A stretch of 64,000 nt of DNA, taken from NCBI GenBank assembly GCA_964431835.1, contig CAYSKO010000005.1, positions 52,167 through 116,166 of the forward strand, in the 5' to 3' direction. The notes under the pieces are model-generated. The model was not told the DNA's origin. It searched no databases and saw only the letters and a list, made by a program, of their open reading frames with translations. Below are positions 1 through 64,000 of the stretch, piece by piece. Numbering within the stretch: the first letter of the stretch is position 1; each line of letters opens with the position of its first letter. This DNA is from an uncultured Planctomycetia bacterium (GTDB lineage: Bacteria > Omnitrophota > Gorgyraeia > 2-02-FULL-51-18). The position numbers and the translations under genes were made by a program.

Positions 1-3000
1 GTACCGAGAAGGCCGGAAATCTCGCGGCCAGCGCGCAGGATGTGTCCCGGGGAGAACCAGCCCTCGGCGAACACGTATTTGTCGTAAACGAGTGTGACGC
101 GCTCGAGGGCCGGCATGGAAAGAACGCTCGTGCGGTACCCGAGGACGGTCAGGCTTTCGAGGCCGGCCTCGTGCAGGCGGCGCTCCAGGAGGTTGAACGC
201 CTGGGTGTCGGGCTCGACGACGTGGAGCGTCTTGACGCGCGGGTTGGCTTTCGCGAAACCCACGATGTCTTCGGCGTTGTCGTAGGGGCCGATGAAAAGA
301 ACTTCGTCTTCCGGCCCGTACCCGTCGGGCCGGATCCCCGCTTTTCGCAAGTAGCGGTTCAGATTCTCGAAATCGAAAGCGTACATCCGGTGTGTCATCG
401 TGAGTGCGTTTCCGGAAGCGCCCGCCGCATACCGTTTATTCGTGCGCGCGATCCGGCCGTCCGTGTCCCACTTCTTGATCAGAACGGCGGGCTGGGAAGG
501 AAAACGCACGACGATCGTCCGGATCCAGCCGGAATCGAGCGTGTGTCTTTGCCGGCGGTCGGGGAAGCCCCCCATCAAGTGGAAGCGGCGAAAGAGGGCT
601 TCTTCGCTCCAATACCAATCGTCTCCGCTCGCTTCGGAGCGTGTGACGCCGAGCACGAGCCCACGGCCGTCGTTTTCGATCGACACGCGGACTTCCCCTT
701 GTGATTCCCGGAGCGAGCGCTCGACAAGAATTCCGAGCGCGCGGCGGAAACGTCCGGGGTGGACGCCGTTCGCCGCGAGGTTTATGGGCGCAAGGAGATC
801 GATTTGGACGCGAGCGGCCTGTCCCGGCGGCAGGGTCGCCAGCGCCTGCTGGATGAGCACGATCCCGTCGCTTTGGCTGCCGTCGTTCGCCATGCGCGCA
901 CCCGACGGCGCCGCGGATTTCGACCCGAACGCGGTGACGAGCGTTGGGAGAACGCCGGTGACGATCCGCAGATCGCCGCCGACGCGAGAGGATAAGCGGC
1001 CGACCAGCGAACGGCCGATCGTCTCGGAAGACCACGGCGACACTGCGCTCTCGTCCATCACGCGGAGAATCTCCTTCATGAGCACCCACTGCCGGGCGCG
1101 CCAGTATTTATCGAGCGTCGCATTCTCCACGCTTTCGAGATAAGCTTCGTGCGACGTCGTTTCCTCCTCCCGGGGCGGCAAAGGGAAATCGAAATCCGGG
1201 TCGTCGACGACGTTCTTGCTCCAGAGAGCGAGCCAATCGGAGAGAATTCTCCGCACGAGCGGCGACTTCCGGCCGTCGGGAAGCGCTTGCGCGAGATAAA
1301 GCAGCGTCCGCATGTTAGCGATGCTGACGTTCAGCTCCGTCCCCTCCGGATAAAGCCGCGCGACGAGCTCGTGGAACCGCGACGCGATCCCCGCGCCTTG
1401 GTGGGGCGGGAAGGTCGTGTAAGAAGGTTCGACGACAAGCCCCCCTTCTTTCATCGAATGGCGAAGGGCGAGCGTGGCCGCGAGCTGATCGCCGGACGAG
1501 CGGAACCAACCGGATTTCCGGTAGACACGGAACCGGGCGTAATGCGGCGCTCCGACGACCGGGTCTGAACGGAGATAGTAGCCGGGGCCGAAAGCGATGC
1601 CGTCCAACGCCTCGCCGACGGGGCGCGCGATATCGAGGGCCGGCGAGTCCGAATCGAGCAGCCGTTCGATGCGCCCCCGGGTGGCAGAGACACCGGTGCG
1701 GTAGAAGAGCCAAGCATTGTAAGTGCGCCGGAGGAATCGCGTGAAAGCCGGGCGGGCGCTCCCTTCCGCGGCCACCCGCGCGCCGGAGGCCCGGACGGGG
1801 TCGGCGGAAGGCGTCCCCTCAGGCGAAGGCGGAAGGTAAATGGTGCGGTAGCGTGCGGGGAGCGGACGGGTCGCGCCCTCGTCGTCAGTGGACGTTTCGA
1901 TCCGCGCCACGGAACGCAGCCGTTCGAGTGCCGGAAATTTTGAGCGCGGATAACGGTTCGTCACGTGAAGCCGCATCGAGTCGGCGAAGCTCGCCGGATC
2001 CAGGGCGTGCTCGTATTCGGGAAGCGCATTCCGGTTGTTCAGCCGGTATAAAAGGGTCGTGATCCCCGTCGAAGGCCCGCTCGACCAACCTTCGATGACG
2101 ACGCCTTCGAGCCCCGTTTGGATAAACAGCTCGCCTCCGCGGCGGAGTTTCTCGTTCTTGATCTGCGCGACGAGCTCGAGTTTATTCTGAACGTAGGGCA
2201 GAACCGAAGTTCCGATCAGGATCACGTCGGCTCTCCCCTTAAAGGGTACACCGAGGTCGAGATCGGCGATCGTCTGGTTCTTTTCGAACCACGCGCGGAA
2301 TTCCGGAGACAACCAGCGTTCGGCCTTGCGGCGGACGTCCGAGGGAAGGGACGCGAGGTATTTTTCACGGTCGATCGAGAGACGTTCCTTGTTCACGAAC
2401 CGCAGTTTCACCCGCGGGCCGTAACGTTCCCGGAGTTCCGCCGCCGACGCCCCGAGGCCGGCGCCGAGGATCCAGACGTCGATTTGCTTGCGGGTTTCGA
2501 GCCGCCTCTGAACTGACCTCTCGACCGCGCCTTGAGTCACGTCGTCCTCCTGGGTGAAATCGCGCGCGACGTTCTGTGTTCCGACGTAAGGATTTCCTTC
2601 GGCCATGCGCGCTCCCGCCGGCCGTTCGAGCACCATCATTTTCCCGCTGACGCGGGTGGGGAGGCCGGTGACGCGCGTCAATTCCTCGGCCGCGGTGCGG
2701 CGGAATTCGTCCTGGGCCTCCGAAAAGAGCTCGCGTAGGCGCCCCAGGGAGTTTTCGACTTCGACGCGAGACGCGTGCGCCGGATCGTCCGGGGAAAGAT
2801 TCAGCGTCTCGAAAACGCTGCCGAAAAATTGAGTGTAGGCGAGCCCCATCCCCAGCGCGGATTCGCCGTCGCGTATTTCGCGGGCCCATCTCAAAAGGCC
2901 CGGGGGCAAGGAACGGTACAAACCGCCGGCCGTCAGATCCTCCTCGAGTTTCTTTAAGGCGGCGGAATTCAAGAGCGCCGTGGCTTCGGCGTACATCGCC

Positions 3001-6000
3001 TCGTAAAGTGCCCCGCTCCGCGTGTTTTGATGGACGATCTGCTCCGCCTGGCGAAGGGCCCGGTTCACCGCCTGCCGCGAGACGAGGTCGTTCACCGCCT
3101 CACCCTTCCAGAGTCCGCCTCCGCGATCCATCCAGGTGACTTCCCCGCCCTCGAACGCCGTGCTGAAGACATAAGCTTCGGGGACGAGACGATCCCCTCG
3201 CTTGCGGAACACCGCGAGTTTTTCCATGTCGGCGCCGCCGGACAACGGCGAGAAACCAGCGACGAGCGCGCCGCCCTCGCGCAAAGCCGCCGCCAGCGCC
3301 TCCCGGTTTTCGGGACCCGGAACGTTGAAGACCCGGACGAGATCCGCCGGAGGAAGCGCCGCCGTACGGTAATCGGCTCGAATGAACGAAACGCCGTTCC
3401 TAGAGAACAGGTTCCACGGGGAGGCGACGACGGGCCAGCGAGAATGAACGGAAGTGGGCAGCCAGCGCCCGAGGAAACGCGTTAAGATCTCGGAAAAGCG
3501 ACCGCGCGCGGTGCCGCGAACCCGTGCGGCGTACACCGACGCCTCGGTGAGGGTCCGCGGGACGACGTCTCCGGCGAGAATCACTCCGGAGGACGTGTCG
3601 AGCGCCACGATGTTCCCGGCGGCGTCGAAGAGGATCGCCTCGACCGTCACCGTGAACGACAGCGGGCCCACGTCCTGGTTCGCCAAGAGACCGCTTCTTT
3701 TGGCGCTCACGACAACGGCAGGCCGCACGATATCGACGCCTTTTACCGTGAAGGCGCCGCGCGGCACGATTTCCGAAATCTTCTTCGCCATCTCGAGTGT
3801 AGTGACGGGCGGATAACCGACGCCGATGTCGTAGATTTGGAGTTTACGGCGTTCGGCGCGGGCGCGGGCGGCGAGAGCCGGCACGATCTCCGAAGCCAGG
3901 AAGTCATCGACGCGCCGCAGACGGCCCGCGAACGTCGTGAAGTTGGAGGAGCCCGCAGGACCAGCCTGCGCGGTCTCCAGTTTCTCGAGGACGATCCCGT
4001 AAGCCGCCGGCTTGTCGCCGTTCGGAAGGACCTCCGCCGAAACCACGCGGAAACCGCGGGAGGCAAAATAGCCGGAAGCTTCGTCGGCCGAAGCGAAGAC
4101 GTTTTCGAGCATCGCCGAGAAGATCGCCGCGTCAAGCCGGGATTTTTTGCGTTCCGTCTCAATGCGCCCGAGCGCGCGCGCCGGATCCGCCGGAAGCGGG
4201 CCGCGGCGTCTTTCCAGAAGCTCCGCGTTCGCCGCGGCGAAATCGCCGCGCTCGACGTGCGCCTTCAGAAGGTCGCAGAAATCCTCGGCGGCCTGGAGAG
4301 CGCCGGCCGCTAGAGTCGCTTCCGCCGTGTAATCGGAATCCGGGTGGTGCAGTGCGAGAACGGCCCGGCCGCCCGGCTTGAGAGCCCGCAGGAGTTCGGC
4401 GGCGGCGGCGTCGCGATCGGCATAATCGTAACTGAAACTGTAGAGGGCTGCGTCGAGCTCCCCGTCCACGAAGCCTGTGCTTTCGGCGGATCCGCGCCGG
4501 AAGTCGATGCGCGAAGGCGGCTCGCCTTCCCTGTCCATTTCGAAGATGTCGACGGCTGTGATGCTCGCGCCGGGGAAACGGCTGGTCATCACGCGGGACA
4601 AGAAAAGATCGGCGCCCGCGCCGATGTCGCCGAGCTTTCGTCCTTCACCGGTGCCCCAGTACGCGCGCAGGCCGTTTTCGATGAAAAGTTCGACGGCCGG
4701 CGGGTAGGTGTCGAACGATCCTTGGCGGTTTTGGCGCAAGTTCTTCTCCCACACATCCACCCAGCGATCCTCAATGTCGTCACTCGAAGCCTCGAACGCC
4801 ATCCGCACACCCGACGCCGGCAGACGCCAGAGCTCCGCGCTCTCCCCGTTTAAGAGGACGGTGACGGGCTCCCAGCCCTTCTTACGGAACGCGAACTCGT
4901 AGTTTTCCCACAGGTTCACGCGGGGGATCTTCGGGTAACGCTTCGCGATGCGCCCGGAGTTCGACGCGTAAAACGATTCGATTCCCGCGGCCCGGAGTTC
5001 CCGGACCATCTCAGCGATCGCGTTTTCGATCCAGGGCCGGAAGACATTGCGGACGGACGTCGGACGCAAGAGACGGTACCCTAGAGAGGGGTGCATTTCG
5101 TCGAAGATCGCGGAGGACCGGCCGTCGATCGTTTCGAATTTCACCTGGATCTGCCCGAACGACCCTCTCGGGCCGATGTCTTCCTGCGAGGATCGTGCGT
5201 CGAGGGCCGCGAGTCCGGTGTAGGCCTTCCGCGTCGCGGCGTCCGGCGTCACGACGTAAACGTCGAACGCGCGGTCGTACTCGATCGTCGCGCCCACGAC
5301 GCCGCCTTTTCCGCTCCATTTGATGGGTTGTGGGGTAGAGAATATTCCCCGCAGACGCTCGGCCGGGGCCTGCCCTCCATACACCATGCGGGCGCCGCTG
5401 GCGGAGGCGACGGCCTTGCGCTCGAGGGCGTGACCCACGTACAGCGGCCGGGCTTCCGCGCGGCCGGCGATTTCGGCCAGCTCGGCGTCCGAGACCGTCC
5501 TCAGATTGGCGTTATTGAACATGGCCTGCTCTTGTCCGGAAAGCGTTTTTTCGAAAAGCGTCCGCGTCGCGGCGTTCATGTGGAAGAGGCTGTCGGAAAG
5601 GTACGCGTTGGGCGCGGCGTCCGGCGGCGCGATGAATCCGTAATCGCGCAAAAGAAGGTCCATCGCGATCAGGTTCCGCATGTCGGGGTGGGTCCGCGTC
5701 ACTTCGGGGTATTCCTCGAAGTAGCGGTTTAAAAGCGCTCGAAAAAGGCCGGCTCCGCGCAGCTGGGTTCCGTCTTCCAGAGCGAACCGGATGAGGAAAC
5801 CGCGCAAGCCGTAAACCGAGTCGCCCGCCGCGTCCGTCATCCCGTCCGAGGCGTACACGGACATCACCGGTTGCAGGCCGTCCGCGTGTTTCGAGACGTT
5901 ATCCCAGACGTCGACGCGCAGCTGGCGCCCGGTCCGGGTCGTGAGCAGCGCGAGCTCTCGCCCGGGCAGTGCTTCCAGGAGGAAAGGCTTCCATCCCTCC

Positions 6001-9000
6001 GCCGACTGACCGAGCGCCATCCGCGCGCCGGTCGCTTGAAGAGCCGCGGGGATCGAACGGTCGGTCGAAATGAAGCGATAGAGAGAGAACTTCTCGAACG
6101 GAGGCAGCGCCGCGTCGTTCTTGTAAAGGCCGAGCAGCGTCTTGAGCGCTTGGGCGGAACGGTCCAGGCGGTACGCGCTCGCTAATTTCCAGTAAACGAG
6201 CCAGCGAGGATTGGTTTTTTCGATGAGTCCGACGAGCGGTTCGAATTCGGAGGGATAAGCCGGCGCCACGATCCCGGCCGCGATTTTTTCCGCCTCGGCC
6301 CATTCGACCGACGGAAGGGAGTCCATCACCCCTTCGGGAGCGCTGTCCAGCCTGCGCCCGGCTCTCCCCTTCTCCGAAAGAAGGATGTCCGTGTATTCCA
6401 ATTCCGTTGGCGCGAAGGTTTCCGTCGGCGCGCTCGAATCGTAGGCGTTGAGTCCCGCCAAAAGCGATTTCATGAGTTCCATCGCGAAGGTTTGATCGAT
6501 GAATTCCGGGCTCGTGACGATCGAAACGATTTTCCCCCGCGCGACGATCGGAACGAGCTGCCGCATCGCACGTTGGACGGCCGCGTCGCGGGCCCATCGG
6601 TCGGCTCTCGGCTCGTCGATGCCGGCGTCCCGATGGCTCTTACGGATCCTCTCGTACAACCCCATGAAGAAGTCGAGATCCACGTCGACGATGTCGATGG
6701 AGGGGGCGGAGAGAACGTCCTCGAGCGGTTTTTTCTCGAGACCGTAATGGAAATGAAAAGGGCTGTCGTCGGGCCGGGCATCCGCATCCCAAATCAGCCG
6801 CTGCGGAAGGACCTGGTCGTCGATCTCCGCCAAATGGAACCACGCCTCGGCGTCGATCAGGCCGGCGGCGACCAACGGCGCGATGAAGTCGTCGATTTCA
6901 TAACCCCGGATCGCTTCGGCGAGTTGGGCCGGATCTTCGACGTCGACCGGCGGGAGAAAGTCGAGATCGACCGGCTTCGCGAAAGCTCGTTTGGAGACCA
7001 GGTCGTCCGGATGCCGGTCCACGTGCAGAAGCGTCGAGTTGTTCCCGATGAGTCCCGTCCGCCTGGCTTCCAACCAAAACGGCAGCGCTTTGTGATGGTG
7101 GTCGCTTAGAAAAATCTGGCGGCCCGCCGACGTCGTGATCTTGAAGCTACGCTTGCCGAAAAGAGCGGAGTCCGTCGCGGCCGTCACTTCCGCGGGAACC
7201 TGAAACGTGCCGAACGGTTCCGCGCCGGCGGCCATCCTCGCACCTCGCTCCCCGCTCACCTCCAGCGCTTCCAGAGCGTCGAAAAGTTCGGAGCGCTTTC
7301 CGTCGAGTTCTTTCAGATCGACGCGCACGAGGCGCGCCACGAGCTTGCCGAGTTCCCGCTCGCCCGCGAAAAAAGAAAGCCGCGCGGTCGCACGGTCCAC
7401 GATACGCTGGTTCGGCGCGTAAAAAAGAGATTTGAACGTTTCGCGGCGCGTCGCGAGCGGTTGGTCCCACGCACGCATCGCATCGGGAGAACCGGCGGCC
7501 GCCGCGAGCGCCCGCTCGAGAGTGGGCCCGAGCTCCACGAGGCTCATCTGGGCGATCGAGACGCCGAGCGCGAAGAGATCCGCGTCGTAAGGGTTAAGCG
7601 GCACCTCTTCGGCGAAGGAGAGAACGGCGCTCGTGGGCATGTAGCCCGGCGTACCGCTGATCCCGTAAACCGATTCCACCCCGAGCTTCGCGCGGCTCAG
7701 CCCGTCCCCTTCGAGCAGGGACACGCCGAAATCGTGCAAAACCGGAGGCCGCGCGTCGATCTCGGCCGGCGTCGGCGCGCGCGGTCCGAAATACGAGGGA
7801 GGAAACCAGAAATTGGAGGGCTTCACGTCGCGGTGGGCCACGCCCCGGGAATGCACGTGGCGGAGCGTGCGCGCGAGCGTCTTAAAAAGATGAACGCGCG
7901 ATTCCGCAGGCCACTGCGCGATGAGACGCGACGCCTCCTCCGCATCGATGGCCTGCCGGGCAAGCGATTCGATCTCCTCCCGGGTACCGAAAGGCTCCAA
8001 AAGAAGCGCGACCGGGGTTGTGCGCGCCCGCAGGGCTGCCGCGAGATCCCGCAGGGCGGCTCGTATCTCCGGCTCGCCGCTCTTGGAAGACAGAAGATCG
8101 TAAACCGAAACGAGCTTCGCCGAAATTTCGCTGAAATCTTCCTGCGCACCGGCCGCTCGGGGCAGATCGCGGCGCGCACCTCCGGGATTCACCGCGTTTA
8201 AGATCGCAGCTTGCGCGACGATTCCGCGCAGGATATGGAGGGGTGGAAAAATTTCTCGAAGTGGCCGGGTTTCGAGCGTCGCGACGTCGGCCTCGTCCAG
8301 AGTGACGCGTCCGACCGAATCCACGGCGTACCATCCTTTCGGCAGGAGAGCAACGGAATCCCCGGCCCAGTACGCGCTCGCGAAGCCGCCGCTCCCAATG
8401 ACGCTCCCCACCAGGAAGTCCGCCATCCGCGCGGCGGATACCACGGGAATCTCGGCGGAGTCCGCGTCGCGCGTTTTCGTCGCGTAGCCGAGAGCGGCGA
8501 GGGCCGCTTTGGATTCGATCGCTGTCGCTCGTCCCGGGAAGCGCGTCGTCTCGACTTGCTTGGCCTGGTCGATCAGCTGGTAAATCCAGTCGAATTCGGC
8601 GGCGGGAAGCTTGCGGGCCGTCTCGAAAGTGCCGCGCGGAAGCATCGAGCCGGCGGCGGCGGGCTTTTTCCGGAGCGGCGCCAGAAGCAGCTCCTCGTAT
8701 TTCGCCTGGTTCGTTTCCGTGGAAACCGCCGGAGTGAGGACCGCGTACGAAAAACCGTCTTCGCGGAGAAGTTTTTTGAGGTGCGGCGTGTGGTAGCCGC
8801 CGGTGATCAGAATCGCGACGCTTTCCTTCTCCGCGGCGAGCGCCTTCGACGTATTCCGAACGAACGCAAAATCGCGTTCCCGCACCGAATCGTAAAAGGC
8901 TTCGAGCGGCGTCTTCGCCTTCTCGAGCGCGTCGCGGTACGGCACGAGATCCTCGAACGCGCCCGCTTCCGCGAGAAGACGGTTCACAAAAGCAAGGTAG

Positions 9001-10229
9001 GACGCGGTCGCGAAATCGGTCTCGTTCGCGCGGAACGCTTCGAACTCCTCCGCGCTCATGCGGATGCGAAACGCCGTGTCGAGAAGCGCGACGTAGCGGT
9101 CGATCGCGCGGAGTTTCCGCGGCGCGTCGCCGGCGAGAAGTTTCGCGTAGCAGGCCTCGCGCGCCGCCGCCGCGTCCTTCAGCACCGCGTCGAGATCGAT
9201 TTCAGAGAATGCGCGGAGATAATCCACGTATTTCGAGAGCGCCGGATAATCCTCGAGACGGATTCCCTTCTCTCGCGCGATAACAAAAGTGTTTCGGAAG
9301 TGAGGATAACGCGAGAGCGCGGCGCCCTTGGCGTTCCCCATCCGTTCGAGCGAAGCCCGGAGTTCCGAACCCCCGCCGCGGCGCGCGATTTCTTCCGCGA
9401 GAGCCCCCTGCTCGAGATTGGCACGCTCGAAGTCGATCTCCTTTTCCGTCGCTTCGAGCGCGCCTAGGCGAGCGAGCGACGGATACCCAGAGGCATCGAT
9501 ACCGGCGTACGCCAGAAGTTCCAACGCCGCCCTAAAATCGGCTTCCCCTCCGGCCGCGGCCGCGCGAGCCTCGAACGCCAGAAGTTCCCGCGGATAGAGA
9601 CGGCGCTTCATTTTCTCAATGGCCGTGCGCACGCGCGATAGGTATTCGAGCGCGTCCGTGCGGACCGCCGCGAGGTCCGCGTAGCTCGAGACGCTCTTGA
9701 AATAGAGAGCTTTGTCCTCGACGCCGACGATCTTCATCGGCTTATCCGAGATGAGATTGAGGTATTCCTCGCCGGAGATTTTTCCCTCGACGAGGAAACT
9801 CTTGGCCACGCGCTTCCAGGTTTCCGGCGACGCGATCGACTTGATCGGGGTGAGCGTCGCGTCGCGCGAGCCGCCTTCGACGAGCACGAGCCGCACGTCG
9901 TATTTCTCCATGATCGCGTCGAGTGCCCAGGCTAGATTCTCCTGGCCGCTCAGATTTGAATGGGCGTCCTGAATATGGATGACGAAGGGGCCTGTGCCGC
10001 GATGAACTTCCCGCAAGGAAGCGAATGGAAGGGGCGGCTCGAAACGCGAAGGGTCCGAAGCGAGCGAAACCGCCGAAGGGGCGGGAGAAGACAGCGGGGC
10101 GGCCTGCGCGACTTCCGCCGCCAGAAAAGAAGCGACGAGAACGCAAGCGACCGTGCGCAGTCCGAGACGGCGCCGGTCCCCGCGTAACCAAAATTTATAT
10201 AAAGCGAGCAATGCGAGTGCGTTGGGCAT
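1..10229 (-). CDS. Giant multidomain protein, 5' end (ATG 10229) complete and 3' end beyond window start. At least 3409 aa lie in the window. It carries a signal peptide, a TraB/GumN/Tiki-like domain, a Hanks-type kinase core, arginase/deacetylase-like motifs, at least three SAM-methyltransferase-like modules and an FkbM-like module.
   Basis: Manual reverse-complement translation from ATG 10229 (MPNALALLALYKFWLRGDRRRLGLRTVACVLVASFLAAEVAQAAP...) found no in-frame stop down to nt 1. Codon third positions are strongly G/C-biased, like the verified nuo genes. No minus-strand ORF in the supplied track shares this frame (start coordinate congruent to 2 mod 3) anywhere in 1-10270, as expected for a frame with no stop inside the window. 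Motifs were checked directly against the forward sequence, e.g. HRDVKPSNFWF is the reverse complement of 7803-7835 and VLHDFGVS of about 7730-7753. Confidence 0.8.
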   Translation of the reverse strand, partial: MPNALALLALYKFWLRGDRRRLGLRTVACVLVASFLAAEVAQAAPLSSPAPSAVSLASDPSRFEPPLPFASLREVHRGTGPFVIHIQDAHSNLSGQENLAWALDAIMEKYDVRLVLVEGGSRDATLTPIKSIASPETWKRVAKSFLVEGKISGEEYLNLISDKPMKIVGVEDKALYFKSVSSYADLAAVRTDALEYLSRVRTAIEKMKRRLYPRELLAFEARAAAAGGEADFRAALELLAYAGIDASGYPSLARLGALEATEKEIDFERANLEQGALAEEIARRGGGSELRASLERMGNAKGAALSRYPHFRNTFVIAREKGIRLEDYPALSKYVDYLRAFSEIDLDAVLKDAAAAREACYAKLLAGDAPRKLRAIDRYVALLDTAFRIRMSAEEFEAFRANETDFATASYLAFVNRLLAEAGAFEDLVPYRDALEKAKTPLEAFYDSVRERDFAFVRNTSKALAAEKESVAILITGGYHTPHLKKLLREDGFSYAVLTPAVSTETNQAKYEELLLAPLRKKPAAAGSMLPRGTFETARKLPAAEFDWIYQLIDQAKQVETTRFPGRATAIESKAALAALGYATKTRDADSAEIPVVSAARMADFLVGSVIGSGGFASAYWAGDSVALLPKGWYAVDSVGRVTLDEADVATLETRPLREIFPPLHILRGIVAQAAILNAVNPGGARRDLPRAAGAQEDFSEISAKLVSVYDLLSSKSGEPEIRAALRDLAAALRARTTPVALLLEPFGTREEIESLARQAIDAEEASRLIAQWPAESRVHLFKTLARTLRHVHSRGVAHRDVKPSNFWFPPSYFGPRAPTPAEIDARPPVLHDFGVSLLEGDGLSRAKLGVESVYGISGTPGYMPTSAVLSFAEEVPLNPYDADLFALGVSIAQMSLVELGPTLERALAAAAGSPDAMRAWDQPLATRRETFKSLFYAPNQRIVDRATARLSFFAGERELGKLVARLVRVDLKELDGKRSELFDALEALEVSGERGARMAAGAEPFGTFQVPAEVTAATDSALFGKRSFKITTSAGRQIFLSDHHHKALPFWLEARRTGLIGNNSTLLHVDRHPDDLVSKRAFAKPVDLDFLPPVDVEDPAQLAEAIRGYEIDDFIAPLVAAGLIDAEAWFHLAEIDDQVLPQRLIWDADARPDDSPFHFHYGLEKKPLEDVLSAPSIDIVDVDLDFFMGLYERIRKSHRDAGIDEPRADRWARDAAVQRAMRQLVPIVARGKIVSIVTSPEFIDQTFAMELMKSLLAGLNAYDSSAPTETFAPTELEYTDILLSEKGRAGRRLDSAPEGVMDSLPSVEWAEAEKIAAGIVAPAYPSEFEPLVGLIEKTNPRWLVYWKLASAYRLDRSAQALKTLLGLYKNDAALPPFEKFSLYRFISTDRSIPAALQATGARMALGQSAEGWKPFLLEALPGRELALLTTRTGRQLRVDVWDNVSKHADGLQPVMSVYASDGMTDAAGDSVYGLRGFLIRFALEDGTQLRGAGLFRALLNRYFEEYPEVTRTHPDMRNLIAMDLLLRDYGFIAPPDAAPNAYLSDSLFHMNAATRTLFEKTLSGQEQAMFNNANLRTVSDAELAEIAGRAEARPLYVGHALERKAVASASGARMVYGGQAPAERLRGIFSTPQPIKWSGKGGVVGATIEYDRAFDVYVVTPDAATRKAYTGLAALDARSSQEDIGPRGSFGQIQVKFETIDGRSSAIFDEMHPSLGYRLLRPTSVRNVFRPWIENAIAEMVRELRAAGIESFYASNSGRIAKRYPKIPRVNLWENYEFAFRKKGWEPVTVLLNGESAELWRLPASGVRMAFEASSDDIEDRWVDVWEKNLRQNRQGSFDTYPPAVELFIENGLRAYWGTGEGRKLGDIGAGADLFLSRVMTSRFPGASITAVDIFEMDREGEPPSRIDFRRGSAESTGFVDGELDAALYSFSYDYADRDAAAAELLRALKPGGRAVLALHHPDSDYTAEATLAAGALQAAEDFCDLLKAHVERGDFAAANAELLERRRGPLPADPARALGRIETERKKSRLDAAIFSAMLENVFASADEASGYFASRGFRVVSAEVLPNGDKPAAYGIVLEKLETAQAGPAGSSNFTTFAGRLRRVDDFLASEIVPALAARARAERRKLQIYDIGVGYPPVTTLEMAKKISEIVPRGAFTVKGVDIVRPAVVVSAKRSGLLANQDVGPLSFTVTVEAILFDAAGNIVALDTSSGVILAGDVVPRTLTEASVYAARVRGTARGRFSEILTRFLGRWLPTSVHSRWPVVASPWNLFSRNGVSFIRADYRTAALPPADLVRVFNVPGPENREALAAALREGGALVAGFSPLSGGADMEKLAVFRKRGDRLVPEAYVFSTAFEGGEVTWMDRGGGLWKGEAVNDLVSRQAVNRALRQAEQIVHQNTRSGALYEAMYAEATALLNSAALKKLEEDLTAGGLYRSLPPGLLRWAREIRDGESALGMGLAYTQFFGSVFETLNLSPDDPAHASRVEVENSLGRLRELFSEAQDEFRRTAAEELTRVTGLPTRVSGKMMVLERPAGARMAEGNPYVGTQNVARDFTQEDDVTQGAVERSVQRRLETRKQIDVWILGAGLGASAAELRERYGPRVKLRFVNKERLSIDREKYLASLPSDVRRKAERWLSPEFRAWFEKNQTIADLDLGVPFKGRADVILIGTSVLPYVQNKLELVAQIKNEKLRRGGELFIQTGLEGVVIEGWSSGPSTGITTLLYRLNNRNALPEYEHALDPASFADSMRLHVTNRYPRSKFPALERLRSVARIETSTDDEGATRPLPARYRTIYLPPSPEGTPSADPVRASGARVAAEGSARPAFTRFLRRTYNAWLFYRTGVSATRGRIERLLDSDSPALDIARPVGEALDGIAFGPGYYLRSDPVVGAPHYARFRVYRKSGWFRSSGDQLAATLALRHSMKEGGLVVEPSYTTFPPHQGAGIASRFHELVARLYPEGTELNVSIANMRTLLYLAQALPDGRKSPLVRRILSDWLALWSKNVVDDPDFDFPLPPREEETTSHEAYLESVENATLDKYWRARQWVLMKEILRVMDESAVSPWSSETIGRSLVGRLSSRVGGDLRIVTGVLPTLVTAFGSKSAAPSGARMANDGSQSDGIVLIQQALATLPPGQAARVQIDLLAPINLAANGVHPGRFRRALGILVERSLRESQGEVRVSIENDGRGLVLGVTRSEASGDDWYWSEEALFRRFHLMGGFPDRRQRHTLDSGWIRTIVVRFPSQPAVLIKKWDTDGRIARTNKRYAAGASGNALTMTHRMYAFDFENLNRYLRKAGIRPDGYGPEDEVLFIGPYDNAEDIVGFAKANPRVKTLHVVEPDTQAFNLLERRLHEAGLESLTVLGYRTSVLSMPALERVTLVYDKYVFAEGWFSPGHILRAGREISGLLG
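100..300 (-). other. FkbM-family-like methyltransferase motif region of the giant protein, cut by the window edge
   Basis: LFIGPYDNAEDIVGFAKANPRVKTLHVVEPDTQAFNLLERRL resembles the FkbM/Methyltransf_21 v-A-F-E-P-x-P-x-x-F-x-x-L signature. Confidence 0.3.
2070..2520 (-). other. SAM-methyltransferase-like Rossmann module 3 of the giant protein
   Basis: DVWILGAGLGASAAEL (GxGxG), ADVILIGTSVL, LRRGGELFIQTG. Confidence 0.4.
3200..3840 (-). other. SAM-methyltransferase-like Rossmann module 2 of the giant protein
   Basis: QIYDIGVGYPP (motif I-like), ADLVRVFNV, LREGGALVAGFSP (motif III-like). Confidence 0.4.
4320..4710 (-). other. Class I SAM-dependent methyltransferase-like Rossmann module 1 of the giant protein
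   Basis: Motif I LGDIGAGADLF, post-I ITAVDIFE, motif II LDAALYSFSYDYA, motif III LKPGGRAVLALHHP. Confidence 0.55.
6480..7140 (-). other. Arginase/deacetylase (ureohydrolase)-fold-like metal-binding motif region of the giant protein
   Basis: Ordered motifs FLSDHHH, LLHVDRHPDD (DxHxD) and IDIVDVDLDFF (DxDxxD) resemble the three Mn-ligand motifs of arginase/agmatinase/UPF0489-like proteins. Pattern only. Confidence 0.3.
7500..8430 (-). other. Hanks-type Ser/Thr protein kinase-like catalytic domain inside the giant protein
   Basis: Gly-rich loop VIGSGGFASAY, candidate VAIK-equivalent Lys (ALLPK), catalytic loop HRDVKPSN (H at 7835), DFG (LHDFGVS) and activation-segment GTPGYMP appear in canonical order. 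About 188 residues separate the G-loop from HRD, which implies an insert of roughly 60 aa. Confidence 0.65.
8730..10050 (-). other. TraB/GumN/Tiki-like domain of the giant protein
   Basis: N-terminal FVIHIQDAHSN...VRLVLVEGG and C-terminal SVAILITGGYHTPHLKKLLREDGFSYAVL resemble the TraB/GumN family motif (v-G-A-G-H-l ... LL-R-x-x-G-Y-x-V). Confidence 0.4.
10092..10229 (-). other. Predicted N-terminal Sec signal peptide or signal-anchor of the giant protein (positively charged RGDRRRLGLR, hydrophobic TVACVLVASFLAA, AQA-AP cleavage-like site)
   Basis: n/h/c-region organisation read from the translation; no tool run. Confidence 0.45.
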
Positions 10230-10409
10230 TGGGTTAGGGCAAGTATACCCGCCGTCCGGCTCAAATTCAAAATAGAGACGATCCATAAAACTATATTATA
10301 AAAAGACTTATAAAAATCTTATTCTACGCTGACTCACTTTTGACTGGAAACGCTTAAAACAGGCCGTTTCCTCTATATACAGGGGCCTCCAGTGCTTTTT
10401 CCGATTCCT

Positions 10410-10438
10410 TTGACTTGGTTTTTCGTTTTCTGTACAAT
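10410..10438 (+). promoter_or_regulatory. sigma70-type promoter of the nuo-mrp cluster: -35 TTGACT (10410-10415), 17-nt spacer, -10 TACAAT (10433-10438)
   Basis: Near-consensus hexamers with optimal spacing lie 34 nt upstream of the nuoA ATG, in an AT-rich divergent region. Confidence 0.6.
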
Positions 10439-10471
10439 GGCTCCCATAAACCGTTCGGAGCACTTTTTTTC

Positions 10472-10837
10472 ATGACTTTATTAAACGATTATTCTTACGT
10501 CTTCGGATTTCTCGTCATCGGCGTCGGGTTCGTGGTCGTCAACACCCTCCTGCCCCTCCTGATCAGTCCGCGAAGCCGCGGTTCCCGCGCGAACGACCCG
10601 TACGAAAGCGGCGAAGTCCCGATCGGCGGCGCGTGGGTACAGTTCGACGTCAATTACTACCTCTTCGCATTGATCTTCATCGCCTTCGACGTCGAAGCCG
10701 CATTCCTTTTCCCGGTTCTTGCGGTGTACCGCGAGGTTCCGGGCTGGGGCGCGTTCGTCGAGGTCGCCGTTTTCCTCTTCATCCTGTCGTTCGCGATCCT
10801 CTACGCTTGGAAAAAAGGACTCTTCTCCTGGAAGTGA
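10472..10837 (+). CDS. nuoA: NADH-quinone oxidoreductase subunit A
   Basis: MTLLNDYSYVFGFLVIG...; the track ORF 10415 starts at a TTG inside the promoter, so ATG 10472 is preferred. Confidence 0.9.
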   Translation: MTLLNDYSYVFGFLVIGVGFVVVNTLLPLLISPRSRGSRANDPYESGEVPIGGAWVQFDVNYYLFALIFIAFDVEAAFLFPVLAVYREVPGWGAFVEVAVFLFILSFAILYAWKKGLFSWK

Positions 10838-10840
10838 TGC

Positions 10841-11509
10841 ATGGCCGATCCGATTAAAGAACCCCAGCTGTATAAAAACCCCGCTTACCTGCAGACCCAG
10901 TCGCCTGCGCCAGGAATCGTGAACCTTTTCCACGTCGAGGACGTGCTGAACATGGCCCGCGCCAATTCGCTTTGGCCGCTCACGTTCGGCCTCGCCTGCT
11001 GCGCCATCGAGATGATGGCCGGCGGCGCCGCGCGTTACGATCTCGACCGCTTCGGCTTCGGCGTGTTCCGTCCTTCGCCGCGCCAAGCGGACGTGATGAT
11101 CGTCTCGGGTACGATCTCGCGCAAGATGGTTCCCTGCATCAAAACGCTCTACGACCAGATGCCGTCTCCGAAATACGTGATCGCGATGGGCGGCTGCGCC
11201 ACCGCGGGTGGCCCGTTCAAATTCCCGGGCCAGTACGGCATTCTCGAGGGCATCGACAAGATCATTCCCGTGAACGTCTACATTCCCGGCTGCCCGCCGC
11301 GCCCCGAAGCGCTGATCGCCGGCATCCTCGAGCTTCAAAAGCAAATCAAAGCGGGCAACGTGCAAGGCGTGATGTCGCCGGCGGCCGTCAACGACTCTCA
11401 GGACGCGCGCCCCGCCGAATACAAAAACGCGGTCTCCCGCGCCGATTTCCGCAAACCCGCCGCTCCGGCCGCTCCCGCGGCTCCTGCGTCGGCGGAGCCG
11501 AAAGCCTAA
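10841..11509 (+). CDS. nuoB: NADH-quinone oxidoreductase subunit B (20 kDa, N2 cluster) with Ala/Pro-rich C-terminal tail
   Basis: [28 protein letters not shown] Cys motifs. Confidence 0.95.
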
Positions 11510-11512
11510 AAC

Positions 11513-13144
11513 GTGTCCCCCGTCGCTGAAAAAGACATGAAAGCCTGGCTCGTCTCGTCGGTGAAGCCCGACGAGTTCGCGGAAAAAGATCCGAAGTCGG
11601 GCGTTCTCTTCGAAGCTCTCGTCGGCCGCGAGCATATCCGGGAAGTCGCACGCGAATTCCGCACGCAGGGGTGGTTTCTCGAGTCGATTTCCATCGTCGA
11701 CTTCGCCGAATGCTTCGAGATCGTCTACCATTTCAACAAATGGGGCGTTGCCCGCCGAGCCTGCGTAAAGACGCTCGCCCTGAAGGCGGAAGGCGAAGCG
11801 GCGTCCGCTCCCTCGATCTCGGACGTCTTCCGCGCCGCCAACTGGCACGAGCGCGAGGCGTACGACATGTTCGGTCTCGTCTTCGAAGGCCACCCGAACC
11901 TGAAGCGCCTCCTTCTTCCCGAAACTTCGAAGATCCACCCGCTACGCAAGAGCTTCAAGGGCGAACCCAAGGGCTCCGACGTCGAGGACTCCCTGCGGCT
12001 CATCCAAGAAGACACCGAGGGCTTCGAGGTGCGCTACCCGAGCCAGCTCACGAAGAGCCAGAAGGATTACTACCTGAATCTCGGCCCTCAGCATCCGAGC
12101 ACGCACGGCGTCCTTCGCGTCCTTCTCCATTTAGACGGCGAGCGCGTGCTAGACGGCGAGCCGGTACTCGGCTACTCGCACCGCAACCAGGAAAAGATGT
12201 TCGAGATCCAGAATTACCTCGCCTGCTGGCCGCAGTTCGGCCGCCTCGATTACGTCGGCGCGATGGCGTTCAATTTCGGCTACGCCCACCTGATCGAAAA
12301 GGCGATGGGCATTGAAGCGACGCCCCGCGCCCAAGCGATCCGCGTCCTGGCGACGGAGCTAAACCGCATCTCCTCCCATCTCCTCTGGATGGGCACGTTC
12401 CTCCTCGATCTCGGGGCGTTCACGCCGTTCTTCTACTGCTTCGACGACCGCGAAAAGATCATCGACATCCTCGAGATGGCCACCGGCGAGCGCCTCACCT
12501 ACGACTACTTCCGTTTCGGCGGGCTCGATCACGACATCCCTGAGGAGATGCTCCCCGCCGTGAAGGCGTTCGTCCCCGAATTCAAGAAACGACTCAAGGA
12601 TTACCACAAGCTCGTCACGAAGAATCCAATCTTCATCTCGCGCACGCGGGGCCTCGGCGTCCTCACGAAGGACCAGGCCCTGAATTACGGCGTGAGCGGT
12701 CCCTGCTTGCGCGCCTCGGGCGTCCGCCAGGATCTTCGCCGCGACGAGCCCTATTCTATTTATCCCACGCTCGATTTTGACGTTCCTACCATGACGGACG
12801 GCGACGTCTGGTCGCGTTACACAATCCGTATGCGCGAGATGGAGGAGAGCCTGAAGATCGTCTCCCAGCTGGTGGAAAAAATCCCGGCCGGAGACGTCAC
12901 GCTCGGCAAGTTGCCGAAGAACGTGCCGAAGGGCGAATATTATTCCGCGGTCGAATCGGCGCGCGGCGCATTCGGCATCTATCTCGTCAGCGACGGCACG
13001 CTCAATCCCTACCGCATGAAACTGCGTACGCCCTCGTTCTGCAATTTGAGCGCGTTCAGCGAGATGATCCCCGGCTGCCTCCTCTCCGACGTGATCGCGA
13101 TCCTGGGCTCCATCGACATCGTTCTCCCGGAGATCGACCGGTGA
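11513..13144 (+). CDS. nuoCD: Fused NADH-quinone oxidoreductase subunits C and D
   Basis: NuoC motif [29 protein letters not shown], then Nuo[13 protein letters not shown]...RTPSF in one 543-aa frame. GTG start at 11513, alternative ATG at 11537. Confidence 0.9.
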
Positions 13145-14124
13145 CCGGAAACCCCGTCCTCGACGAGCTTCTGAAAATCGTCCTCTGGGGAACGCTCGTG
13201 ATCCTTTTCGTGTCCGTGAACGCGCTTTTCCTCGTCTGGGCCGAGCGCAAAATCTCGGCGCGCATCCAGCTACGCCAGGGCCCGCTTCACGTCGGCTTCC
13301 AGGGGACGCTGCAGACCGTGGCCGACGCGATCAAGCTCATCTCGAAGGAATTGACGCTTCCCAAATCCTCGGCCAAGAGCCTCTACATGCTCGCTCCGGT
13401 GCTCGTCTTCGCCCCGTCGATCGCGGCGTTTCTCGTGCTTCCGTTCTCGCCGGAAATGCCGATGCGCGATCTCAACATCGGCTTCCTCCTCATCTTCTCG
13501 CTCACGAACGTCACTTTCATCGGCGTCTTCCTCGCCGGCTGGGCCTCGAACTCCAAATACGCGCTCCTGGGCTCCATGCGCGCCATCGCGCAGAACATCT
13601 CTTACGAAATTCCCCTCCTTCTTTCCACGATGGGCGTCGTCCTCTGCGCGGGGACCCTCCAGATGTCCGGAATCGTCCGGGCCCAGGAGCACGGCTGGTT
13701 CCTTTTTAATGGCCAGGTGATCGCGTTCGTCGTCTTCATCGTCTCGGCACTCGCCGAGGCCAACCGTGCGCCATTCGACATTCCCGAGGCCGAATCCGAG
13801 CTCGTCGCCGGTTTCCACACCGAGTACTCGGGCATGCGGTTCGCGCTTTTTTTCCTCGGCGAGTACACGGCCGTCTTCATCTCATCCGCCGTGGCCGTGA
13901 CGCTTTTTCTCGGCGGCTGGAGCGGCCCGCTCCTTCCTCCGCCCGTCTGGTTCCTCCTTAAGACCTATTTGATCGTTTTCGTGGTGATGTGGATCCGGTG
14001 GACGTTTCCCCGCCTGCGCTCGGATCAGCTCATGGCGCTGGCCTGGAAGGTGCTGATTCCGTTCGCTCTCCTCAACATCCTTTTGACGGCGCTTTTTATC
14101 CAGCTGCAAAGGAGCCTCGCATGA
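13141..14124 (+). CDS. nuoH: NADH-quinone oxidoreductase subunit H
   Basis: GTG start overlapping the nuoCD stop (GTGA); typical NuoH TM sequence. Confidence 0.9.
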
Positions 14125-14687
14125 GCGTCGTCGGTCGCTATTTCAAAGACGTCTTCTCGGGTTTCTGGGCGCTCCTCGCGGGTATGGCCGTCACCGCGCG
14201 CTATTCGGTCAAACCCCCGGTCACGCTGATCTACCCCAAGGAGCGCATGCCTCTCAAGCACTTCAAGGGTCCCATCGCTTTCACGACCGACGAGAAGACA
14301 GGGGACCACAAGTGCATCGCCTGCAATGCCTGTATCAAGACCTGCCCGTCGCGCTGCATGTCGCTCGTCGCACAAAAAAGCGCTCTGGACGGAAAGCGCG
14401 TTCTCACGGACTTCAAAGTAAATTACATGCTCTGCAGCCTGTGTAGCCTGTGCATTGACGTCTGCCCCACCGACGCGCTGAAGCACGACTCCCCCAATTA
14501 CGACATGGTCGCCTCGAACCAGCGTGACATGCACATGGATCTCTTGAAGCCTTACCGCGACGCCGGCACGCCGCTCACGAAGATACCGGTGGTCGATCCC
14601 GCGGCCGCGGCGGCAAAGCCTTCGCCGACGAAGCCCGAGAACAATGCCGCGGACAAGCCGCTCAGCCCCGAGGAACCGAAATCTTGA
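14121..14687 (+). CDS. nuoI: NADH-quinone oxidoreductase subunit I (2x[4Fe-4S]) with Pro/Ala/Lys-rich C-terminal extension
   Basis: CIACNACIKTCP and CSLCSLCIDVCP; ATG 14121 overlaps the nuoH stop (ATGA). Confidence 0.9.
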   Translation: MSVVGRYFKDVFSGFWALLAGMAVTARYSVKPPVTLIYPKERMPLKHFKGPIAFTTDEKTGDHKCIACNACIKTCPSRCMSLVAQKSALDGKRVLTDFKVNYMLCSLCSLCIDVCPTDALKHDSPNYDMVASNQRDMHMDLLKPYRDAGTPLTKIPVVDPAAAAAKPSPTKPENNAADKPLSPEEPKS

Positions 14688-15181
14688 GCCTACCCGACGC
14701 CTTTTTCCTCTTCTTCGCGGGAATCACGCTGGGCGGAGCCGTTCTCGCGGTGACCTTGCGGAACGTCTTCTACAACGCGCTCTCCCTGATCCTCTGCCTG
14801 GCGGGTGTGGCGGGACTTTTCGTTTTCCTGAACAGCGAGTTCCTCGCGGTGATGGAGGTCATCATCTACATCGGCGCGATCTCCATCGCGATCCTCTTCG
14901 CGATCATGCTCTCCCAGCCTATGATGCCCGTAAAGGAGCCCTTAAACCGCGGGAAGGTCGCGCGCGCGGCGCTCGTGGCGGGTCTTCTTTTCCTCGGACT
15001 CTCGCGCGTCATCGGGCGTTCGCAGTGGTCCACGGCTCCGCTCGAGGGCGACTACTCGCTTCAGGGAATCGGCCGCATGCTGCTCGGAGCCAACATGATC
15101 CCGTTCGAGGTTGTTTCGCTCGTGCTCCTAGTCGCCATCATCGGTGCGCTGGTCCTCACGGGCTCGAAAGGACGCGGATGA
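14684..15181 (+). CDS. nuoJ: NADH-quinone oxidoreductase subunit J
   Basis: TTG start overlapping the nuoI stop; NuoJ-like TM protein. Confidence 0.8.
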   Translation: MSLPDAFFLFFAGITLGGAVLAVTLRNVFYNALSLILCLAGVAGLFVFLNSEFLAVMEVIIYIGAISIAILFAIMLSQPMMPVKEPLNRGKVARAALVAGLLFLGLSRVIGRSQWSTAPLEGDYSLQGIGRMLLGANMIPFEVVSLVLLVAIIGALVLTGSKGRG

Positions 15182-15489
15182 GCGAGAGTCTCGGCGCCTA
15201 TCTGTTCATTTCGACCGCCCTTTTCTGCTTGGGAGTATACGGCCTTCTCTCGCGGCGGAACCTCGTGGCGATGCTAATCTCGCTTGAGCTGATCCTGAAC
15301 TCTGCGAGCCTCAACTTCGTGGCGTTCAACAAGTTTTCGCTCATCAACAAGGCCGCCGGCCAGACCTTCGCGGTCTTCGTGATCGCGCTGGCCGCCGCCG
15401 AGGTCACGATCGGCTTGTCCCTGATTCTTCTTTTCCACCGTAAACGCGACTCGATCAACGTCGAGGACGCGGGAGAGATGAAAGGATGA
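15178..15489 (+). CDS. nuoK: NADH-quinone oxidoreductase subunit K
   Basis: MSESLGAYLFISTALFCLGVYGLLSRRNLVAMLISLELILN... with conserved Glu residues in TM helices; ATGA overlap with nuoJ. Confidence 0.85.
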   Translation: MSESLGAYLFISTALFCLGVYGLLSRRNLVAMLISLELILNSASLNFVAFNKFSLINKAAGQTFAVFVIALAAAEVTIGLSLILLFHRKRDSINVEDAGEMKG

Positions 15490-17396
15490 CAAGCGACCTC
15501 TTCCTCCTCTGGACGATCCAGCTTGCGCCGCTGGCGGCTTTCCTTCTCCTTTTCGTTCTGCCCAAGGGCGCGCGCCGCGCCGCGCCCGTCGTGGGCATGG
15601 TCTTCGCGTTCGCGGCCGCCGCGGCGTCGATCACGCTCCTTTTCTCACACGCGGGCGAACACGGCGGGTTCGTCTACGAATACAAGACGCTCTGGCTGCG
15701 GGTTACCGAGATGGCGCTTTGGCCGGGCGTCGTGATGCCCGAATACGTCCTTTCCGCCGGCTTCTTGGTCGATCCGCTCAACCTTCTCATGATCGCGATC
15801 GTCACCACGATCGCGTTCTTCGTGCAGATGTTCTCCTACTACTACATGGCGGAAGACCCGTCCAGGCCGCGCTACTTCGCTTTCCTGTCGTTCTTCTCTT
15901 TCGCGATGACGGGCTTGGTCCTCGCCTGCAACCTTCTGCAGACGTTCCTCTTCTGGGAACTCGTAGGACTGGCTTCTTACCTTCTGATCGGATTCTGGTA
16001 CGAGAAGCCGGCGGCGGCGACGGCCGCGCGCAAAGCGTTCGTTCTGAACCGTCTGGCGGATCTCGGTTTCTACCTCGGCATCGTTTTTCTCTTTTTCTTC
16101 GTCGGCACGCTCGATTTCACGGCGTTCCGCCCCGACGCGCTGCGCGAGGCGATGGGCTCCGGCTGGGCGGCCGCCGTGGGGCTCCTCGTCTTCATGGGCG
16201 TCATGGGCAAGTCCGCTCAATTTCCCTTCCACGTCTGGCTGCCAGACGCGATGGAAGGCCCCACCCCGGTTTCCGCCCTAATCCATTCGGCCACCATGGT
16301 TGCGGCGGGCGTGTTCCTCATGGCACGCGCCTTTGGTCTTTTCGCGGCTTCCGAAGCGGCCCTCACCGCGGCGCTCGTGGCCGGCGCGCTGACCGCGATA
16401 ACGGGCGCGCTCCTGGCGACCGTCCAGCGGGATATCAAGCGCATCCTCGCCTACTCGACCGTCAGCCAGCTCGGCCTCATGGTGATGGCGATGGGCGCGG
16501 GCTCTCCGGTCGCTGGGATGTTCCACCTGTCGACGCACGCGTTTTTCAAATCACTCCTTTTCCTCACGGCCGGCGCGTTCATCCACCGTTTCCATTCGAA
16601 CGACATCTGGGAAATCGCGCGTGCCGGCGGAAAAAAAGACAAGCTCGCTATGGCGGCGCTCACGCTCGGCCTCCTCTCGCTTTCGGGTATTCCGCCGCTC
16701 TCGGGCTTCTTCTCGAAGGACCTGCTCCTCGAAGCGCTGAGCGAGCGTTCTGGCTTCTTTTATTGGATCGGCGTCGCGGTGAGCTTCCTGACCGCGTTCT
16801 ATTCGTTCCGCCTTCTTTTCGTTCTCCTTTTCACGAAGCCGGGCCATGCGCCGCACGCCGCGCACGCGCACGCGCCGTCACCTTTCCTGAGCGCCTGCCG
16901 CGCGGTGCCGCTGGTTTCGCTCGCTTTGCTCTCGCTTCTGATCGGAGCGCTGGGAACGTCGTGGGGCGGATCGGCACTGCTCCACTGGCTCGGCGGTCAC
17001 GATGCGCACCTGGATCCGACGATCGCCGGCACGACGCTCGTTCTCGCTTCGATCGCGGTCGTCCTGGCTTTCTTTAAGTTCCGCGATCCCGCGGCAGCCG
17101 AAACGCGCCTCGAGGAAGAAGGCGGGTCCTGGAAGCGCGCGCTCCAGCATAAGTTCTACGTCGACGACGCGTACGAATTCCTCGTTAAGAGCGTCGGCCT
17201 GTCCTTCGCGGCGGCGCTCAACTGGATCGATAAACGGGTGTTCAACCGCCTTTTCGTCGATCGGACCTCCGGCGCCGTGCTCGGTCTCGGAAAGCTCCTC
17301 TCCCGCCTCCAGAGCGGCCTTCTCCAAGATTATCTCTCGCTGGCCGTGGGCGTCGGCATCGTCATTCTCCTTTTCGTATTGAAAGGAACGCCTTGA
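15486..17396 (+). CDS. nuoL: NADH-quinone oxidoreductase subunit L (antiporter-like)
   Basis: 636 aa with WLPDAMEGPTPVSALIHSATMV motif. Confidence 0.9.
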   Translation: MTSDLFLLWTIQLAPLAAFLLLFVLPKGARRAAPVVGMVFAFAAAAASITLLFSHAGEHGGFVYEYKTLWLRVTEMALWPGVVMPEYVLSAGFLVDPLNLLMIAIVTTIAFFVQMFSYYYMAEDPSRPRYFAFLSFFSFAMTGLVLACNLLQTFLFWELVGLASYLLIGFWYEKPAAATAARKAFVLNRLADLGFYLGIVFLFFFVGTLDFTAFRPDALREAMGSGWAAAVGLLVFMGVMGKSAQFPFHVWLPDAMEGPTPVSALIHSATMVAAGVFLMARAFGLFAASEAALTAALVAGALTAITGALLATVQRDIKRILAYSTVSQLGLMVMAMGAGSPVAGMFHLSTHAFFKSLLFLTAGAFIHRFHSNDIWEIARAGGKKDKLAMAALTLGLLSLSGIPPLSGFFSKDLLLEALSERSGFFYWIGVAVSFLTAFYSFRLLFVLLFTKPGHAPHAAHAHAPSPFLSACRAVPLVSLALLSLLIGALGTSWGGSALLHWLGGHDAHLDPTIAGTTLVLASIAVVLAFFKFRDPAAAETRLEEEGGSWKRALQHKFYVDDAYEFLVKSVGLSFAAALNWIDKRVFNRLFVDRTSGAVLGLGKLLSRLQSGLLQDYLSLAVGVGIVILLFVLKGTP

Positions 17397-18850
17397 GCTT
17401 CCCGATCCTGACCTCCATTCTCCTTTGCCCGGTCCTGGGTCTCCTGGCCGTTCTCCTGACGCCAGCTCGCATGGAAGGACTCGTGAAAGCGATTTCTCTG
17501 GCGACCGCCGCGGTTTCGCTCATTCTCTCGATCTTCCTCTGCATGGCTTTCGACGCGTCCAACCCCGGCTTTCAGATGGTCGAGTTCGTCGATTGGATGC
17601 CAAGCTACGGCGTGCATTACTCGATGGCGGTAGACGGCCTCAACGTGACGATGATTCTCCTCACCTCCATCGTCATCTTCTGCGGCATCCTCGTGTCGTG
17701 GGGCCTTAAATTCCGCGTGAAGGACTTCTTCGCGAACATGCTTTTCCTGGTTGCGGGCGTATTCGGCGTGTTCATGACGACGAACCTCTTCTTCTTCTTC
17801 CTGTTCTACGAGATCGCCGTGATCCCGATGTATCTCCTCATCGTGATCTGGGGCTCGACGAACAAGGAATACGCGGCCATGAAACTGACCCTTTACCTCC
17901 TCTTCGGAAGCGCGTTCATTTTCGCGGGCTTCCTGTACATGTATTCCCTGCCGGGGGCACATACTTTCGATCTAGTCGCGCTGAAAGAGAATGTCGCGTT
18001 CGCGCCCGACGTTCAAAATTGGCTCTTCCTCGCGCTTTTCATCGGCTTCGGCGTGCTGGCCGCCTGCTTCCCGTTCCACGTGTGGTCGCCCGAGGGCCAT
18101 GTCGCCGCCCCGACCGCCGCGAGTATGCTTCACGCGGGCGTTCTCATGAAACTCGGCGCGTTCGGCATCCTGCGGGTGGGCGTCTATCTGCTTCCCGACG
18201 GCGCTCGGTTCTGGGCGCCGCTCATCGCGGGTCTGGCGCTCTGCAACATCGTTTACGGTGCGTTCGTCGCCACGCAGCAGAAGGACCTTAAGTTCATCAT
18301 CGGCTTCTCGAGCGTCAGCCACATGGGCATCGTGCTTTTGGGCATCGCGACGATGACGGATGTCGGCTTCAACGGCGCGCTCTTCCAGATGTTCTCGCAC
18401 GGTCTCATGACCGCTCTTTTCTTCGCGTGTGTCGGGTGGATCTACGACGGCTGCCACACCCGCATGCTGGACGAGCTCGGGGGGCTTTCGAAGAAAGCAC
18501 CGAGAATCTCGGCGTTCTTCATCATCGCGGGCCTCTGCGGGCTCGGACTCCCGGGCATGGGTAGCTTCGTCGCCGAGCTTCTCGTCACGATCGCGGCCGT
18601 GAGCCGGTTCCCGGCGGTCGGCGTGATCTCCATCGTCGCGCTCCTCATCACCGCCTATTACGTCCTCACCGCGATCCAGAAGGCGTTCTACGGCCCCCCT
18701 TCGCCCCACACGGAACACCTGCACGACATCGGGTTCTTCCAGTTCATCCCGCGCGCGATCCTCGTGGGCGTCCTAGTTTTCTTCGGCGTGTTCCCTCAAG
18801 TTTTCATCGGTTTCGTCTCGGCCTCGACCAAGGCCCTCGTGGGAGCCTGA
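17393..18850 (+). CDS. nuoM: NADH-quinone oxidoreductase subunit M
   Basis: 485 aa antiporter-like; TTG start after a good SD (AAAGGAA). Confidence 0.85.
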   Translation: MSFPILTSILLCPVLGLLAVLLTPARMEGLVKAISLATAAVSLILSIFLCMAFDASNPGFQMVEFVDWMPSYGVHYSMAVDGLNVTMILLTSIVIFCGILVSWGLKFRVKDFFANMLFLVAGVFGVFMTTNLFFFFLFYEIAVIPMYLLIVIWGSTNKEYAAMKLTLYLLFGSAFIFAGFLYMYSLPGAHTFDLVALKENVAFAPDVQNWLFLALFIGFGVLAACFPFHVWSPEGHVAAPTAASMLHAGVLMKLGAFGILRVGVYLLPDGARFWAPLIAGLALCNIVYGAFVATQQKDLKFIIGFSSVSHMGIVLLGIATMTDVGFNGALFQMFSHGLMTALFFACVGWIYDGCHTRMLDELGGLSKKAPRISAFFIIAGLCGLGLPGMGSFVAELLVTIAAVSRFPAVGVISIVALLITAYYVLTAIQKAFYGPPSPHTEHLHDIGFFQFIPRAILVGVLVFFGVFPQVFIGFVSASTKALVGA

Positions 18851-18851
18851 C

Positions 18852-20273
18852 ATGCTGACTCTCCTCCTTCCCGAGATCCTGCTCGCGATCACGATCACGG
18901 CGCTTCTTTGCCGGATGCTGAGCCGCCAATCGGAGACCGAACCGCGCCTCTTCATGGCCGTGGCGGCGTGCCTTCTGGTCGCCGGAGCGGTCGTCTCCGT
19001 TTTTTTCGGGCCCGCGACGCTCTTCTACGCTTCGTACCGCGTGGATCTCCTCTCACAGGGCTTCAAGGTGATTCTCGCGGCGTCGCTCCTCTTCACGGTG
19101 CTCGCTTCGCGCGATCAGTTCTCGATCCAGGCCAATCGCCTGCCGGAATACTACTTCTTCCTCCTCACCGGTACGCTCGGAATGATGATGATGACGAGCG
19201 CGGCGGATCTCCTGACGCTCTACGTCTCGCTCGAGCTCTCGAGCTACTCGCTCTATCTCCTGACGGCGCTCCGGGACGAGCGCCGCACCACGGAGGCGAG
19301 CGTCAAATACGTGATCATCGGCGCGGCGGTAAGCGGCATCATGCTCTGGGGCTTGAGCCTCATGGCCGGCGTCTCGGGAACGTTCCTCTTAGCCGGCATG
19401 GCGCAAAACGCTCCCGCGCTCCTCGCCGAGCCGGCATTCGCGGCGGGACTCGCGCTCACGCTCTTCGCGGTCCTCTTCAAGCTCTCGGCTTTCCCCGTTC
19501 ACGCGTGGGCGCCGGACGCCTACGAGGCCGCCTCGACCCCCGTGACCGCGTTCCTGGCGACTGCCTCGAAAGCCGCCGCGGTAGCCGTCATGATCCGCCT
19601 TCTCATGCTGACCGGCCTCACACCGGGTCTGACCGCGGCCTTCGGCGCGCTCGCCGTGGCGTCGATGACGCTCGGCAACGCCGCCGCGCTCGTCCAGCGG
19701 GACGTCAAACGCCTGCTCGCCTATTCGAGCGTCGCGCAGGCGGGCTATCTTCTCGTGGGCCTCGCGGCCGTCTCGGGTGAAGGGTTCTCCTCCGCGTTCT
19801 TCTACGCGCTCGCTTACGCCGTCATGAACGCGGGTGCGTTCACGGTGGTGCTCGCGGTCGCGCGCGCGTCGGCCAACGACAATCCGAAGCTCTCCGATTT
19901 CGACGGCCTCGCCGAGCGCTCGCCGCTCCTGGGGCTCCTCCTTCTCGTCAGCCTCCTTTCGCTCGCGGGCATCCCGCCGCTGGCCGGCTTCACGGGCAAG
20001 TGGATCCTTTTCTCGGCGGCCATGGACAAGGGCCGCTGGCTTCTCGTCCTTTGGGCGGTTCTCAATAGCGTCGTGTCGCTCTTTTACTACCTCACGCTCG
20101 TGAAGCACGCCTATCTCGAGAAGCCTAAGACACTCGCGCCCGTCGGGGCGTCGCCGCGCGTGCGCGTGTTGGCTATCGGACTCTGCGTGGCGATCGTTCT
20201 TCTCGGTCTTTTCCCGAATTTCTTCGTCACCTTCGCGCAGCAGGCCGTCGTTTCGGCCGCGACGCCTTGGTAA
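18852..20273 (+). CDS. nuoN: NADH-quinone oxidoreductase subunit N
   Basis: 473 aa antiporter-like subunit. Confidence 0.85.
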   Translation: MLTLLLPEILLAITITALLCRMLSRQSETEPRLFMAVAACLLVAGAVVSVFFGPATLFYASYRVDLLSQGFKVILAASLLFTVLASRDQFSIQANRLPEYYFFLLTGTLGMMMMTSAADLLTLYVSLELSSYSLYLLTALRDERRTTEASVKYVIIGAAVSGIMLWGLSLMAGVSGTFLLAGMAQNAPALLAEPAFAAGLALTLFAVLFKLSAFPVHAWAPDAYEAASTPVTAFLATASKAAAVAVMIRLLMLTGLTPGLTAAFGALAVASMTLGNAAALVQRDVKRLLAYSSVAQAGYLLVGLAAVSGEGFSSAFFYALAYAVMNAGAFTVVLAVARASANDNPKLSDFDGLAERSPLLGLLLLVSLLSLAGIPPLAGFTGKWILFSAAMDKGRWLLVLWAVLNSVVSLFYYLTLVKHAYLEKPKTLAPVGASPRVRVLAIGLCVAIVLLGLFPNFFVTFAQQAVVSAATPW

Positions 20274-20401
20274 ATCCAGGGAGCCGGAACCCAAACACGG
20301 CGAAACTCGGCCTGAAGGCCGCTCTTCCAGCCCTTTTACCAGCTTCTCTTTTTTCTTTCCTCGCGGCTCTCGCGCCTTCCGCCTTGTCGGATGGCAGGCG
20401 G

Positions 20402-22528
20402 ATGTCTTTTGAATGGGCTCCCAGTATCGGCTTAGACATGACTTTCCGCCTCGACGGACTGGGCCTTCTCTTCGCCCTGCTGATTACGGGCATCGGAACG
20501 GCGGTGTGCTTTTACGCCCGCGGCTACCTCGACGGCGATCGGCGCCTCGGTCGTTTTTACGCCTTCCTGTACTTCTTCATGGCGTCCATGCTGGGGCTCG
20601 TACTAGCGGATAATTTCATCCTTTTCTTCGTGTTTTGGGAATTGACCGGCATCTCCTCGTATTTTCTCATCGGCTTCGACCATGAGAAAGAGTCCAGCAG
20701 GACCTCGGCGCTACAGGCACTTCTCGTTACGGGAGGCGGCGGTCTGGCGATGCTGGCCGGTCTTCTCTGCGTTTCGATGATCACGGGCGCGTCCAGGTTC
20801 AGCGAGCTCGATAGTCTCGGCTTCTCCGCCGCTTCCCTGGTTCCGCCCGGCGTGCTTGCGCTCGTCCTGGCCGGCGCCTTCACGAAGTCCGCGCAGTTTC
20901 CTTTCCATTTTTGGCTTCCCAACGCGATGACGGCGCCGGCGCCGGTAAGCGCGTACCTCCACTCGTCCACCATGGTGAAAGCCGGAATTTATCTCATGCT
21001 CCGCCTTTCGCCTTCGTTTTCCGGTGACTCTTTCTGGCGTTTCTCCCTCACCGCGATCGGTGCCGCTACGGTGGCTACGGGCGCGGTGCTTGCCGTCAAG
21101 CAAACGGACATGAAACGATCTCTCGCCTACCTCACGGTCAGCGCGCTGGGAATGATGACGATGATGATCGGCGCCGGTGCCGAAGGCGCAATTCACGCCG
21201 CGGTGGCGTTTCTCGTGGCGCACGCCTTCTACAAGGCGTCGCTTTTCATGTGCGCCGGATCGGTGGATCACGCGACGCACGAAAGGAATCCCGAGGCGTT
21301 AACGGGTCTTGCGCGCTTTATGCCGTTCACGGCTGTAGCCGCCGTCCTCGCGGGTGCGGCGATGGCGTCCTTGCCGCTGTTTCTTTCGTTCCCGGCCAAG
21401 GAAGCGGTGCTCGAAGCGGGTCTGCACTCGCCCGCACCCTGGATCGCCGGGATCGCCGCGGGTGCGGGAGCCGTTTACGCGGCGATGGCGTGGCTGCTCG
21501 GCGTCAAACCCTTCGGGGGAGCTGTAGAAAGCGCGAAAACACACGGCCACGAGGTCTCATTCCCAATGTACGTGCCGCCTCTCGCCCTCGCGGCGTGCGG
21601 CCTCGTTTTCGGCGTGTTTCCGGATCTGGTCGCGCCGTTCGTCGACGGCGCCGTCCGGTCCGCGGGCGGCTCGCCGGGGAAACTCGTGGCATGGCACGGG
21701 TTCACGCCGGCGCTTTTTCTCAGCCTGGGAGGCTTGGTCGTGGGCGCCGTCCTTTATCGCGGGCGGTTTGCCGCACGGAAAGCGCTCGCGCCCCTTGACC
21801 TTCCGGGATGGCCCGGGCCGGAACGCCTGTATCGGACGGTCCTAGAGGCGACGGTCGCCGGTGCCGGCCGCCTGACGCGGACCTTACAGAACGGGTATCT
21901 GAGGCGGTATCTCCGCGTGACGTTCGCTTCCGTTTCGGCACTTCTCGCCGTCGCGCTTTTCCGCTCCGGGAATCTGCCTTCACCTGCCCCGGATACGGCG
22001 CGGGCGTATGAGATCGTCCTTTCGTTCTTCATCTGCGCCGCCGCTCTCGCGGCCGTGTTGGCACGCTCGCGGTTCGTCGTCGTCGCCATGCTGGGATCCG
22101 TCGGTATGAGCATCACCCTTCTCTTCGTCCTTTACGGAGCGCCCGATCTCGCGATGACGCAGTTCACGGTTGAAACGTTGACCGTCATTCTCCTCGCCCT
22201 CGTTATGCACCGGTTACCTCCCTTCGCGCCCGCCTATTCCTCCGTGCCGCAACGCGCGATCGACCTCCTGCTCGCGGGAGGCTTTGGATTCCTGATGTCC
22301 GTCCTGACGTGGATATCGTTCACGGACGCGCGGCCGCAGCTTTCGGCCGTATCGGCGTTCTTTTCCGAGAACAGCCTTCCGGCGGCCCACGGACGCAACA
22401 TCGTGAACGTCATCCTGGTTGATTTCAGAGGACTCGACACGCTGGGCGAGATCACCGTTTTGGCGGTGGCGGGTGTCGGCGTGTTCTCCCTGGTCAAAGC
22501 CGCGGCCTCGAGGGGATCATCCCGATGA
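20402..22528 (+). CDS. mrpA: Mrp-type cation/proton antiporter subunit A (NuoL-like plus C-terminal MrpB-like domain), N-terminally short
   Basis: LEWIPSLG-equivalent [73 protein letters not shown] 20402 is preferred over the track start 20267. Confidence 0.8.
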
Positions 22529-22935
22529 ATTCGCTGATTCTCAGGACGGTCGCCGAGTTCCTGAAACCCCTTTTAATCCTTTTTTCCCTTTTCCTCTTGT
22601 TCCGCGGACATCACGAGCCAGGAGGCGGATTCACGGGCGGCCTCGTCGCCGGCGCGGCGTACGTCTTGCACGCTCTCACGCGCGGTACGAATGCCACTCG
22701 CGCGCTGATCGTCGATCCGCGGCTATTGGTCTCCATCGGGCTTCTCACCGCTCTCTCCAGCGGGCTCTTTTCCGTCCTCTCCGGCCTTCCGTTCATGACC
22801 GGCATTTGGGCGAAGCTCGACTTGCCGGTCTTCGGAGCGCTCGAGATCGGCACTCCGATCGTTTTCGACGTGGGCGTTTACTTGGTGGTCGTGGGAACGA
22901 CGCTCACGATGTTTTTGGCGCTGGCGGACGACTGA
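22525..22935 (+). CDS. mrpB: Mrp antiporter subunit B
   Basis: 136 aa TM protein; ATGA overlap with mrpA. Confidence 0.75.
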
Positions 22936-22936
22936 C

Positions 22937-23284
22937 GTGGCGATCCTTTTCTGCGTAGTCGTCGGGTTCCTCTACGCGGCAGCACTCTACATGTTGCTGA
23001 GCCGTAGCGTTGTGAAACTGCTGATGGGTCTCATCCTCCTGTCCCATGCGACGAACCTGCTCATCTTCTCGGCCGGCCGGCCCGTGCGAGGCGGCGTACC
23101 GCTCGTGCCACCCGGCGCGGCAGCACCGTCCCAACCGTTCCCGGATCCGCTTGCCCAGGCCATGATCCTCACCGCCATCGTCATCAGCTTCGGCGTTCTC
23201 GCCTTCGCGCTCGTCCTCGTCTACCGCTGCCACGCCGCCACCGGCAGCGACGACGTCGACGAACTCAGGAACACCGAATTGTGA
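22937..23284 (+). CDS. mrpC: Mrp antiporter subunit C (NuoK-like)
   Basis: 115 aa, GTG start. Confidence 0.75.
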
Positions 23285-24768
23285 ACGTGCTACTCGCGCT
23301 CCCCATCGTCGTGCCCATGGCGGCCGCCGCGGTGTCCCTCGCGTTTCGACGCTCGCCGAAGGTCCAGTACGCGGCGGGCGCGGTTTCCTCCGCCGCGGGA
23401 CTGGCCGTCGCGGTCGGAATATTCTTCAACGTCTCGCGGGAGGGCATTCTCAAGCTGGAAATCGGAAATTGGCCCGCGCCGTTCGGCATCGTGCTCGTCG
23501 CCGACCTCTTCAGCGCCATTATGCTTTTGGTCTCCACCGTGATCGCGGCGGCCGTTTTTGTGTATTCGACAGCCTCGACGGACGAAGAAAGGCGCTCGCT
23601 CGGCTTCTATCCCCTACTCCAGGTGCTGCTCATGGGCGTCTACGGCGCCTTCATGACGGGCGACCTGTTCAACCTTTACGTTTGGTTCGAGGTCATGCTG
23701 ATGGCTTCGTTCGTCCTGCTTTCCCTCGGAGGCGGCAGGGCCCAGATCGAAGGCGCGATCAAATACCTGGCCCTGAACCTGATCTCGTCGGCTTTTTTTC
23801 TGGCCGCGACCGCCGTGCTGTACGGGATCACAGGGACCGTGAATTTCGCGGAGCTCGCCCGCCAGCTCGACGGACAATCCGGGTCGGTTACGGTCGTCGC
23901 GATGCTGTTCCTTGTCGCTTTTTCGATCAAAGCGGCGGCATTTCCGTTTTTCTTTTGGCTTCCGGCGTCTTATCATACGCCCCCCGTGGCCGTTTCGGCG
24001 GTGTTCGCGGGTCTGCTCACGAAGGTCGGCGTATACGCTCTCGTGCGCGTGTTTACCCTGCTTTTCGTCGGGGACACGGCGTTCACGCACGGCATCATCC
24101 TATGGATGGCGGCGTTCACGATGATCGTCGGCGTGTTGGGCGCCGTCAGTCAGAACGATGCGAGGCGGGTCTTATCCTTCCATATCGTCAGCCAGATAGG
24201 GTACATGCTCATGGGATTGGGAATCTTCACTCCGGCGGCGCTGGCCGGTTGCGTCTTCTACATCTTTCATCACATGCTTGTGAAAACCAATCTCTTCCTG
24301 GTCGCCGGAATCGCCGAAAAGACTCTAGGTACGTTCGAATTGAAAAAAATGGGCGGGTTGTACGCCTCCTCCCCGCTCCTCGCCGGTCTTTTTTTGGTAT
24401 CCGCCCTCTCGCTCGCCGGCCTGCCACCGCTTTCGGGATTTTTCGCCAAATTGATCCTGATAAAAAGCGGAATCGAGGCGGGCGCCGGGTGGGTGTCCGC
24501 AGTGGCCCTCATCGTGGGGCTGTTGACGCTCTTTTCAATGACGAAAATCTGGAACGAGGCGTTCTGGAAACCGCTGCCTGCGTCGTCCGGGGCGACCAAT
24601 GGCGGGCGACCCGCCTTCGCATGGATCGCCCCGGTGGCGCTGCTCGCCGCGTGCACCGTGGCTATCGGGCTCGCAGCCGGGCCGGCTTACGATCTGTCAT
24701 TGCGCACGGCAACGCAGCTCATGGACCGCGGCGCTTACGTTCAAGCGGTTCTCGGGGACGGGTCATGA
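23281..24768 (+). CDS. mrpD: Mrp antiporter subunit D (NuoM/N-like)
   Basis: 495 aa; GTGA overlap with mrpC. Confidence 0.85.
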
Positions 24769-25238
24769 AATTTCTGCTATGGAACGTTTTCCTGGCTCTG
24801 GCGTGGGTCGCGGTGACGGGCAGCCTGACGGCCGCCAATCTTGCGGCCGGATTCGCGCTGGGTTACAGCACGCTGTGGGTCACGACATCGGGCCCGGGGA
24901 AGGCCACTTATTTTTCGAAGCTCAAGCACGTCGTCAAATTCGCGAGCTTCCTCGGCTACGACCTCGTCGTCTCGGCGCTGCAGGTCGCATGGAACGTCCT
25001 TACGCCGAAAAGCGGGATCCGTCCGGGCGTCATTGCCATCCCCATCGAGTTGAAGACGGCCGCCGAAATCGTCATTCTCGCCAATTCCATCACGCTGACG
25101 CCCGGGACCCTTACGCTGGACATCTCCGAAGACAAAAAGACGCTGTTCGTGCACGCGATATTCATCGACGATCCCGCGCGTTTCCGCGCGGAAATACGCG
25201 ACGGCATCGAAAAGCGAACCGCGGAGCTGATGAAGTGA
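24765..25238 (+). CDS. mrpE: Mrp antiporter subunit E
   Basis: [19 protein letters not shown]..., 157 aa; ATGA overlap with mrpD. Confidence 0.7.
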   Translation: MKFLLWNVFLALAWVAVTGSLTAANLAAGFALGYSTLWVTTSGPGKATYFSKLKHVVKFASFLGYDLVVSALQVAWNVLTPKSGIRPGVIAIPIELKTAAEIVILANSITLTPGTLTLDISEDKKTLFVHAIFIDDPARFRAEIRDGIEKRTAELMK

Positions 25239-25516
25239 TTCCCGTCCTCGCGGTGGGGTCCGCATTCACGTGGACGACCTGCTTCATGGTCGTCGGCCTG
25301 CTGCTCGCCTTCATCAGGCTGCTGCGCGGCCCTAGCCTCTGCGACCGCATCGTCGCCCTCGATCTCATGATGACGCTTTCTGTCGGAATCATCGGTCTCC
25401 GCTCCATCCAAACCGGACAATCCGTTTTTCTTTCAGTGATCGCCGTGATGGCCCTGATCGCTTTCCTCGGAACGATAGGATTCGTCTATTACGTCGGGAA
25501 AAGGATATCCTCATGA
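25235..25516 (+). CDS. mrpF: Mrp antiporter subunit F
   Basis: GTG start overlapping the mrpE stop; 93-aa 3-TM protein. Confidence 0.65.
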   Translation: MIPVLAVGSAFTWTTCFMVVGLLLAFIRLLRGPSLCDRIVALDLMMTLSVGIIGLRSIQTGQSVFLSVIAVMALIAFLGTIGFVYYVGKRISS

Positions 25517-25857
25517 AAGAGCTCGTCGTCGTCCTGTTGATTATGACGGGTTCCGTCTTTTCGCTGATCGCGTCGATAGGAATCATGAACATGCCGGACT
25601 TGTTCACCCGGATGCATGCGGCGACGAAAGCCGGGACGCTGGGTGTGGGCTTCATCCTATGCGGGGTAGCGGTGCATTTTTCGCAGACGGGCGTGACCAT
25701 GCTTGTCCTCGCCACGATCGGCTTCATCGTTCTCACCGCGCCGATCGCGGCGCACATGATCGGACGCGCCGCGTATTACACGGGCGTGCCGTTATGGAAG
25801 GATTCCGTGATGGATGAACTGAGGCCGGAATACCACAAGCGGGCGCGAGACCGCTAA
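25513..25857 (+). CDS. mrpG: Mrp antiporter subunit G
   Basis: MKELVVVLLIMTGSVFSLIASIGIMNMPDLFTRMHAATKAGTLGVG... Confidence 0.8.
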   Translation: MKELVVVLLIMTGSVFSLIASIGIMNMPDLFTRMHAATKAGTLGVGFILCGVAVHFSQTGVTMLVLATIGFIVLTAPIAAHMIGRAAYYTGVPLWKDSVMDELRPEYHKRARDR

Positions 25858-25886
25858 AAAGACGTCCGGGCGACGCTTCGGCCGAA

Positions 25887-26741
25887 TCAGGGCTTCCGGA
25901 TGGTGACGACCCTGTTCCCCTTGAACGAGGGCACGAGGAGCTCATTTTTTTTGCGGTCGTAGGCGATATCCGCCGGCGAGGTAAGACCTTGCTGGTACAC
26001 CGAAAGCACGCCGCGGCCGTAGTTGGGCACGAGGTAGATCTCCCCCTTTTCAAAGCTCGAGACGTACAGGTTTCCTGCTGAATCGAAATCGATGCCGTCC
26101 AGCGTATGCAGCCCGCGCTTCAAGACATGCACCCGCCGTGAAGGGTCGATCTCGAGAATCCGCCCGGTTTCCCAGGTGACGGCCATGAGGTTCTTGGACT
26201 TCGGGTTGAAGAGGAGTCCGCTCGGGCTGCCGAGCTCCTGGCTCTCCAAGTACACGCTCGCCTTGTGGCCGTCCTTCGTGTCGATCTTGAAAATCCGGTT
26301 GGTCATGGTATCGCTTACGTAAAGCGCGCCCTGGGCGTCGGCCACGAGGTCGTTCAGGAAGCGCGCGCGGAACTTCGAAAGGTCTACGACCACGGAGGGC
26401 TTGCGCGTCTTCCGGTCGAAACCCTTCACCGTATCGACATCCGTCACGTACAGCGTGCGCCCCACGATCGCCATCCCCTTCGGCGCGTTCAGCGACAGCT
26501 CATCCTTGCGCCCGCCCATGAATTTCTGGATCACGATGCTGCCGCTCGAGCTGATCTTCGAGATGTAGCCGTTCCCGTCTTTTTCGTTCATCGTGCCGTT
26601 GGAATTGGAAACGTAATACGAGCCGTCTTCGGGATCGACGATGACGCTTTTGGGCGCCTCGAAATTGGAGAGCGAGAAAGCCGCCGCCGGCGACACGGCC
26701 GTCAGGACGAACGTTGAAAAAAGAAGCAAAAATCGTTTCAT
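25887..26741 (-). CDS. Secreted six-bladed beta-propeller protein (SMP-30/gluconolactonase/LRE- or NHL-like)
   Basis: Signal peptide MKRFLLLFSTFVLTAVSPAAA; repeated LYVTD/LYVSD blade motifs. Confidence 0.6.
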   Translation of the reverse strand: MKRFLLLFSTFVLTAVSPAAAFSLSNFEAPKSVIVDPEDGSYYVSNSNGTMNEKDGNGYISKISSSGSIVIQKFMGGRKDELSLNAPKGMAIVGRTLYVTDVDTVKGFDRKTRKPSVVVDLSKFRARFLNDLVADAQGALYVSDTMTNRIFKIDTKDGHKASVYLESQELGSPSGLLFNPKSKNLMAVTWETGRILEIDPSRRVHVLKRGLHTLDGIDFDSAGNLYVSSFEKGEIYLVPNYGRGVLSVYQQGLTSPADIAYDRKKNELLVPSFKGNRVVTIRKP

Positions 26742-26763
26742 GGTCCGATTATAGCACGCGCCG

Positions 26764-27942
26764 TCAGAGGGACGAGACCTCGAAGAGGAATCCTTTCAAA
26801 TAATACGTCTCGGGAACGAACGGGTCGATCGGATGATCGAGCGACTGCTTGAGGAAACGCAGGACCCGCAGGGATTTGCGCACGTCCATCGCCGCCGTGA
26901 GCGACGTGTGCATGAGCACCGCGTCGTCGACGTGGTAGGAGCAGGAGAATACCGCCACGCGCCCGCCCTCTTTTACGATCTTCATCGAGCGCAGAAGGAG
27001 TTCCTTGTAGCCCGTGATCGCGCCCTCCAAGGCGGCCTTCTTTTTTACGAAAGACGGCGGGTCAAGGATCACGAGATCGAAACGGGCATCCGCCTTGTCG
27101 AGGGCCTTCAGCTCGTCGAAGACGTTCGCGATCTTGAAACTCAGTTTTTCCTCGGAAATGCCGTTCCGCTTCCGGTTTTCTTCTGCGCGGCGGATCGCGT
27201 CCTCGCCGATGTCGATGCCTGTCGTCTTCCAGCCCGCCCGGGCCAGGTGCAGCCCGAACCCGCCCTCGTAACAGAACGCATCGAGCGCTTCACCCGGCTG
27301 CCCTTGAGCCAACAGTTCGCGGTTTTCCCGTTGATCGAGGTAATGGCCGGTCTTGTGCCCCGCTTCGAGACGAAGGCTGTAACGGATATCCCCTTCGACA
27401 ATCTCGATCTCCCCGCCGCACTCGCGGCGGATCCAGCCGGTCTTCTCCGGAAGGCCTTCGATCCGCCGAGACGACGAATCGCTTCGCTCGAAGATCCCGC
27501 GCGAGGGCATGATCTCGTCCAGAGCGTCAAGAATAAGCGGCCGGAGGCGCTCCATGCCGAACGTCAGGAACTGCACGACGAGCGCTTCGCCGTACTTGTC
27601 GACGATGAGGCCCGGAAGGCCGTCGGCTTCGCTCGAAACGGCCCTCCAGGAGTTCGTTCCACGCACGTTGCGGCGCCGGTAATCGGCCGCAGCGGCTAGA
27701 CGGCGCTGCACGAAGTCCGCGTCGATCGGTGTCTCGCGCCGGGAAAGGATCCGGACCGCGATTTCGGAAGAGGGGTTGTAATAACCGACGCCGGGCGGAC
27801 CCGCGTCGAAACGCACCTTCACGATCGAGCCCGGTTCCGGCGAACCCGCGACGGAGGCGATCTGGCTCTTGTAAATCCAGGGGTGGAACGGACGGTCTGC
27901 GGACGCGCCGCGTTTCAGGGTAACTTGGCCTTCGGTCTTCAT
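26764..27942 (-). CDS. rlmI: 23S rRNA m5C methyltransferase RlmI-like (PUA plus class I SAM methyltransferase)
   Basis: 392 aa; DLVILDPPSF motif IV, DAFCYEGGF motif I. Confidence 0.75.
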   Translation of the reverse strand: MKTEGQVTLKRGASADRPFHPWIYKSQIASVAGSPEPGSIVKVRFDAGPPGVGYYNPSSEIAVRILSRRETPIDADFVQRRLAAAADYRRRNVRGTNSWRAVSSEADGLPGLIVDKYGEALVVQFLTFGMERLRPLILDALDEIMPSRGIFERSDSSSRRIEGLPEKTGWIRRECGGEIEIVEGDIRYSLRLEAGHKTGHYLDQRENRELLAQGQPGEALDAFCYEGGFGLHLARAGWKTTGIDIGEDAIRRAEENRKRNGISEEKLSFKIANVFDELKALDKADARFDLVILDPPSFVKKKAALEGAITGYKELLLRSMKIVKEGGRVAVFSCSYHVDDAVLMHTSLTAAMDVRKSLRVLRFLKQSLDHPIDPFVPETYYLKGFLFEVSSL

Positions 27943-28415
27943 TTTTTCTCGGGATCCTTCAATTTGTCGAACGGACGGTTGAAACCCAGCGAACGAACCC
28001 GGTGGCGGGACGCCCGCTCGTCGCTTTCCTTGCCCCCTTCGGCGATCATCACCGCGAATTCGGCGGGTGCGAACACGCGTGCTCCGGCCCCGCGGGCGAT
28101 GGTCCGGATGGCTGAATCGCGCGTGACGACCACGGTCTTCGCGCGGCCGGCTTCCGTCTTCGAAAAAAGATACCGCTCGATATACGAGTCGGCATTCACC
28201 TTTTGGGAATAAACGGCCCGGAAAGAAGCGGTCCCAAAGGGCGTGAGCTCGTCGTCGGGGCCAATGCCGTCCAAAACGACGAGCACCGTCCGCTCGCCGC
28301 CGGATGCGAAGGAAGCGGCGGCCGTGAACAGGGTCTCGCGGGAAGCGTCACGCGCGCCGGAATGACGCCATTCGTACAGCACGTTATAGCCGTCGATGAG
28401 CCATTCTTCGGACAT
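27939..28415 (-). CDS. NYN/YacP-like (Rae1-type) domain protein
   Basis: N-terminal WLIDGYNVLY...LVVLDG. Confidence 0.55.
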   Translation of the reverse strand: MSEEWLIDGYNVLYEWRHSGARDASRETLFTAAASFASGGERTVLVVLDGIGPDDELTPFGTASFRAVYSQKVNADSYIERYLFSKTEAGRAKTVVVTRDSAIRTIARGAGARVFAPAEFAVMIAEGGKESDERASRHRVRSLGFNRPFDKLKDPEKK

Positions 28416-28502
28416 GACGAGAGAGCCTTAAGGAATGCCAGACGAGACCGTGATCGGTCTGCTCTTAAGCATAGAACGGGCAGGAAAAACCGGTCAACCT
28501 AT

Positions 28503-28763
28503 TTATTTTTCTTCCATTTGCTTCGTGAGATACGCGTCGAGCAGGTCCTTCTTCGAACGCCACCTGCCACCGATCTTGAAGCCCGGGAGAACACCCTTTT
28601 TCAGCCAGCGATACACCGTCATTTCATGGACGCCAAGGTATTTTGCGATCTCCTTGGTCGTCATGATCTGCGTGCGCTCGGGCTTGGCGTACAACCTGGG
28701 GTCCGCCCCGTTGTCGTTGCCGTTACCGTTGTTCATCATGATCGCTTCTCCGGTTAATTCCAT
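28503..28763 (-). CDS. Excisionase/MerR-superfamily HTH (HTH_17) small DNA-binding protein, paralog A
   Basis: TQIMTTKEIAKYLGVHEMTVYRWLKKGVLPGFKIGGRWRSKKDLLDAYL. Confidence 0.75.
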   Translation of the reverse strand: MELTGEAIMMNNGNGNDNGADPRLYAKPERTQIMTTKEIAKYLGVHEMTVYRWLKKGVLPGFKIGGRWRSKKDLLDAYLTKQMEEK

Positions 28764-28781
28764 TTCTTCAGAACTAAACGA

Positions 28782-28810
28782 AGTATAATATAATAATTAC
28801 TATTTGTCAA
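28782..28810 (-). promoter_or_regulatory. Candidate sigma70 promoter for HTH paralog A (TTGACA-17-TATACT on the minus strand)
   Basis: Plus-strand tgtcaa at 28805-28810 and agtata at 28782-28787, in an AT-rich island. Confidence 0.4.
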
Positions 28811-28867
28811 CTTACTTAAGCAATTTTTATCAATTATACATAAATGAATATAAACTTAATAAAACAT

Positions 28868-28897
28868 AAGCCCTTCAATTTGAAGGGCTTATGTTTT
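28868..28897. terminator. Bidirectional intrinsic terminator (AAGCCCTTCAA-t-TTGAAGGGCTT with T-runs on both sides)
   Basis: Perfect 11-bp inverted repeat followed by GTTTT on the plus strand and preceded by AAAACA. Confidence 0.6.
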
Positions 28898-28919
28898 CAT
28901 GCATTTTTGAGCCGTTCGA

Positions 28920-29684
28920 TCAATCGAAGAGACTGAGAACTTTCTTGGTCTGGTTCTCGACGGCCTGTGTGCCATCCGAAACGACACCCAGCCCCCCGGA
29001 TACGGCTCCGAGAGCGCCGTCTTTAAAAATCCCGACGTCGAGACCCGCCAGGCGTGAAAGCGTGGTGCGGGTCAGAGCCTCGAACATGATGATCCGGACG
29101 ATCGCGGTGGGGTTGTCGATGTTCGTGTAGACGCGGTCCTTGATGTTTACGTCGAACACCTGCACATTCGGCTCTTTGCCCCCCGAAGAGTAGTCCTTGT
29201 AAACCACGCGGCCGATGGTGAGCGAGAGCTTATCGATTTGAAGCTTCGTCTTCTTGCCCGCCGTTTTCTTCGTTTCAGCGGCCCGCTCCTTGTCGGCCTG
29301 CTTCTCCTCCGGCGTGGGCTTGACGGCGTCGATGTTGAGTTTGCCCTCCCGATTTTTCACGACGATGACTTCTTTTAGGTTCAGGCTCGCCTCCTCGAAG
29401 TGGGCGATTCCCTTGAAGAGATCCATCGGTTCGACGTCGATCTTCACCTGGGGCGCGTGAATCATGAGCTTCTCTGGAAAACCGCGCGGATTCTCGACAC
29501 GCAGATCGCGGAGATCGATGGAGGAAGCCAGGAACGAGAAGCGCGTGCTCCCGATTTTTACGGGTACCTTGGCGGCTTTGGACGCACCCGCGCAGATGGC
29601 GGCCTGAACGATCATGTTCTTGGCGACGTTGAGAACGACGAGCACGACGACGATCGCCACCACGACTTTGAGCTTCCCATTCAT
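28920..29684 (-). CDS. Membrane-anchored hypothetical protein (possibly AsmA/DUF748-like)
   Basis: Start moved to ATG 29684 (MNGKLKVVVAIVVVLVVL...), which follows a strong SD (AAAGGAGG). The upstream 127 codons of the track ORF are Arg/Gly-rich junk. Confidence 0.6.
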   Translation of the reverse strand: MNGKLKVVVAIVVVLVVLNVAKNMIVQAAICAGASKAAKVPVKIGSTRFSFLASSIDLRDLRVENPRGFPEKLMIHAPQVKIDVEPMDLFKGIAHFEEASLNLKEVIVVKNREGKLNIDAVKPTPEEKQADKERAAETKKTAGKKTKLQIDKLSLTIGRVVYKDYSSGGKEPNVQVFDVNIKDRVYTNIDNPTAIVRIIMFEALTRTTLSRLAGLDVGIFKDGALGAVSGGLGVVSDGTQAVENQTKKVLSLFD

Positions 29685-29713
29685 ACGAGCCTCCTTTATC
29701 GGTCGATTCGGTG

Positions 29714-30763
29714 TCAGCGGAAAAGCGCGTTCGCGATCGCTCCCAGAACCATCACCTGCGGGACGGCGATCGCGGGAAGCCAGAGCGCCGCACGGCGTCC
29801 GACGTTCCCCCATAAAAGTGAAATTTCCGTGTAATCGGTCACGACCCCGGCCATCAAAAAAATGAACGCATTCCCGAACGCCAGAGTCTGACGGTATAGC
29901 TCGAAAGCGAACGGCGCCGTGCCCTCCGAGCACACTTCGACGACGGTGGCTAGGCCCAGCGTCGCGGCCATCCCCCCCGGTGTGGGACCCATGTAACGCC
30001 GGAAGAATTCCGCCGGCACGAACGTCGCTGCGAGTCCCGAAAACGCCACGCCCACAAAAATCCACGGCAGCGTCATCGCCCCCAGCGCGGTGGAGCCTTT
30101 AAGAATCGCGAGCGCGTCGGCTCGCAGACGGCCGGGCGTCGGCCGGTATTCCTGGAACCTGCGCCGCAGATCGCCCGTTACGGAAAAACCCTCCGCGACG
30201 GAGAACGTTTGCGGGTTCGCCTCCACCCATCCGCGGCGCTCGAGTCCCTGATAGAGAACGCCCGTCGTCGTCGCCACCATGAGCGCGCCTCCTAGAACGA
30301 AGAATGCTTTGGCGCCGAAAAGGCCGAAAAGAAGGAGCGTGATCGGGAGATTCGCCCACGGGCTCGCCAAAAGGAACGCGATCACTACGGGCACCGAAGC
30401 GCCCTTCCTGTAGAGCTGGATCGCGAGCGCAAGGATGCCATGACTACAGGCGCTCATCAACGTCCCTAGGAGGACGGCGGACAGGATCGTGCGCTTTTTT
30501 TGGCCTGTCAGGAGCCTCGAAATATACTCCTTGGGCACGTAACGGTCCATCGCGCCGCCGAGAAGAAGCCCCAAAGCCACGGGGCCGGCGATCTCTCGAA
30601 GGTACATCCCCGCGAACTCCCGGAAGGGCGCGAGCCTGGGCCAGGTGTAGGAGACGGCCCAGAGGGTTGCGAAAGCGGCGGCGGCGGCGGCCAAAGACTT
30701 CGGAAACCGGGGACCGACCGCGGGGCCGCAGCAGCTCGTGGAATCGACGGGACGAGTGGGCAT
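29714..30763 (-). CDS. Predicted permease, DUF318/YraQ/ArsP-like family
   Basis: 349-aa polytopic membrane protein. Confidence 0.5.
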   Translation of the reverse strand: MPTRPVDSTSCCGPAVGPRFPKSLAAAAAAFATLWAVSYTWPRLAPFREFAGMYLREIAGPVALGLLLGGAMDRYVPKEYISRLLTGQKKRTILSAVLLGTLMSACSHGILALAIQLYRKGASVPVVIAFLLASPWANLPITLLLFGLFGAKAFFVLGGALMVATTTGVLYQGLERRGWVEANPQTFSVAEGFSVTGDLRRRFQEYRPTPGRLRADALAILKGSTALGAMTLPWIFVGVAFSGLAATFVPAEFFRRYMGPTPGGMAATLGLATVVEVCSEGTAPFAFELYRQTLAFGNAFIFLMAGVVTDYTEISLLWGNVGRRAALWLPAIAVPQVMVLGAIANALFR

Positions 30764-30805
30764 GGGATCATTTTACTCCCCTACGCCCGGCGGTTCAACC
30801 GCCGT

Positions 30806-31216
30806 TCACTCTTCTTCGTAACGATCGTACGCGACGATTTCGGTGACGGTCTCGCGGCCGTCTCGGCCGGGCTCCGTGTAAAGGTCGACGTGGTCGCCAA
30901 CCTGAAGCGCGGAGAACTCGAGGTCGTGATTCAGCCGGTTCGTCACGTAGACGTTTTCCGGATCCGCGCGGAAGGAGAGTTTGGATTCGGCGTCGGTCTC
31001 CTCATCGTAGACCGCGACGCCCAGCCAACCCCCCGCATGGTCGACTAGAAGAACGACTCCGTCGTAATATTCCTTGGATTCTTTAACCGGCGCGGGAATC
31101 GGCAACGTTTCGCGGGCGACGGGCTTGGGGGCCGGAGCGGATGCGGGAGCATCCTCCGCCCCGGCGCTGGACGCGACAAGGAGAGCGGCCGACAGGCTAA
31201 TAAGCCAGCGCTTCAT
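30806..31216 (-). CDS. Small secreted acidic protein, hypothetical
   Basis: Signal peptide MKRWLISLSAALLVASSAGA. Confidence 0.5.
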   Translation of the reverse strand: MKRWLISLSAALLVASSAGAEDAPASAPAPKPVARETLPIPAPVKESKEYYDGVVLLVDHAGGWLGVAVYDEETDAESKLSFRADPENVYVTNRLNHDLEFSALQVGDHVDLYTEPGRDGRETVTEIVAYDRYEEE

Positions 31217-31565
31217 CGACCTTTACTTTGAGATTCTCCAGCGATAGAGCGCCCTTTTCGAAGAACGCGTAATAACCGAGACCCCTAAAGCGGTCCTCGA
31301 CGTCCTCCTCGGTGCATCCGGAGATGACGATGGCCTTCACCCCCGCTTCGATCCCTTGGAGGACCGGCAGGAACTTGTCGCCGTTGACGATCGGCATGTT
31401 GAAATCCAGGAGCACCACCGGCGGACGCTGGCGGCGGAAAGAAACGATCGCGTCCTCGAGATTATTGGCCACGCTCACTTCGTATCCGTGGGTCTTGAAA
31501 TATTCGACGATCATCTGGGAGAACGCCAGATCGTCGTCGATGATCAAAAGCTTCTTTTTTAACAT
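31197..31565 (-). CDS. Stand-alone CheY-like response regulator receiver
   Basis: LLIIDDD ... LLDFNMP ... IVISG. Confidence 0.8.
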   Translation of the reverse strand: MLKKKLLIIDDDLAFSQMIVEYFKTHGYEVSVANNLEDAIVSFRRQRPPVVLLDFNMPIVNGDKFLPVLQGIEAGVKAIVISGCTEEDVEDRFRGLGYYAFFEKGALSLENLKVKVDEALAY

Positions 31566-31566
31566 T

Positions 31567-32478
31567 TCAAATGTCCTCGTGATCGTGCGAGACGGGTTCG
31601 ATGTGAACGATCACATCGTTCACGCCCGGGATCTCGCGCCGGATTTCGCGTTCGATGATGTTAGACAAGCGGTGCGCCGCTTGGACGGTCATGCCGTCGT
31701 CCACCACGACATGAAGATCGACGTAGGCCTCTTCCTTCCGGCCGCGCGCGCGGATCTCATGGCAGTCGCGCACCCCCTCCACCCGGCGGACGATCGCGTC
31801 GATCGCCTCGGTCTGAATCGGCGCCTTGTCGAGAAGCACGTCGGAGCTCGTCTTTAGGAGCCGGAGCGCGATCGTGACAATGATCGTCGCGATGACGAAC
31901 GCCAGGATGGCGTCGATTTTGGGGAAACCCAGCCGCAGTCCAGCCAGACCCGCCAATACCGACACCGTCACGAAGACGTCCGAAGCGGTGTGCCAGGCGT
32001 CCGCTCTTAAAAGCTCGCTTTTCAGCTCGTCGGCTTTGCGGCGCTCGTACCACGCCACGAACAGATTAACGACGAGCGTGGCGCCCATGATCGCGAAGCT
32101 GGCGCCGGTGACGCGCGGCGAGCGGTCTTCCATAAAAGCCGAAATCGCGTCCCGGTAGATGCCGAAAGAAACGGCGAACAACAGGAACGCGATGATCGAT
32201 GACGCGAACGTCTCGTATTTCTGGTGACCGTAATGGTGGTCGAAATCGGCCGGATGGCGCGCGAGCGAAATTCCTACTAGGCCGATCACGTTCGAGGCAC
32301 CGTCGGAGAAGGAATGCAGGCCGTCGGCGAAGATCGCGGAACTGTGAATCTTGTAGCCCAGTAATACCTTAAGGAGCGCCACCGTCCAGTTGAGCACGAG
32401 GACCGTCCAAAGAACTCGGAGGATCTCCCGGTGTCGTTCGGGCCGCGGCGCAATCCGTGGATCCGCCAAAGCGGCCAT
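31567..32478 (-). CDS. Cation diffusion facilitator family metal efflux transporter
   Basis: HSFSDGASN, HHYGHQ, HTASDVFVTVSVL; cytoplasmic C-terminal domain. Confidence 0.8.
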   Translation of the reverse strand: MAALADPRIAPRPERHREILRVLWTVLVLNWTVALLKVLLGYKIHSSAIFADGLHSFSDGASNVIGLVGISLARHPADFDHHYGHQKYETFASSIIAFLLFAVSFGIYRDAISAFMEDRSPRVTGASFAIMGATLVVNLFVAWYERRKADELKSELLRADAWHTASDVFVTVSVLAGLAGLRLGFPKIDAILAFVIATIIVTIALRLLKTSSDVLLDKAPIQTEAIDAIVRRVEGVRDCHEIRARGRKEEAYVDLHVVVDDGMTVQAAHRLSNIIEREIRREIPGVNDVIVHIEPVSHDHEDI

Positions 32479-32481
32479 CGC

Positions 32482-32703
32482 TTAAGAAGTGGTCTTCCTC
32501 TTCTCGCCGCCCCTGTCGATCTCTTTCAGGAGGTAGTTGTCGAGGACTTCCTTCTTGGTCCGCCACTGTCCGCCGACCTTGAAGCCCGGGAGCTTCTTTT
32601 CTTTGAGAAGGCGGTATACGGTCATGGAATGCACCCCGAGGTACTTGGCGACTTCCTTCAAGGTCATGATCTGTGTGCGCTGAGGTCTTTTTTCGTCTGG
32701 CAT
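32482..32703 (-). CDS. Excisionase/MerR-superfamily HTH (HTH_17) small DNA-binding protein, paralog B
   Basis: TQIMTLKEVAKYLGVHSMTVYRLLKEKKLPGFKVGGQWRTKKEVLDNYL. Confidence 0.75.
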   Translation of the reverse strand: MPDEKRPQRTQIMTLKEVAKYLGVHSMTVYRLLKEKKLPGFKVGGQWRTKKEVLDNYLLKEIDRGGEKRKTTS

Positions 32704-32776
32704 GAGTCGTCCTTTTCGCGTTTTTTGTCCTGCGGAAAAAATTCCGGCTCGCGTCAGGCGCGAACCGATGAAAACG

Positions 32777-32805
32777 ATTGTATCAGAGCCTTTACCACTT
32801 TACAA
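32777..32805 (-). promoter_or_regulatory. Candidate sigma70 promoter for HTH paralog B (TTGTAA-17-TACAAT on the minus strand)
   Basis: Plus-strand ttacaa at 32800-32805 and attgta at 32777-32782. Confidence 0.5.
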
Positions 32806-32833
32806 CTTCTTTTATCAAAAATAACTATTCTTC

Positions 32834-33262
32834 TTAGGAGGTTTTTTTGGCATCGACGGCGACGCCGAGCTTCCGGATCCCGGCCTGCTTCGCCGTGTCG
32901 AGCACCTTCACGAGGGCCTCCACCGAGGCGGACTTGTCGGCTTTCACCACGAGACCCGCGGATTTAAGCGTCTGGGCGCGGGAGGCGAATTCTTTTTTGA
33001 GGGCGCTCGCGGCCACGCGCCGGCCCCCTACGAAAACCTCGTTCCCCGAGGTGACGAAAACGACCAGTGGCTCCTCCTCTTTCACGCCTGGCGTGGCCGC
33101 AGACTCCCCCGCCGGCAGGCTGACGCGGATCGCGTCCCTCGTTCCCTTCACCATCGAAAGCGACACCATGACGAACGTTGCCAGAAGAAAAAAGACGATA
33201 TCGATGAGCGGGACGATCTCGATACGCGGCTTCCGGCGTTTCTTGGCGGAGGAAAGGTCCAC
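32834..33262 (-). CDS. exbD: Biopolymer transport protein ExbD/TolR
   Basis: EIVPLIDIVFFLLATFVMVS. Confidence 0.8.
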   Translation of the reverse strand: MDLSSAKKRRKPRIEIVPLIDIVFFLLATFVMVSLSMVKGTRDAIRVSLPAGESAATPGVKEEEPLVVFVTSGNEVFVGGRRVAASALKKEFASRAQTLKSAGLVVKADKSASVEALVKVLDTAKQAGIRKLGVAVDAKKTS

Positions 33263-33263
33263 G

Positions 33264-33860
33264 TCAGGCCTTGAGAAGAAGCTCGAGGCGAGTTCCCGCG
33301 TCTTCCAAGTCGCGGCGCGCCTTCTCGAAGCGCGTGTTCAGGAAATTGAGCGGAACAAGCGCGAGAATCGCGATACCCAAGCCGAAGGCCGTCGCGATGA
33401 GGGCTTCGGCGATGCCGCCCGTGATCACGGCGGGCGCGTCGAGCTCCCGGCCGCCGAGGAGGCCGAAGGAGCGGATCATGCCCGTCACCGTGCCCAGAAG
33501 ACCCAGAAGCGGGGCGAGCGTGACGATCGTGTCGAGCGTCGAGAGGCCACGGTCGAAGCGGTCGAGCTCCCGTTTGGCCGCATGGGCCAGCGCCGCGGGT
33601 GCGGCGCTCTTCGGCTGGGAGAGGCCCTGGGCCAGCGCGCGCGCCACGAAATCGCGGCTCTCGGCCGCCTTGCGCGAGGCTTCCTGGACGTTTCCGTCCG
33701 CCACATCCTTCAGGATCGCGTCGACCGTCTGCGGGTCGCGGCGCAGGCCTTCCGACACGTAGAAAAAAAGTCTCTCGAGCACGATGGCCAGCGACACCAC
33801 GGATGCCGCGAAGAGCGGCCACATAATCGGTCCGCCTTTGGAAAAGATCTCGGGTATCAA
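33264..33860 (-). CDS. exbB: Biopolymer transport protein ExbB/TolQ (MotA family)
   Basis: TTG start at 33860 follows AGGAGG and overlaps the cca stop (TTGA). The track ORF extends upstream into Arg-rich junk. Confidence 0.7.
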   Translation of the reverse strand: MIPEIFSKGGPIMWPLFAASVVSLAIVLERLFFYVSEGLRRDPQTVDAILKDVADGNVQEASRKAAESRDFVARALAQGLSQPKSAAPAALAHAAKRELDRFDRGLSTLDTIVTLAPLLGLLGTVTGMIRSFGLLGGRELDAPAVITGGIAEALIATAFGLGIAILALVPLNFLNTRFEKARRDLEDAGTRLELLLKA

Positions 33861-35185
33861 CGCATTCCCTCCTGTTTGGGCGGTTCGAGGCGGCGCACCC
33901 ACGCAGTCGCCTCTTCCTTCGTGTTCAATTTGCCTTCGAGCTGCGCTTCCTCGACCGCGCGCAGAATGCGCCCGATCTCGGGTCCCTCGGGAACTCCCAG
34001 TGCCATTACGTCTCGGCCGCTCAAGAGCGGGGCGGGCCGGAGAGCCTCCGCGCCGAACGCCTTCATCTTCTTTTTTAAAAAACGCCAATTCGAAAGATCC
34101 CCGTGGCTGGCCAGGCAGTCGATCCGGTGCTGTTCGAGCTCGACCTCGAAGGTGTCCCGGCGGAGAAAGCGCTTGAGCGTCGAGTCGCGCATCTCCTTCA
34201 CGTCCTTAAAACGCATATGGCCCTCGACGCAGGCCACGATCCGGTCCTTGTCTCCGTTTGGGAAGCGCAGACGCTCGAGAATCTTCTCCGTGAGGCGCGC
34301 GCCCACGCGGTCGTGGCCGTCGAAGCGGATCCGCTCGGCCCGCCGGAACGTCGGCGGTTTTCCCACGTCGTGGAGGAGGCACCCGAACGCGAGATCGACC
34401 GGCGCGCGGTCCAGCTGCTCGAGAAGCATCCGCGTGTGGACGAACACGTCCCCTTCCGGATGAAACTGCTTAGGCTGTTTCACCCCTTTCATCGCGGCCA
34501 CCTCGGGCAGCACTTCGACGAGAAGGCCGCTCTTGTCGAGGAGGGTAAGGGCGGCTGCCGGATCGGGCCCGGTGAACATCTTCACGAGTTCGTCGCGCAC
34601 GCGCTCGTGGCTCACGACCCGGATTTTCTTCGCGTGCTTTTTGATGGAACGGAAGGTCTTGGGTTCGATCTTGAAACCCAGCACACACGCGAAACGCACC
34701 GCGCGGAGCATGCGGAGCTTGTCTTCCGAGAAACGGCGCTCCGGGTCGCCGATCGCGCGGATCACCCGGCGCTTCAGGTCGTCGCGACCACCCACCCAGT
34801 CGAGCACCTTCTTCGAAAGAGGGTCGTAGAAAAGGCCGTTCACGGTGAAGTCCCGTCGCAGCGCGTCTTCCTTGGCGTCCGTGAAACGCACGCTCGTCGG
34901 ACGACGGCCGTCGACGTAGCCCTTGTCCGCGCGGAAGGTCGCGACTTCGAAAGGCTTACCGTCGCGGATGACCACGGTCACGCCGAACTGTGCGCCGACG
35001 CCGACCGTCCGGGGGAAGATCGCCGAGATGCGCTCGGGCGTCGCGTCGGTCGCGACATCAAAATCCTTCGGTTTTTTCTTAAGGAGAAGATCGCGCACGG
35101 AGCCGCCCACGAAATAGGCCTCGTGACCCTTTTCACGCAGCGTCCGGAGGATGTCCAGCGCCAACGCCTGGTTGTCGTCGCTCAT
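33857..35185 (-). CDS. cca: CCA-adding tRNA nucleotidyltransferase with HD domain
   Basis: GGSVRDLLL...DFDVAT head domain and HD-domain motifs LLHDVGK. Confidence 0.85.
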   Translation of the reverse strand: MSDDNQALALDILRTLREKGHEAYFVGGSVRDLLLKKKPKDFDVATDATPERISAIFPRTVGVGAQFGVTVVIRDGKPFEVATFRADKGYVDGRRPTSVRFTDAKEDALRRDFTVNGLFYDPLSKKVLDWVGGRDDLKRRVIRAIGDPERRFSEDKLRMLRAVRFACVLGFKIEPKTFRSIKKHAKKIRVVSHERVRDELVKMFTGPDPAAALTLLDKSGLLVEVLPEVAAMKGVKQPKQFHPEGDVFVHTRMLLEQLDRAPVDLAFGCLLHDVGKPPTFRRAERIRFDGHDRVGARLTEKILERLRFPNGDKDRIVACVEGHMRFKDVKEMRDSTLKRFLRRDTFEVELEQHRIDCLASHGDLSNWRFLKKKMKAFGAEALRPAPLLSGRDVMALGVPEGPEIGRILRAVEEAQLEGKLNTKEEATAWVRRLEPPKQEGMR

Positions 35186-35194
35186 AATTGAAAC

Positions 35195-35222
35195 GCCCCG
35201 TTAGAGGGGTCTCTAACGGGGC
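35195..35222. terminator. Perfect 12-bp hairpin GCCCCGTTAGAG-gggt-CTCTAACGGGGC, probably the peroxiredoxin terminator
   Basis: Lies 8 nt upstream of the cca ATG, and cca has no SD. Confidence 0.55.
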
Positions 35223-35246
35223 GCATTGGTGAAGTGATGGATTCGA

Positions 35247-35789
35247 TCAGTTCAGCGTCTTCTGGCCGGGCTTCCACTCACAACCCGTGAGCTTTCCCGT
35301 CTGAAGGGCCTGGAGTGTCCGGATGGTCTCTTCGACCGAGCGGCCCACCGGCAGGTCGTTGACGACCGCCGACTTGAGCACGCCGTTCGGGTCGATGATG
35401 AATGTCCCGCGGAGCGCGATACCCTTGTCCTGCAAGAGGACGTTGAAGTTCTTGGAAACCGTGTGGTTCGTATCGCCGAGGATCGGGAACTTGATCTTCC
35501 CGAGGCTCGATTCGCTCCAAGCCTTGTGCGAGTACACGCTGTCGGTGCTCGCGGCGAGGACTTCGGCGCCGAGTTTCTTGAACTCGTCGAGATTCTTGTC
35601 GAAGTTCTGGATCTCGGTCGGGCACACGAACGTGAAATCGAGCGGGTAGAAGAAAAGAACGAGCCACTTGCTCTTGTAATCGGCGAGCTTTACTTCCTTG
35701 AAGCTTCCGTCCGGCATGAAAGCTTGGGCCGTGAAATCGCCTACCTTCTGACCGACTTGGATGACCTGCTGTTCGTTGGCGATCGCCAT
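35247..35789 (-). CDS. Peroxiredoxin (AhpC/Tsa family)
   Basis: FTFVCPTE peroxidatic Cys motif. Confidence 0.9.
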   Translation of the reverse strand: MAIANEQQVIQVGQKVGDFTAQAFMPDGSFKEVKLADYKSKWLVLFFYPLDFTFVCPTEIQNFDKNLDEFKKLGAEVLAASTDSVYSHKAWSESSLGKIKFPILGDTNHTVSKNFNVLLQDKGIALRGTFIIDPNGVLKSAVVNDLPVGRSVEETIRTLQALQTGKLTGCEWKPGQKTLN

Positions 35790-35825
35790 GGGGAAAACCC
35801 CTCCTTTTCGTTTTAGGGAAATACC

Positions 35826-35853
35826 ATTATACCGCGCCGGAGAAGCGCGTCAA
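35826..35853 (-). promoter_or_regulatory. sigma70 promoter of the peroxiredoxin gene (TTGACG-16-TATAAT) followed by GGAGG
   Basis: Plus-strand cgtcaa at 35848-35853 and attata at 35826-35831. Confidence 0.55.
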
Positions 35854-35865
35854 CCCGTACCGGAT

Positions 35866-36795
35866 TTAAAGGGCGCGGGGACGGAGCCGCCGCACGAGGC
35901 CGGGAATATCTTCGTTTACGCAGAGCCGGGGCGCTTCCCGCATCACCGCCGAGGTACTGGCGGCGATCCCAAGCACGGCCGCTTCCCGGAACGGACGCCC
36001 CCGAAGGAGCCCGGTCGCAAGGCCGCCGATCAGCGAGTCCCCCGCTCCCACCCGGCTCCGCACACGGACCGAGACCGTCGGGACCAGAAACGCCTCATGC
36101 GCCGAGACAAAAAGGGCGCCCCGGGCGGCGAGCGAGACCACCACGTACTTCACGCCCGAATCCACCACCCGACGGGCCGCGTCCAAATATTCCGGCACGG
36201 TGTCCAGCCGGCGCCGGGTCAGGCGCCGCATCTCGAATTCATTCGGCTTGATGAGAAAAGGCTTCGCTTTCAATCCCTGCCGAAGCGCTTCGTCGTCGGC
36301 GTCGAGCACGCAAGGCGTTCCGTTGGCCTGGAGCGCTTCGATGAAACGGCGGTTCGTCGAGGCGTTCATGCCGCGCGGCAGGCTGCCGCCGAACACCCAG
36401 ATGAAAGGCTTGGGACGGACGGCCAGCAGTTTCTTGAGGAACCGCGTGATTTCGGCTGGCTTCGCGCAGGGGCCCGGCGCCGAGATGCGCGTCTGCGTGC
36501 GGTCGAGCCGGTCGGTGATAACGGTGTTCACGCGCGTCTGGCCCTCAACCCGCATCGACCAGTGCGGCACGTCGATTTCCTCGACGAGCTCGTTCCAGAA
36601 ATCGCCGACGAAGCCGGCCACGATCGTGTAGGCGCGCGTCGGCCCTCCGAGCTCCCGCACGACCTTTGAAACGTTTACGCCCTTTCCGCCCGCGTGGTAG
36701 GTCACCGAGGACGCGCGGTTGGCGTCATGCTTCACGAGTTTTTCCACTTCGAGATGCTGGTCGATCGAAGGGTTGAGCGTGACGGTCGCGATCAT
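35866..36795 (-). CDS. PfkB-family sugar kinase (1-phosphofructokinase/tagatose-6-phosphate kinase-like)
   Basis: GGKGVN, GAGDSL motifs. Confidence 0.75.
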   Translation of the reverse strand: MIATVTLNPSIDQHLEVEKLVKHDANRASSVTYHAGGKGVNVSKVVRELGGPTRAYTIVAGFVGDFWNELVEEIDVPHWSMRVEGQTRVNTVITDRLDRTQTRISAPGPCAKPAEITRFLKKLLAVRPKPFIWVFGGSLPRGMNASTNRRFIEALQANGTPCVLDADDEALRQGLKAKPFLIKPNEFEMRRLTRRRLDTVPEYLDAARRVVDSGVKYVVVSLAARGALFVSAHEAFLVPTVSVRVRSRVGAGDSLIGGLATGLLRGRPFREAAVLGIAASTSAVMREAPRLCVNEDIPGLVRRLRPRAL

Positions 36796-37418
36796 CGGAC
36801 GAGATCCTTTTCAGAGCGGTCCTGATAAATGTCGTCCTTGGCGGAATAAAACTTCCGGATCCAAGGCTGCCAATCCTGATAATCGTCGTAAACGAGCCGG
36901 GCCGGTGCCGTCGACCCGGAGCGCAGTTTGTAGCCCTCGGAAACCTCGACGGGACTCTCTTCGCCAGCGGCGACCGCGAGCGTTCCGCCGAACACGCGCG
37001 CGACCGCTCCCTGGGCCGACGCGTCGATCTGACAGCCGCCGGAAACCAGCCGCGCGCGCGTGCCGGCGGCGCGCACCGTAAGCGGACCCTCCGCCGTGCC
37101 TGCGGAATCGGCCAGGAGGAAGAGCCGGCCTTCCTCGAGCCGCGTGCCGGCCGGGCCTTGAAGCCGGACGTGCGTGTCCTCGGCAAGCGCGAGCACGCGC
37201 TCGAGCGAGGGGCCGAACGCGAGGACAACCGAACCCTTCCCGCCGGTACGCAGGCGCGTCCCGGCCGGCAGAGCCGCGTTCTTGGAGGCGGGCTTCCAAG
37301 CGGCTCCGTGAAGCGAAACTTCGGCGTTCTGGGCGTCGAAAACGACGGGGTCCGCGAGTTCCGCGCGGGCCGGTGCGGCCGCGAGGAAAAACACGGCCGC
37401 GAGCGCCGCGGCCCTCAC
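36792..37418 (-). CDS. Secreted hypothetical protein (FecR-like?)
   Basis: Signal peptide; 4-nt overlaps with both neighbouring genes. Confidence 0.45.
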   Translation of the reverse strand: MRAAALAAVFFLAAAPARAELADPVVFDAQNAEVSLHGAAWKPASKNAALPAGTRLRTGGKGSVVLAFGPSLERVLALAEDTHVRLQGPAGTRLEEGRLFLLADSAGTAEGPLTVRAAGTRARLVSGGCQIDASAQGAVARVFGGTLAVAAGEESPVEVSEGYKLRSGSTAPARLVYDDYQDWQPWIRKFYSAKDDIYQDRSEKDLVR

Positions 37419-37876
37419 GCGCGGGCCGCGCGTTCGAGCGCGCGGAGACAGTAAAATTTAATGGAACGCGTGAGGCGCAATTCGCGTTTTCCGAGGTCCG
37501 CGCGAGAGACCCAGCGGTATTCGTGATGCTCGCGCTCGCACAGCTTCACGCGATCCGAGGCGGCCGTCGCAAAATAGACGAACGCGACGTGACGGTGCGT
37601 GTCGGAGATCTGGTGGGCGTCCACGTACGACGGCGTGAGGAGCGGCTTCACGCCGCGGTGCGCGATCGGCGGTTTCTCGGCTAGGACGCGCACTTTGAGC
37701 CCGCACTCTTCGCGTATCTCACGGTAAAGCGCCTCCTCCGGATCCTCGTCGAGTTCGACGTGCCCCCCGATCGGAAGCCACTCGTCGTACCGTTTGTGGT
37801 GGATGAGAAGCACGCGGCCGCGCCGGACGATGAAAACGGAAACCACGAAATCGTAAAGTTCGTGGATGTGCGGCAT
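37415..37876 (-). CDS. NUDIX hydrolase
   Basis: Nudix box GGHVELDEDPEEALYREIREECGL. Confidence 0.85.
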   Translation of the reverse strand: MPHIHELYDFVVSVFIVRRGRVLLIHHKRYDEWLPIGGHVELDEDPEEALYREIREECGLKVRVLAEKPPIAHRGVKPLLTPSYVDAHQISDTHRHVAFVYFATAASDRVKLCEREHHEYRWVSRADLGKRELRLTRSIKFYCLRALERAARA

Positions 37877-37879
37877 GGG

Positions 37880-39301
37880 CTAAAAGCGGGAAAGAAGAAG
37901 CGTGGCGAGCGAGAAATAAATGATGTTCGAAATGATGTCCGTGATCGTCGTCACGAGCGGGCCGGTCGCGGTGGCGGGGTCGATCTTCATCCGGTCGAGA
38001 AGAAGCGGGCCTACGGCGCCCATCGTGGCCGCGACGGTCATCGCCGTCCACATCGCCGTAACGACGACCAGGGAGAAATAGTGTCCGTACTGCCCGCCGT
38101 AGATCACGTACGCGATGAGCCCCAGCAAAAGCCCGTAAAGCCCGCCCAGACACCAGCCGATTCCCATTTCATGGTAAATGGTCTTCATCTTCTGGCTGCG
38201 GTCCAGCTTCCCAAGCGCGAGCCGGCGCACGATGATGGTCGCCGACTGCGACCCGACGTTGCCGCCCATGCCGGCGATGAGCGGCGAGAACGCCGCGAGC
38301 GCGATCACTTTCGCAAGGATCGGTTCGAAGGAGCGTATCACCATGGAGATCATCGTCCCGCCGATCAGAGTGACGACGAGCCACGGCATCCGAAGACCCA
38401 CGCTCCTGAAGACCGAGCTTTCCTCGATCGCCGAGGCCTGGGTACCGGCCATCTTCGCGATGTCCTCGGTGGCCTCCTGCTTGACGATGGAAATCATGTC
38501 CTTCAGGGTCACGACGCCCAAGAGCTTTCCCTCGTCGTCCACGACCGGCGCGGCGTTGATCTGGTATTTCGCGAAAATCTTGGCGATTTCCTCCTGGTCG
38601 GTGTCGGGCTTAACCTTGATGCCTTCGATCGAATTCATAAACTCCCCGAGACGCTCGTCTTCGGGGGAGCTCAAGAGATCCTGGAGCGAAAGCCACCCGA
38701 GCGCGCGGCCGGGCTCGTCCGTGACGAAAAGCGAATAGAGGTGCTCTTTTTGATTCGGGCGTACGATCGCCTGGAGAAGGTTCAAGGCCTGTTTGGAGGT
38801 CACACGGGGGCCGAGACGGACGAACTCGGGATGCATGAGACTCCCCGCGGAGTTCTCCGGGAATTTCATGAGGTAATCGATATGCGTCAACGCCTGCTGG
38901 CGGCGGATCAGGCTCTTCATTTTTTTTACGGCGCGGGGCGGCATCGTGTTGAAGATCTTCGCCAGATCGGGAGAATTCATGTTCTCGAGCATGGGGCCGA
39001 CGCTGTTCTCGAGATGGTTGTCGCGTGCCTGGGCCGAACCCGCGTCCCCTTCTTCGCTCAACTTCTCAAGAAGGAAGCGCTGATCCTCGATCTCGAGAAT
39101 TTCAAAGAGCTTGAGGGCAGAGGTGACGTTCAGTAGCCGGAAGATCTGGAGGCGCTCCCCTTCCGAGAATGAGCGCCAGACGTCCGCGAAGTCGAGGGGA
39201 TTGCATTCGCGGATGATTTGCTTGAGAAGGGCGTAATCCTTCTTCTGAAGGAGTTCTTTAAGTTCGGGGACCAGGAGTGCGGCGGATTGGAACTGTTCCA
39301 T
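37880..39301 (-). CDS. mgtE: Magnesium transporter MgtE
   Basis: MgtE N-domain, CBS pair and C-terminal TM domain. Confidence 0.85.
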   Translation of the reverse strand: MEQFQSAALLVPELKELLQKKDYALLKQIIRECNPLDFADVWRSFSEGERLQIFRLLNVTSALKLFEILEIEDQRFLLEKLSEEGDAGSAQARDNHLENSVGPMLENMNSPDLAKIFNTMPPRAVKKMKSLIRRQQALTHIDYLMKFPENSAGSLMHPEFVRLGPRVTSKQALNLLQAIVRPNQKEHLYSLFVTDEPGRALGWLSLQDLLSSPEDERLGEFMNSIEGIKVKPDTDQEEIAKIFAKYQINAAPVVDDEGKLLGVVTLKDMISIVKQEATEDIAKMAGTQASAIEESSVFRSVGLRMPWLVVTLIGGTMISMVIRSFEPILAKVIALAAFSPLIAGMGGNVGSQSATIIVRRLALGKLDRSQKMKTIYHEMGIGWCLGGLYGLLLGLIAYVIYGGQYGHYFSLVVVTAMWTAMTVAATMGAVGPLLLDRMKIDPATATGPLVTTITDIISNIIYFSLATLLLSRF

Positions 39302-39334
39302 AGGGGGTTCCGTGCCGGGCCGCCGAGAAAGCGG

Positions 39335-39559
39335 TCAGGTCTTGAAGTTGTAGTACCCGAGGACCTCGACGGGACACTTGGAGAGCGAGACCAGCCGGTC
39401 GTGATGCGCTTTCATGAACCGGTCGTGATCCCGCTCGGATTTCCACATGTAGGAGGACGCGTACTGGTCCTTCTCGTTGGTCCTGAAAAGCGTCTTGTAA
39501 CCCAGAAAGCCTTTGCCGAGCTTCTTAGCCGCCTTTTCCCACATTCGGCAATCCTTCAC
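39335..39559 (-). CDS. Small protein resembling the C-terminal half of an ABM (antibiotic-biosynthesis monooxygenase) domain; possible remnant
   Basis: GFLGYKTLFRTNEKDQYASSYMWKSERDHDRFMKAHHDRL; the upstream in-frame stop leaves no room for a full ABM fold. Confidence 0.35.
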   Translation of the reverse strand: MKDCRMWEKAAKKLGKGFLGYKTLFRTNEKDQYASSYMWKSERDHDRFMKAHHDRLVSLSKCPVEVLGYYNFKT

Positions 39560-39620
39560 GTACGTGGAAACGTGCTTCTTCCGTATCCGGAAGAGAACGA
39601 GGTGGATGAACAGGGTCGGC

Positions 39621-40049
39621 TTAGTTCAGCAGCGACCAGGTCTTCTCGCCGACGATGCCGTCGGCTTTGAGACCGTTCTTCCGCTGGAACGACTTGATCG
39701 CCGACTTCGTCTTCTGGCCCATCTTGCCGTCCGCAGGACCCGGATCGTATCCCGCATTCGCGAGCGCCTTCTGAACCTGCTTCACGGTCACGCCCGAGAC
39801 GCGGATGGCCGCGGATTTCGAGCTGCGCGAGAAGTTGGTGGAAGTGCCGCCAAGCGACTGCTGGTAGCTGTCGAGCTGGTACTGGAGGTCCTGGATCTGC
39901 TGGTCTTTTGCCGTGAGCTCGCTTTGGAGCTGCTCGACCTGGGAAGAAAGTTCCTTCTGGTCGGGCTTGCGCGCGCGAGTCGTGGCACAACCGGTGAGAG
40001 CGACGACGACGAGGGTAACAGCCGAGAAACGAATCGTATTTTTGTGCAT
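39621..40049 (-). CDS. Lipoprotein with coiled coil and C-terminal peptidoglycan-binding (PG_binding_1) domain
   Basis: ATG 40049 after AAGGAG; lipobox VALTGC; KTWSLL C-terminus. Confidence 0.7.
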   Translation of the reverse strand: MHKNTIRFSAVTLVVVALTGCATTRARKPDQKELSSQVEQLQSELTAKDQQIQDLQYQLDSYQQSLGGTSTNFSRSSKSAAIRVSGVTVKQVQKALANAGYDPGPADGKMGQKTKSAIKSFQRKNGLKADGIVGEKTWSLLN

Positions 40050-40125
40050 CTGATCTCCTTGTAAATGGATGTGATGATTATACCTAGGAGCGAAAAGAGT
40101 GCAACAGTTAGTTTGTTGTGCGAAA

Positions 40126-40896
40126 ATGAAAAGCATGAGGCCTGAAAACGAGAGTGGCGATCTCATCGTCGCGAAGAAACTCACGAAAAAATATTCGGAC
40201 GTCGTCGCCCTCGACGGGCTCGATCTCACGCTCCGCCGCGGCGAGATCGTGGGTTTGCTCGGGCCCAACGGCGCGGGAAAAACGACGGCGATCCACATGC
40301 TGGTCGGGCTCCTGGAACCCACGTCGGGTGAAGCGAGCGTGCTCGGCATGTCCCCTTTGCGCCAGCGGCACGAGATCGCCAAGCGCTCCAATTTTTCCTC
40401 CGCCTACGTCCAGCTGCCGTCGAACCTCACCGTCGGCGAGAACATGCGGATCTACGCGATGCTCTACGGCGTGCGCGACGCGAAGAAAAAAATCGCAGAG
40501 CTTCTCGAACTCTTCGAGATCGCGGACCTCACGAAGCGCGCGACCGGAAAGCTTTCCTCCGGCGAGAAAACTCGCGTGAATCTCGCCAAATGCCTTTTGA
40601 ACGACCCGGAGCTCCTCCTCCTCGACGAGCCGACGGCGAGCCTCGACCCCGAGATGGCCGACACGGTCCGGAAGACGCTCCGCGGGATCCAGCGGGACAA
40701 AGGGATCGGAATCCTCTACACCTCCCACAACATGCCCGAAGTGGAGGAGCTGTGCAACCGGATACTCTTCATCCACGAGGGCCGTCTTGTCACCCAGGGT
40801 ACGCCCGTCGAAGTGATGAAAAATTTCCAGAGCGGGAATTTGGAGCAGGTTTTCATCAAGATCGTCCGGCGCGGCGATTTCGTGGTGAAGGCGTAA
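40126..40896 (+). CDS. ABC-2-type exporter ATP-binding protein
   Basis: Walker A GPNGAGKTT, signature LSSGEKTR, Walker B LLLLDEPT. Confidence 0.85.
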   Translation: MKSMRPENESGDLIVAKKLTKKYSDVVALDGLDLTLRRGEIVGLLGPNGAGKTTAIHMLVGLLEPTSGEASVLGMSPLRQRHEIAKRSNFSSAYVQLPSNLTVGENMRIYAMLYGVRDAKKKIAELLELFEIADLTKRATGKLSSGEKTRVNLAKCLLNDPELLLLDEPTASLDPEMADTVRKTLRGIQRDKGIGILYTSHNMPEVEELCNRILFIHEGRLVTQGTPVEVMKNFQSGNLEQVFIKIVRRGDFVVKA

Positions 40897-40899
40897 TCT

Positions 40900-41703
40900 T
40901 TGAGCGCTCCCCGGCGCGTGGGCGCGATGGTGCTTCGCTACGTCTATCTCCACAAGCGGAGCCTTCCGCGTTCTCTCGAGATCGTTTTCTGGCCGGTGAT
41001 GGAGCTTTTCGTCTGGGGATTCGTCGCGATGCACATCCGCGCGTCTGCCGGAGACGCCCTCGCCGCGATGGCGTCGTCCCTCATCAACGCGATGATTTTC
41101 TGGGATCTTCTGTACCGCAGCCAGCAGGGCGTAAGCGTGTCGGTCGTCGAGGACATCTGGACGCAGAATATCGTGAATCTGCTCGTGTCTCCCCTCAAGA
41201 TCTGGGAATGGATGCTCGCGACGTTCCTTTACGGGACGTTGAAGACGCTCCTCATCGTGGTGATCCTCACCGCGCTCGCGCTCGCGATGTACGAGTTCAA
41301 TCTCGTCTCGACCCTTCAGTTTTATTTGATTCCGCTCGGCGCATGCCTTCTCCTTTTTGGCTGGGCGCTCGGTCTTTTCACTTCCGCGCTCGTGATCCGC
41401 TGGGGCCACGCGGCCGAGGCGCTGATCTGGGGCGTTCCGTTCCTGATCCAGCCTTTCTCGGCGATCTTCTATCCGGTGTCCGCGCTCCCCGAGTGGCTTC
41501 GGCCGCTCGCCCTGGCACTGCCGAGCACCTACGTGTTCGAAGGCATGCGCGAAGTGATCCGTACCGGGACGATGCCGCTCGGCCATCTGGCGGCCGCGGC
41601 CGTGCTCGACGTCGTCTATTTCGCTCTGGCGGCTCTTTTCTTCGCGTGGATGCACCGACAAGCCCGCAGGTCGGGACGTCTCGGGCGACTGGGGGTCGAC
41701 TGA
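40900..41703 (+). CDS. ABC-2-type transporter permease
   Basis: 6-TM ABC-2 permease. Confidence 0.7.
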   Translation: MSAPRRVGAMVLRYVYLHKRSLPRSLEIVFWPVMELFVWGFVAMHIRASAGDALAAMASSLINAMIFWDLLYRSQQGVSVSVVEDIWTQNIVNLLVSPLKIWEWMLATFLYGTLKTLLIVVILTALALAMYEFNLVSTLQFYLIPLGACLLLFGWALGLFTSALVIRWGHAAEALIWGVPFLIQPFSAIFYPVSALPEWLRPLALALPSTYVFEGMREVIRTGTMPLGHLAAAAVLDVVYFALAALFFAWMHRQARRSGRLGRLGVD

Positions 41704-43181
41704 TGCATCTTTCGGTGGATCTCATCCTCCTCGTCGTGCCCGCTCTCCTTCTGGCGAGCGTCTTCGCGTCGAAGGCTGCCTCGCGCTTCGGCGTGCCGGC
41801 GCTCCTGGTGTTCCTGGCGATGGGCATGCTTGCGGGCTCGGAAGGCCCCGGCGGGATCTATTTCGACAATCCGTTCCTCGCGCAGTCGATCGGCGTTTTC
41901 GCGCTCGTCCTCATCCTCTTCTCGGGCGGCCTTTCGACCGAGTGGAGCGCGATCAAACCTGTCTTTCTCCGCGGTCTGTCGCTGGCGACCCTCGGCGTTC
42001 TCGTGACGGCGGGCCTCGTCGGCTGGTTCTCATCGAGGCTCTTCGGGCTTTCGCCGCTCCAAGGCCTTCTCCTGGGCGCGATCGTATCATCGACGGACGC
42101 GGCGGCCGTTTTCGCGGTCTTGAAGGCGCGCGGGGCGGGCCTCAAACGGCGGCTCGAGCCGCTCGTCGAGTTCGAATCGGGCTCCAACGATCCGATGGCA
42201 GTCCTCCTGACGGTCGGATTCATCGAGCTCATGCAGAATCCAGGAAAGTCGGCCGTGGAACTCTGTCTCGGCTTCGCGTGGCAAGTGGCGGTGGGCGCGC
42301 TCGTCGGATGGGGCATGGCGCGGGCCATGAAAGCCGCGATGACGCGCGTGAAGCTCGAATACGAAGGCCTCTACCCCGTCATGATGCTTTGTCTTGCGCT
42401 TCTCACCTACGGCCTCACTGCGACGCTCCGCGGAAGCGGGTTTCTCGCGGTTTACCTCGCCGGGATTGTCTTGGCCCGCGGTGAGTTCCCGCACAAGCGC
42501 AACGTCGTGCGCTTCCACGACGGCGTGGCGTGGCTCGCGCAGATCGCGATGTTCCTGGTCCTCGGGCTTCTCGTCTTCCCTTCCCAGCTCGCCGGCGTCG
42601 CGGTGCCGGGCATGATCGTCTGCTTTTTCCTCATCTTCGTGGCAAGGCCGGCGGGCGTCTTCCTCTCGCTTCTTTTCGCGCGGATGTCGTTCGCGGAAAA
42701 AACGATGGTCTCGTGGGCCGGCCTGCGCGGGGCGGCGCCGATCATCCTCGCCACCTTCCCGCTTCTGGCGGGAATCCCAGGTTCGCAGCTCCTTTTCAAT
42801 CTCGTCTTTTTCACGGTTCTCCTGTCAGTGCTCCTCCAGGGGACGTCGATCTCGTTCGTCGCACGGCGTCTGGGCGTGGACGCGCCGCCCGAGAAGAAGA
42901 TCCGCTCGCCGATTGAATTGGAGCAGACCGAGGGCATGGACGCGGATTTGGTGGAGCTCCTCGTTCCGTACGGGGGAGCCGCCGCGGGCCGCGCGATTCA
43001 CGAGATCGCCGTACCGACGGGGTGCCTCATCACGCTTGTGTGCCGCGACGAAAAATTCATCGTGGCTTTGGGAAAGACGGTCTTAGAGGAAGGAGACGTC
43101 GTTCTCGCGCTCGTGCGCGAGGAGGACAAAGCGGCGCTTCAGGCCGTCATCGGAAAGATGGGAACGCGTCAGAAGGAGTAG
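41703..43181 (+). CDS. CPA1-family monovalent cation/proton antiporter (NhaP2/K+:H+-like) with C-terminal TrkA-C domain
   Basis: ATG 41703; the 863-aa track ORF's N-terminal part is an off-frame read-through of the ABC genes. Confidence 0.75.
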   Translation: MHLSVDLILLVVPALLLASVFASKAASRFGVPALLVFLAMGMLAGSEGPGGIYFDNPFLAQSIGVFALVLILFSGGLSTEWSAIKPVFLRGLSLATLGVLVTAGLVGWFSSRLFGLSPLQGLLLGAIVSSTDAAAVFAVLKARGAGLKRRLEPLVEFESGSNDPMAVLLTVGFIELMQNPGKSAVELCLGFAWQVAVGALVGWGMARAMKAAMTRVKLEYEGLYPVMMLCLALLTYGLTATLRGSGFLAVYLAGIVLARGEFPHKRNVVRFHDGVAWLAQIAMFLVLGLLVFPSQLAGVAVPGMIVCFFLIFVARPAGVFLSLLFARMSFAEKTMVSWAGLRGAAPIILATFPLLAGIPGSQLLFNLVFFTVLLSVLLQGTSISFVARRLGVDAPPEKKIRSPIELEQTEGMDADLVELLVPYGGAAAGRAIHEIAVPTGCLITLVCRDEKFIVALGKTVLEEGDVVLALVREEDKAALQAVIGKMGTRQKE

Positions 43182-44125
43182 ACCAGCGTCGTGATCACGC
43201 GCAGGTCGTTTTTCTCGGCTCCGGGGCCCGGATCGTTGTTGTACTCGTCGATGATACCCAGCCGCAAGGAAATCCGGTCGCTGATTTCGTTCTGGAAGAC
43301 GGTTTCGGAGCGGATGCGGAAGTCGCCGAACTCCGTGATTGAGGGATAAAACGTGAGGTCCTGCGAGACGCGCGTGCGTGGAAGGATACGCTTTTCGAGG
43401 AAGACGCGAGGCGTGAGGACGATCTCGGTCTGGCTCAAACCGTCGATGCCGCGCGGAATCGTGTAGCGCGTGTGCGTGAAACCGGCGCCGAGTTCCGCGA
43501 ATGCCTTCCAGTCGGCGTCGTTCGAGAACCAGTACCCGAGACCGCTCGAGGGCGTGTAACGGTAGCGGATACGGGCGAACCGGTCCTTGTCGCCCTCGAT
43601 CTTGTAGAAATTGTACCAGCGCGCCTTTTTCCCGAAGTAGGGCGCGTAATAGGTATTGCCGTACAGGCGCTGGCCGCTCATGCGGCCGCGGTTCGACGAG
43701 TAATACGCGTCTCCCCTAGCCTTGAATTCCCGGTTCTTCGTCTTTCGCGACAACTTCATGCGCGAGTGAAGTTCCGAGAACTGCGTGTTGCCCGTCCGGC
43801 GGTCGTAGCCGAAAGAAACCTCGCGTTTCCATATTTTGGGTTTGGGCGGCAGGGGTTTGGGGAGCGGCTTTTTAACGGCGGGTTTGGACGGGAGCTTCGT
43901 CGCTTCCTTCGGGACCGCTCCTTCCTTGAGCCTTCCCTTCAAGAATTCGCGCTTCACCGACACGTCCCCCATCGCCCGCGTGCGGACGACGAGTTCCTTC
44001 AGGTCCTCGTAAACAACATCCCCGGACACACGGTCCCCGTTCATGAGCTCCAGCGTTTCGGCGCATACGGCGTTCCCGCAGCAGAGCGCGGCGAAGAGAA
44101 GGGACAGCGCGGCCTTCTTGAGCAT
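43169..44125 (-). CDS. DUF481/YdiY-like outer-membrane beta-barrel protein
   Basis: Signal peptide, Pro/Lys-rich linker, alternating aromatic beta-strand pattern, C-terminal ...VYSF. Confidence 0.5.
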   Translation of the reverse strand: MLKKAALSLLFAALCCGNAVCAETLELMNGDRVSGDVVYEDLKELVVRTRAMGDVSVKREFLKGRLKEGAVPKEATKLPSKPAVKKPLPKPLPPKPKIWKREVSFGYDRRTGNTQFSELHSRMKLSRKTKNREFKARGDAYYSSNRGRMSGQRLYGNTYYAPYFGKKARWYNFYKIEGDKDRFARIRYRYTPSSGLGYWFSNDADWKAFAELGAGFTHTRYTIPRGIDGLSQTEIVLTPRVFLEKRILPRTRVSQDLTFYPSITEFGDFRIRSETVFQNEISDRISLRLGIIDEYNNDPGPGAEKNDLRVITTLVYSF

Positions 44126-44158
44126 GGGAGTTTCCTTGCGGTGCGTCCTATCCGCGCG

Positions 44159-44710
44159 TCAGCGCGAGGCTAGGACGGATTCGAGCTTGGAGACGAGCTC
44201 AGTCGATAGTGGATCGGTCGTCGCGCCGTAGCGGGCGACGACTTTACCGTCGGGAGCGATCAGGAACTTGTTGAAATTCCAGCCAATCGGGCCGTCGTGC
44301 CCCGATCCTTCCGTGAGAAACTTGTAGAACGGATGCGCGCCCTTCCCCTTGACCTTGATCTTCGCAAAGAGCGGGAACGTCGCGCCGTAGTTCATCGAGC
44401 AGAATTCCTTGATCTCGGCGTCGCTGCCCGGTTCCTGCCCCATGAAGTCATTAGAAGGAAAAGCGAGGATCTCGAAACCACGGTCCTTGTAGTTCGAATA
44501 AAGCTTTTGGAGAGAGGCGTACTGCGGCGTGAAACCGCATTTGGAGGCGACATTGACGACGAGGAGCGCTTTTCCGCTATAAACGGAAAGCGGCCGCTCC
44601 TCGCCGTCGATGGTCGTCATCGTGAAATCGTGTACGCTTTCTGGCATGCGGGATTCGGCTGCGGCCGGGGACGCCCAGAAGAGGAGCGCCAGGAAGGCCG
44701 CGCGCTTCAC
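44159..44710 (-). CDS. gpx: Glutathione peroxidase with signal peptide
   Basis: VNVASKCGFT, WNFNKFL. Confidence 0.85.
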   Translation of the reverse strand: MKRAAFLALLFWASPAAAESRMPESVHDFTMTTIDGEERPLSVYSGKALLVVNVASKCGFTPQYASLQKLYSNYKDRGFEILAFPSNDFMGQEPGSDAEIKEFCSMNYGATFPLFAKIKVKGKGAHPFYKFLTEGSGHDGPIGWNFNKFLIAPDGKVVARYGATTDPLSTELVSKLESVLASR

Positions 44711-45283
44711 CTAGTCGAGCCGCTCGATTTGCGGGCGGTCACTGCCTTTGTAGCCGTAGCCGCCGCGTTCCCGTCCGCCGCGCTCTCCACCGCGTTCGTT
44801 GCCGCGCTCGTTGCCGTTGCCGCCACGTTCACGGCCGCCGCGGTTACGTCCACCCCGGCGCCGGCGTCTGCCGCCGTCACCGCCGGCACTGCCGCTCTTT
44901 TCGGCGTTTCCGCCGCCGTTGCCGCCGTTGCCGCCGCCGCGCTCATTGCCGCCTTTATCACGGGCCAGCGAGACGACGATCTTGCGGCTCAGGAAATCAT
45001 TGCCGTTCAGGTCGAGCGCCTTCGAGGCGTCGTCCGACGGCATCTCGACGAACGCGTAACCCTTCGGCTTGCGGGTGATCCGGTCGGTGATGATATCCAC
45101 GCCGAGCACGCGGCCGTAGCGGGAAAACAACTCACGGAGCTCGTTTTCCTTGGCCGAATAGCTTAAGTTCCCCACGTAGAGACGGCTGACGTCGCTGAAC
45201 GAGGCGTTAAGGCGGGCGACGCGGTTGCCAGGCACGAAAAGCCCGCGCCACCAGTTGAGAAAGCCCTCGAGAAAGTTACCCAA
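44711..45283 (-). CDS. RRM-type RNA-binding protein with Gly/Arg/Asn-rich C-terminal tail
   Basis: RNP-2 LYVGNL, RNP-1 KGYAFVEM; TTG start after AAAGGAG. Confidence 0.75.
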   Translation of the reverse strand: MGNFLEGFLNWWRGLFVPGNRVARLNASFSDVSRLYVGNLSYSAKENELRELFSRYGRVLGVDIITDRITRKPKGYAFVEMPSDDASKALDLNGNDFLSRKIVVSLARDKGGNERGGGNGGNGGGNAEKSGSAGGDGGRRRRRGGRNRGGRERGGNGNERGNERGGERGGRERGGYGYKGSDRPQIERLD

Positions 45284-45385
45284 GTGATTCTCCTTTAATT
45301 GTCGTGCGTTTGATGGGCCCCCGGCGCCAGGCGCCGCGTGAGGCCGTTCGAGTGTATTATACAGCCCAGTTCGGAGAACGGAAAG

Positions 45386-45631
45386 TCAGATCTGCTTTCC
45401 GGACCGGTACAGGGCCACGAGATCGTCGTAGCCGCCTAAGGACTCGCCGTCCACAAAGATCTGCGGGACCGTGGTGCGGCCCCCACTCATCTCGACGAGC
45501 TTATCGCGAGCCGCAGCGTCATCGCTGACGTCAATTTCGCGGAACTTCACTTTCTTTGCGGTCAGAAAATCCTTGGCCGCGCGGCAGAACGGGCAGTAGT
45601 CGGTCGAGTAGACGACGACGTCCTTGGTCAT
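45386..45631 (-). CDS. grxC: Glutaredoxin
   Basis: CPFC active site. Confidence 0.9.
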   Translation of the reverse strand: MTKDVVVYSTDYCPFCRAAKDFLTAKKVKFREIDVSDDAAARDKLVEMSGGRTTVPQIFVDGESLGGYDDLVALYRSGKQI

Positions 45632-45632
45632 C

Positions 45633-46484
45633 TCAGTCCTTCGGTTCGGCCTTTTTCTTCGGGCCGCCGCGGGCGCCGATGCCGGCCGCTTCGCGGAGCG
45701 CCGCCACTTCGGAGTGCGTGAGCTCCCGGCGCTGGCCGGGTTTCAGCCCTTCGACGGTGACGGGACCGTACTGAATCCGCTCGAGGTCCGTGACAAAAAA
45801 ACCGACCGACTGGAAAATGCGGCGGATCTGGCGCTTTTTCCCCTCATGGAGCGTGATGAAGAGCGTCGTGTGCAGGGCGTCGCGCGATTCGAGGTCGATC
45901 TTGCACGGCGCCGTTTTGCCCTCTTCCAGCTCGACGCCCTTCGCGAGCCGGCGAAGCGCCTCGTCCGGCACCGCTCCCTCGACGGCCGCGCGGTAGCGCT
46001 TGGTCACGCCGAAGCGGGGGTGCATGAGGCGGAACGCGAGCTCGCCGTCGTCGGTCATAAGGAGAAGCCCCGTCGTATCGCGGTCGAGCCGCCCCACCGG
46101 GAAGAGCCGCGAGGGCACATCCCGGAAGAAATCGGCGACCGTGTGCTCGGCATTCGGGTCCTGCATCGTGGTCATCACGCCGCGCGGCTTGTTGAGCATG
46201 AAGTACCGCGGGTTGCGAGGCGCCGAGATGTCGAGCGTACGGCCTTCGACCTCGATCACGTCCTTGTTCGGGTCGACGCGAAGCCCTTTTTCGCGCACGA
46301 CTTCGCCGTTGACCTTCACCAGGCCGCCTTCGATGGCCTCGACCACGCCGCGCCGGCTCCCGATCCCGAAACGCGACAGCGCCACCTGAAGACGTTCGGT
46401 CCCCGCGTTTTCCTTAAGCGGCTTGAACGAGGTCTTCTTGGCCGGAGCGGGTTTCGATTCCGGGGCGGGCTGCGGTTCGGGCAT
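45633..46484 (-). CDS. rluB: Pseudouridine synthase, RsuA/RluB family (S4 domain plus catalytic domain)
   Basis: RLDRDTTGLLL catalytic Asp motif. Confidence 0.8.
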   Translation of the reverse strand: MPEPQPAPESKPAPAKKTSFKPLKENAGTERLQVALSRFGIGSRRGVVEAIEGGLVKVNGEVVREKGLRVDPNKDVIEVEGRTLDISAPRNPRYFMLNKPRGVMTTMQDPNAEHTVADFFRDVPSRLFPVGRLDRDTTGLLLMTDDGELAFRLMHPRFGVTKRYRAAVEGAVPDEALRRLAKGVELEEGKTAPCKIDLESRDALHTTLFITLHEGKKRQIRRIFQSVGFFVTDLERIQYGPVTVEGLKPGQRRELTHSEVAALREAAGIGARGGPKKKAEPKD

Positions 46485-46486
46485 CG

Positions 46487-48313
46487 TTAGGAGTCCCGCT
46501 TCGTGCGCTTGCGGACCGTCGGATCGAGCTGGCGCTTGCGCAGCCGGATCGATTTCGGCGTCGTCTCGAGAAGCTCGTCGGGACCGATGTACTCGATCGC
46601 GAGCTCCAACGTCAATTCGCGCGGAGGCGAAAGGACGATCGCGTCATCCGAACCCACCGAGCGCATGTTCGAGAGCTTCTTCGTCTTGCACGGCGAGATG
46701 TCGAGATCCTCGTCGCGCGAGTTCATGCCGATGATCTGGCCCATGTACACTTCGACGCCCGGGGGCACGAAAAGGTCGCCGCGCTCCTGGACGTTGCAAA
46801 GGCCGTAGGCGTTCGTCATTCCCGTTTCGCTCGCGATGAGCGAGCCATGCGGCATAGCGCCCATGTCCGAGTTTTCCATCGGACCGTATTCCTCGAACAC
46901 GTGGTGGACGATCGCCGTGCCGCGCGTCTTGGTCATGAGCGCGCCTTTCAGGCCGATCACGCCCCGGGTCGGGATCCGGTATTCCAGATGGATTTCCCCC
47001 GTCGGCGCCTGCGAAAGGTTCTTCAGCTGGCCGCGGCGGCGTCCCACCTCTTCGATGATCGTGCCCTGGTATTCGGAGGGCACGTCGATGATGAGAAGCT
47101 CGTAAGGCTCCTGCTTCTTTCCGTCTTTCTCGTGGAAGATAACCTGCGGCTGCGACACCTGGAGCTCGTACCCTTCGCGGCGCATCTGCTCGATCAAGAT
47201 CGCCAAGTGAAGCTCGCCTCGGCCGGAGACGAGCAGCGTATCGGGGCTGCCGGTTTCGGTGACGCGGAGCGACACGTTGGTCTCGAGTTCCTTGAACAGG
47301 CGATCGCGGATCACGCGCGATGTCACGTACTTGCCCTCTTTGCCGGAGAACGGGCTCGTATTGACGCCGAACGTCATCTGGACGGTGGGTTCGTCGATCG
47401 TCGGCGGCTCGAGCGGCCTCGGATTCTGCGGATCGGTGATGGTCTCGCCGATGCCGAGCGATTCGAATCCGGCCAAGGCGACGATGTCGCCGGCGAAAGC
47501 TTCGTCGACCTCGACGCGCTCCAGACCCTCGTACGAAAGGAGGCTCGTGACCTTCGCGGTCACTTTGCTTCCGTCGCGGCGAACGAGCATCACGTTGTCG
47601 TTCTTCCTCAGTCTTCCGCCCGAGATCTTGCCGATTCCCATCTTCCCCTTATACGAATCCTGCGTAAGCGCGAGGATCAGGAGCTGGAGCGGGTCTTCGA
47701 CCTTGGCGGTGGGAGGCGGAACTTCGCGGATGATCGTATCCAGAAGCGCGTCGATGTTGTCCGAGGGATTCTTCATGTCCATCGTGGCGGTCCCTTTCAG
47801 GGCCGACGCGTAGACGATCGGAAAGTCGAGCTGCTTATCGTGCGCGTTCAGCTCCACGAAGAGATCGAACGTGCGGTTGACGACCTCGTCGATTTGCGAA
47901 TCAGGACGGTCCACCTTATTGATGACGACGATCGCGCGGTGGCCGATCTCAAGCGCCTTGCGGAGCACGAAACGAGTCTGCGGCATCGGGCCGTCCTTCG
48001 CGTCGATGACGAGGAGGACGCCGTCCACCATGCGGAGCGTGCGTTCGACTTCGCCGCCGAAATCCGCGTGTCCCGGGGTGTCGACGATGTTGATCTTCGT
48101 TCCCTTGTACGACACGCTCGCGTTCTTGGCGCGGATGGTGATACCGCGTTCGCGCTCCAAGTCCATCGAGTCCATGATTCGCTCACCCATGTCTTCGACG
48201 TTGCGGTGCACTCGCGTCTGACGCAGGATCGCGTCGACGAGCGTCGTCTTGCCGTGGTCAACGTGCGCGATGATTGCGACGTTTCGGATCTGTGTTGCTG
48301 CATTCGTTTCCAT
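46487..48313 (-). CDS. typA: Translational GTPase TypA/BipA
   Basis: [21 protein letters not shown]. Confidence 0.95.
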
Positions 48314-48332
48314 TTATTCTCCTAAAAATCAC

Positions 48333-48373
48333 GAAACCCTCGCTCGGGCCGAACGGCGCGAGTCGAGGGTTTC
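48333..48373. terminator. Hairpin GAAACCCTCG...CGAGGGTTTC followed on the minus strand by TTTTT; cspA terminator
   Basis: 10-bp stem between cspA and typA. Confidence 0.5.
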
Positions 48374-48418
48374 GGAGTCGGTCGAGACTCGCCCTAAAGC
48401 GAGCACGGCCAGGCTCTT

Positions 48419-48625
48419 TTAAGCGGTCCGCATCACGTTCTGGGCTTGCTCGCCCTTGGGGCCGTTCGTCAGTTCGAACTCGACGGTCTCACCCTCGCGA
48501 AGAGTCTTGAAACCCTCGCCTTTGACGGCGGAAAAATGCACGAAAACGTCCTTATTGCCGCCTTCCGGGGTGATGAATCCGTAGCCCTTTTGATCGCTGA
48601 ACCACTTCACGGTGCCTTTGGCCAT
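48419..48625 (-). CDS. cspA: Cold-shock protein
   Basis: [16 protein letters not shown]. Confidence 0.95.
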
Positions 48626-48801
48626 GCTTTGAACCCTCTCGAAAATTTCTAAATTGCTTAAGATGCCGGCAAAAAAATGGGCCGCGAATCGATCATTCGC
48701 AGCCGCTCTCGTCGCTCCGCATCAACCGATTGTTCCTATCACTTACGCCCGAAAGTGTATCAAAAACGGGTACCGAAGTCAACCGTAAACGGGAGGTTTT
48801 G

Positions 48802-48810
48802 TGGTAGAAT
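48802..48810 (+). promoter_or_regulatory. Extended -10 element TGgTAGAAT 6 nt upstream of the dusB ATG
   Basis: tggtagaat-acgcgg-ATG geometry, no SD. Confidence 0.35.
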
Positions 48811-48816
48811 ACGCGG

Positions 48817-49830
48817 ATGCTCAAATTAAAATCGTTGACGCTCAAATCAAGCGTGATCTCCTCCCCCATGGCCGCCTGCACGGATCTTGCTTACCGCATG
48901 ATTTCGCGCGAACACGGCCTCGAATTTTGCTTTCTCGAGATGGTCGCCGCCGAATCGCTCGTGCGCGATAACAATGCTACTAAAGAACTTATGAAAACGA
49001 TCCCCGAGGACAAGCCTCTGGGTGCCCAGCTCGTCGGGTGCCGTGCCCAAGCCATGGGCGAAGCCGCGGGAATGGTCGAAGCCATGGGCTACGACCTCCT
49101 CGACCTCAACCTCGGCTGCCCCGTCCCTAAAATCGCTGGCAAAGGCGCAGGGTCGGCCCTCCTCGCCCGCCCGGACGAATGCCGGGAGATTTTCACGGCC
49201 GTCGTCCGGAACGTGAAACGGATCCCCGTTACCGTCAAAATGCGCCTCGGAGTCTCGGATGCGAGCGGGGCCGAGGCCGCCCGCGTGGCGAAGATCGCGG
49301 AGGAATGCGGGATTACCGCCGTTTCCGTGCACGGGCGCACGCGCGTCCAGGGCTATTCCGGCCAAGCGGACTATCACGCGATCGCGCGCGTCAAGGAAGC
49401 CGTCTCCATCCCCGTCATTGGCAACGGAGACGTCTGCTCCGGCGAGGACGCGCGGCGCATGCTTGCGATCACCGGCTGTGACGGCGTCATGATCGGCCGC
49501 GGCGGCATGGGCAACCCTTGGATCTTCAAAAGCGTCGAGAACGTCCTCGCCGGCAAGGACCCGCTCCCCGAGCCTTCGGCCGAAGACAAAAAGAAGGCAC
49601 TTTTGCGCCACCTCGAACTCGAGCTTCTCTACCGCGAGGAGCGCTCGGTCCTCTACTACATGCGCCGCATCGCCTGCTGGTACTTCAAAGGGCTTCCGGG
49701 CGTCGCCGAATTCCGCGGGAACATCAACACGGCGGAATCCATCGCCCAGGTGAAGGATTATATCCGGAACTTCGAAGTGGTGGCGGGCGCTCCGCCCGAG
49801 ATCGGACCGGAAGACCGCTTCGAGGGGTAA
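48817..49830 (+). CDS. dusB: tRNA-dihydrouridine synthase B
   Basis: SPMAACTDLAYR, NLGCP motifs. Confidence 0.9.
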   Translation: MLKLKSLTLKSSVISSPMAACTDLAYRMISREHGLEFCFLEMVAAESLVRDNNATKELMKTIPEDKPLGAQLVGCRAQAMGEAAGMVEAMGYDLLDLNLGCPVPKIAGKGAGSALLARPDECREIFTAVVRNVKRIPVTVKMRLGVSDASGAEAARVAKIAEECGITAVSVHGRTRVQGYSGQADYHAIARVKEAVSIPVIGNGDVCSGEDARRMLAITGCDGVMIGRGGMGNPWIFKSVENVLAGKDPLPEPSAEDKKKALLRHLELELLYREERSVLYYMRRIACWYFKGLPGVAEFRGNINTAESIAQVKDYIRNFEVVAGAPPEIGPEDRFEG

Positions 49831-49832
49831 AG

Positions 49833-49904
49833 AAAAACGCTCTCTATTTGCGCTACGGGAACACATTCGTGTTCCCTCGTACGCTGCAAATAGAGAGCGT
49901 TTTT
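49833..49904. terminator. 72-nt imperfect palindrome (AAAAACGCTCTCTATTTGC ... GCAAATAGAGAGCGTTTTT) with T-runs on both strands; bidirectional terminator for convergent dusB and greA
   Basis: Outer 19-nt arms are exact reverse complements; an inner hairpin is nested inside. Confidence 0.6.
49850..49884. repeat. 35-nt hairpin element, copy 1 (nested inside the large palindrome)
   Basis: gcgctacgggaacacattcgtgttccctcgtacgc. Confidence 0.5.
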
Positions 49905-49965
49905 CTTTTCCTTCCCAGACCAAGAGCAGGGTGGCGGAAAAGCGGAAGGCCTCTTTTGTTTTTTA

Positions 49966-50002
49966 GCGCGTACGAGGGACCACGAACGGGGTCCCGTAGC
50001 GC
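49966..50002. repeat. 35-nt hairpin element, copy 2, inverted relative to copy 1 (30/35 identity to its reverse complement, stem-preserving changes)
   Basis: gcgcgtacgagggaccacgaacggggtcccgtagcgc. Confidence 0.5.
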
Positions 50003-50039
50003 AGAAAATTAAAAAGGGCCTCTCGCGTAACCGATTCGG

Positions 50040-50516
50040 TCAGTCGCGATTGATCTTAAGGACCTTGTACTTGAGGATTCCTGCGGGGATTTTGATCTCT
50101 GCGGTCTCGCCTTCGCGGAGGCCGAGGAGGCCTTTGGCGATCGGCGAGGCGACCGAGATTTTATTCTCGTCGAAATTCGCTTCGTCCTGGGGAACGATCC
50201 AATAAGTGAACTCCTCGTCGTGCTTCAGATCCTTAAGGAGCACTTTCGCGCCGATGAAAACCTGGTCTTTCGGAATCTTGGAATCGTCGATGAACTCGGC
50301 GTTCGTCAGGCGCTCTTCATAATCGGAGATGCGCTTCTCGTTCATCGCCTGGTTGTTCTTGGCCGCGTCGTACTCGGCATTTTCCTTAAGATCGCCGAAC
50401 GCGCGTGCCTTCCCGATATCCTCGGCGATTTCGCGGCGCTTGGTGGTCTTGAGGTGCTCAAGCTCCTTGCGGAGCTTCTCATACCCTTCCCGGGTCATCA
50501 GTCTTTTATCGTTCAT
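50040..50516 (-). CDS. greA: Transcription elongation factor GreA
   Basis: MTREGYEKLRKELEHL... Confidence 0.95.
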   Translation of the reverse strand: MNDKRLMTREGYEKLRKELEHLKTTKRREIAEDIGKARAFGDLKENAEYDAAKNNQAMNEKRISDYEERLTNAEFIDDSKIPKDQVFIGAKVLLKDLKHDEEFTYWIVPQDEANFDENKISVASPIAKGLLGLREGETAEIKIPAGILKYKVLKINRD

Positions 50517-50546
50517 AACAGCAATATTGTACCACAGGCGCCCGCC

Positions 50547-53500
50547 TTAAGTCGCAGAGGGTTCCGTTTGGGCTCCCTGGCTCTCCAGAACCTGCTGGCG
50601 CAAGTCGTTGGCGATCGCCGCGTGCTTGGAGGCGAGCTCCTTGAGACCTGTCTTGTCCGCGCACTCGGCCAGAAGCGCGTGGGCCACCCCGTTTTCCGGG
50701 TCCACCTCCACGATTTTCTGGAAGTAAGCCCGCGCGGCACCGTATTCCCTCGCCTTGAACTTGTCGCGGCCCATCCGCAGGAGCGCCAGGATGCGGCGAC
50801 GCAGCTGCACATCCACGTACATTTGGCGCGCCTCGAGAAACGAGGTGTCCTCGGGATTGATCCGCGCCGCGGATTCGAGAAGATCGAGTGCTTCCGCTTC
50901 GCGGCCTTCCGCGAGAGCGAAACGAGCCATGTCCGAATAATTCTTCGCGTACATCGGATTCAGGTCGATCGCTTTCTTGAGAGCGTCCACCGCCGTCACG
51001 ACGTCCCCCATTTGGAAACTGAGACCCGCGATTGTGTTGTGCCATTCGACGTCGCGCTGCAAGATCGGATTTTGTTGGAGGCGGATGCGCAGCTTGGCGC
51101 GTCTGAAGCCGCTGCCGATCTTCCGTTTGAAAGGCGTCGACGGACGGATACGCGCGTATTCACGAATCGCCCGGCGGTAGTGCCCCTGCGCGTCGTACGT
51201 GAGCCCAATCGCGTACGGGATCCTCGGCTCGCGCGGCGCCAAGCGGCGAGCCTCGCGAAAATCGTCGAGCGCGCGGTCGTAGTTCTGCGCGGCGTAGGCG
51301 TCCATGCCATGCCGGTAATAGATGTTCCAAATGTGGGGCGAGCCCAGGATCTTCTCGCGCGTCCACCCGGTGAACTCAGGGAAAGGATCCTGGCGTTTCA
51401 GCGAGTAGAGCCACTTCGAGATGTCCTCGCTCGTGGCTTTATAGAGATGTTTCGGCGCGTTGTATTCCAGGCGCAGGCGGTCGTCGGTGTTGAGGCGGAT
51501 GCGGCCCGGAAAAGCCGCAAGGGCAGCGCGGAGATCGCGGTCCGAAAGCATGAACGAGCCCAGAACGAAATGCTCGGCGTGCGGGGAGAAATATTCGATG
51601 TCGGAACGGGTCGAAGGGTTTTCGCGGATGAGCCGCATCATGCGGCCGTAATCGAACGTCAGAGGCTTCTTCGAACCTAGAAGAAGGTAGTCGCTATCGT
51701 TGACGCGGTACATCTCCGTGTGCGGGAACGACGATGAGAAGGTTTTGGCCACCATGAGGAAGTCCTCGAGGGACATCTGATAGGACTGGAGCCACTGAAG
51801 ATATAGACCGTCGTCCGAGAGCTTTTTCTTGGCGAGCTCGTAGTTCTCCGTCGAGAAAAGATTCGAAATGCCGGATATCCACGGATTGGAGGGCTCGGAG
51901 ATGATCACGTCGTAGGTGTTCTTCGTGAACGCGATGTGGTTTCGTCCGTCGCCGATGACCACCTTCACGCGCGGATCCTTCAGCGCGAAATTGTTCTCGG
52001 TCGCGAAGTAGCGGTTGGCCTCCACGACGGCGGGTTCGATCTCAACCATTTCGACGGCCTTCACGCTCTTGAACTGGGTGACCGCTCCGAGCGTGACGCC
52101 CGAACCCAGGCCGATCACGAGCACATTTTCGGGATTCGGATGCGCGAACATCGGAATGTAGCCCGAGTAGAGCTGGGTCGCCATGTCGCCGATCGTCGAC
52201 GCGTCGGTCTTACCGTTGACTCGGAGGGATTTAGACGGCAACTCGTTGTTCGGTGCCGACGGCGAATTGTACTGGATGACGGTGACGGTCGAAGAGATGC
52301 CGTCCTTGTAATACACGAGCTTGTGATTGGAAGCGAGCGCGCGTTCGAAGCTCTGCTTGCCGCCGAGTGCCGCGCGCGTCCATGTCGACGCGTAAAGGAA
52401 AACGCCGCTCGAGAATATCTCGCGGTTCCACGGATACAGGAGAAAAACCGCGGCCAGGGCGAACGCGACGAGGGTCTTGCCGGCGTTCAACTTGAAGTTA
52501 GGCCGCTGAGTCCCCTTCCAGACGAGGGCGGCTCCGGTCACGATGCTGAAAACGCTGACGAGCTGGAGCGTGCCATTCAAACCGATGCTTCCTATGAAGA
52601 AAAAAGCTCCCACGAAGGAGCCGGCGACGCCGCCGAGCGTATTGGCGGCGTACGTCGCGCCGACCACGCGGCCGATGTTCTTCGGACGACCGACGTAATA
52701 GAGCGTCGCCGGAAACACCGTGCCCATCAGAAAAGTCGGAACGATCATGGCCATCGCGGAGAAGAAGAATTGGGCGGTGAATGCGGTGAACGTGGAGATC
52801 GTGATGATCGGGAAAGCGAGCACGTAATAAAAGACGATCCATTCGAAGACCGGAATAAAGAAAAGGACGCTTAGTCCTACCGCGATCTCGAGGAAACCGA
52901 GCGAGGCGAGTGTGAACGGCACGCGGCGCGCCGCGAACTTCGACACCGCCCAGCTGCCGAGACCGAGGCCGGCGAGGAACGTCGTCAGCATGGCCGAGAA
53001 CGCGTAGGTGGACGAGCCCAGGATCAGCGCCATCGTACGCGTCCAGCAAATCTGGACCACGAACGCCACGAACCCGTGGACGACCATGAGAGCGAGGATG
53101 AAAAGGAAAGTCGACTGCGGAAGCGGGGCGTCGGCAGGCGTCTCGGAAATTGTCTCCGTTGCGGGCGCGGCGGCGCCCCTCTCGGCGCGCATCACGTACG
53201 CGAAAAGACCCAGATTCACGGCGGCCGCGGCGATCGACGTCAGCCAGATACCGAGGTTTGCCAGGAGAATGAAGCCTGAGGCGAACGTGCCGGCCATCGC
53301 CCCGAACAGATTCATCGCGTAAAGCCGGCTCAAATTATCTTTCATCGACGCGTCGTCGCGGCTCAAATAACGGCTGAGGAGAGGTAGCGTGCCGCCCATG
53401 AGAGTGGTTGGCACGATGAGCACGAGGAAAGACATCGCAAAACGGATGACGGAAATCGTCAGGAAATCATGGTGAAAACGAAGGTAGATCGATTCGTATA

Positions 53501-53792
53501 CGGGATGAAGAAGCCGGATGATGAGCGGGAAAACGAGTGCGAAGAGTGCGATCCCGGCCTCGAGGCAGGCGTAGAGCTTGAGACCCGATTCGGGACGGCG
53601 GTCGGCGAGTTTACCGAAGAAGTGGCTGCCAATCGCCAGACCCGTCATGAACGCGGCGATGACGGAGGCCGAAGCGAGCGTGGTATTCCCGAAGATCAGG
53701 CAGGCTTGCTTCGCCCACACGACCTCGAAGACAAGCGCCGTGAAACCCGAAACGAAAAAGAGGAAAAGCACGTTGCGATATTTGAGTAGCAT
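50547..53792 (-). CDS. Large fusion protein: N-terminal polytopic membrane domain, spermidine synthase-like aminopropyltransferase domain, C-terminal TPR repeats
   Basis: VLVIGLGSGVT...ISEPSNPW spermidine-synthase motifs; TPR-like YDAQGHYRRAIREY repeats. Confidence 0.7.
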   Translation of the reverse strand: MLLKYRNVLFLFFVSGFTALVFEVVWAKQACLIFGNTTLASASVIAAFMTGLAIGSHFFGKLADRRPESGLKLYACLEAGIALFALVFPLIIRLLHPVYESIYLRFHHDFLTISVIRFAMSFLVLIVPTTLMGGTLPLLSRYLSRDDASMKDNLSRLYAMNLFGAMAGTFASGFILLANLGIWLTSIAAAAVNLGLFAYVMRAERGAAAPATETISETPADAPLPQSTFLFILALMVVHGFVAFVVQICWTRTMALILGSSTYAFSAMLTTFLAGLGLGSWAVSKFAARRVPFTLASLGFLEIAVGLSVLFFIPVFEWIVFYYVLAFPIITISTFTAFTAQFFFSAMAMIVPTFLMGTVFPATLYYVGRPKNIGRVVGATYAANTLGGVAGSFVGAFFFIGSIGLNGTLQLVSVFSIVTGAALVWKGTQRPNFKLNAGKTLVAFALAAVFLLYPWNREIFSSGVFLYASTWTRAALGGKQSFERALASNHKLVYYKDGISSTVTVIQYNSPSAPNNELPSKSLRVNGKTDASTIGDMATQLYSGYIPMFAHPNPENVLVIGLGSGVTLGAVTQFKSVKAVEMVEIEPAVVEANRYFATENNFALKDPRVKVVIGDGRNHIAFTKNTYDVIISEPSNPWISGISNLFSTENYELAKKKLSDDGLYLQWLQSYQMSLEDFLMVAKTFSSSFPHTEMYRVNDSDYLLLGSKKPLTFDYGRMMRLIRENPSTRSDIEYFSPHAEHFVLGSFMLSDRDLRAALAAFPGRIRLNTDDRLRLEYNAPKHLYKATSEDISKWLYSLKRQDPFPEFTGWTREKILGSPHIWNIYYRHGMDAYAAQNYDRALDDFREARRLAPREPRIPYAIGLTYDAQGHYRRAIREYARIRPSTPFKRKIGSGFRRAKLRIRLQQNPILQRDVEWHNTIAGLSFQMGDVVTAVDALKKAIDLNPMYAKNYSDMARFALAEGREAEALDLLESAARINPEDTSFLEARQMYVDVQLRRRILALLRMGRDKFKAREYGAARAYFQKIVEVDPENGVAHALLAECADKTGLKELASKHAAIANDLRQQVLESQGAQTEPSAT

Positions 53793-53836
53793 AGAGCCTC
53801 TGAAAAATAGATTTATTTAAGTGATACTATACAATA

Positions 53837-54415
53837 CTATTCAGTCATAATCAAATTTAATTTGCGTATCCGGGACGCCAGGCTTTCCATGGGAAGCCCG
53901 ACGGCGTTCGAGAAGGAACCTCTCAGCTGCGCGACGATGTTTGTCGTGGACTGGATCGCGTAGGCGCCGGCCTTGTCGAGGGGAGAAATCTTGCGAAAGT
54001 AGCGCCGGATGTCCGCCTCCTCCATCGGACGAAGACGGACCAGCGTCTTTTCGACGTACACGGCACGTGCGGCCACGCGGCCGTCGATCATCGCTGCGAG
54101 TGCGACTCCCGTGTAAACGGCGTGCCAGCGGCCTTGGAGCGACCGGAGGGTACGTACCGCATCGGCCATGTCGCGCGGTTTTCCGATGGTTCGTCCGCGG
54201 AACGCGACGACGGTGTCCGCCGCGAGGATGAGGCCGTTCTTCACCCGCGGCGCCGCGGAGAGCGCTTTCCCCCACGCGTGCGTCCGGACGAGCCGCCGGG
54301 GCGTCGCGCCGCGGATCGGGCGCTCTTCGTAATCGGGCCGCACGAGACGGTAGCGGAGGCCCGCGGCGCGAAGAAGCGCTCGGCGGCGCGGCGACGACGA
54401 CGCGAGGTGGATCAC
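53837..54415 (-). CDS. maf: Maf-like nucleoside triphosphate pyrophosphatase
   Basis: GTG 54415 is preferred as start: it overlaps the upstream stop (GTGA) and gives the canonical N-terminus IHLASSSPRR. The track start 54463 would overlap the upstream gene by 52 nt. Confidence 0.75.
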   Translation of the reverse strand: MIHLASSSPRRRALLRAAGLRYRLVRPDYEERPIRGATPRRLVRTHAWGKALSAAPRVKNGLILAADTVVAFRGRTIGKPRDMADAVRTLRSLQGRWHAVYTGVALAAMIDGRVAARAVYVEKTLVRLRPMEEADIRRYFRKISPLDKAGAYAIQSTTNIVAQLRGSFSNAVGLPMESLASRIRKLNLIMTE

Positions 54416-55644
54416 GACGCGGCCGCCGCGCGGCCCGCGATCCAGCCACTCGACCATGCCCACTGAAAGTTAAAACCGCCGATACGTCCGTCGACGTCCA
54501 GAATCTCCCCCGCGAAGTGAAGCCCGGCGACACGCTTCGATTCCATCGTCGCGACGCGGACCTCGCGAAGATCCACACCGCCGGCGGTGGCTTCGGCTTT
54601 TTTGTAACCGTAGACGCCGTTCACTTCGAGCGGCGCGTGCTGAAGAAGGTGAAGAAGGCGTCCCGCCTCCTTCAGCGTACGGACGGGCATGCGGGGATCG
54701 ACGCCGCATTTTTCCAGGAACACCTCGGCGAAACGGTCGGGCAGGCCGAGCTCCTCGGCGAAAAAGGTCTTCAGGTAGCGTGCGCCACCCGCTTTCCTGA
54801 ACGCTTCGAAGCGGCGGCCGAGCTGTCCGATTTCGACGTCGGGCGCGAAGTCCGCTTCCACCGACGGTTCGTCGGCAGGGTCCGCCGCGGCCCAGTAGCG
54901 CGAGATATCCAAAGCGGACGGACCGCTGAATCCGAAATGAGTGAAAAGGAAAGAACCCTTCGCGGACGCTTTCTTTTTACCCTTCGCATAAAAAGCGAGT
55001 GCCGCCTCGAGCGTGATCCCCGAGAGCGAGCGCCAGCCTTCGTCGTCCGTGAGGAGCGGCGTGAGAGCCGGAAACGTCGGCACGATCGCGTGCCCGAGCC
55101 CCCGCGCGATCTCGATACCTTTCCCGTCGCTGCCGGTCTCCGGAAGCGAGAGGCCGCCCGTCGCAAGGATGACCCGCCGGGTGGGAAACTCGAAGTCCCC
55201 TTCGCCGCGCAGGAGAAAACCGCCGTCACGAGGAAAGACGCCGGTCACGCGCGCGGTCTCGAGCGTGACGCCCGAACGGCGAACTTCACGAACGAGCGCG
55301 TCGAGCACCGTGCGGCCCGAATGCGTGGTGGGAAAATATTTGCCCGTCGGCTCGAGGACGAGCTCGACGCCGATCTCGGAAAAAAAACGGCGGGTTTTCT
55401 CGGGAGAGAAAGCCTCGAGGACGTGGCGGACCGCGTGCGGCGGCGCGCCCTGATAATCGGAAGGAATCACCTGGCGGTTCGTGACGTTGCAGCGGGTGCC
55501 GCCGGAGATCAGAATCTTCGCGCCGATCTTGGCGCGGGAATCCAAAAGGAGGATTTTCGCGCCCGGCTTGGCGCGCGCGGCGGAAATCGCCGCGATCAAC
55601 CCGGCCGCTCCCGCGCCGACGACGGCGACGTCCGCGCGGTCCAC
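54412..55644 (-). CDS. HI0933/YhiN-family FAD-dependent flavoprotein
   Basis: VAVVGAGAAG dinucleotide fold. Confidence 0.75.
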   Translation of the reverse strand: MDRADVAVVGAGAAGLIAAISAARAKPGAKILLLDSRAKIGAKILISGGTRCNVTNRQVIPSDYQGAPPHAVRHVLEAFSPEKTRRFFSEIGVELVLEPTGKYFPTTHSGRTVLDALVREVRRSGVTLETARVTGVFPRDGGFLLRGEGDFEFPTRRVILATGGLSLPETGSDGKGIEIARGLGHAIVPTFPALTPLLTDDEGWRSLSGITLEAALAFYAKGKKKASAKGSFLFTHFGFSGPSALDISRYWAAADPADEPSVEADFAPDVEIGQLGRRFEAFRKAGGARYLKTFFAEELGLPDRFAEVFLEKCGVDPRMPVRTLKEAGRLLHLLQHAPLEVNGVYGYKKAEATAGGVDLREVRVATMESKRVAGLHFAGEILDVDGRIGGFNFQWAWSSGWIAGRAAAAS

Positions 55645-55650
55645 GTTTTT

Positions 55651-56487
55651 TTAGCGCGAGCGCGCGTGAAGCCAGAGACCGAACGCGGCCAGGCGCTCGA
55701 TGTCGGTCCAGGGCTCGGTTGAGGAAAGCATCGCGAACGTAATGCGTTTTTTCGCTTCGTAATTCGTGCCGACGAACGTGTGGCGAGACGCGAACGTCCA
55801 GCCTGTTTTACCCTTCACGAACTTCGGCATGCGCCAGAGCATCTTATTGTGGCTCTTGAGCTTAAGCGTCTTGCCGTCGGACCCGCGGATTTCGGCCTCG
55901 AGGATCCCCATCCGTTCGTCGATCCTCTTGTCTCGGAGCGCGTGGCGCATCAGCGTGGAGAGGTCGTAGGCGGTGGTGTACTGCTTGCGCTTCTTGTCCG
56001 GAAGGCCCGAAGCGTTCACGAATCGGGTGCCTTTCATCCCGAGCCGCGCGGCCTTGGCGTTCATGAGCCCGGCGAATGCGATCTCGGAACCGGCCGCCCC
56101 TTCCGCGAGGGCCACTGCCGCGTCGTTCGACGACGACACGAGCGCGGCGGTGACGAGGTCCCAAACGCGGTACTCGGCCCCAAGCGTGAGCCCGGCCTTG
56201 CTCGGCGTCGCGTTCACGGCGTTCCGCGAAATCCGGATCCGCTTCTCGGGATGCATGCGCTCAAGCGCGACGACGACGGTCATTACTTTCGTAGTGGACG
56301 CCGGAGGCAGACGCAAATGGGGGTTCTTCGAATAGAGGATGCGGCCGGTCGAGACGTCGAGCACCGCGGCCGCACGGGCCGTGAGCGAAGGAATGCGGGT
56401 GGCAGCCGGAGCCGGCGACGGAAACAGAAGCGAAAGGACGAGAAGCGGTAGGAACGCGGCGGTCGCGAATCGGCGACGGAGCCTCAT
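55651..56487 (-). CDS. D-alanyl-D-alanine carboxypeptidase (PBP5 family serine peptidase)
   Basis: STTK, SSND, KTG motifs; signal peptide. Confidence 0.8.
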   Translation of the reverse strand: MRLRRRFATAAFLPLLVLSLLFPSPAPAATRIPSLTARAAAVLDVSTGRILYSKNPHLRLPPASTTKVMTVVVALERMHPEKRIRISRNAVNATPSKAGLTLGAEYRVWDLVTAALVSSSNDAAVALAEGAAGSEIAFAGLMNAKAARLGMKGTRFVNASGLPDKKRKQYTTAYDLSTLMRHALRDKRIDERMGILEAEIRGSDGKTLKLKSHNKMLWRMPKFVKGKTGWTFASRHTFVGTNYEAKKRITFAMLSSTEPWTDIERLAAFGLWLHARSR

Positions 56488-56491
56488 CCGG

Positions 56492-56722
56492 TCAGAATTG
56501 CCTGCTGAGGGCGGGGTCGCCGTCTTCGTTGAAGCCGAGCGTCGTCGTGTCGTCGAAGCGGAGCCCGAACTTGTCCTCTTCCTTCTTCGCGTAGAGCGAG
56601 AAACCGCCGAGCTCGGAAGAATCGACCGAGACGTCTGTGTTGCGTGCGGCCGCCGTGCGCGCGGCCAGGAACGCGAAGCCCGCTACGGCGAGGCAGAAAA
56701 GAGTTTTCGTGCGAAGCGTCAC
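56492..56722 (-). CDS. Small secreted protein (76 aa), hypothetical
   Basis: GTG start overlapping the upstream stop (GTGA); signal-peptide-like N-terminus; high GC3. Confidence 0.4.
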   Translation of the reverse strand: MTLRTKTLFCLAVAGFAFLAARTAAARNTDVSVDSSELGGFSLYAKKEEDKFGLRFDDTTTLGFNEDGDPALSRQF

Positions 56723-56888
56723 TTGCCGGCTTCCTTTTCCGTGGGCTCGACGGGCTGCTTCTTCCCGAATCGGTCGCGGGTGTAGCGGAGAGCACTGTCC
56801 TGTCGCTCGACATCTGGGACTTCCAGGATGTCGTGCATGTTCATGTGCGCCTTGCGTTCGAGTTTGTTGCGGGAGCGATGCGTGGTCA
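56719..56888 (-). CDS. Small highly charged protein (56 aa; not in the ORF track), probably leaderless
   Basis: MTTHRSRNKLERKAHMNMHDILEVPDVERQDSALRYTRDRFGKKQPVEPTEKEAGK. High GC3. TTGGCA-18-TACAAT promoter whose -10 lies 6 nt upstream of the ATG. Confidence 0.4.
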
Positions 56889-56894
56889 TGGGGC

Positions 56895-56924
56895 CATTGT
56901 ATCACCGCTTCCGGGCCGCTGCCA
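56895..56924 (-). promoter_or_regulatory. sigma70 promoter TTGGCA-18-TGaTACAAT immediately upstream of the small-ORF ATG (leaderless geometry)
   Basis: Plus-strand tgccaa at 56919-56924 and attgta at 56895-56900. Confidence 0.45.
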
Positions 56925-56955
56925 AGCTCCCGACTTTTTTTTCGCGGCCAATCTG

Positions 56956-56964
56956 TGCTAGAAT
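56956..56964 (+). promoter_or_regulatory. Extended -10 TGcTAGAAT for the divergent small plus-strand gene
   Basis: Followed 18 nt later by GGAGGG and then the ATG at 56989. Confidence 0.35.
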
Positions 56965-56988
56965 ACTTTTTCGAAACCGGCGGAGGGT

Positions 56989-57190
56989 TATGCTCGAAAA
57001 AATTTGCGACGTCTGCGGCGCGACCGAACAGGTCGAAATCGAAACTGTCACCAACGTGATGCCCCAGCCCGATGAGATGTACCCCGTCCTCCTCTGCGCC
57101 AAGCACAAAAAAGCGCTTCAGGACAAGCTCCTGGACATCACGCTCGACAAAGCCGGCAAGCTCAGTTTCGTCCTCAAGAAGAAAAGCTGA
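56989..57190 (+). CDS. Small Cys-containing hypothetical protein (66 aa)
   Basis: MLEKICDVCGATEQVEIE... after GGAGGG. Confidence 0.45.
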
Positions 57191-57193
57191 CGG

Positions 57194-57901
57194 CTAACTG
57201 CCGCCGAGGTAGGCGCTCCGGATCTCGGGGCGCCTCTCGATTTCCCGGGCGTCCCCTTCCAGCACGATCCTTCCCGTTTCCAACACGTAGGCCCTTCCCG
57301 CGACTTTAAGCGCCATGCGCGCGTTCTGCTCGACGAGAAGGATCGTCATCCCGTCGCGGTGAACCTCTTCGATTAGACGGAAAATCGCCGACACGAGGAT
57401 GGGCGCGAGCCCGAGCGACGGTTCGTCGAGGAGCAGCATCTTCGGACGGGACATGAGCGCCCGGCCAATCGCGAGCATCTGCTGCTCGCCTCCCGAAAGC
57501 GTGCCGGCGCGCTGTTTTTCGCGCTTCTTGAGGATCGGAAAGAGCCCGAAAACGCGCTCCATGTCCTTTTTCACCCCGTCCGCGTCCTTCCTGAGAAACG
57601 CGCCCATTTCGAGGTTCTCGAGAACGTCGAGCCTTTGAAATATTTTCCGGCCCTCCGGAACGTGCGAAAGACCCAGGCGCACGATCGCCTGCGGAGAAAG
57701 GGCGGAGACGTTTTTTCCTTCGAACTTGACCTCGCCCGTCGTCGGTCGCACGAGGCCCGAGATCGTCTTCAGGACCGTCGTCTTCCCCGCCCCGTTCGCA
57801 CCCAGGAGCGCGACGATCTCGCCCGGCTTCACAGAAAACGTAACGCTCTTCAGGCACTCGACCTTCCCGTAACGCGTGTGGACGTGGTTCACTTCAAGCA
57901 T
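57194..57901 (-). CDS. livF: Branched-chain amino acid ABC transporter ATP-binding protein LivF
   Basis: Walker A/B and signature motifs. Confidence 0.9.
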   Translation of the reverse strand: MLEVNHVHTRYGKVECLKSVTFSVKPGEIVALLGANGAGKTTVLKTISGLVRPTTGEVKFEGKNVSALSPQAIVRLGLSHVPEGRKIFQRLDVLENLEMGAFLRKDADGVKKDMERVFGLFPILKKREKQRAGTLSGGEQQMLAIGRALMSRPKMLLLDEPSLGLAPILVSAIFRLIEEVHRDGMTILLVEQNARMALKVAGRAYVLETGRIVLEGDAREIERRPEIRSAYLGGS

Positions 57902-58670
57902 CGGCCACTCCCAGATACGCCTCGATCACGCGCGCGTTGCAGCGCACGCTCTCCGGCGATCCCTCCGCGATGCGTTCCCCTTCGTCCATCACGACCACGC
58001 GGTCCGAGAGGGGCATCACGACCTTCATGTCGTGCTCGATGAGGAGGATCGCGGTGCCCTTCTCGCGGATTTTCCGCACGAGCACGGCGATTTCTTCTTT
58101 TTCGGTGGGATTCATTCCCGCCACCGGTTCGTCGAGGAGGAGGAGCTTTGGCTCGCAGGCGAGCGCGCGTGCGATCTCGAGGCGTTTCTGTCCGCCGTAC
58201 GGCAGGTTCGCCGCGATCTCGTTGCCCGCGCCGCTCAACCCGATGAAGTGTAGAAGCTCTAGGCTCCGTGCGAGAATCATCCGCTCCTCGACGTGGTAGC
58301 GGCGCGTGCGCAGAACCGCGTCGAGAAACCCGGAACGCGTGCGCGTGTGGAAACCGATGGCCACGTTCTCGAGGACAGTCATGTTGCGGAAGATGCGGAG
58401 ATTCTGAAAGGTGCGCGCGACGCCGCACTCGAGAATCTTGTTCGGCGACAGTCCGTCCAATCGCCGCTCGCCCTCGCGGAAGAGGATCTCCCCCGAATCG
58501 ATGGACACGAGGCCCGTCACGCAGTTGAAGAAAGAGGTTTTACCGGCTCCGTTTGGGCCGATCAGCCCGACGATTTCGCCTTCACCCACCGTAAGGCTCA
58601 TGGCCTTCAGCGCCACGACGCCGCCGAAGCGCTTGGACACCGAGCGCACGTCAAGAAGCGGCATCGACAC
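57894..58670 (-). CDS. livG: Branched-chain amino acid ABC transporter ATP-binding protein LivG
   Basis: Walker A/B and signature motifs. Confidence 0.9.
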   Translation of the reverse strand: MSMPLLDVRSVSKRFGGVVALKAMSLTVGEGEIVGLIGPNGAGKTSFFNCVTGLVSIDSGEILFREGERRLDGLSPNKILECGVARTFQNLRIFRNMTVLENVAIGFHTRTRSGFLDAVLRTRRYHVEERMILARSLELLHFIGLSGAGNEIAANLPYGGQKRLEIARALACEPKLLLLDEPVAGMNPTEKEEIAVLVRKIREKGTAILLIEHDMKVVMPLSDRVVVMDEGERIAEGSPESVRCNARVIEAYLGVADA

Positions 58671-59652
58671 CCTCCTCTTCTGCGTGTTTCTTGCGTTTGC
58701 CGAGCTCGCGCTGGATCAGCTGGCCTCCGAGTATCCCCTGCGGCCGGAAGATCATCATGAGGATCATGATCACGCCGAAAAGAAGCATGCGGTACGACGC
58801 GAAGCCGCGTAAAAGCTCCGGAAGAATGCCTAGGACGAGCGCCCCAAGGGCGGCGCCCCAAATGTTCCCGAGGCCGCCCAGGACCACCATGGCGAGAATG
58901 AGCACCGAGAGGACGAAGTCGAAGCTATCGGGGCTCACGATCGTCTGTTTGGACGCGAACACGGCTCCCGCCATTCCCGCGATGAAGGACGAGAGGCCGA
59001 ACGCGGTCAGCTTCACACGGAGCGCCGGAACGCCCATGCAGCCCGCGGCGAGCTCGTCTTCGCGTATCGCCACCAGCGCACGGCCGATCTTGGAATCCGA
59101 GAGCCTAAAAAGAACCCACGCCACGAGCGCCACGAGCGCGAGCGTGAGGTACACGTAAGGCGTCGCGTTGATGGAGAACTTATAACCGAAGAAAGTCGGA
59201 CGGTCGATGCCGAGAAGGCCGTTCGGCCCGCCGGTCCACGCGTCCAGGTTATTGAACGCGATGCGCACGATCTCGCCGAAGCCGAGGGTCGTGATCGCCA
59301 GGTAGTCGCCGCGGACGCGGATGGACGGCATGCCGATGAGGAGGCCAAAAGCCATCGAAACGAGGCCCGCTGCCGGGAGCCCGAGCCAGAAGGGACACCC
59401 CGTGTGGATATTCAGGAGCGCGTACGCGTATGCGCCGAGTGCGAAGAACGCCGCGTAGCCAAGATTGAGAAGACCCGCGAACCCGACGACGACGTTGAGC
59501 CCCATCGCGAGGATCGCGTAGATGCCGACCGTTGCCAGAAGATCCATGTGGTAGGCGTTTTTGTCGAAGAGCGGAATGAGCGCGAACGGGAAAAGGACGA
59601 GGAAAACGCGCGCCAGATGGGATTTTCTCAAGCGTTCCCGCAGCGCTTCCAT
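58651..59652 (-). CDS. livM: Branched-chain amino acid ABC transporter permease LivM
   Basis: Start moved to ATG 59652 (MEALRERL...); the track ORF has a 138-codon Arg-rich false extension. Confidence 0.8.
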   Translation of the reverse strand: MEALRERLRKSHLARVFLVLFPFALIPLFDKNAYHMDLLATVGIYAILAMGLNVVVGFAGLLNLGYAAFFALGAYAYALLNIHTGCPFWLGLPAAGLVSMAFGLLIGMPSIRVRGDYLAITTLGFGEIVRIAFNNLDAWTGGPNGLLGIDRPTFFGYKFSINATPYVYLTLALVALVAWVLFRLSDSKIGRALVAIREDELAAGCMGVPALRVKLTAFGLSSFIAGMAGAVFASKQTIVSPDSFDFVLSVLILAMVVLGGLGNIWGAALGALVLGILPELLRGFASYRMLLFGVIMILMMIFRPQGILGGQLIQRELGKRKKHAEEEGVDAAS

Positions 59653-59654
59653 CG

Positions 59655-60548
59655 TCAGACCTTGTCGGGGAGGTTTTCCCCGAGGAGCCCCGACGGCTTG
59701 AAGATGAGGACCGCCGCCAGGAGAACGAACGCGAACACGTCTTTCCACTCCGAAGAGACGTACCCCGCGCCCAGGCTCTCGAAGACGCCCAGGAGGATTC
59801 CCCCGAGCATCGCGCCGGGGATACTCCCGATCCCTCCGAACACGGCCGCGGTGAACGCTTTGATTCCCGCGAGATAACCGTCGTGGAAATTGATGCTGCC
59901 GTAGTAGATCGCGAAGAGGCCGCCGCCTACCGCCGCGAGCGTCGAACCGAGCACGAAAGTCTGGCGGATCACGCGGTTGGGCGAAATACCCATGAGTTCG
60001 GCGGCCTCGGCGTTCTCGGCGACGGCGCGCATCGCTTTTCCCGTTTTCGTGTTCTTCACGAACCACGTGAGGAAAATCATGAGCCCCGTCGCGACCGCGA
60101 AGATCACGATTTGGACGAGCGAAAGGGAGAAAGTTCCCACGTCGAAGCGGACCGGAGGCACGATATCGGGCACGCTCTGCTCTTTGGAGCCGTAGATCAG
60201 CATGACCGCATTTTGGAGGAAGAAGGAGACGCCGATGGACGTAATGAGCGCCGTGAGTTTGGGGGAACCGCGCAGCGGCTTGTACGCGGTGCGCTCGATC
60301 GCCGCGCCCAGAAGCGCCGACCCGAGCGCCGAGACGGCGAACGCCGCCGGAAGTGCAGCCCAGAACGGAAAGCCCGAAAACGCCAGGATCGCGGAGAGCG
60401 TGAGGTAGGCGCCGACCATGAACACTTCGCCGTGGGCGAAATTGATGAGCTGGATGACGCCGTAGACCATGGTGTAGCCGAGCGCGATCAGCGCGTAAAC
60501 CATGCCGATCGTGAGACCGTTCAGGAGCTGCTGGAGAAAAAGCTCCAT
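59655..60548 (-). CDS. livH: Branched-chain amino acid ABC transporter permease LivH
   Basis: Start moved to ATG 60548 (MELFLQQLLNGLTIG...). Confidence 0.8.
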   Translation of the reverse strand: MELFLQQLLNGLTIGMVYALIALGYTMVYGVIQLINFAHGEVFMVGAYLTLSAILAFSGFPFWAALPAAFAVSALGSALLGAAIERTAYKPLRGSPKLTALITSIGVSFFLQNAVMLIYGSKEQSVPDIVPPVRFDVGTFSLSLVQIVIFAVATGLMIFLTWFVKNTKTGKAMRAVAENAEAAELMGISPNRVIRQTFVLGSTLAAVGGGLFAIYYGSINFHDGYLAGIKAFTAAVFGGIGSIPGAMLGGILLGVFESLGAGYVSSEWKDVFAFVLLAAVLIFKPSGLLGENLPDKV

Positions 60549-60558
60549 CGAACGGGCG

Positions 60559-61713
60559 TTAGGCCGCGGCGGCGGCCGGTGCCGCGGAGGAGGCGGGCTT
60601 GAACTCTTCGATGAACTGGAACTTGCCGTCCCGGACCTGGAAAATACCGACCGACTTGCCCACCGCATCGCCGCGGGCGTCGAAATTCACGGGCCCCAGG
60701 ATGCCGGGGAAATCTTTCGTCTTCTTCATCTCGGCAAGGATCGCCTCGCGGTCGTTCTTGCCGGCGCGCCGGATAGCGTCGATGAGGACATTCGCGGAGT
60801 CGTAGGCGTACGCCGCGAAAGAACCGATCTCGCCGTAGCGCGCTTCGTAACGCGCGACGAAGTCTTTGGCGTCGGGGAGCGATCTCGGGTCCACGCCGAG
60901 CATCGTGGCGTAAACACCCTCCCCCGCCGGCCCCGCGAGCTTCGGAAGCGACGGATCGAAAATGCCGTCTCCCGCCATCCATTCGGTCTCGAGGCCCACT
61001 TTTTTCGCTTGCCGAAGGAGAAGCGCCATCTCGGGATAGATTCCGCCGAAGAAAACGAGCTCGGGCTTCGTGGATTTGATCTTCGTGAGGAGGGGGGTGA
61101 AATCCTTCTCGCCCTGCGTGACGCCTTCGCGCCGGATCACTTCCCCGCCGCCCGCTTTGAATGATTTCTCGAACTGATCGGCCAGCCCTTTGCCGTAGGT
61201 CGTCTGGTCGTCCAGAATCACGATGCGCTTAAGCCCCAGCTTCGCAACGTAGCTAGCCGCCGCCGGCGCCTGGACGTCGTCGGTCGGGCAGACGCGGAAG
61301 AACGTGTCGAAACCCTGCTTCGAAATATCCGGATTGGTGGACGCGGGGCTCACTTGCGCGAGCCGCGCCTCGTGATAGATGGCGGAAGCGGCCTTCGTGC
61401 AGCTTGAATTGAAGTGGCCGACGACGGCCGCGACGGCCGGATCCGCGGCGAGTTTGTTGGCGGCGAGGACGGCCTGCGTGGGGTTGTGCTGGTCGTCGAG
61501 CGGGACGAGCTTGAGCTTCGCGTTTCCGAAAACGGGCCCTTTGACGTTGGCGTCCTCGATCGCCATGAGCGCTCCCTGCTGACAACCGATGCCGATGTAC
61601 GCCTGGTCGCCGGTGAGGGGCGCGACGAGTCCGATGGAAACCGTCTCGTCGGCGGCGGCCGGTACGCACACGAGTGCCGTTATCGCCAGAAACGCGGCCG
61701 CACGATGCGTCAT
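60559..61713 (-). CDS. livJ: Periplasmic branched-chain amino acid-binding protein
   Basis: Signal peptide plus type I periplasmic binding fold. Confidence 0.85.
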
Positions 61714-62102
61714 TTGCCGGCCTTCGAGCGCTTGAGGCTCCGGAGAACGACCTCGAGCACCTGCTCCAGCTCTTCGAACGCGCCCATCTTCGAAAAGAAG
61801 CCGGAGATGTTGAGTTCCTTGGTTTTATGGATCATCGCGTCGTCCGCGTGCGCGGTGACCATGACGACCGGGATGGTTTTGTTGAATTCGCGGATCCTCG
61901 TGAGCACTTCTACCCCGTTCATCACCGGCATCTTGAAGTCGGTGAACACGATGTCCACGCGTCCGGATTTCACGATGTTCACGCCGGCTTCGCCGTCGCC
62001 CGTCGTCACGACGTCGTATCCCTTGGATTTCATCCAGAAGGCCATGGTCTCGAGGAAGTCGGGCTGGTCGTCGATAAAGAGGATTCGGATCGCGTCGGAC
62101 AT
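61710..62102 (-). CDS. Stand-alone CheY-like response regulator receiver
   Basis: ILFIDDQ...VFTDFKMP; ATGA overlap with livJ. Confidence 0.8.
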
Positions 62103-62112
62103 TTGTTTTTTA

Positions 62113-63588
62113 CTAGCCTCCCGCTTGGCGCTGCTTGACCGGTAAGGTGCACGTGAAGGTCGAACCCTTCTTCGACTCGCTCTCCGCCCAGATCTTTCCG
62201 CCGTGCCGTTCGACGATCTCTTTGGTGATCGAAAGGCCCAGCCCCGTCCCTACGATCCCCTGCTGGTCGCCGAACTGCTCGAAGCGCCCGAAGAGCTTCT
62301 TCATGTTCTCCGGAGTCATGCCGACGCCGGTGTCCGAGACGCTGAGAAGAACAGCCGTGCTGTCGGCGGCCCAGGCGGTCTTCACGGTGATCGTGCCCCC
62401 GTTGGGCGTGAATTTGATCGCGTTTCCGATGAGGTTGTTCAGAACCTGCGTGATCTTGTCCGGATCGACCGGAACCTCCGGGAGGCTCTTGTCGAATTGG
62501 CGCGCGATCTTGATGTCTTTGGTCTTGGACCACGTCTCGAGTGCGTCGCAGACGTCCGCGGCGACCCGGTCCAGGCGGGTCGGCACGATTTTGAGCCGGT
62601 AGGTTCCCGATTCGATCTTCGCCATGTCGAGGAGATCCTCGACGAGGCGGTGGAGCTGTCCCAGGTTCCGCGAGACAATATTGAGGAATTTTTCCTGATC
62701 GCTCGAAACGACTCCGGCGGCGCCGCTCGACAGAAGCGTCATCGCCTTCTGCATCGCGACGATCGGCGTCCGCAGCTCATGCGTGACGTTCGAGACGAAG
62801 CGGTTCTTTACCTCGTCGAGTTCTTTTTGCTTGGTGACGTCAGTGAGGACCTTCACCATGCCGACCGTCTGCCCGTTTTCGTTCTGGATGACGGCGCTGG
62901 ACGACCGCAGAATGCGGCGCGTGTTCTCGTCCTTCGACCTGAATTCTATCACCTTTTCGGAGCCGTCGCTAGAATCGCGGGTCAGCGAAACCATCACGTC
63001 GTCGCGGCTCCCGTCCAGGATGGACTGGCCGACCTTTTTCTCTTTCCCGAGCAGCTTTTCGGCCGACGGGTTCATGAGGAGGACTTCGCCCTTGTGGTTA
63101 ACGACCACGACGCCCTCGGCGATCGACTTCACAACCGCTTCGGTCGTCTTCTTTTCGATCTCGGACTTCTCGTACGCCTTCTGCGTCTCGACGAACTTCT
63201 GCTCGACTTCCTTGAACTGGCGTTTCACGGCGTCGACTTCGCGCCGCTTCTCCTGTTCGACGACTTGGTATTTGACGGAGTACTCCTGCTTGATCTCCTG
63301 CAGGAGGTTATGGGTTTCCTCTTCGACGATCTTGGAGAGAGCTTGGACGGTTTCTTCGGCGTGTTCGGCGCGGATGGGGAGCTTTTTAATCTTCTCGCGG
63401 ACGTCGGAGGGGACCTTGGTCGTGTTGACCTCGATCCGCTGGACGTCGAGGACGTCGATGTCGAGCTTGTTTTTGACGTGGGCGGTCTTATAAAGGACGA
63501 GCGCGGCGATGAGGCCGATTCCCGCCGCCATGCCGATGAGGACGGGAAGCGAGGTGCCGCCCGACTCCACCGCTAAAAAAAACGGCAT
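62113..63588 (-). CDS. Sensor histidine kinase (TM/coiled coil, PAS, HisKA, HATPase_c)
   Basis: H-box VTHELRTP, N-box [10 protein letters not shown]-boxes DTGVGM and GTGLGLSI. Confidence 0.9.
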
Positions 63589-63591
63589 CCG

Positions 63592-64000
63592 CTATCCTCG
63601 GACGAGGACGATTTCGCCGCAAGCCGAGCGGGCGCCCGCGTTTCCGGCCGGCTGTGCGAAGTCGTCGACTTTCTCGTGGAAGACGACCGCGCGGCCCCCG
63701 ACCGAATACTTGCCGCCGCTGAGCGTGAGACCAGGAACAAGCGCTTCGTAGCTGCCGCTTCCGTCGGCGCCGACTTCGAAGTTACCGAGGTCGCCGGCGT
63801 GGGCCTGCAGGAGGCCGTCTTTCAGGAGATGGCCGTGGTGAACGCCGTCTGGATTATAGTGGTCTCCCGCGGCTTTGCCGGAGTCGGCGCAATCGCCGAA
63901 CTGATGGACATGGAAGCCGTGTTTGCCCGGGGAAGCGTTCCGGACGGTTCCGGTGACTTTGAGCCCTTCGGCGGTTTCCTGGAAAGTGATCTTGCCTTCG
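63592..64000 (-). CDS. sodC: Cu/Zn superoxide dismutase, partial (5' end beyond window)
   Basis: GFHVHQFGDC, HYNPDG, GDLGN, HEKVDD, AGNAGARSACG. Confidence 0.85.
   Translation of the reverse strand, partial: EGKITFQETAEGLKVTGTVRNASPGKHGFHVHQFGDCADSGKAAGDHYNPDGVHHGHLLKDGLLQAHAGDLGNFEVGADGSGSYEALVPGLTLSGGKYSVGGRAVVFHEKVDDFAQPAGNAGARSACGEIVLVRG

What the first reader, a model, noticed from the sequence alone, without database searches (positions are those of the whole stretch)
1..10229. Unannotated reading frame of at least 3409 codons covering the first 10.2 kb, missing from the six-frame track
The minus-strand frame starting at ATG 10229 runs to the window edge with no stop codon. It is missing from the ORF track only because that track lists stop-terminated ORFs. 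Every ORF the track does list in 1-10270 lies in a different frame or on the other strand, and all are Arg/Pro/Gly-rich junk typical of wrong frames in GC-rich DNA. The frame has the same strong G/C third-position bias as the verified nuo genes. It also contains several unrelated catalytic signatures in one polypeptide: a TraB/GumN/Tiki-like domain, a Hanks kinase core, an arginase-like metal triad, at least three SAM-methyltransferase Rossmann modules and an FkbM-like motif. A single protein longer than 3400 aa that combines a eukaryotic-type kinase with several methyltransferases behind a signal peptide matches no described bacterial enzyme system I know of. It could be a giant effector or toxin, a cell-surface modification machine, or a new multi-enzyme assembly line.
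Basis: partly seen in the sequence, partly recalled or inferred. Interest (0 to 1): 0.92.

Follow-up and report, generated by a model that had tools for sequence, protein, structure and literature searches.

The report
Punctuated giant enzyme-cassette protein, Omnitrophota
The 10.2-kb open frame is the first 70% of a real 4,854-codon Omnitrophota gene from a large unannotated family, in which unrelated enzymes are strung behind a protease-like head and separated by a five-residue motif (G-A-R-L/M-A) that may mark the long-suspected cleavage points of these giant proteins.

Summary
The minus-strand frame from ATG 10229 is open for 3,409 codons, with coding-type GC3. A near-identical JGI metagenome contig carries the full gene, which is 4,854 aa.

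Pfam supports a kinase, a UPF0489/peptide-arginase-like domain and one SAM methyltransferase. The extra methyltransferases and the FkbM motif are not supported.

This module heads at least 1,600 protein clusters. Almost all come from Omnitrophota MAGs, most are 2-7 kaa long, and genomes carry several paralogues.

Behind the head lie unrelated cassettes separated by [AS]-G-A-R-[LM]-A. There are 756 sites against 56 expected, at a median spacing of 274 aa. GARLA and GARMA are the commonest pentapeptides in the family. A conserved C-terminal domain ends ...AVG[AS]AA.

Cassettes turn over completely between positional orthologues that sit beside the nuo operon. The proteins hold 0.1% cysteine and have a single N-terminal hydrophobic segment.

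My best reading is inferred: an exported polyprotein processed at the motifs. Giant multi-enzyme Omnitrophota ORFs are already published. I did not find this architecture or the motif described.

The parts
3..10229 (-). Codons 1-3409 of a 4,854-codon gene. The 3' 1,445 codons lie beyond window position 1.
   Evidence: Open frame and codon-position GC. Full length from the JGI contig and P0001.
10242..10270 (-). Sigma-70-like promoter match (TTGAAT-17-TATACT) ending 13 nt before the ATG, with no Shine-Dalgarno sequence. This suggests a very short leader or a leaderless mRNA.
   Evidence: This is a consensus match only.
10092..10229 (-). aa 1-46: a basic n-region (RGDRRRLGLR), the protein's only hydrophobic segment (aa ~22-46), then A-Q-A-A-P. 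I read it as a Sec signal peptide or signal anchor.
   Evidence: Sequence. Kyte-Doolittle scan of the full P0001. The hydrophobic stretch followed by 'AAP' is conserved in the family alignment. No dedicated signal-peptide predictor was available.
8655..10091 (-). aa 47-525: the family-defining N-module. It has a TIKI/TraB/erythromycin-esterase/ChaN-type alpha/beta core, split by a ~290-aa helical insert (aa 173-466).
9960..9977 (-). H85-I-Q-D88-A-H90, the nearly invariant 'HIQDAH' motif. D88-x-H90 corresponds to the E-x-H of the TIKI 2His/2Glu catalytic set.
   Evidence: Conservation. TIKI catalytic residues from PMC6254334.
9876..9878 (-). E118 in the 'VEGG' motif, 28 residues after H90. This is the same His-Glu spacing as Bcr135 H85/E113 and RRSP H3902/E3930.
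8790..8792 (-). H480 in the 'GGYHT' motif, the candidate second catalytic His (equivalent to RRSP H4030).
   Evidence: The equivalence is inferred from motif order, not from superposed coordinates.
8421..8435 (-). Punctuation motif 1, A-A-R-M-A (aa 599-603), between the N-module and the kinase cassette.
7245..8420 (-). Cassette aa 604-995: Ser/Thr protein-kinase-like (GSGGFASAY loop, HRDVKPSN, HDFG, GTPGYMP).
   Evidence: Pfam Pkinase 34.4 bits, above the gathering score. Weak PDB kinase hits.
7230..7244 (-). Punctuation motif 2, G-A-R-M-A (aa 996-1000).
6030..7229 (-). Cassette aa 1001-1400: UPF0489 / FlmR_OhkR_N, peptide-arginase-like (DHHH, VDRHPD, DVDLD).
   Evidence: Pfam PF12640 43.2 bits. 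The NCBIfam peptide arginase model scores only 17 bits against a cut-off of 350. PDB peptide arginase 8brp scores E 0.35.
6015..6029 (-). Punctuation motif 3, G-A-R-M-A (aa 1401-1405).
5397..6014 (-). Cassette aa 1406-1611: no family match. By eye it has a GNAT-like R-G-A-G-L-F motif. It is shared with one other family member (L003), where it is also bounded by motifs.
   Evidence: The L003 match starts 6 aa after a motif and ends at the next one.
5382..5396 (-). Punctuation motif 4, G-A-R-M-V (aa 1612-1616).
4812..5381 (-). Cassette aa 1617-1806: an orphan with no detectable relatives.
4797..4811 (-). Punctuation motif 5, G-V-R-M-A (aa 1807-1811).
2616..4796 (-). Cassette aa 1812-2538: a class I SAM methyltransferase (aa 1868-1957) plus ~580 aa of unassigned sequence.
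   Evidence: Pfam Methyltransf_11 36.2 bits. PDB CouO E 0.0013.
2601..2615 (-). Punctuation motif 6, G-A-R-M-A (aa 2539-2543).
1785..2600 (-). Cassette aa 2544-2815: unassigned. It has a GxGxG stretch, and the methyltransferase claim is unverified. It is shared with P0053 and L010.
1770..1784 (-). Punctuation motif 7, G-A-R-V-A (aa 2816-2820).
903..1769 (-). Cassette aa 2821-3109: an orphan.
888..902 (-). Punctuation motif 8, G-A-R-M-A (aa 3110-3114).
3..887 (-). Cassette aa 3115-3409, which continues to aa 3450 outside the window. Unassigned; the FkbM-like claim is unverified.

Best explanation
SHOWN. Window 3-10229 (minus strand) is the 5' 70% of a genuine 4,854-codon gene of an Omnitrophota bacterium. 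It belongs to a very large, unannotated, essentially Omnitrophota-restricted family of 'cassette giants'. Each member has four parts:
(i) An N-terminal basic and hydrophobic export-type segment.
(ii) A conserved ~480-aa module with a TIKI/TraB/erythromycin-esterase/ChaN-type fold and an intact D/E-x-H...E...H catalytic set.
(iii) A string of mutually unrelated cassettes. In this gene they are two Ser/Thr kinases, a peptide-arginase-like domain, a SAM methyltransferase and several orphans. Each cassette is delimited by the short peptide [A/S]-G-A-R-[L/M]-A.
(iv) A conserved C-terminal alpha/beta domain ending ...A-[VI]-G-[AS]-A-A-COOH.
The cassette region is hypervariable. It is completely replaced between species whose adjacent nuo genes are 67-87% identical.

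INFERRED. The protein is exported through Sec, which would explain the signal-type N-terminus, the single hydrophobic segment and the six-fold cysteine depletion. It then acts as a polyprotein: a protease cuts at the exposed G-A-R-[LM]-A sites and releases the cassettes as separate enzymes. The cis-encoded TIKI-type N-module is the obvious candidate protease. A periplasmic tail-specific protease that reads the ...AA C-terminus is an alternative. The released ATP- and SAM-dependent enzymes would most plausibly act on or in a host or prey cell, in line with the proposed predatory or parasitic lifestyle of the phylum. In logic, though not by homology, this resembles a MARTX-type multi-effector toxin.
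For: Gene reality.

Family size and distribution:
- 1,614 representative clusters match at E<=1e-30, and all top 150 match only through aa ~20-525. Most are 2,000-7,364 aa long.
- A genome scan found 128 relatives. Nearly all are in Omnitrophota-labelled MAGs, with up to 8 or more paralogues per MAG.

N-module:
- AF2 pLDDT is 85.
- D88-x-H90, E118 and H480 are nearly invariant, with the canonical 28-residue His-Glu spacing.
- Tiki/TraB enzymes are known or proposed peptidases.

Motif:
- The window protein has 8 sites against 0.2 expected.
- GARLA and GARMA are the two commonest pentapeptides in 126 family tails.
- The family has 756 sites against 56 expected. Only 5-6 positions carry information, and the median spacing is 274 aa.
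- Density is 2.06 per 1000 aa in family ORFs against 0.10 in neighbouring ORFs.
- Synonymous codon variation shows the constraint acts on the peptide.
- Bulky hydrophobic residues are depleted from -10 to +10, as expected for an exposed linker.
- Pfam domains always lie between motifs.
- Where cassettes are shared, the homology starts 1-7 aa after a motif and in the best cases ends at or within 18 aa of the next.

Export:
- P0001 has one hydrophobic segment.
- Cysteine is 0.10%, against 0.67% in other window genes.
- In distant split versions, the N-module and its large partner are separate adjacent genes, each with its own signal peptide.

Other:
- The C-terminal domain and tail are conserved in 92 of 114 long members.
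- Hypervariability at a syntenic locus.
- Published work suspects cleavage of Omnitrophota giants but states that cleavage points are unknown.
Against: - No experimental or proteomic evidence of cleavage was available, so the scissile bond and the protease are unknown.
- The split systems (L081, L083) keep the N-module, yet their partner proteins lack the motif. The N-module's conserved role therefore cannot be only 'G-A-R-L-A protease'.
- Some family members have few or no canonical motifs, or use variants such as GSRV, GARA or AARLA.
- ATP-, SAM- and probably acetyl-CoA-dependent enzymes would be useless outside a cytoplasm unless they are delivered into another cell. No delivery apparatus was identified near the gene.
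- Signal-peptide status rests on inspection, not on a predictor.
- In low-GC relatives the motif codons are unusually GC-rich. This hints at an additional or alternative nucleotide-level role.
Confidence: 0.45

Rival explanations
1. Uncleaved tethered scaffold. The protein stays as one chain, anchored by its N-terminal helix, and works as a membrane-associated multi-enzyme array. G-A-R-[LM]-A is then a conserved linker, hinge or docking element, for example one bound by the N-module or the C-terminal domain, and not a cleavage site.
For: - The motif sits in hydrophobic-poor inter-domain stretches.
- The 2026 preprint reads most Omnitrophota giants as membrane-anchored multi-enzyme proteins.
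- The split systems show that the N-module partners with large proteins that lack the motif.
- No cleavage data exist.
Against: - Passive linkers are normally compositionally biased, not a sharply defined pentapeptide with an Arg fixed in the matching pattern and uninformative flanks.
- Motifs sometimes occur 10-40 aa apart, which is hard to explain for hinges.
- Unrelated cassettes with complete turnover argue against a cooperative enzyme machine.
- The only universally conserved enzyme belongs to a superfamily that includes peptidases.
Confidence: 0.25
2. DNA-level cassette junction. The conserved 15 nt (favoured form GGC GCG CGG CTG GCG) is chiefly a recombination or gene-conversion junction that lets cassettes move between paralogues. 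On this reading the peptide is a by-product that must merely be tolerated in a linker.
For: - In genes with GC3 ~0.45, motif codons have GC3 0.7-0.95. CGG is used at 0.56 against 0.22 in the background, and GGC at 0.62 against 0.37.
- Each genome carries many paralogues.
- Cassettes are exchanged as motif-bounded units and turn over completely at a syntenic locus.
Against: - Synonymous variants are common, including GGT GCG AGG ATG GCC in the window. One lineage (L011) shows no GC3 excess yet keeps the peptide.
- The amino-acid variants are conservative replacements at the peptide level (L/M/F at one position, A/S/T at another), whereas a DNA site would be expected to vary without regard to residue chemistry.
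- Fifteen nucleotides is short for homologous recombination, and no recombinase is a conserved neighbour.
- This reading can coexist with a peptide function and need not replace it.
Confidence: 0.12
3. Cytoplasmic biosynthetic or regulatory mega-enzyme, such as a RiPP-type tailoring array or an anti-phage system. The kinase, peptide arginase, methyltransferases and a TraB-type leader peptidase would together modify a peptide or nucleic-acid substrate inside the cell.
For: - Peptide arginases, LanL/LanKC-type kinases, methyltransferases and Tiki/TraB peptidases all occur in RiPP loci.
- PADLOC gives weak kinase and methyltransferase hits to the MADS and PD-T4-6 models.
Against: - All NCBIfam and PADLOC hits are generic domain similarities, far below the family cut-offs.
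- No precursor peptide, transporter or defence partner gene lies nearby. The conserved neighbour is nuo.
- Other family members carry entirely different cassettes, such as alpha-amylase, FHA and HATPase, so this enzyme set is not a conserved pathway.
- The export-type N-terminus and cysteine depletion argue against a cytoplasmic location.
Confidence: 0.08
4. Artefact: a chance open frame in GC-rich DNA, a mis-assembled chimera, or a pseudogene.
For: - The domains are highly heterogeneous.
- Several relatives in MAGs carry in-frame stops or frameshifts.
Against: - A chance open frame has a probability near 1e-44 (my estimate), and the codon-position GC is coding-type.
- An independent JGI assembly has the same sequence, with 2 mismatches in 15.6 kb.
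- Thousands of homologues share the same tripartite architecture.
- The gene holds the same position beside nuo in at least 15 loci.
Confidence: 0.01

Closest known systems
Omnitrophota giant multi-enzyme ORFs: 'Archaeovorins' (West-Roberts et al. 2023, bioRxiv 10.1101/2023.11.21.568195), the 'multi-enzyme metabolic cluster' class (bioRxiv 10.64898/2026.06.07.730766), and the giant ORFs of Seymour et al. 2023 (PMC10066038)
   Same: - Same phylum.
- One polypeptide tiles many unrelated enzyme domains. Methyltransf_11, HATPase_c and kinases are among the commonest in the published sets.
- Poorly conserved and fast-evolving.
- Suspected but unproven post-translational cleavage.
- Proposed role in host or prey interaction.
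   Different: - Published sets are defined by length (>=10, >=20 or >=30 kaa) and are rich in TM helices and HEAT repeats. This gene is 4.85 kaa with a single N-terminal hydrophobic segment.
- The papers I could search describe no conserved TIKI-like N-module, no G-A-R-[LM]-A punctuation and no conserved C-terminal domain or tail. West-Roberts et al. state explicitly that cleavage points are unknown.
- I could not test whether the published >10-kaa giants carry the same motif.
MARTX toxins (multifunctional autoprocessing repeats-in-toxin)
   Same: - Conserved N- and C-terminal regions flank a variable array of unrelated effector enzymes.
- A cis-encoded protease releases the effectors at short inter-domain sites.
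- Effector repertoires are shuffled between strains.
- One MARTX effector, RRSP, has the same TIKI fold as the N-module here.
   Different: - No RTX or glycine-rich repeats, and no internal repeats at all.
- No C80 cysteine protease domain, and the protein is nearly cysteine-free.
- An N-terminal Sec-type signal replaces a C-terminal T1SS signal, and no T1SS genes lie nearby.
- In MARTX the TIKI-fold domain is cargo, not the conserved head.
- The resemblance is analogy of logic, not homology.
TIKI / TraB / PrgY / GumN / erythromycin-esterase / ChaN superfamily
   Same: - The acid-x-His ... Glu (28 residues on) ... His motif is preserved.
- Membrane-tethered or extracytoplasmic location is common in the superfamily (Tiki, TraB/PrgY, ChaN).
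   Different: - No Pfam or NCBIfam model detects it.
- It carries a ~290-aa all-helical insert.
- Asp replaces the first Glu.
- It is fused to, or encoded directly upstream of, multi-kiloresidue proteins.
Viral polyproteins (picornavirus, flavivirus, nidovirus type)
   Same: Many functionally distinct units are translated as one chain, separated by a short conserved peptide, with a protease encoded in cis.
   Different: This is a cellular chromosomal gene with many paralogues per genome. The cassettes are not a fixed functional set, and no cleavage has been demonstrated.

Membership tests
TIKI/TraB/Ere/ChaN superfamily (N-module, aa 47-525) | Alpha/beta fold with a parallel beta-sheet core flanked by helices | tested here: met
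   [not shown]
TIKI/TraB/Ere/ChaN superfamily (N-module, aa 47-525) | Catalytic 2His/2Glu set: E-x-H, then Glu about 28 residues on, then a second His (PMC6254334) | tested here: inconclusive
   At sequence level the set is present and nearly invariant: D88-x-H90, E118 (28 residues on) and H480. The first acid is Asp, not Glu.
TIKI/TraB/Ere/ChaN superfamily (N-module, aa 47-525) | Match to a curated sequence model (for example a Pfam TraB/PrgY/GumN or erythromycin-esterase model) | tested here: not met
   No Pfam hit to aa 1-602 at E<=1 apart from a spurious one. No NCBIfam hit.
TIKI/TraB/Ere/ChaN superfamily (N-module, aa 47-525) | Hydrolase (peptidase or esterase) activity | not testable with these tools
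   This needs biochemistry.
Omnitrophota giant multi-enzyme proteins (Archaeovorin / multi-enzyme cluster class) | Encoded by Omnitrophota | tested here: met
   Relatives are almost all in MAGs titled Candidatus Omnitrophota or Omnitrophica. The window's NuoB is 83-87% identical to those of Omnitrophota-labelled MAGs and related bins (L049, L028, L026, L022).
Omnitrophota giant multi-enzyme proteins (Archaeovorin / multi-enzyme cluster class) | Many unrelated enzyme domains tiled on one polypeptide, with none dominating | tested here: met
   Pkinase twice, UPF0489 and Methyltransf_11, plus orphan cassettes and no internal repeats.
Omnitrophota giant multi-enzyme proteins (Archaeovorin / multi-enzyme cluster class) | Length threshold used by the papers (>=10 kaa, >=20 kb or >=30 kaa), with multiple TM helices and HEAT repeats | tested here: not met
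   The protein is 4,854 aa with one hydrophobic segment and no HEAT Pfam hit.
MARTX toxins | N- and C-terminal RTX or glycine-rich repeat regions | tested here: not met
   No repeats by self-BLAST and no RTX Pfam hits.
MARTX toxins | Inositol-hexakisphosphate-activated cysteine protease domain (C80) | tested here: not met
   No Pfam hit on the window portion or on the segments scanned beyond it. There are 5 Cys in 4,854 aa.
MARTX toxins | Array of exchangeable effector domains between conserved ends | tested here: met
   Conserved N-module and C-terminal domain, with variable cassettes between them. This is analogy only.
Eukaryotic-type (Hanks) Ser/Thr protein kinases | Pfam Pkinase above the gathering score, with Gly loop, HRD and DFG motifs | tested here: met
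   The first kinase cassette (aa 603-1000) scores 34.4 bits against 31.7. The second kinase, aa ~3720-4112 of P0001, scores 41.4 bits. The motifs are visible.
Peptide arginase (FlmR/OhkR; UPF0489) | Pfam PF12640 match | tested here: met
   43.2 bits against a cut-off of 27. Only profile positions 1-83 of 167 are matched.
Peptide arginase (FlmR/OhkR; UPF0489) | NCBIfam NF052474 family-level score, or clear similarity to a solved peptide arginase | tested here: not met
   17.3 bits against a cut-off of 350. PDB 8brp scores E 0.35.
Class I SAM methyltransferases | HMM match to a methyltransferase family | tested here: met
   This holds for one domain only, aa 1868-1957: Methyltransf_11 at 36.2 bits against 21.2.
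   No hit at E<=1 for aa 2544-2819 or aa 3115-3409. The fold was not tested.
Anti-phage defence systems (MADS, PD-T4-6, BREX PglW) | Family-level match and the system's partner genes nearby | tested here: not met
   Only generic kinase and methyltransferase similarities appear, for example MAD6 at 46 bits against a cut-off of 460. The neighbours are nuo/mrp genes.
Polyprotein (processed multi-unit translation product) | Short conserved peptide at every unit boundary | tested here: met
Polyprotein (processed multi-unit translation product) | Demonstrated proteolytic release of the units | not testable with these tools
   No proteomic data were accessible.

The most novel reading that the evidence does not exclude
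Omnitrophota encode a previously unrecognised class of cellular polyproteins. These would be Sec-exported 'effector necklaces' in which a TIKI-type protease head releases dozens of rapidly exchanged enzyme cassettes by cutting at a universal G-A-R-[LM]-A site. The GC-rich coding sequence of that same site would double as the recombination junction that shuffles cassettes between paralogues. If the motif also punctuates the 10-150-kaa giants of this phylum, it would supply the missing 'cleavage map' for the largest proteins known.
Probability: 0.25. Interest if true: 0.9.

Novelty: new variant of a known kind. Interest (0 to 1): 0.72.

Why it matters
Giant ORFs are a defining and unexplained trait of Omnitrophota. 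The published work asks whether they function whole or are cut into pieces, and it says that cleavage points are unknown. A sharply defined five-residue motif at cassette boundaries, present in well over a thousand protein clusters and paired with a conserved protease-like head, makes that question testable. It predicts exact neo-termini to look for in proteomes and exact residues to mutate. It gives a rule for splitting these proteins into units for structure prediction and annotation. It also flags a hypervariable locus, with fast-evolving exchangeable enzymes, that is a natural candidate for host or prey interaction factors in an uncultivated, possibly predatory phylum. Finally, the head and tail modules deserve family models, because current annotation calls them 'hypothetical'.

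Tried and rejected
- The whole-protein word-index search timed out. The same search with the C-terminal 589 aa found nothing, not even the protein itself. The N-module search returned only short proteins, so this index appears to lack the giants. I rely on the exhaustive HMMER search instead.
- The genome-contig scan with the whole protein and the metagenome-contig scan with the C-terminal piece both found nothing. I therefore could not fetch the DNA downstream of window position 1. The full protein sequence came from P0001.
- Internal ribosome-binding site or internal start hypothesis for G-A-R-M (GGAG...ATG): rejected. The Gly, Ala and Arg codons vary synonymously and rarely spell a Shine-Dalgarno sequence.
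- Internal duplication or repeat protein: rejected by self-BLAST.
- Defence-system reading (PADLOC): only generic hits.
- Whole C-terminal module (386 aa) as a family-wide domain: jackhmmer converged on only 4 members. The last ~100-270 aa are more widely conserved.
- Conserved-neighbour analysis looking for proteases or secretion genes found only the divergent nuo operon.
- PDB sequence searches on individual cassettes added nothing beyond the kinase and one methyltransferase.

Full report
**Observation**

The reverse complement of window 2-10229, read from ATG 10229, gives 3,409 sense codons and no stop. GC at codon positions 1, 2 and 3 is 0.67, 0.48 and 0.77, in a window of 0.62 GC. That is a coding pattern.

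The upstream in-frame stop lies just beyond 10295, so ATG 10229 is the first ATG of the frame. The ORF list omits the frame only because it runs off the window edge. What the list shows in 1-10270 are other frames and the other strand.

With about 0.029 stops per codon at this composition (my estimate), a chance open frame of this length has a probability near 1e-44.

An exact look-up of the neighbouring NuoB protein led to JGI metagenome contig Ga0163149_10000666. This contig matches window 841-16432 with 2 mismatches in 15,592 bases, and the gene is called there as a 4,854-aa product. The exhaustive protein search returned that protein as P0001. It equals the window translation at all but two of 3,409 residues.

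The window holds the first 70% of the gene.

Pfam supports four things:
- A protein kinase. It scores 34.4 bits against a gathering score of 31.7 when the cassette is scanned alone.
- A second kinase, beyond the window, at 41.4 bits.
- A UPF0489/FlmR_OhkR_N domain (peptide-arginase family) at 43.2 bits against 27.
- One class I SAM methyltransferase at 36.2 bits against 21.2.

NCBIfam and PADLOC give only generic hits far below their family cut-offs. The two further methyltransferase modules and the FkbM-like motif get no support at E<=1 from Pfam or from PDB sequences.

The superfamily's catalytic 2His/2Glu set is E-x-H, then Glu about 28 residues on, then a second His (PMC6254334). Here it appears as the nearly invariant D88-x-H90, E118 (28 residues on) and H480.

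**The family**

I searched aa 1-1200 against 1.84 billion representative proteins. This gave 1,614 hits at E<=1e-30. All of the top 150 match only through aa ~20-525, at 36-55% identity apart from the near-identical P0001, and most are 2,000-7,364 aa long.

A scan of one genome per species found 128 relatives. Almost all are in MAGs named Candidatus Omnitrophota or Omnitrophica, or in TPA bins labelled 'uncultured Planctomycetia'. Single MAGs carry up to eight or more paralogues. Public names for these proteins are all 'hypothetical protein'.

The window's NuoB is 83-87% identical to those of Omnitrophota-labelled MAGs and related bins, so the organism is an Omnitrophota bacterium.

**The punctuation motif**

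Reading the translation, I noticed G-A-R-M-A recurring at every apparent domain boundary. The window protein has eight matches to [GA][AV]R[MV][AV], against 0.2 expected in shuffles.

Counted without any prior pattern, GARLA (266 times) and GARMA (100 times) are the two most frequent pentapeptides in the tails of 126 family members. The pattern [GA][ASTV]R[MLF][ASTV] occurs 756 times against 56 expected. Information is confined to five positions, plus a weak A/S at -1. The Arg is fixed in the pattern used and is kept in the variant motifs found without it. Median spacing is 274 aa.

Density is 2.06 per 1000 aa in family ORFs and 0.10 per 1000 aa in other ORFs of the same loci. In the window, the motif recurs only in this frame.

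Four further results show that the motif marks exposed module boundaries:
- The codons vary synonymously, so the constraint is on the peptide. An internal ribosome-binding site is excluded.
- Bulky hydrophobic residues are depleted for about 10 residues on each side.
- All Pfam domains lie between motifs, in this protein and in two relatives.
- Where a cassette of this protein is found in another family member, the homologous stretch begins 1-7 residues after a motif there and, in the best cases, ends at or within 18 residues of the next one.

Lineage variants exist, such as GSRV, GARA, AARLA and xSRM[TA].

**The C-terminus**

Of 114 long members, 92 end in a small-residue tail, typically ...A-[VI]-G-[AS]-A-A. 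A motif-like (G)AR[LM]A often sits about ten residues upstream of the end. This tail is preceded by a conserved region.

**Location and turnover**

The full protein has a single hydrophobic segment (aa ~22-46). It is preceded by basic residues and followed by A-Q-A-A-P. The family alignment conserves this layout.

Cysteine makes up 0.10% of this protein (5 in 4,854 residues) and of the family, against 0.67% in seventeen other genes of the window.

More distant N-modules (28-32% identity) are free-standing genes of ~500 aa with their own signal peptides. Each sits immediately upstream of a separate large gene, which also has its own signal peptide. One partner is 1,344 aa. Another exceeds 3,300 aa and combines PPDK, PEPCK and malate-synthase domains. 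One locus carries two such pairs in tandem. Those partner proteins lack the motif.

In at least 15 loci, a family gene sits divergently next to the nuo operon, as it does in the window. Across these positional orthologues, NuoB is 83-87% identical and NuoCD 67-74%. The N-module is only 46-57% identical, and the cassette region shows no detectable similarity except one cassette shared with L003. The tail is therefore hypervariable.

**Mechanism**

The architecture and its statistics are shown. The function is inferred.

I think the most likely reading is an exported polyprotein, based on the following:
- The head has a peptidase-capable fold with its catalytic residues intact.
- The boundaries carry a short, sharply defined, exposed peptide of the kind proteases recognise.
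- The cassettes are autonomous and interchangeable.
- The chain has an export-type N-terminus and is cysteine-poor.

Because kinases and methyltransferases need ATP and SAM, the released units would make most sense inside another cell. This fits the predatory or parasitic lifestyle proposed for the phylum (PMC10066038).

The closest analogy in logic is a MARTX toxin: conserved ends, an exchangeable effector array and a cis protease. There is no homology to its repeats or to its cysteine protease.

The weak points are these:
- There are no cleavage data.
- The scissile bond is unknown.
- The split systems keep the N-module without the motif, so the N-module may not be the motif protease, or not only that. 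A periplasmic tail-specific protease that reads the ...AA end is an alternative. That idea rests on my own recollection that such enzymes prefer small non-polar C-termini, and I did not test it.

I put the polyprotein reading at about 0.45. An uncleaved tethered scaffold, with the motif as a linker or docking element, gets 0.25.

A third possibility is that the motif is mainly a DNA-level junction for cassette exchange. In low-GC relatives (gene GC3 ~0.45) the motif codons are markedly GC-rich (GC3 0.7-0.95), with CGG used at 0.56 against 0.22 in the background. However, one lineage keeps the peptide without this bias, and synonymous variants are common. I give this 0.12 as the primary explanation, though it could coexist with a peptide function.

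**Comparison with what is known**

Giant ORFs that tile unrelated enzyme domains are published for Omnitrophota:
- Seymour et al. 2023 (PMC10066038).
- West-Roberts et al. 2023 (bioRxiv 10.1101/2023.11.21.568195), who named the 'Archaeovorins'.
- A 2026 preprint (bioRxiv 10.64898/2026.06.07.730766), which defined a 'multi-enzyme metabolic cluster' class with Methyltransf_11 and HATPase_c among the commonest domains.

Those sets are defined by length (>=10 to >=30 kaa) and by many TM helices. This 4.85-kaa protein does not meet those criteria. In the papers I could search, I found no mention of the TIKI-like head, the G-A-R-[LM]-A motif or the conserved C-terminal domain. [quoted passage not shown]

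I therefore file the gene as a new variant of a known kind. As a giant multi-enzyme Omnitrophota ORF it is ordinary for its phylum. The punctuated, head-and-tail cassette architecture appears to be undescribed. I could not test whether the motif also occurs in the >10-kaa giants.

**Verdict**

Interest is 0.72. The motif makes a standing question directly testable: are Omnitrophota giant proteins processed, and where? It also gives a practical rule for dissecting these proteins. The mechanism remains inference.

Noticed in passing
window 10415-25238 (+): Next to the giant gene and divergent from it lies a complex I (nuo) operon: nuoA, nuoB, a fused nuoCD, nuoH, a ferredoxin-type nuoI, nuoJ, nuoK and nuoL/M/N-type subunits. 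It is followed by Mrp/Mbh-type antiporter subunits (a fused MbhD/MbhE subunit at 20267-22528, and MnhE). A family gene holds the same position beside nuo in at least 15 Omnitrophota loci.
   Followed up: partly
L005, L014, L024, L040 and other loci (motif sites listed): In low-GC relatives (gene GC3 ~0.45), the five motif codons are strongly GC-rich (GC3 0.7-0.95), with GGC GCG CGG CTG GCG favoured. L011 shows no such bias. Gene conversion at cassette borders, a rare-codon pause or a DNA/RNA-level signal could all explain this. It remains unexplained.
   Followed up: partly
L081 10001-17888; L083 10001-21584: These are split versions of the system. A free-standing N-module gene of ~500 aa with its own signal peptide sits directly upstream of a separate large signal-peptide-bearing gene. 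In L083 that gene exceeds 3,300 aa and fuses PPDK, PEPCK and malate-synthase domains. L081 has two such pairs in tandem. The partner proteins lack the G-A-R-L-A motif.
   Followed up: partly
L046 14246-14248; L073 6579-6581; L018, L038 and L072 junctions: Several family genes in MAGs are interrupted by an in-frame stop or a frameshift, and the downstream part still carries motifs and the family C-terminus. Assembly error, pseudogenisation and recoding were not distinguished.
   Followed up: no
L063 5096-16867; L070 2-16369: Two family genes lie head-to-tail in tandem in each of these loci.
   Followed up: no
window 10230-10270: The best promoter-like match ends 13 nt before the ATG, and no Shine-Dalgarno sequence is visible. 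The giant mRNA may be leaderless or nearly so.
   Followed up: no
window 10481-11938 (-): This 485-aa ORF, antisense to nuoA/nuoB, has no Pfam match and an Arg/Asp/Gly-rich translation. It is a shadow ORF of GC-rich coding DNA, not a gene.
   Followed up: partly
window 50547-53792 (-): A 1,081-aa protein combines a spermidine/spermine-synthase domain (aa 546-696) with C-terminal TPR repeats. The fusion is unusual and was not examined further.
   Followed up: no
search tools: The word-index protein search returned only short members of the family and did not find the 4,854-aa protein with its own sequence as query. Very long proteins seem to be missing from that index, so negative results for giants there are not informative.
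   Followed up: partly
P0001 aa 4113-4151 (outside the window): Two motifs lie only 34 residues apart, enclosing a 29-aa 'cassette'. Across the family, 10% of inter-motif distances are 36 aa or less. If the sites are cleaved, short peptides would be released.
   Followed up: no

Follow-up and report, generated by a model that had tools for sequence, protein, structure and literature searches.

The window, the whole 64,000-nucleotide stretch of DNA that was analyzed, begins inside a very long gene (Table 1). Inspection of the open reading frames located a minus-strand frame that is open from an ATG at 10229 to beyond the window start, with no stop in between. The public protein P0022 differs from the product at two of the 3,409 residues encoded within the window; its length of 4,854 aa implies that the gene extends 1,445 codons more past the window. 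With a 1,010-residue query, residues 1807-2816 of P0022 were matched at a reported 100%, with a single E/K difference at 2003. The intact protein (ca. 520 kDa) features, in order, a signal peptide, a conserved head of about 520 aa, enzyme cassettes delimited by a junction peptide, and a tail. Fifteen segments were counted: the head, 13 junction-delimited segments, and the C-terminal tail segment. Two kinase-like modules, a UPF0489 module, three methyltransferases, and several unknowns were identified in the whole protein using Pfam and profile comparisons. A single, very long chain combines many enzyme domains that are unrelated to one another.

Table 1. Features of the giant gene within the window (nucleotide positions are those of the window).
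Feature	Position	Strand	Residues	Basis or remark
Giant ORF, truncated by the window edge	3..10229	(-)	1-3,409 of 4,854	
Putative N-terminal signal peptide or signal anchor (...RGDRRRLGLR-TVACVLVASFLAAEVAQA/AP)	10101..10229	(-)	1-43	read from sequence
Conserved head domain	8436..10229	(-)	1-598	ordered to about residue 520
Junction 1, AARMA	8421..8435	(-)		
Protein-kinase-like module	7245..8435	(-)	599-995	Pfam Pkinase; HRD and DFG motifs
Junction 2, GARMA	7230..7244	(-)		
UPF0489 module	6030..7244	(-)	996-1400	Pfam PF12640, 43.2 bits vs. cut-off 27
Junction 3, GARMA	6015..6029	(-)		
Segment 4 module, fold unassigned	5397..6029	(-)	1401-1611	no Pfam match
Junction 4, GARMV	5382..5396	(-)		
Module without fold assignment	4812..5396	(-)	1612-1806	no Pfam match
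Junction 5, GVRMA	4797..4811	(-)		
Methyltransferase module 1	3975..4811	(-)	1807-2085	Pfam; class I SAM methyltransferase domain with helical C-terminal extension
Methyltransferase module 2	2970..3977	(-)	2085-2420	predicted class I fold
Probably helical region closing segment 6	2616..2969	(-)	2421-2538	no Pfam match
Junction 6, GARMA	2601..2615	(-)		
Methyltransferase module 3	1785..2615	(-)	2539-2815	hhalign, PDB profile; N-P-Y...N-V-x-R-G-F lead-in, then class I Rossmann core
Junction 7, GARVA	1770..1784	(-)		
Module	903..1784	(-)	2816-3109	no Pfam match at E<=10
Junction 8, GARMA	888..902	(-)		
Start of module 9, truncated by the window	3..902	(-)	3110-3450	no Pfam match; contains a supposed FkbM-like motif at nt 69-305

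The claim of the initial annotation that three class I methyltransferase-like modules lie in one polypeptide was borne out by Pfam, hhalign, a PDB profile search, and a structural model. Module 1 matched Pfam Methyltransf_11 (37.6 bits vs. a cut-off of 21.2; nt 4359-4628) and Methyltransf_25 (27.2 bits vs. a cut-off of 27). The complete motif set ascribed to it was present in order between residues 1866 and 1958: motif I (LGDIGAGAD, nt 4608-4634), post-I (ITAVDIF, nt 4542-4562), II (LDAALYSF, nt 4434-4457), and III (LKPGGRAVL, nt 4356-4382). Weak PDB sequence matches to CouO and MitM were also obtained. More than 100 relatives were found, including P0023 and P0026, and an HHP(D/E)S sequence after motif III is common to them.

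Module 2 had no Pfam match at E<=10, and a profile search of the PDB with it was empty. The hhalign match of its profile to that of module 1 (85.6%, E 5.6e-6) was confined to motif I and post-I. A model of moderate confidence (pLDDT 61.6, five sequences) predicts a seven-stranded Rossmann-like methyltransferase fold; low-confidence helices occupy the C-terminal end of the model (residues ~2385-2420), just upstream of the probably helical region that closes the segment. Module 2 carries about 110 inserted aa between its strands 2 and 3 and has the signature D-x-G-x-G-x-P-P-x-T-T-x-E.

For module 3, the hhalign comparison with the module 1 profile extended from motif I to motif III (97.9%, E 3e-13, 115 columns). 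Its best PDB profile match was the SAM methyltransferase 8k76 (E 3e-4); spermidine synthases and ArsM ranked next, and almost all of the top matches have a methyltransferase fold. Three of the eight members of the family passed Pfam Methyltransf_11; the window's own copy did not pass Pfam. A Rossmann methyltransferase fold, which the initial annotation had singled out for checking in modules 2 and 3, was thus recovered for both. Nineteen modules homologous to module 3 were found. In each lineage, module 3 is flanked at equivalent positions by that lineage's own junction peptide (GARMA, RSEVR, GSSPI, SSAV, DGG). Homologs that occur alone have the length of one module (278 aa in P0159 vs. 277 aa in module 3).

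The kinase-like module scored 34.4 bits against Pfam Pkinase when scanned alone (cut-off 31.7) and 29.5 bits in the whole-protein scan. It had been described as adjacent to the methyltransferases; in fact, it lies about 870 residues upstream of module 1, with three modules between. The UPF0489 module is weakly similar to peptide arginases (NCBIfam pept_arginase, 17 bits, far below the cut-off). A homolog of the segment 4 module at locus L002 sits exactly between two GARLA junctions. By eye only, the module at residues 2816-3109 looks GNAT-like. A fourth, FkbM-like motif had also been proposed; it falls in nt 69-305. This region had no Pfam match at E<=10, less than 1% probability in hhalign comparisons with modules 1-3, and no homologs in the searches, and its motif I position reads IGPYDNAED, with no G-x-G. 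An FkbM-type methyltransferase (Methyltransf_21) is not supported by these searches for this region, which lacks both a family or methyltransferase profile match and a glycine-rich motif I.

The N-terminus combines basic residues with a hydrophobic stretch and a small-x-small site, and homologs show the same arrangement. The alpha/beta core of the head appears to resemble the hydrolase fold of the ChaN / erythromycin-esterase / TraB-Tiki / RRSP superfamily, but here the core is split by a helical insertion of about 300 aa. Pfam and PDB searches at the sequence level returned no match to the head, and Foldseek returned no significant match. Candidate active-site residues of the His/Glu/His type are H90 and E118, each conserved in at least 90% of 22 sequences, and H480, which does not vary among them; these residues come directly after strands 82-88, 114-117, and 471-477, respectively. 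Head homologs and the conserved nuo-adjacent arrangement came overwhelmingly from Candidatus Omnitrophota MAGs (NuoB 81-89% identical). The nearest heads (55-57% identity) bear other NCBI labels, namely Planctomycetia and Eisenbacteria.

Between the modules stands a short peptide with the consensus (S/A)-G-A-R-(M/L)-A. Fourteen copies were observed in the whole protein vs. about 0.1 expected; the portion in the window holds 7-8 copies vs. 0.07 expected, and the motif is absent from every other reading frame of the window. It is present in 14 of 21 protein-database homologs, and head-bearing relatives in Omnitrophota genomes of 44-66% GC have up to 16 junctions per ORF in their genome loci. In a logo of 309 sites, the flanks are unconserved, and the median spacing is 274 aa. 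Lineage-specific counterparts (RSEVR, RAEVR, SSSPI, GTSHA, ASSAV) were also found. The junctions are probably sites of proteolytic processing.

The reading that we favor, with a probability of roughly 0.6, is that the three modules are different class I methyltransferase-fold cargo cassettes, that the cassettes are most likely separate enzymes, and that the junctions are sites of processing. Each cassette would act as an independent enzyme, the junctions would be cut, perhaps by the head, and the gene would deliver a set of putatively exported enzymes, like a polyprotein or a multi-effector toxin. The modules would presumably methylate targets. Against this reading, SAM- and ATP-dependent enzymes behind a signal peptide call for an explanation: they would be delivered into another cell or anchored so as to stay in the cytoplasm. 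A broader proposal is tentative: (S/A)GAR(M/L)A and its lineage counterparts may be the processing sites of Omnitrophota giants in general and the head a cis-acting protease, such that these proteins would be bacterial polyproteins in which a fixed head for export and processing delivers rapidly exchanged enzymes (methyltransferases, kinases, and others), possibly into or onto prey or host cells.

It is rather doubtful, on balance, that the junctions are left uncleaved, serve at the level of nucleic acid or translation (as short recombination sites for exchanging cassettes among paralogs or as ribosome-pausing signals at domain borders), and leave the protein to work intact. The junction DNA does follow the 15-nt consensus GGCGCSCGGCTGGCG, whose matches favor one strand by 176 to 16, and codon choice there goes further than the peptide would demand, even in low-GC genomes (CGG 70% vs. 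18% background in genomes below 50% GC). Each genome holds many paralogs with shuffled cargo, and lineage-specific junction peptides are as expected from concerted evolution. The codon bias in particular hints at an additional or alternative role at the nucleic-acid level. However, 129 of 133 matches to the consensus are in frame, and departures from it are mostly synonymous, as they are between sites in this gene, which argues that selection acts on the peptide itself; further, 15 nt is short for homologous recombination. A role at the nucleic-acid level and cleavage at the junctions can coexist.

An uncleaved scaffold was judged unlikely; in it, the tethered methyltransferases, perhaps together with the kinase, would act jointly on one substrate, processively or at several positions. 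Modules 1 and 2 sit in the same junction-delimited segment, uninterrupted by a junction, and in P0118, too, the copy of module 2 directly follows a methyltransferase domain; at least this pair may therefore act together. Moreover, a 2026 preprint interprets many such proteins as membrane-anchored enzyme scaffolds. Against the scaffold, a junction separates module 3 from modules 1 and 2, the kinase-like module is distant, and no carrier or docking domain was found in Pfam scans. The three methyltransferases represent three separate module families, each also present in other proteins of this kind, and these families are found elsewhere independently, alone or in other combinations and orders. 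Positional orthologs beside the nuo operon keep the head and carry different cargo; at least 11 loci retain the divergent nuoA-B-CD neighbor and the head, but not these modules. This cassette organization argues against an obligatory methyltransferase team, and the processive or multi-site action on one substrate that had been suggested for the array found no support.

That some modules have the methyltransferase fold but are inactive, and serve to bind ligands or proteins instead of catalyzing methyl transfer, is improbable; module 2 would be the likeliest such case, and the supposed fourth module may lack the fold. Neither module 2 nor module 3 is recognized by Pfam, motif I has another residue in place of its third glycine in module 1 (GAGAD) and module 2 (GVGYP), and the fourth motif is without G-x-G. 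Nevertheless, the module 2 family shows no variation at the motif I D, G, and G, the acidic post-I residue, or the motif II D/R/N, and module 3 retains G-A-G-L-G and the acidic residue that ends strand 2. These motif residues suggest a conserved cofactor site in modules 2 and 3.

Internal tandem duplication of one methyltransferase, the other origin offered for the array, is effectively refuted despite the common class I fold and the profile-level relationship of modules 3 and 1: self-BLAST and all-against-all phmmer found no similarity between segments, the hhalign probability for module 2 vs. module 3 was only 2.8%, and each module has its closest relatives among the modules of different proteins (E 1e-20 to 1e-33) and not among its neighbors.

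The favored reading, that of separate enzymes behind a common head, was compared with known systems. In viral polyproteins, a short conserved peptide with unconserved flanks likewise stands at every boundary between functional units, and, like them, the giant protein includes a putative hydrolase-fold domain of its own; in contrast, the gene studied here is cellular and chromosomal, its cargo is not a fixed set but hypervariable, and the protease activity of its head is putative. MARTX proteins are multifunctional autoprocessing RTX toxins that are processed at a leucine site. Here, the junction is GAR(M/L)A, export appears to depend on the N-terminal signal peptide, and cleavage would be at the putative sites described above. 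A MARTX-type toxin was rejected, as neither RTX repeats nor a cysteine protease domain was detected when the whole protein was scanned with Pfam and NCBIfam.

Giant multi-enzyme proteins of Omnitrophota have been reported as "Archaeovorin-type" proteins (bioRxiv 10.1101/2023.11.21.568195) and "multi-enzyme clusters" (bioRxiv 10.64898/2026.06.07.730766), and the methyltransferase array is a further example of them. The tiling of one polypeptide by many unrelated enzyme domains is shared, and the phylum setting probably is as well, since Omnitrophota MAGs hold homologs of the head and keep the nuo synteny; a content of PF08241 methyltransferase, kinase-like/ATPase, and GNAT-type domains is a recurrent set in the published giants (bioRxiv 10.64898/2026.06.07.730766). 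At 4,854 aa, however, the present protein falls under the published size classes of >=10,000 or >=30,000 aa (bioRxiv 10.1101/2023.11.21.568195; 10.64898/2026.06.07.730766). Cleavage of the published giants into products has been proposed, with C39 and S8 peptidase domains named as possible processing enzymes; here, a ChaN/Ere/Tiki-like head and a defined junction peptide are found instead. Neither this junction motif nor such a head was found in the texts of the two preprints, whose authors state that the cleavage points are unknown, which blocks structure prediction and functional dissection.

What is noteworthy in the organization is a short junction peptide at every module boundary behind a conserved, putatively hydrolase-fold head, with the junction kept in dozens of genomes that differ widely in GC content. 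The junction may mark where such giants are cut. It supplies a rule for dividing them into units in silico, a specific peptide for metaproteome searches, and a simple reporter assay.

The modules share the Rossmann-like core and motifs I, acidic post-I, II, and III with methyltransferases of the Methyltransf_11 / UbiE-COQ5 type (Coq5, 4obw; CouO, 5m58; MitM; TmtA). The nearest solved methyltransferases are mostly small-molecule enzymes, at sequence identities of 11-20%. In contrast to these, module 2 has its own insertion and DxGxGxPPxTTxE signature and module 3 its own NPY...RGF lead-in, and the two modules define two apparently unannotated methyltransferase-fold families.

The giant gene lies in a minus-strand frame that remains open to the edge of the window. 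No long ORF had been listed in nt 1-10,000 because this gene, encoded on the minus strand, extends past the start of the window; a nearly open plus-strand frame was rejected as a gene, being the antisense of it. The database protein P0022 (4,854 aa) was recovered by exhaustive HMMER search, with the query region reported at 100% and one residue different; compared to the window translation, 2 of 3,409 residues differed. This match therefore placed the start of the giant gene at ATG 10229 and added 1,445 residues beyond the window, which are known through P0022 only. That part contains a second kinase domain (Pfam, 66 bits) that is stronger than the first. Upstream of the gene is a divergent nuoA-B-CD-H-I-K-L-M-N operon, followed by housekeeping genes, i.e. 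an ordinary chromosomal setting; no Rfam families or tRNA were found within the window. Cysteine is nearly absent from the giant protein (0.1% of residues in the window).

The initial annotation had described three methyltransferase-like modules in this protein, the first with a complete motif set. All four motifs were present in module 1 in order, and Pfam Methyltransf_11 scored 37.6 bits (cut-off, 21.2). Its relatives number more than 100, many of them modules within other very long proteins, and its weak matches in the PDB are to small-molecule methyltransferases, e.g. CouO and MitM. Module 3 itself had no Pfam match, and Methyltransf_11 was passed by three of the eight members scanned among its 19 homologous modules. 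The profiles of modules 3 and 1 aligned from motif I to motif III (97.9% probability, E 3e-13), and the best PDB matches of the module 3 profile were nearly all SAM methyltransferases and spermidine synthases. Homologs of module 2 were found in three proteins only (four copies), and Pfam and PDB sequence searches with this module gave no match; a weak SRP-receptor PDB match (E 0.028) was set aside as chance. In an alignment of five sequences, D-x-G-x-G-x-x-P-x-T-T-x-E was invariant and was accompanied by a post-I G-V-D, a motif II D-x-x-R-x-x-N-V, and a motif III E-G-G. The AlphaFold model of module 2, resting on the same number of sequences (pLDDT 61.6; most core blocks 70-93), had its strands in class I order, and ca. 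110 residues are inserted after strand 2. The methyltransferase fold was thus recovered for module 2 (AlphaFold model) and module 3 (profile and PDB matches), and modules 1-3 are methyltransferase-fold domains. Relatives of the methyltransferase region were found by exhaustive HMMER search only; word-indexed homolog searches retrieved none for either this region or the module 2 alignment, and a genome scan with the region gave no match.

An internal duplication of the methyltransferases, as had been suggested, was not borne out: self-BLAST and all-against-all phmmer of the segments showed no internal similarity, hhalign gave 2.8% for module 2 v. module 3, and the closest relatives of each module sit in other proteins (E 1e-20 to 1e-33). 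The modules had also been placed next to a kinase; the kinase-like module, at aa 599-995 with a Pkinase score of 34.4 bits, is in fact located three modules upstream of module 1. Modules 1-3 are neither duplicates nor a fixed team. A proposed fourth, FkbM-like module was unsupported, as the region matched no Pfam family at E ≤ 10, contained no G-x-G, had no profile similarity to modules 1-3, and yielded no homologs. Segments 4, 5, 8, and 9 had no Pfam match; by eye only, they gave a GNAT-like or HATPase-like impression.

A five-residue peptide, termed the junction and written (S/A)GAR(M/L)A, sits at the boundaries of the modules. In the window ORF it reads G-(A/V)-R-(M/V)-(A/V), mostly S-G-A-R-M-A, and occurs in 7-8 copies (0.07 expected); it is absent from all other reading frames of the window. 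Fourteen copies divide the full giant protein into 15 segments, with modules 1 and 2 in one segment and module 3 alone in its own. A G-A-R-(L/M)-A junction is also found in relatives bearing the head (the conserved first ca. 520 residues), in up to 16 copies per ORF (ca. 3,900 aa) and in genomes of 44-66% GC (loci L002-L075). In a logo of 309 junctions, the flanks were unconserved and small or polar, and the median spacing was 274 aa, the size of one domain.

Features of the window (nt positions) and boundary peptides of other long proteins (protein identifiers)
Feature	Location	Strand	Remark
Giant gene, open frame	3-10295	minus	
Module 1	3975-4811	minus	
Module 2	2970-3977	minus	
Module 3	1785-2615	minus	
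Claimed FkbM-like motif	69-305		
Junction	888-902	minus	(S/A)GAR(M/L)A peptide
Junction	1770-1784	minus	(S/A)GAR(M/L)A peptide
Junction	2601-2615	minus	(S/A)GAR(M/L)A peptide
Junction	4797-4811	minus	(S/A)GAR(M/L)A peptide
Junction	5382-5396	minus	(S/A)GAR(M/L)A peptide
Junction	6015-6029	minus	(S/A)GAR(M/L)A peptide
Junction	7230-7244	minus	(S/A)GAR(M/L)A peptide
Junction	8421-8435	minus	(S/A)GAR(M/L)A peptide
Complex I operon	11513-25516	plus	
Fused antiporter-like subunit	20267-22528		
PUA-domain methyltransferase	26764-27942	minus	
Spermidine-synthase-type/TPR protein	50547-53792	minus	1,081 aa
RSEVR	P0028, P0033		over-represented boundary peptide
RAEVR	P0082		15 copies
SSSPI	P0080		10 copies
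GTSHA	P0049		9 copies
ASSAV	P0090		over-represented boundary peptide
DGG	P0099		over-represented boundary peptide

In each of the other long modular proteins with module 1 or 3, a short peptide of its own is strongly over-represented at the boundaries between modules, which makes the junction peptides look lineage-specific. At equivalent positions, the module 3 domain is flanked by the peptide of its host protein. The single homolog of segment 4 has a different rank in its protein, where a GARLA junction borders it exactly on either side, and standalone homologs are module-sized. The segments are therefore cassettes, with the junction belonging to the lineage of the host protein and not to the domain.

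In our proposal, each of the three methyltransferases is an independent enzyme cassette in a protein of the head-junction-cargo type. The junctions would be recognition sites for proteolytic processing, the head may be the processing protease, and cleavage would release module-sized enzymes. The folds, the statistics of the junctions, the boundaries of the cassettes, the conservation of the head, and the turnover of the cargo were observed; export, cleavage, the identity of the protease, and the substrates are inferred. The main rival is that the junctions have a role at the nucleic-acid level. The junction codons are biased in favor of GGCGCSCGGCTGGCG; in genomes below 50% GC, too, GGC GCG CGG CTG GCG is favored and CGG is used at 70% (background, 18%). 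In addition, the 15-nt consensus shows strong specificity for strand and frame. However, deviations from this consensus are mostly synonymous, hence selection acts on the peptide itself; among the copies in the giant gene, too, the junction codons vary synonymously. An internal Shine-Dalgarno sequence and start codon at each junction is not favored, for NTG codons are enriched but GGAG is present at only one of the eight window junctions, the upstream codons vary synonymously, and stop codons are absent.

By eye, the N-terminus of the giant protein resembles a signal peptide, with basic residues followed by 18 hydrophobic residues and A-Q-A↓A-P. The location of SAM- and ATP-dependent enzymes behind it suggests either export and action inside another cell or a cytoplasmic, membrane-anchored topology. 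A predatory or host-dependent lifestyle has reportedly been proposed for Omnitrophota in one study, and action inside another cell would fit it. The cytoplasmic, membrane-anchored topology is preferred in a 2026 preprint (bioRxiv 10.64898/2026.06.07.730766).

Homologs of the head comprised 21 database proteins and 123 genomic stretches, the latter nearly all from MAGs of Candidatus Omnitrophota, with numerous paralogs in each genome. Foldseek gave no significant match for the head, there was no HMM match, and a PDB sequence search was uninformative; a ChaN/Ere/Tiki-like fold is likely, but not certain. The domains behind the head in these relatives differ (methyltransferases, an intein, HEAT repeats, phosphoglucomutase, and a CAAX protease). 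The head-bearing gene is divergent from nuoA-B-CD, as in the window (10230-13144), at no fewer than 11 Omnitrophota loci (L009, L014, L015, L017, L021-L023, L027, L028, L030, and L039); compared to the window, NuoB is 81-89% and NuoCD 67-74% identical. None of the giant protein's segments were found in these loci, the exceptions being the head and, in L015, a relative of module 1. Position and head are thus conserved, and the cargo is replaced.

A similar tail, terminating in ...Q-A-(V/I)-G-(A/G)-(A/S)-A, is present in many family members (P0001, P0008, P0024, P0026, P0036, and, beyond the window, P0022 at aa 4464-4854), which suggests a conserved C-terminal module besides the head. A second conserved N-terminal domain (…LWVNLSPYEKDRIIP…), unrelated to the head, was found in P0025, P0046, P0054, P0094, and P0110. 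These proteins carry modules 2 or 3 and frequently a G-G-I-D-L-T-P-A-N-M-N-L-Q tail; at least one further head/tail system therefore exists for the same cassettes.

Giant multi-enzyme Omnitrophota proteins have already been described, with a recurrent set of PF08241 methyltransferases, HATPase, and GNAT (bioRxiv 10.1101/2023.11.21.568195; 10.64898/2026.06.07.730766); the methyltransferase array as initially stated is thus a further case of a known type. The same preprints proposed C39 or S8 peptidase domains as the cleaving enzymes, and one of them called the cleavage points unknown. The junction motif was found neither in the two preprints nor in the further literature accessible to us, in which no polyprotein model was found either, so the junction peptide, the ChaN/Ere/Tiki-like head, and the two unannotated methyltransferase-fold families provisionally appear to be undescribed.

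Elsewhere in the window, NuoC and NuoD of the complex I operon form one fused protein, and of the five antiporter-like subunits one carries a fusion to MbhD/MbhE-like domains; the operon region has a strong T-over-A skew. A separate PUA-domain SAM methyltransferase of conventional type, RlmI-like by Pfam, is unrelated to the giant gene. A further protein has a spermidine-synthase-type domain and, at its C-terminus, TPR repeats.

Follow-up and report, generated by a model that had tools for sequence, protein, structure and literature searches.

The locus raises the question of what a protein kinase is doing inside a very large protein that begins with a signal-like segment: whether it is a working kinase, and whether it acts within the cell that makes it or beyond. 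The window, by which we mean the whole stretch of 64,000 nucleotides that was analysed, comes from an uncultured Omnitrophota bacterium. Members of this phylum are ubiquitous, uncultured and ultra-small, and are thought to be predators or parasites. An earlier note on this DNA had described canonical kinase motifs, an enlarged N-lobe and a possible export of the protein. Taken as a whole, the data are best explained by a divergent Hanks-type Ser/Thr kinase module within an exported, junction-processed multi-enzyme protein, a reading to which we assign a probability of about one half.

Gene and genomic context

The giant gene lies on the minus strand, as do all of its features described below, and coordinates are window positions throughout. 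Its reading frame is open from 10295 to 3 and runs past the window start; residues (aa) are numbered from the first open codon, at 10295. The open frame and its match to P0152 (0 mismatches across 3,428 aa) place the N-terminal 3,428 of 4,873 codons at 1..10286, with ATG 10286 or ATG 10229 as candidate start codons and the C-terminal 1,445 codons past the window start. The complete gene, of 14,622 nt, is present on four independent assemblies. Between 5000 and 10300, open frames of 80 aa or longer in other frames or on other strands were rejected as high-GC shadows of the giant gene, and Rfam and tRNA scans of the window returned no matches.

The gene is flanked by two nuo operons, and the named relatives of the neighbouring NuoCD are Omnitrophica (69-76% identity). 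A response-regulator receiver gene lies directly downstream. No secretion-system or peptidase genes were found next to the giant gene, and no T1SS genes within 10 kb of it; the position between nuo operons, with the receiver gene downstream, would fit a cytoplasmic signalling role.

Modular architecture and the junction motif

The protein contains about 14-15 unrelated enzyme cassettes, among them two kinases and SAM methyltransferases; the first is kinase module 1 (aa 624-1020; 7236..8426), recognised by Pfam, profile search and an AF2 model. Module 2 spans 7235-6021 and includes a UPF0489 / FlmR-OhkR peptide-arginase-like domain (6828..7115; PF12640, E 7e-11); the NCBIfam peptide arginase model matches it at E 6e-5, under its cut-off. 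A SAM-dependent methyltransferase (Methyltransf_11) lies in module 5 (4359..4628; PF08241, E 1e-8). NCBIfam scans of the modules matched the kinase, the methyltransferase and, weakly, the peptide arginase, with no other significant match.

Module boundaries in the giant protein carry the peptide G-[AV]-R-[MV]-A. By motif reading, junctions 1 to 8 are A-A-R-M-A where the head gives way to the kinase module (8421..8435), G-A-R-M-A between the kinase and UPF0489 modules (7230..7244), GARMA (6015..6029), GARMV (5382..5396), GVRMA (4797..4811), GARMA (2601..2615), GARVA with GTG as its fourth codon (1770..1784) and GARMA (888..902); six further junctions follow past the window start, together with a second kinase module. 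GARM occurs 11 times in this protein, against 0.07 expected. Conservation at the junctions extends over five or six residues only, with otherwise unrelated flanks; the junctions fall in low-pLDDT stretches of the models, and all Pfam domains checked (8/8) lie inside single inter-motif intervals. Comparison of the modules with each other by blastp recovered no internal repeats, and the junction motif is therefore not part of a repeated domain.

The same organisation recurs in a family of more than 1,600 cluster representatives of 1-7 kaa, which have in common a conserved Sec-type N-terminus, a head of ~500 aa and variable enzyme modules with the junction motif. This modular setting, with its head, junction peptide and second kinase module, had escaped the earlier note. 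The family search returned 7,546 matches (1,613 at E<=1e-30), almost all to the head only. Most of the family's 183 genomic loci bear an Omnitrophota or Omnitrophica label, with numerous paralogs in each MAG, and the cassette types include kinases, peptide arginase, methyltransferases, RelA/SpoT, LOG-like and HATPase domains, among others. The protein also has a conserved C-terminal tail, which recurs in just three other giants and one genomic ORF, and so does not define the family; a scan of genome contigs that took the last 297 aa of the window ORF as query gave no match.

Family-wide, the junction motif is G-[AST]-R-[LMV]-[AST] (logo [SA]-G-A-R-[LM]-[AST]), with 600 occurrences against 18.4 expected from shuffles, a 33-fold excess; the window's other ORFs contain two in 29.6 kaa. 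Chance or composition was accordingly rejected as the source of the motif. The first junction falls at a median of aa 617, just past the head, and the median spacing is 298 aa. Homologous modules in other giants bear the motif at the same edges in a local flavour (GARL vs GARM), which tends to be common within a protein and within a MAG.

N-terminal segment and topology

A Sec-type signal sequence or signal anchor is predicted at 10101..10229 by Kyte-Doolittle analysis and a rule-based check. It comprises a positively charged n-region (KFWLRGDRRRLGLR), a 13-residue h-region (TVACVLVASFLAA; aa 48-60, 10154-10116) and, directly after, the c-region EVAQA|AP, reading in full RGDRRRLGLR / TVACVLVASFLAA / EV-A-Q-A|AP; the rule-based check found a positive n-region, an h-region within 7-15 residues and small residues at -3/-1. 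The Kyte-Doolittle maximum of the protein (1.82) lies here, and this is the sole TM-like segment in 4,873 aa, bearing out the N-terminal hydrophobic segment reported earlier. An 'A-x-A-A-P'-like motif past an h-region of ~15 residues was present in 43 of the 61 homologs examined, whose median n-region charge is +3. Since the flanks of the hydrophobic segment carry charges of ~+5 (N-terminal) and ~-1 (C-terminal), the bulk of the giant protein is predicted to lie outside, whether the signal is cleaved or the anchor remains. With these charges, the fallback that the earlier note had allowed, in which the domain stays in the cytoplasm and the anchor is not cleaved, becomes unlikely, and the note's suggestion of an exported or effector-like role for the kinase-bearing protein is a reasonable reading, consistent with a single predicted N-in hydrophobic segment.

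A rather unlikely but substantial alternative would keep the protein with its producer, as an uncleaved, membrane-tethered multi-enzyme protein whose kinase serves the cell's own signalling or metabolism, for example with the downstream receiver, and whose junctions are linkers, docking motifs or pause sites. It draws on the use of cytoplasmic cofactors by the modules, on the receiver-domain gene that follows and the lack of secretion genes nearby, and on CGG, usually a rare codon, whose enrichment at the junctions (94 vs 32 expected) could reflect pausing between domains. A 2026 preprint puts 46% of long Omnitrophota proteins in a TM-only class and reads their bulk as cytoplasmic (10.64898/2026.06.07.730766). 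However, the only hydrophobic segment here is N-terminal and short (13-15 aa), with a charge of ~+5 ahead of it and a conserved AxA-AP behind, as is characteristic of cleavable Sec signals and N-in anchors alike, and in both cases the bulk would lie outside; and a five-residue motif at 600 boundaries with unrelated flanks is more specific than a passive linker needs.

A separate consideration concerns cofactors: the enzymes of the modules depend on ATP or SAM, neither of which is present outside the cell, and this speaks against export.

A divergent Hanks-type kinase

All of the kinase peptides quoted in the earlier note (IGSGGFASAY, HRDVKPSN, DFG and GTPGYMP) were found on the minus strand, and the Hanks-type kinase is genuine in its fold. 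PF00069 matches the isolated module at E = 2e-8 (34.4 bits; gathering cut-off 31.7) and scores 29.5 bits against the same cut-off in a whole-protein scan. The match exceeds chance, and the alignment to the kinase HMM covers profile positions 97-191 only, so that the N-lobe goes unrecognised by Pfam. A profile built from related modules matches PknB, PknA, PKR and CaMKII chains in the PDB at E ~1e-23, and the AF2 model has the bilobal protein-kinase fold, with an ePK-fold catalytic domain at ~aa 625-925 followed by a ~95-aa tail of pLDDT <50 up to the next junction. The same divergent type, with a Gly-loop, long helical N-lobe inserts, HRDxKPxN, DFG and GTPxY, also occurs in kinase module 2 of this protein (k2) and in P0003 (twice), P0005, P0007, P0041, P0072 and P0089.

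The motifs were placed with the model and with A2, an alignment of related kinase modules from giant proteins at 20-28% identity, in which the G, R, D, K, N, D and D columns are invariant. The Gly-rich loop IGSGGFASAY (aa 633-642; 8370..8399) connects beta1 and beta2 (strands at module residues 8-11 and 15-20 in the model), and its G10, G12 and G13 are invariant or nearly so. The catalytic loop HRDVKPSN (aa 821-828; 7812..7835), also aligned to PDB kinases, is of the Ser/Thr-kinase type H-R-D-x-K-x-x-N, with R198, D199, K201 and N204 invariant. DFG (aa 855-857; 7725..7733) supplies the Mg-binding Asp855 (D231, invariant), the P+1 loop GTPGYMP (aa 881-887; 7635..7655) was read from the sequence and A2, and alphaF Asp906 (7578..7580; D282, invariant) lies in the DxxxxG motif 'DADLFALG'.

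The claim of correct motif spacing proved too generous: the HRD and DFG aspartates are 32 residues apart, compared with 18 in PKA, and the Gly-loop and HRD 188, compared with ~114. The enlargement of the N-lobe is real (~70 aa in excess); it is not the single insert of about 60 aa proposed before but two N-lobe inserts, accompanied by a 14-residue insert relative to PKA between the catalytic loop and DFG (FWFPPSYFGPRAPTPAEIDARPP). The first N-lobe insert (aa 654-678) lies between beta3 and alphaC, and the second (aa 717-760; 8016..8147; placed by DSSP of the model and A2) consists of two helices between the 'NPGG...DLP' beta4 region and beta5. DSSP assigns helices to module residues 98-112, 117-133 and 55-78, the last being the predicted alphaC (aa 679-702), and strands to 32-34 and 39-42.

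The description of the kinase as canonical does not hold. The beta3 strand S-V-A-L-L-P-K (aa 647-653; 8337..8357) was located by profile alignment to PKR (3uiu) and by A2, and in the former Leu650 occupies the column of PKR K296, the beta3 Lys; the closest Lys to this VAIK column is Lys653, three residues downstream, after Pro652. In alphaC the only glutamate is E57, at the N-terminal end of the helix, and A2, of low confidence in this region, has no conserved acidic column. The APE Glu is missing as well (YMPTS), although kinase module 2 has it (GTPGYYPE). Taken by columns, the check for the VAIK Lys and alphaC Glu leans towards an atypical kinase or a pseudokinase. Loss of both residues kills activity in most kinases. 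The PKR chain aligned here is K296R, itself a dead mutant.

Across the paralogous modules the beta3 column is K, R, L or M, with K in P0003b and R in k2, P0005 and P0007. Kinase module 1, P0041 and P0089 have an 'x-x-P-K' arrangement in common: in all three modules that lack K/R at the column, a Lys stands after the following Pro (3/3). This hints that the charge may be retained by the displaced Lys, on a sample of n = 3 against 5. Searched by word index for homologs, the kinase module on its own returned one weak match, and the module profile found only ordinary kinases of <700 aa and no giants, so the sample was not enlarged.

The module could be a pseudokinase or scaffold that has kept the fold without phosphotransfer, as a binding, regulatory or nucleotide-sensing domain of the giant protein. 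Leu at the VAIK-Lys column, an alphaC without a conserved acidic residue, the missing APE Glu, an N-lobe that Pfam does not recognise and a beta3 column that varies among paralogs all point in this direction. Yet at 20-28% identity the modules show no variation in the Gly-loop, the alphaF Asp, the DFG Asp or, in the catalytic loop, the HRD Asp, Lys and Asn, which would be unexpected after loss of catalysis; a Lys lies three residues downstream in exactly the modules that lack the canonical K/R (n = 3 against 5, suggestive only); and WNK kinases offer a precedent in which a relocated Lys can work. On balance we consider a pseudokinase improbable, at odds comparable to those of the tethered protein. 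Independently of this weighing, Leu in place of the beta3 Lys, the lack of a conserved alphaC Glu and the Arg at that column in paralogous modules are observations that count against kinase activity.

A small-molecule, lipid or sugar kinase of the wider superfamily (APH, Kdo/WaaP, CotH-like) is very improbable: the atypical N-lobe and weak Pfam matches over the catalytic loop (Kdo E 0.005, APH E 0.12) are outweighed by the higher score of Pkinase, by best sequence and fold neighbours that are all protein kinases, and by H-R-D-x-K-P-x-N and a G-T-P-x-Y P+1 loop, which are protein Ser/Thr-kinase signatures (Hanks motifs).

The head domain and possible processing at the junctions

Between the signal-like segment and the first junction lies the conserved head (8670..10079), delimited by its fold and invariant residues. 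It has ~500 aa, with an alpha/beta core of the fold common to the Tiki/TraB/ChaN/erythromycin-esterase superfamily and a helical insert of ~300 aa. Its invariant residues are H107, Q109, D110 and H112 (9977-9960), E140 (9878-9876) and G-G-Y-H502-T (8801-8787). The His and Glu residues among them (H107, H112, E140, H502) come after beta1, beta2 and the last strand, an arrangement (His following beta1 and the C-terminal strand, Glu following beta2) that we take to match the catalytic layout of the superfamily. The Pfam models of the superfamily match the head in 1-4 of 16 members at E 0.01-0.03, far under threshold; a head profile found nothing significant among PDB sequences, and an NCBIfam scan of the head gave no match. 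The hydrolase-like head is the prime candidate for a processing enzyme acting on the junctions.

The closest structural neighbour of the head is ChaN, a heme-binding protein and no enzyme; this and the sub-threshold superfamily matches speak against an enzymatic head.

The junctions are also biased at the codon level (GGC GCG CGG C/TTG), so that a purely peptide-level signal is an incomplete explanation for them. The fourth codon of the 14 junctions in the giant gene is ATG in 13 cases and GTG in one, and NTG is enriched at this position family-wide (CTG+TTG 116 vs 74 expected). This pattern would be expected if the junctions were internal translation starts, or relics of once-separate genes now fused, giving many proteins without proteolysis. 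We find this highly improbable, and internal starts or Shine-Dalgarno sites were rejected as a general explanation: CTT, CTC, CTA and TTA, which cannot initiate, make up 34% of the Leu codons found there, no consistent Shine-Dalgarno lies upstream and the conserved GG abuts the fourth codon, and no stop codons separate the modules in four independent assemblies.

Two kinds of proteolytic site were also compared with the motif. Ntn-type autoproteolysis (G|S/T/C) was rejected, the residue following Gly being mostly Ala; a C39 double-glycine site (G-[AST]|) is conceivable, but the giant protein has no C39 domain. The junction peptide may mark cut sites of the giant proteins. Among the 93 members of the family with 2,000 aa or more, 10 lack the motif, which, like the codon bias, is an observation against processing.

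Proposed mechanism

The exported, junction-processed protein would be threaded out of the cytoplasm in an N-in/C-out orientation. Its junction peptides would serve as processing or recognition sites, with the hydrolase-like head as the prime candidate for the processing enzyme, and the modules would then act as separate enzymes. The kinase module would phosphorylate Ser/Thr residues of a protein substrate where ATP is available, be it in the cell of a host or prey or, ahead of export, in the producer; catalysis would proceed through the intact catalytic loop, its Asn and DFG, with the displaced K653 in place of the missing beta3 Lys. A more specific version, which we put forward tentatively and regard as possible but doubtful, is that these proteins form an undescribed family of exported 'effector polyproteins', with a Sec signal, a Tiki-like head as protease, interchangeable cassettes freed at lineage-specific junction peptides and a kinase that acts as a host- or prey-directed effector.

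Implications

By itself the kinase is of modest novelty, being a Hanks-type fold that lacks the canonical Lys/Glu pair and follows a signal-like segment. Three testable handles came from following it up: the head, which over 1,600 sequence clusters carry and neither Pfam nor NCBIfam contains; the five-residue junction peptide, which provides a rule for splitting giant proteins into domains for structure prediction and proteomics; and the cassette catalogue, which has the look of protein- and nucleotide-modifying effectors. In the published accounts, the giant genes of Omnitrophota are a recognised puzzle, in which it has been asked whether the products are cleaved and the cleavage points have so far been missing. 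Processing at the junctions, if true, would represent a new way for bacteria to package and deliver enzyme arsenals. If the effector-polyprotein reading held, it would supply those cleavage points and a bacterial counterpart, of independent origin, to MARTX toxins and viral polyproteins.

Comparison with known systems

Among known kinases, the module most resembles the bacterial Hanks-type Ser/Thr kinases PknB, PknA and StkP (best profile matches, E ~1e-21 to 1e-23), with which it shares the bilobal ePK fold, Gly-loop, HRDxKPxN, DFG, GTPxY P+1 loop and alphaF Asp. It differs from them in lacking the canonical beta3 Lys and alphaC Glu, in ~70 extra N-lobe residues (two inserts) and 14 more before DFG, and in architecture, being one cassette of a multi-enzyme protein of 4,873 aa that starts with a signal sequence, with no transmembrane/PASTA arrangement. 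Like WNK, it has a hydrophobic residue for the canonical beta3 Lys and keeps a nearby Lys and the C-lobe catalytic residues; however, the substitute Lys of WNK is in the Gly-loop (beta2), whereas the candidate here, proposed from sequence, is on beta3, three residues downstream and after a Pro, and there is no homology beyond the fold. The head, in turn, has its fold in common with the Tiki/TraB-PrgY/GumN/ChaN/erythromycin-esterase superfamily, without a significant sequence match, and is set apart by its helical insert of ~300 aa and by its fusion in front of giant modular proteins.

Within the same phylum, published work describes Omnitrophota giant proteins ('Archaeovorins' and other multi-enzyme long proteins, West-Roberts et al. 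2023; 2026 preprint; Seymour et al. 2023) whose N-terminus is likewise linked to the membrane or to a signal and which combine methyltransferase, HATPase_c, LOG/lysine-decarboxylase-like and other enzyme domains in a mosaic, with suspected post-translational cleavage and a peptidase-type domain near the N-terminus. Those proteins are, in the same sources, at least 10-30 kaa long, carry C39 or S8 peptidases and have many TM helices, whereas members of the family described here have 1-7 kaa, one hydrophobic segment, at the N-terminus, and a Tiki/ChaN-like head. As given there, 'Archaeovorins' have at least 30 kaa, many TM helices, glycosyl transferase/hydrolase and NUDIX domains and a C39 peptidase; the giant protein has 4,873 aa, one hydrophobic segment and none of those domains. 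Term searches of the full texts of the two giant-protein preprints (2023, 2026) found no mention of a junction motif, cleavage points or an ePK module, and that of the 2023 preprint none of a TraB/ChaN-type head; nor did the literature searched yield an account of the junction motif or the head of this family.

A parallel in overall design may be drawn with the MARTX toxins, also very large secreted proteins with conserved ends, a variable array of unrelated enzymes and short linkers. A Pfam scan of the giant protein, taken at 4,854 aa, found no RTX or glycine-rich repeats and no cysteine protease domain. MARTX linkers are cut to release effectors, after Leu and by an InsP6-activated CPD, whereas in the giant protein cleavage is hypothesised and the motif is G-x-R-[LM]-A. 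As drawn here, the relation to MARTX toxins is one of functional analogy, not of membership.

Kinase module 1

All peptides from which an earlier note had proposed a kinase are found in the frame of the giant gene (window 8399-7635, within the noted 7500-8430, minus strand): IGSGGFASAY at aa 633-642, HRDVKPSN at aa 821-828, DFG at aa 855-857, and GTPGYMP at aa 881-887, counted from the first open codon. The claimed distance of 188 residues from the Gly-rich loop to HRD is reproduced, as is the order of HRD, DFG, and GTPGYMP; their spacing, which had been called correct, is not typical, with 32 residues between the HRD and DFG aspartates as compared with 18 in PKA. H-R-D-x-K-P-x-N and G-T-P-x-Y are signatures of Ser/Thr protein kinases (Hanks motifs). 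The proposed alignment to a kinase HMM gave a divided result: the isolated module scored 34.4 bits against Pfam Pkinase (E = 2e-8; cut-off 31.7), with the alignment limited to profile positions 97-191, but only 29.5 bits in a whole-protein scan. Single-sequence searches matched PDB kinases only weakly, at E about 1e-4, with the matches grouped around the catalytic loop.

Related modules from other giants (long proteins with the same head) and one ordinary kinase were aligned with module 1 (alignment A2). The designation "canonical" does not survive this comparison, as the beta3 Lys is absent, alphaC is without a conserved acid, and the APE Glu is missing, the sequence reading YMPTS. In a profile alignment to PKR, K296 (Arg in that structure) pairs with Leu650 of S-V-A-L-L-P-K, so that Leu occupies the column of the VAIK-equivalent Lys, whose loss the earlier note had named as the mark of a pseudokinase. 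The only Lys near this column is K653, which comes after Pro652. The predicted alphaC (module residues 55-78) has a sole acidic residue, E57, at the helix start, and no conserved acidic column was found in alphaC among the related modules. Because the VAIK-Lys test failed, and with only E57 available in alphaC, where the alignment is of low confidence, we treat the module as a variant rather than a canonical Hanks member.

The predicted structure has a mean pLDDT of 70, with values of 80-95 for residues 1-250 and below 50 for the last ~95 residues. The N-lobe is enlarged, as had been claimed, but not by a single insert of ~60 aa; the alignment and the model resolve two N-lobe inserts and one before DFG. 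The first, a beta-hairpin and helix, lies between beta3 and alphaC; the second, two helices, separates beta5 from a conserved "NPxG...LP" stretch that corresponds to the "HPNIV" beta4 region; the third adds fourteen residues between the catalytic loop and DFG. The module folds as a Hanks-type kinase and is predicted to work like one.

A second kinase module lies beyond the window start (residues 3718-4115 of the 4,854-aa protein version P0002, 3737-4134 of the 4,873-aa version P0152, and nucleotides 21149-22342 of L081, the locus covering the gene there). Its motifs (HRDLKPEN, DFG, GTPGYYPE) are closer to canonical than those of module 1, its N-lobe is of the same style, and the Pkinase score of the whole protein (E 4e-18, 66 bits, two stretches) comes mostly from it. 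Across eight modules compared in total, the beta3 column holds Lys in P0003b and P0030, Arg in kinase module 2, P0005, and P0007, and a hydrophobic residue in module 1, P0041, and P0089; all three of the last group carry a Lys just past the next Pro. This small sample of sequences is suggestive of a relocated beta3 Lys in modules with a hydrophobic column. The same divergent kinase type occurs in about a dozen of 150 giants.

Gene, locus, and taxonomic distribution

A six-frame scan of the window found the minus-strand frame open from 10295 to 3 (3,431 codons); a list of the window's ORFs had no entry for the kinase range, as the actual gene extends past the window start. A search for exact copies of the neighbouring NuoB led to a JGI metagenome contig that carries the locus and a gene call of 4,854 aa, and this protein (P0002) was recovered by exhaustive HMMER search. 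A cluster look-up returned P0152 (4,873 aa), identical to the window translation at all 3,428 comparable residues. The complete ORF of 14,622 nt is present on four independent assemblies; its start codon is ATG 10286 or ATG 10229, with AT-rich sequence upstream. In other frames and on the plus strand, window 5000-10300 also contains many ORFs of 80-485 aa that overlap the gene (e.g., 8211-9467, plus, 418 aa, and 7461-8201, plus, 246 aa), with translations rich in Arg, Gly, and Pro; these look like high-GC shadows rather than genes.

Two separate nuo (complex I) operons flank the giant gene (window 10415-20273, plus strand, and L081 25109-33894). The operon within the window encodes a fused NuoCD, and the named homologs nearest to this protein, at 69-76% identity, belong to Candidatus Omnitrophica/Omnitrophota MAGs. 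By depositors' labels, the best 80 of 183 confirmed head-encoding loci are mostly from Omnitrophota or Omnitrophica, the remainder being TPA bins labelled "uncultured Planctomycetia" and one "Eisenbacteria" bin. Single MAGs contain up to eight or nine giant paralogs.

Topology, head, and other modules

The N-terminal hydrophobic segment described earlier is present and is the sole one in the whole protein (Kyte-Doolittle 1.82; the next peak, 1.56, is inside module 5 at P0002 aa 2192-2210). Its layout, RGDRRRLGLR / TVACVLVASFLAA / EVAQA-AP, comprises a positively charged n-region, an h-region of 13 residues, and Ala residues three and one positions before the putative cleavage point. Of 61 homologs examined, 43 share this layout, "A-x-A-A-P" included, and the median charge of the n-region is +3. 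The positive-inside rule would leave the N-terminus cytoplasmic and have the ~4,800 residues behind it translocated, whether or not the segment is cleaved.

An exhaustive search with aa 4-1200 returned 7,546 matches, 1,613 of them at E<=1e-30, in proteins 1,000-7,364 aa long. Because almost all matches cover only query positions ~40-545, the N-terminal ~500 aa represent the conserved head of a very large family (window 10079-8670, minus strand; >1,600 Omnitrophota protein clusters). An alignment of 16 sequences with 35-54% identity to the window protein (A1) shows H107-x-Q109-D110-x-H112-x-N, E140-G, and G-G-Y-H502-T to be invariant. No significant sequence-level match to the head was found in Pfam, NCBIfam, or PDB; sub-threshold Pfam matches (E 0.01-0.03) were to DUF5694, ChaN "Tiki superfamily", and TraB_PrgY_gumN. 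By predicted fold, the head belongs to the Tiki/TraB/ChaN/erythromycin-esterase (EreA) superfamily. Its invariant His and Glu residues come after the first, second, and last core strands, which are presumably also the positions of the superfamily's catalytic residues.

The module beside the kinase (window 7235-6021, minus strand) carries a UPF0489 domain, weakly related in NCBIfam to the FlmR/OhkR peptide arginases, which convert Arg to Orn in peptides. From this weak relation, several cassettes may have proteins or peptides as their substrates. The cassette repertoire of two homologous giants, P0048 and P0055, is reminiscent of toxin/effector and nucleotide-signalling enzymes. The C-terminal tail (388 aa; L081 23456-24619, P0152 aa 4486-4873) has homologs at the very C-terminal end of the giants P0004, P0005, and P0112 and of an ORF at locus L061, and is always terminal.

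A recurrent junction motif

The peptide G-A-R-M-A recurs in the giant between stretches without mutual similarity. The full protein has 14 junction sites, with 11 copies of GARM versus 0.07 expected from composition. Those in the window, on the minus strand, lie at 8435-8421, 7244-7230, 6029-6015, 5396-5382, 4811-4797, 2615-2601, 1784-1770, and 902-888; they read G-[AV]-R-[MV]-[AV], the first A-A-R-M-A, and occur at every module boundary. When tetrapeptides are ranked by over-representation, a lineage-specific flavour of this motif comes first in nearly all homologs (GARM, GARL, GTRL, GSRV, or GSRL; 5-22 copies versus <0.7 expected). In a set of 150 proteins totalling 407 kaa, the pattern G-[AST]-R-[LMV]-[AST] matches 600 sites versus 18.4 in shuffles (33-fold); the median spacing is 298 aa, and the first site, with a median position of aa 617, follows closely on the head. 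The window's remaining ORFs gave 2 matches in 29.6 kaa, and 10 of 93 long family members are without the motif.

A logo of 233 sites shows conservation of [SA]-G-A-R-[LM]-[AST] alone, and in both structural models the junctions sit in low-pLDDT stretches. All eight placeable Pfam domains fit inside one inter-motif interval each: two kinases, UPF0489, and a methyltransferase in this giant; HATPase_c, histidine phosphatase, and RelA/SpoT in P0048; and a LOG/lysine-decarboxylase-like domain in P0055. Where modules of this giant have homologs in other giants, the corresponding edge there bears the motif in its local flavour (4/6 N-edges, 3/4 C-edges), and flavour tends to agree within one protein and within one MAG. 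Codon choice at the junctions (loci L002-L080 and the window sites) is biased beyond the peptide constraint toward GGC GCG CGG (C/T/A)TG, with per-ORF weighted counts, observed/expected, of GGC 117/62, GCG 103/62, CGG 94/32, and CTG+TTG 116/74; the window gene uses exclusively ATG or GTG as the fourth codon.

Proposed function and comparison with known systems

We give roughly even odds (about 0.5) to a divergent Ser/Thr kinase cassette within an exported modular protein, in which the junction peptides would be processing or recognition sites and the hydrolase-like head a candidate processing enzyme. The kinase would then act where ATP exists, inside host or prey cells, in keeping with the predatory or parasitic lifestyle proposed for Omnitrophota (PMC10066038). 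Published work supports this reading indirectly. A preprint on giant genes reports C39 or S8 peptidase domains at the N-termini of other Omnitrophota giants, close to the signal peptides, and suspects cleavage, stating that the cleavage points are unknown (10.1101/2023.11.21.568195). A 2026 preprint reports that methyltransferase, HATPase, GNAT, and HAD co-occur in long proteins, 94% of which have membrane or signal features; the words "motif", "cleav", and "linker" appear nowhere in its text (10.64898/2026.06.07.730766).

A pseudokinase, a distinctly less likely reading, has to be weighed because the Lys/Glu pair is missing from module 1; the Gly-loop glycines, catalytic-loop R-D-x-K-x-x-N, DFG Asp, and alphaF Asp are invariant in A2. 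Similarly doubtful is an uncleaved, producer-associated multi-enzyme protein serving the cell's own signalling, an alternative raised by the cofactor needs of the modules, the absence of secretion genes nearby, and the 133-aa response-regulator receiver gene directly downstream (L081 24701-25102). That the junctions are internal translation starts is improbable, since 34% of the fourth-position Leu codons are unable to initiate and no Shine-Dalgarno sequence was found ahead of the junction codons. A small-molecule kinase is slightly more improbable still; the Pkinase profile outscores Kdo and APH on module 1.

Neither the head family nor the junction motif was found described in the papers searched, which were those available without subscription. 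In its logic, the exported modular protein proposed here resembles the MARTX toxins: in both, the ends are conserved, the array of effectors varies, and short linkers separate one effector from the next. It has none of the defining MARTX parts. Phylum and module types make it a small relative of Omnitrophota giants already described, from which it differs in size, in its one hydrophobic segment, and in its head.
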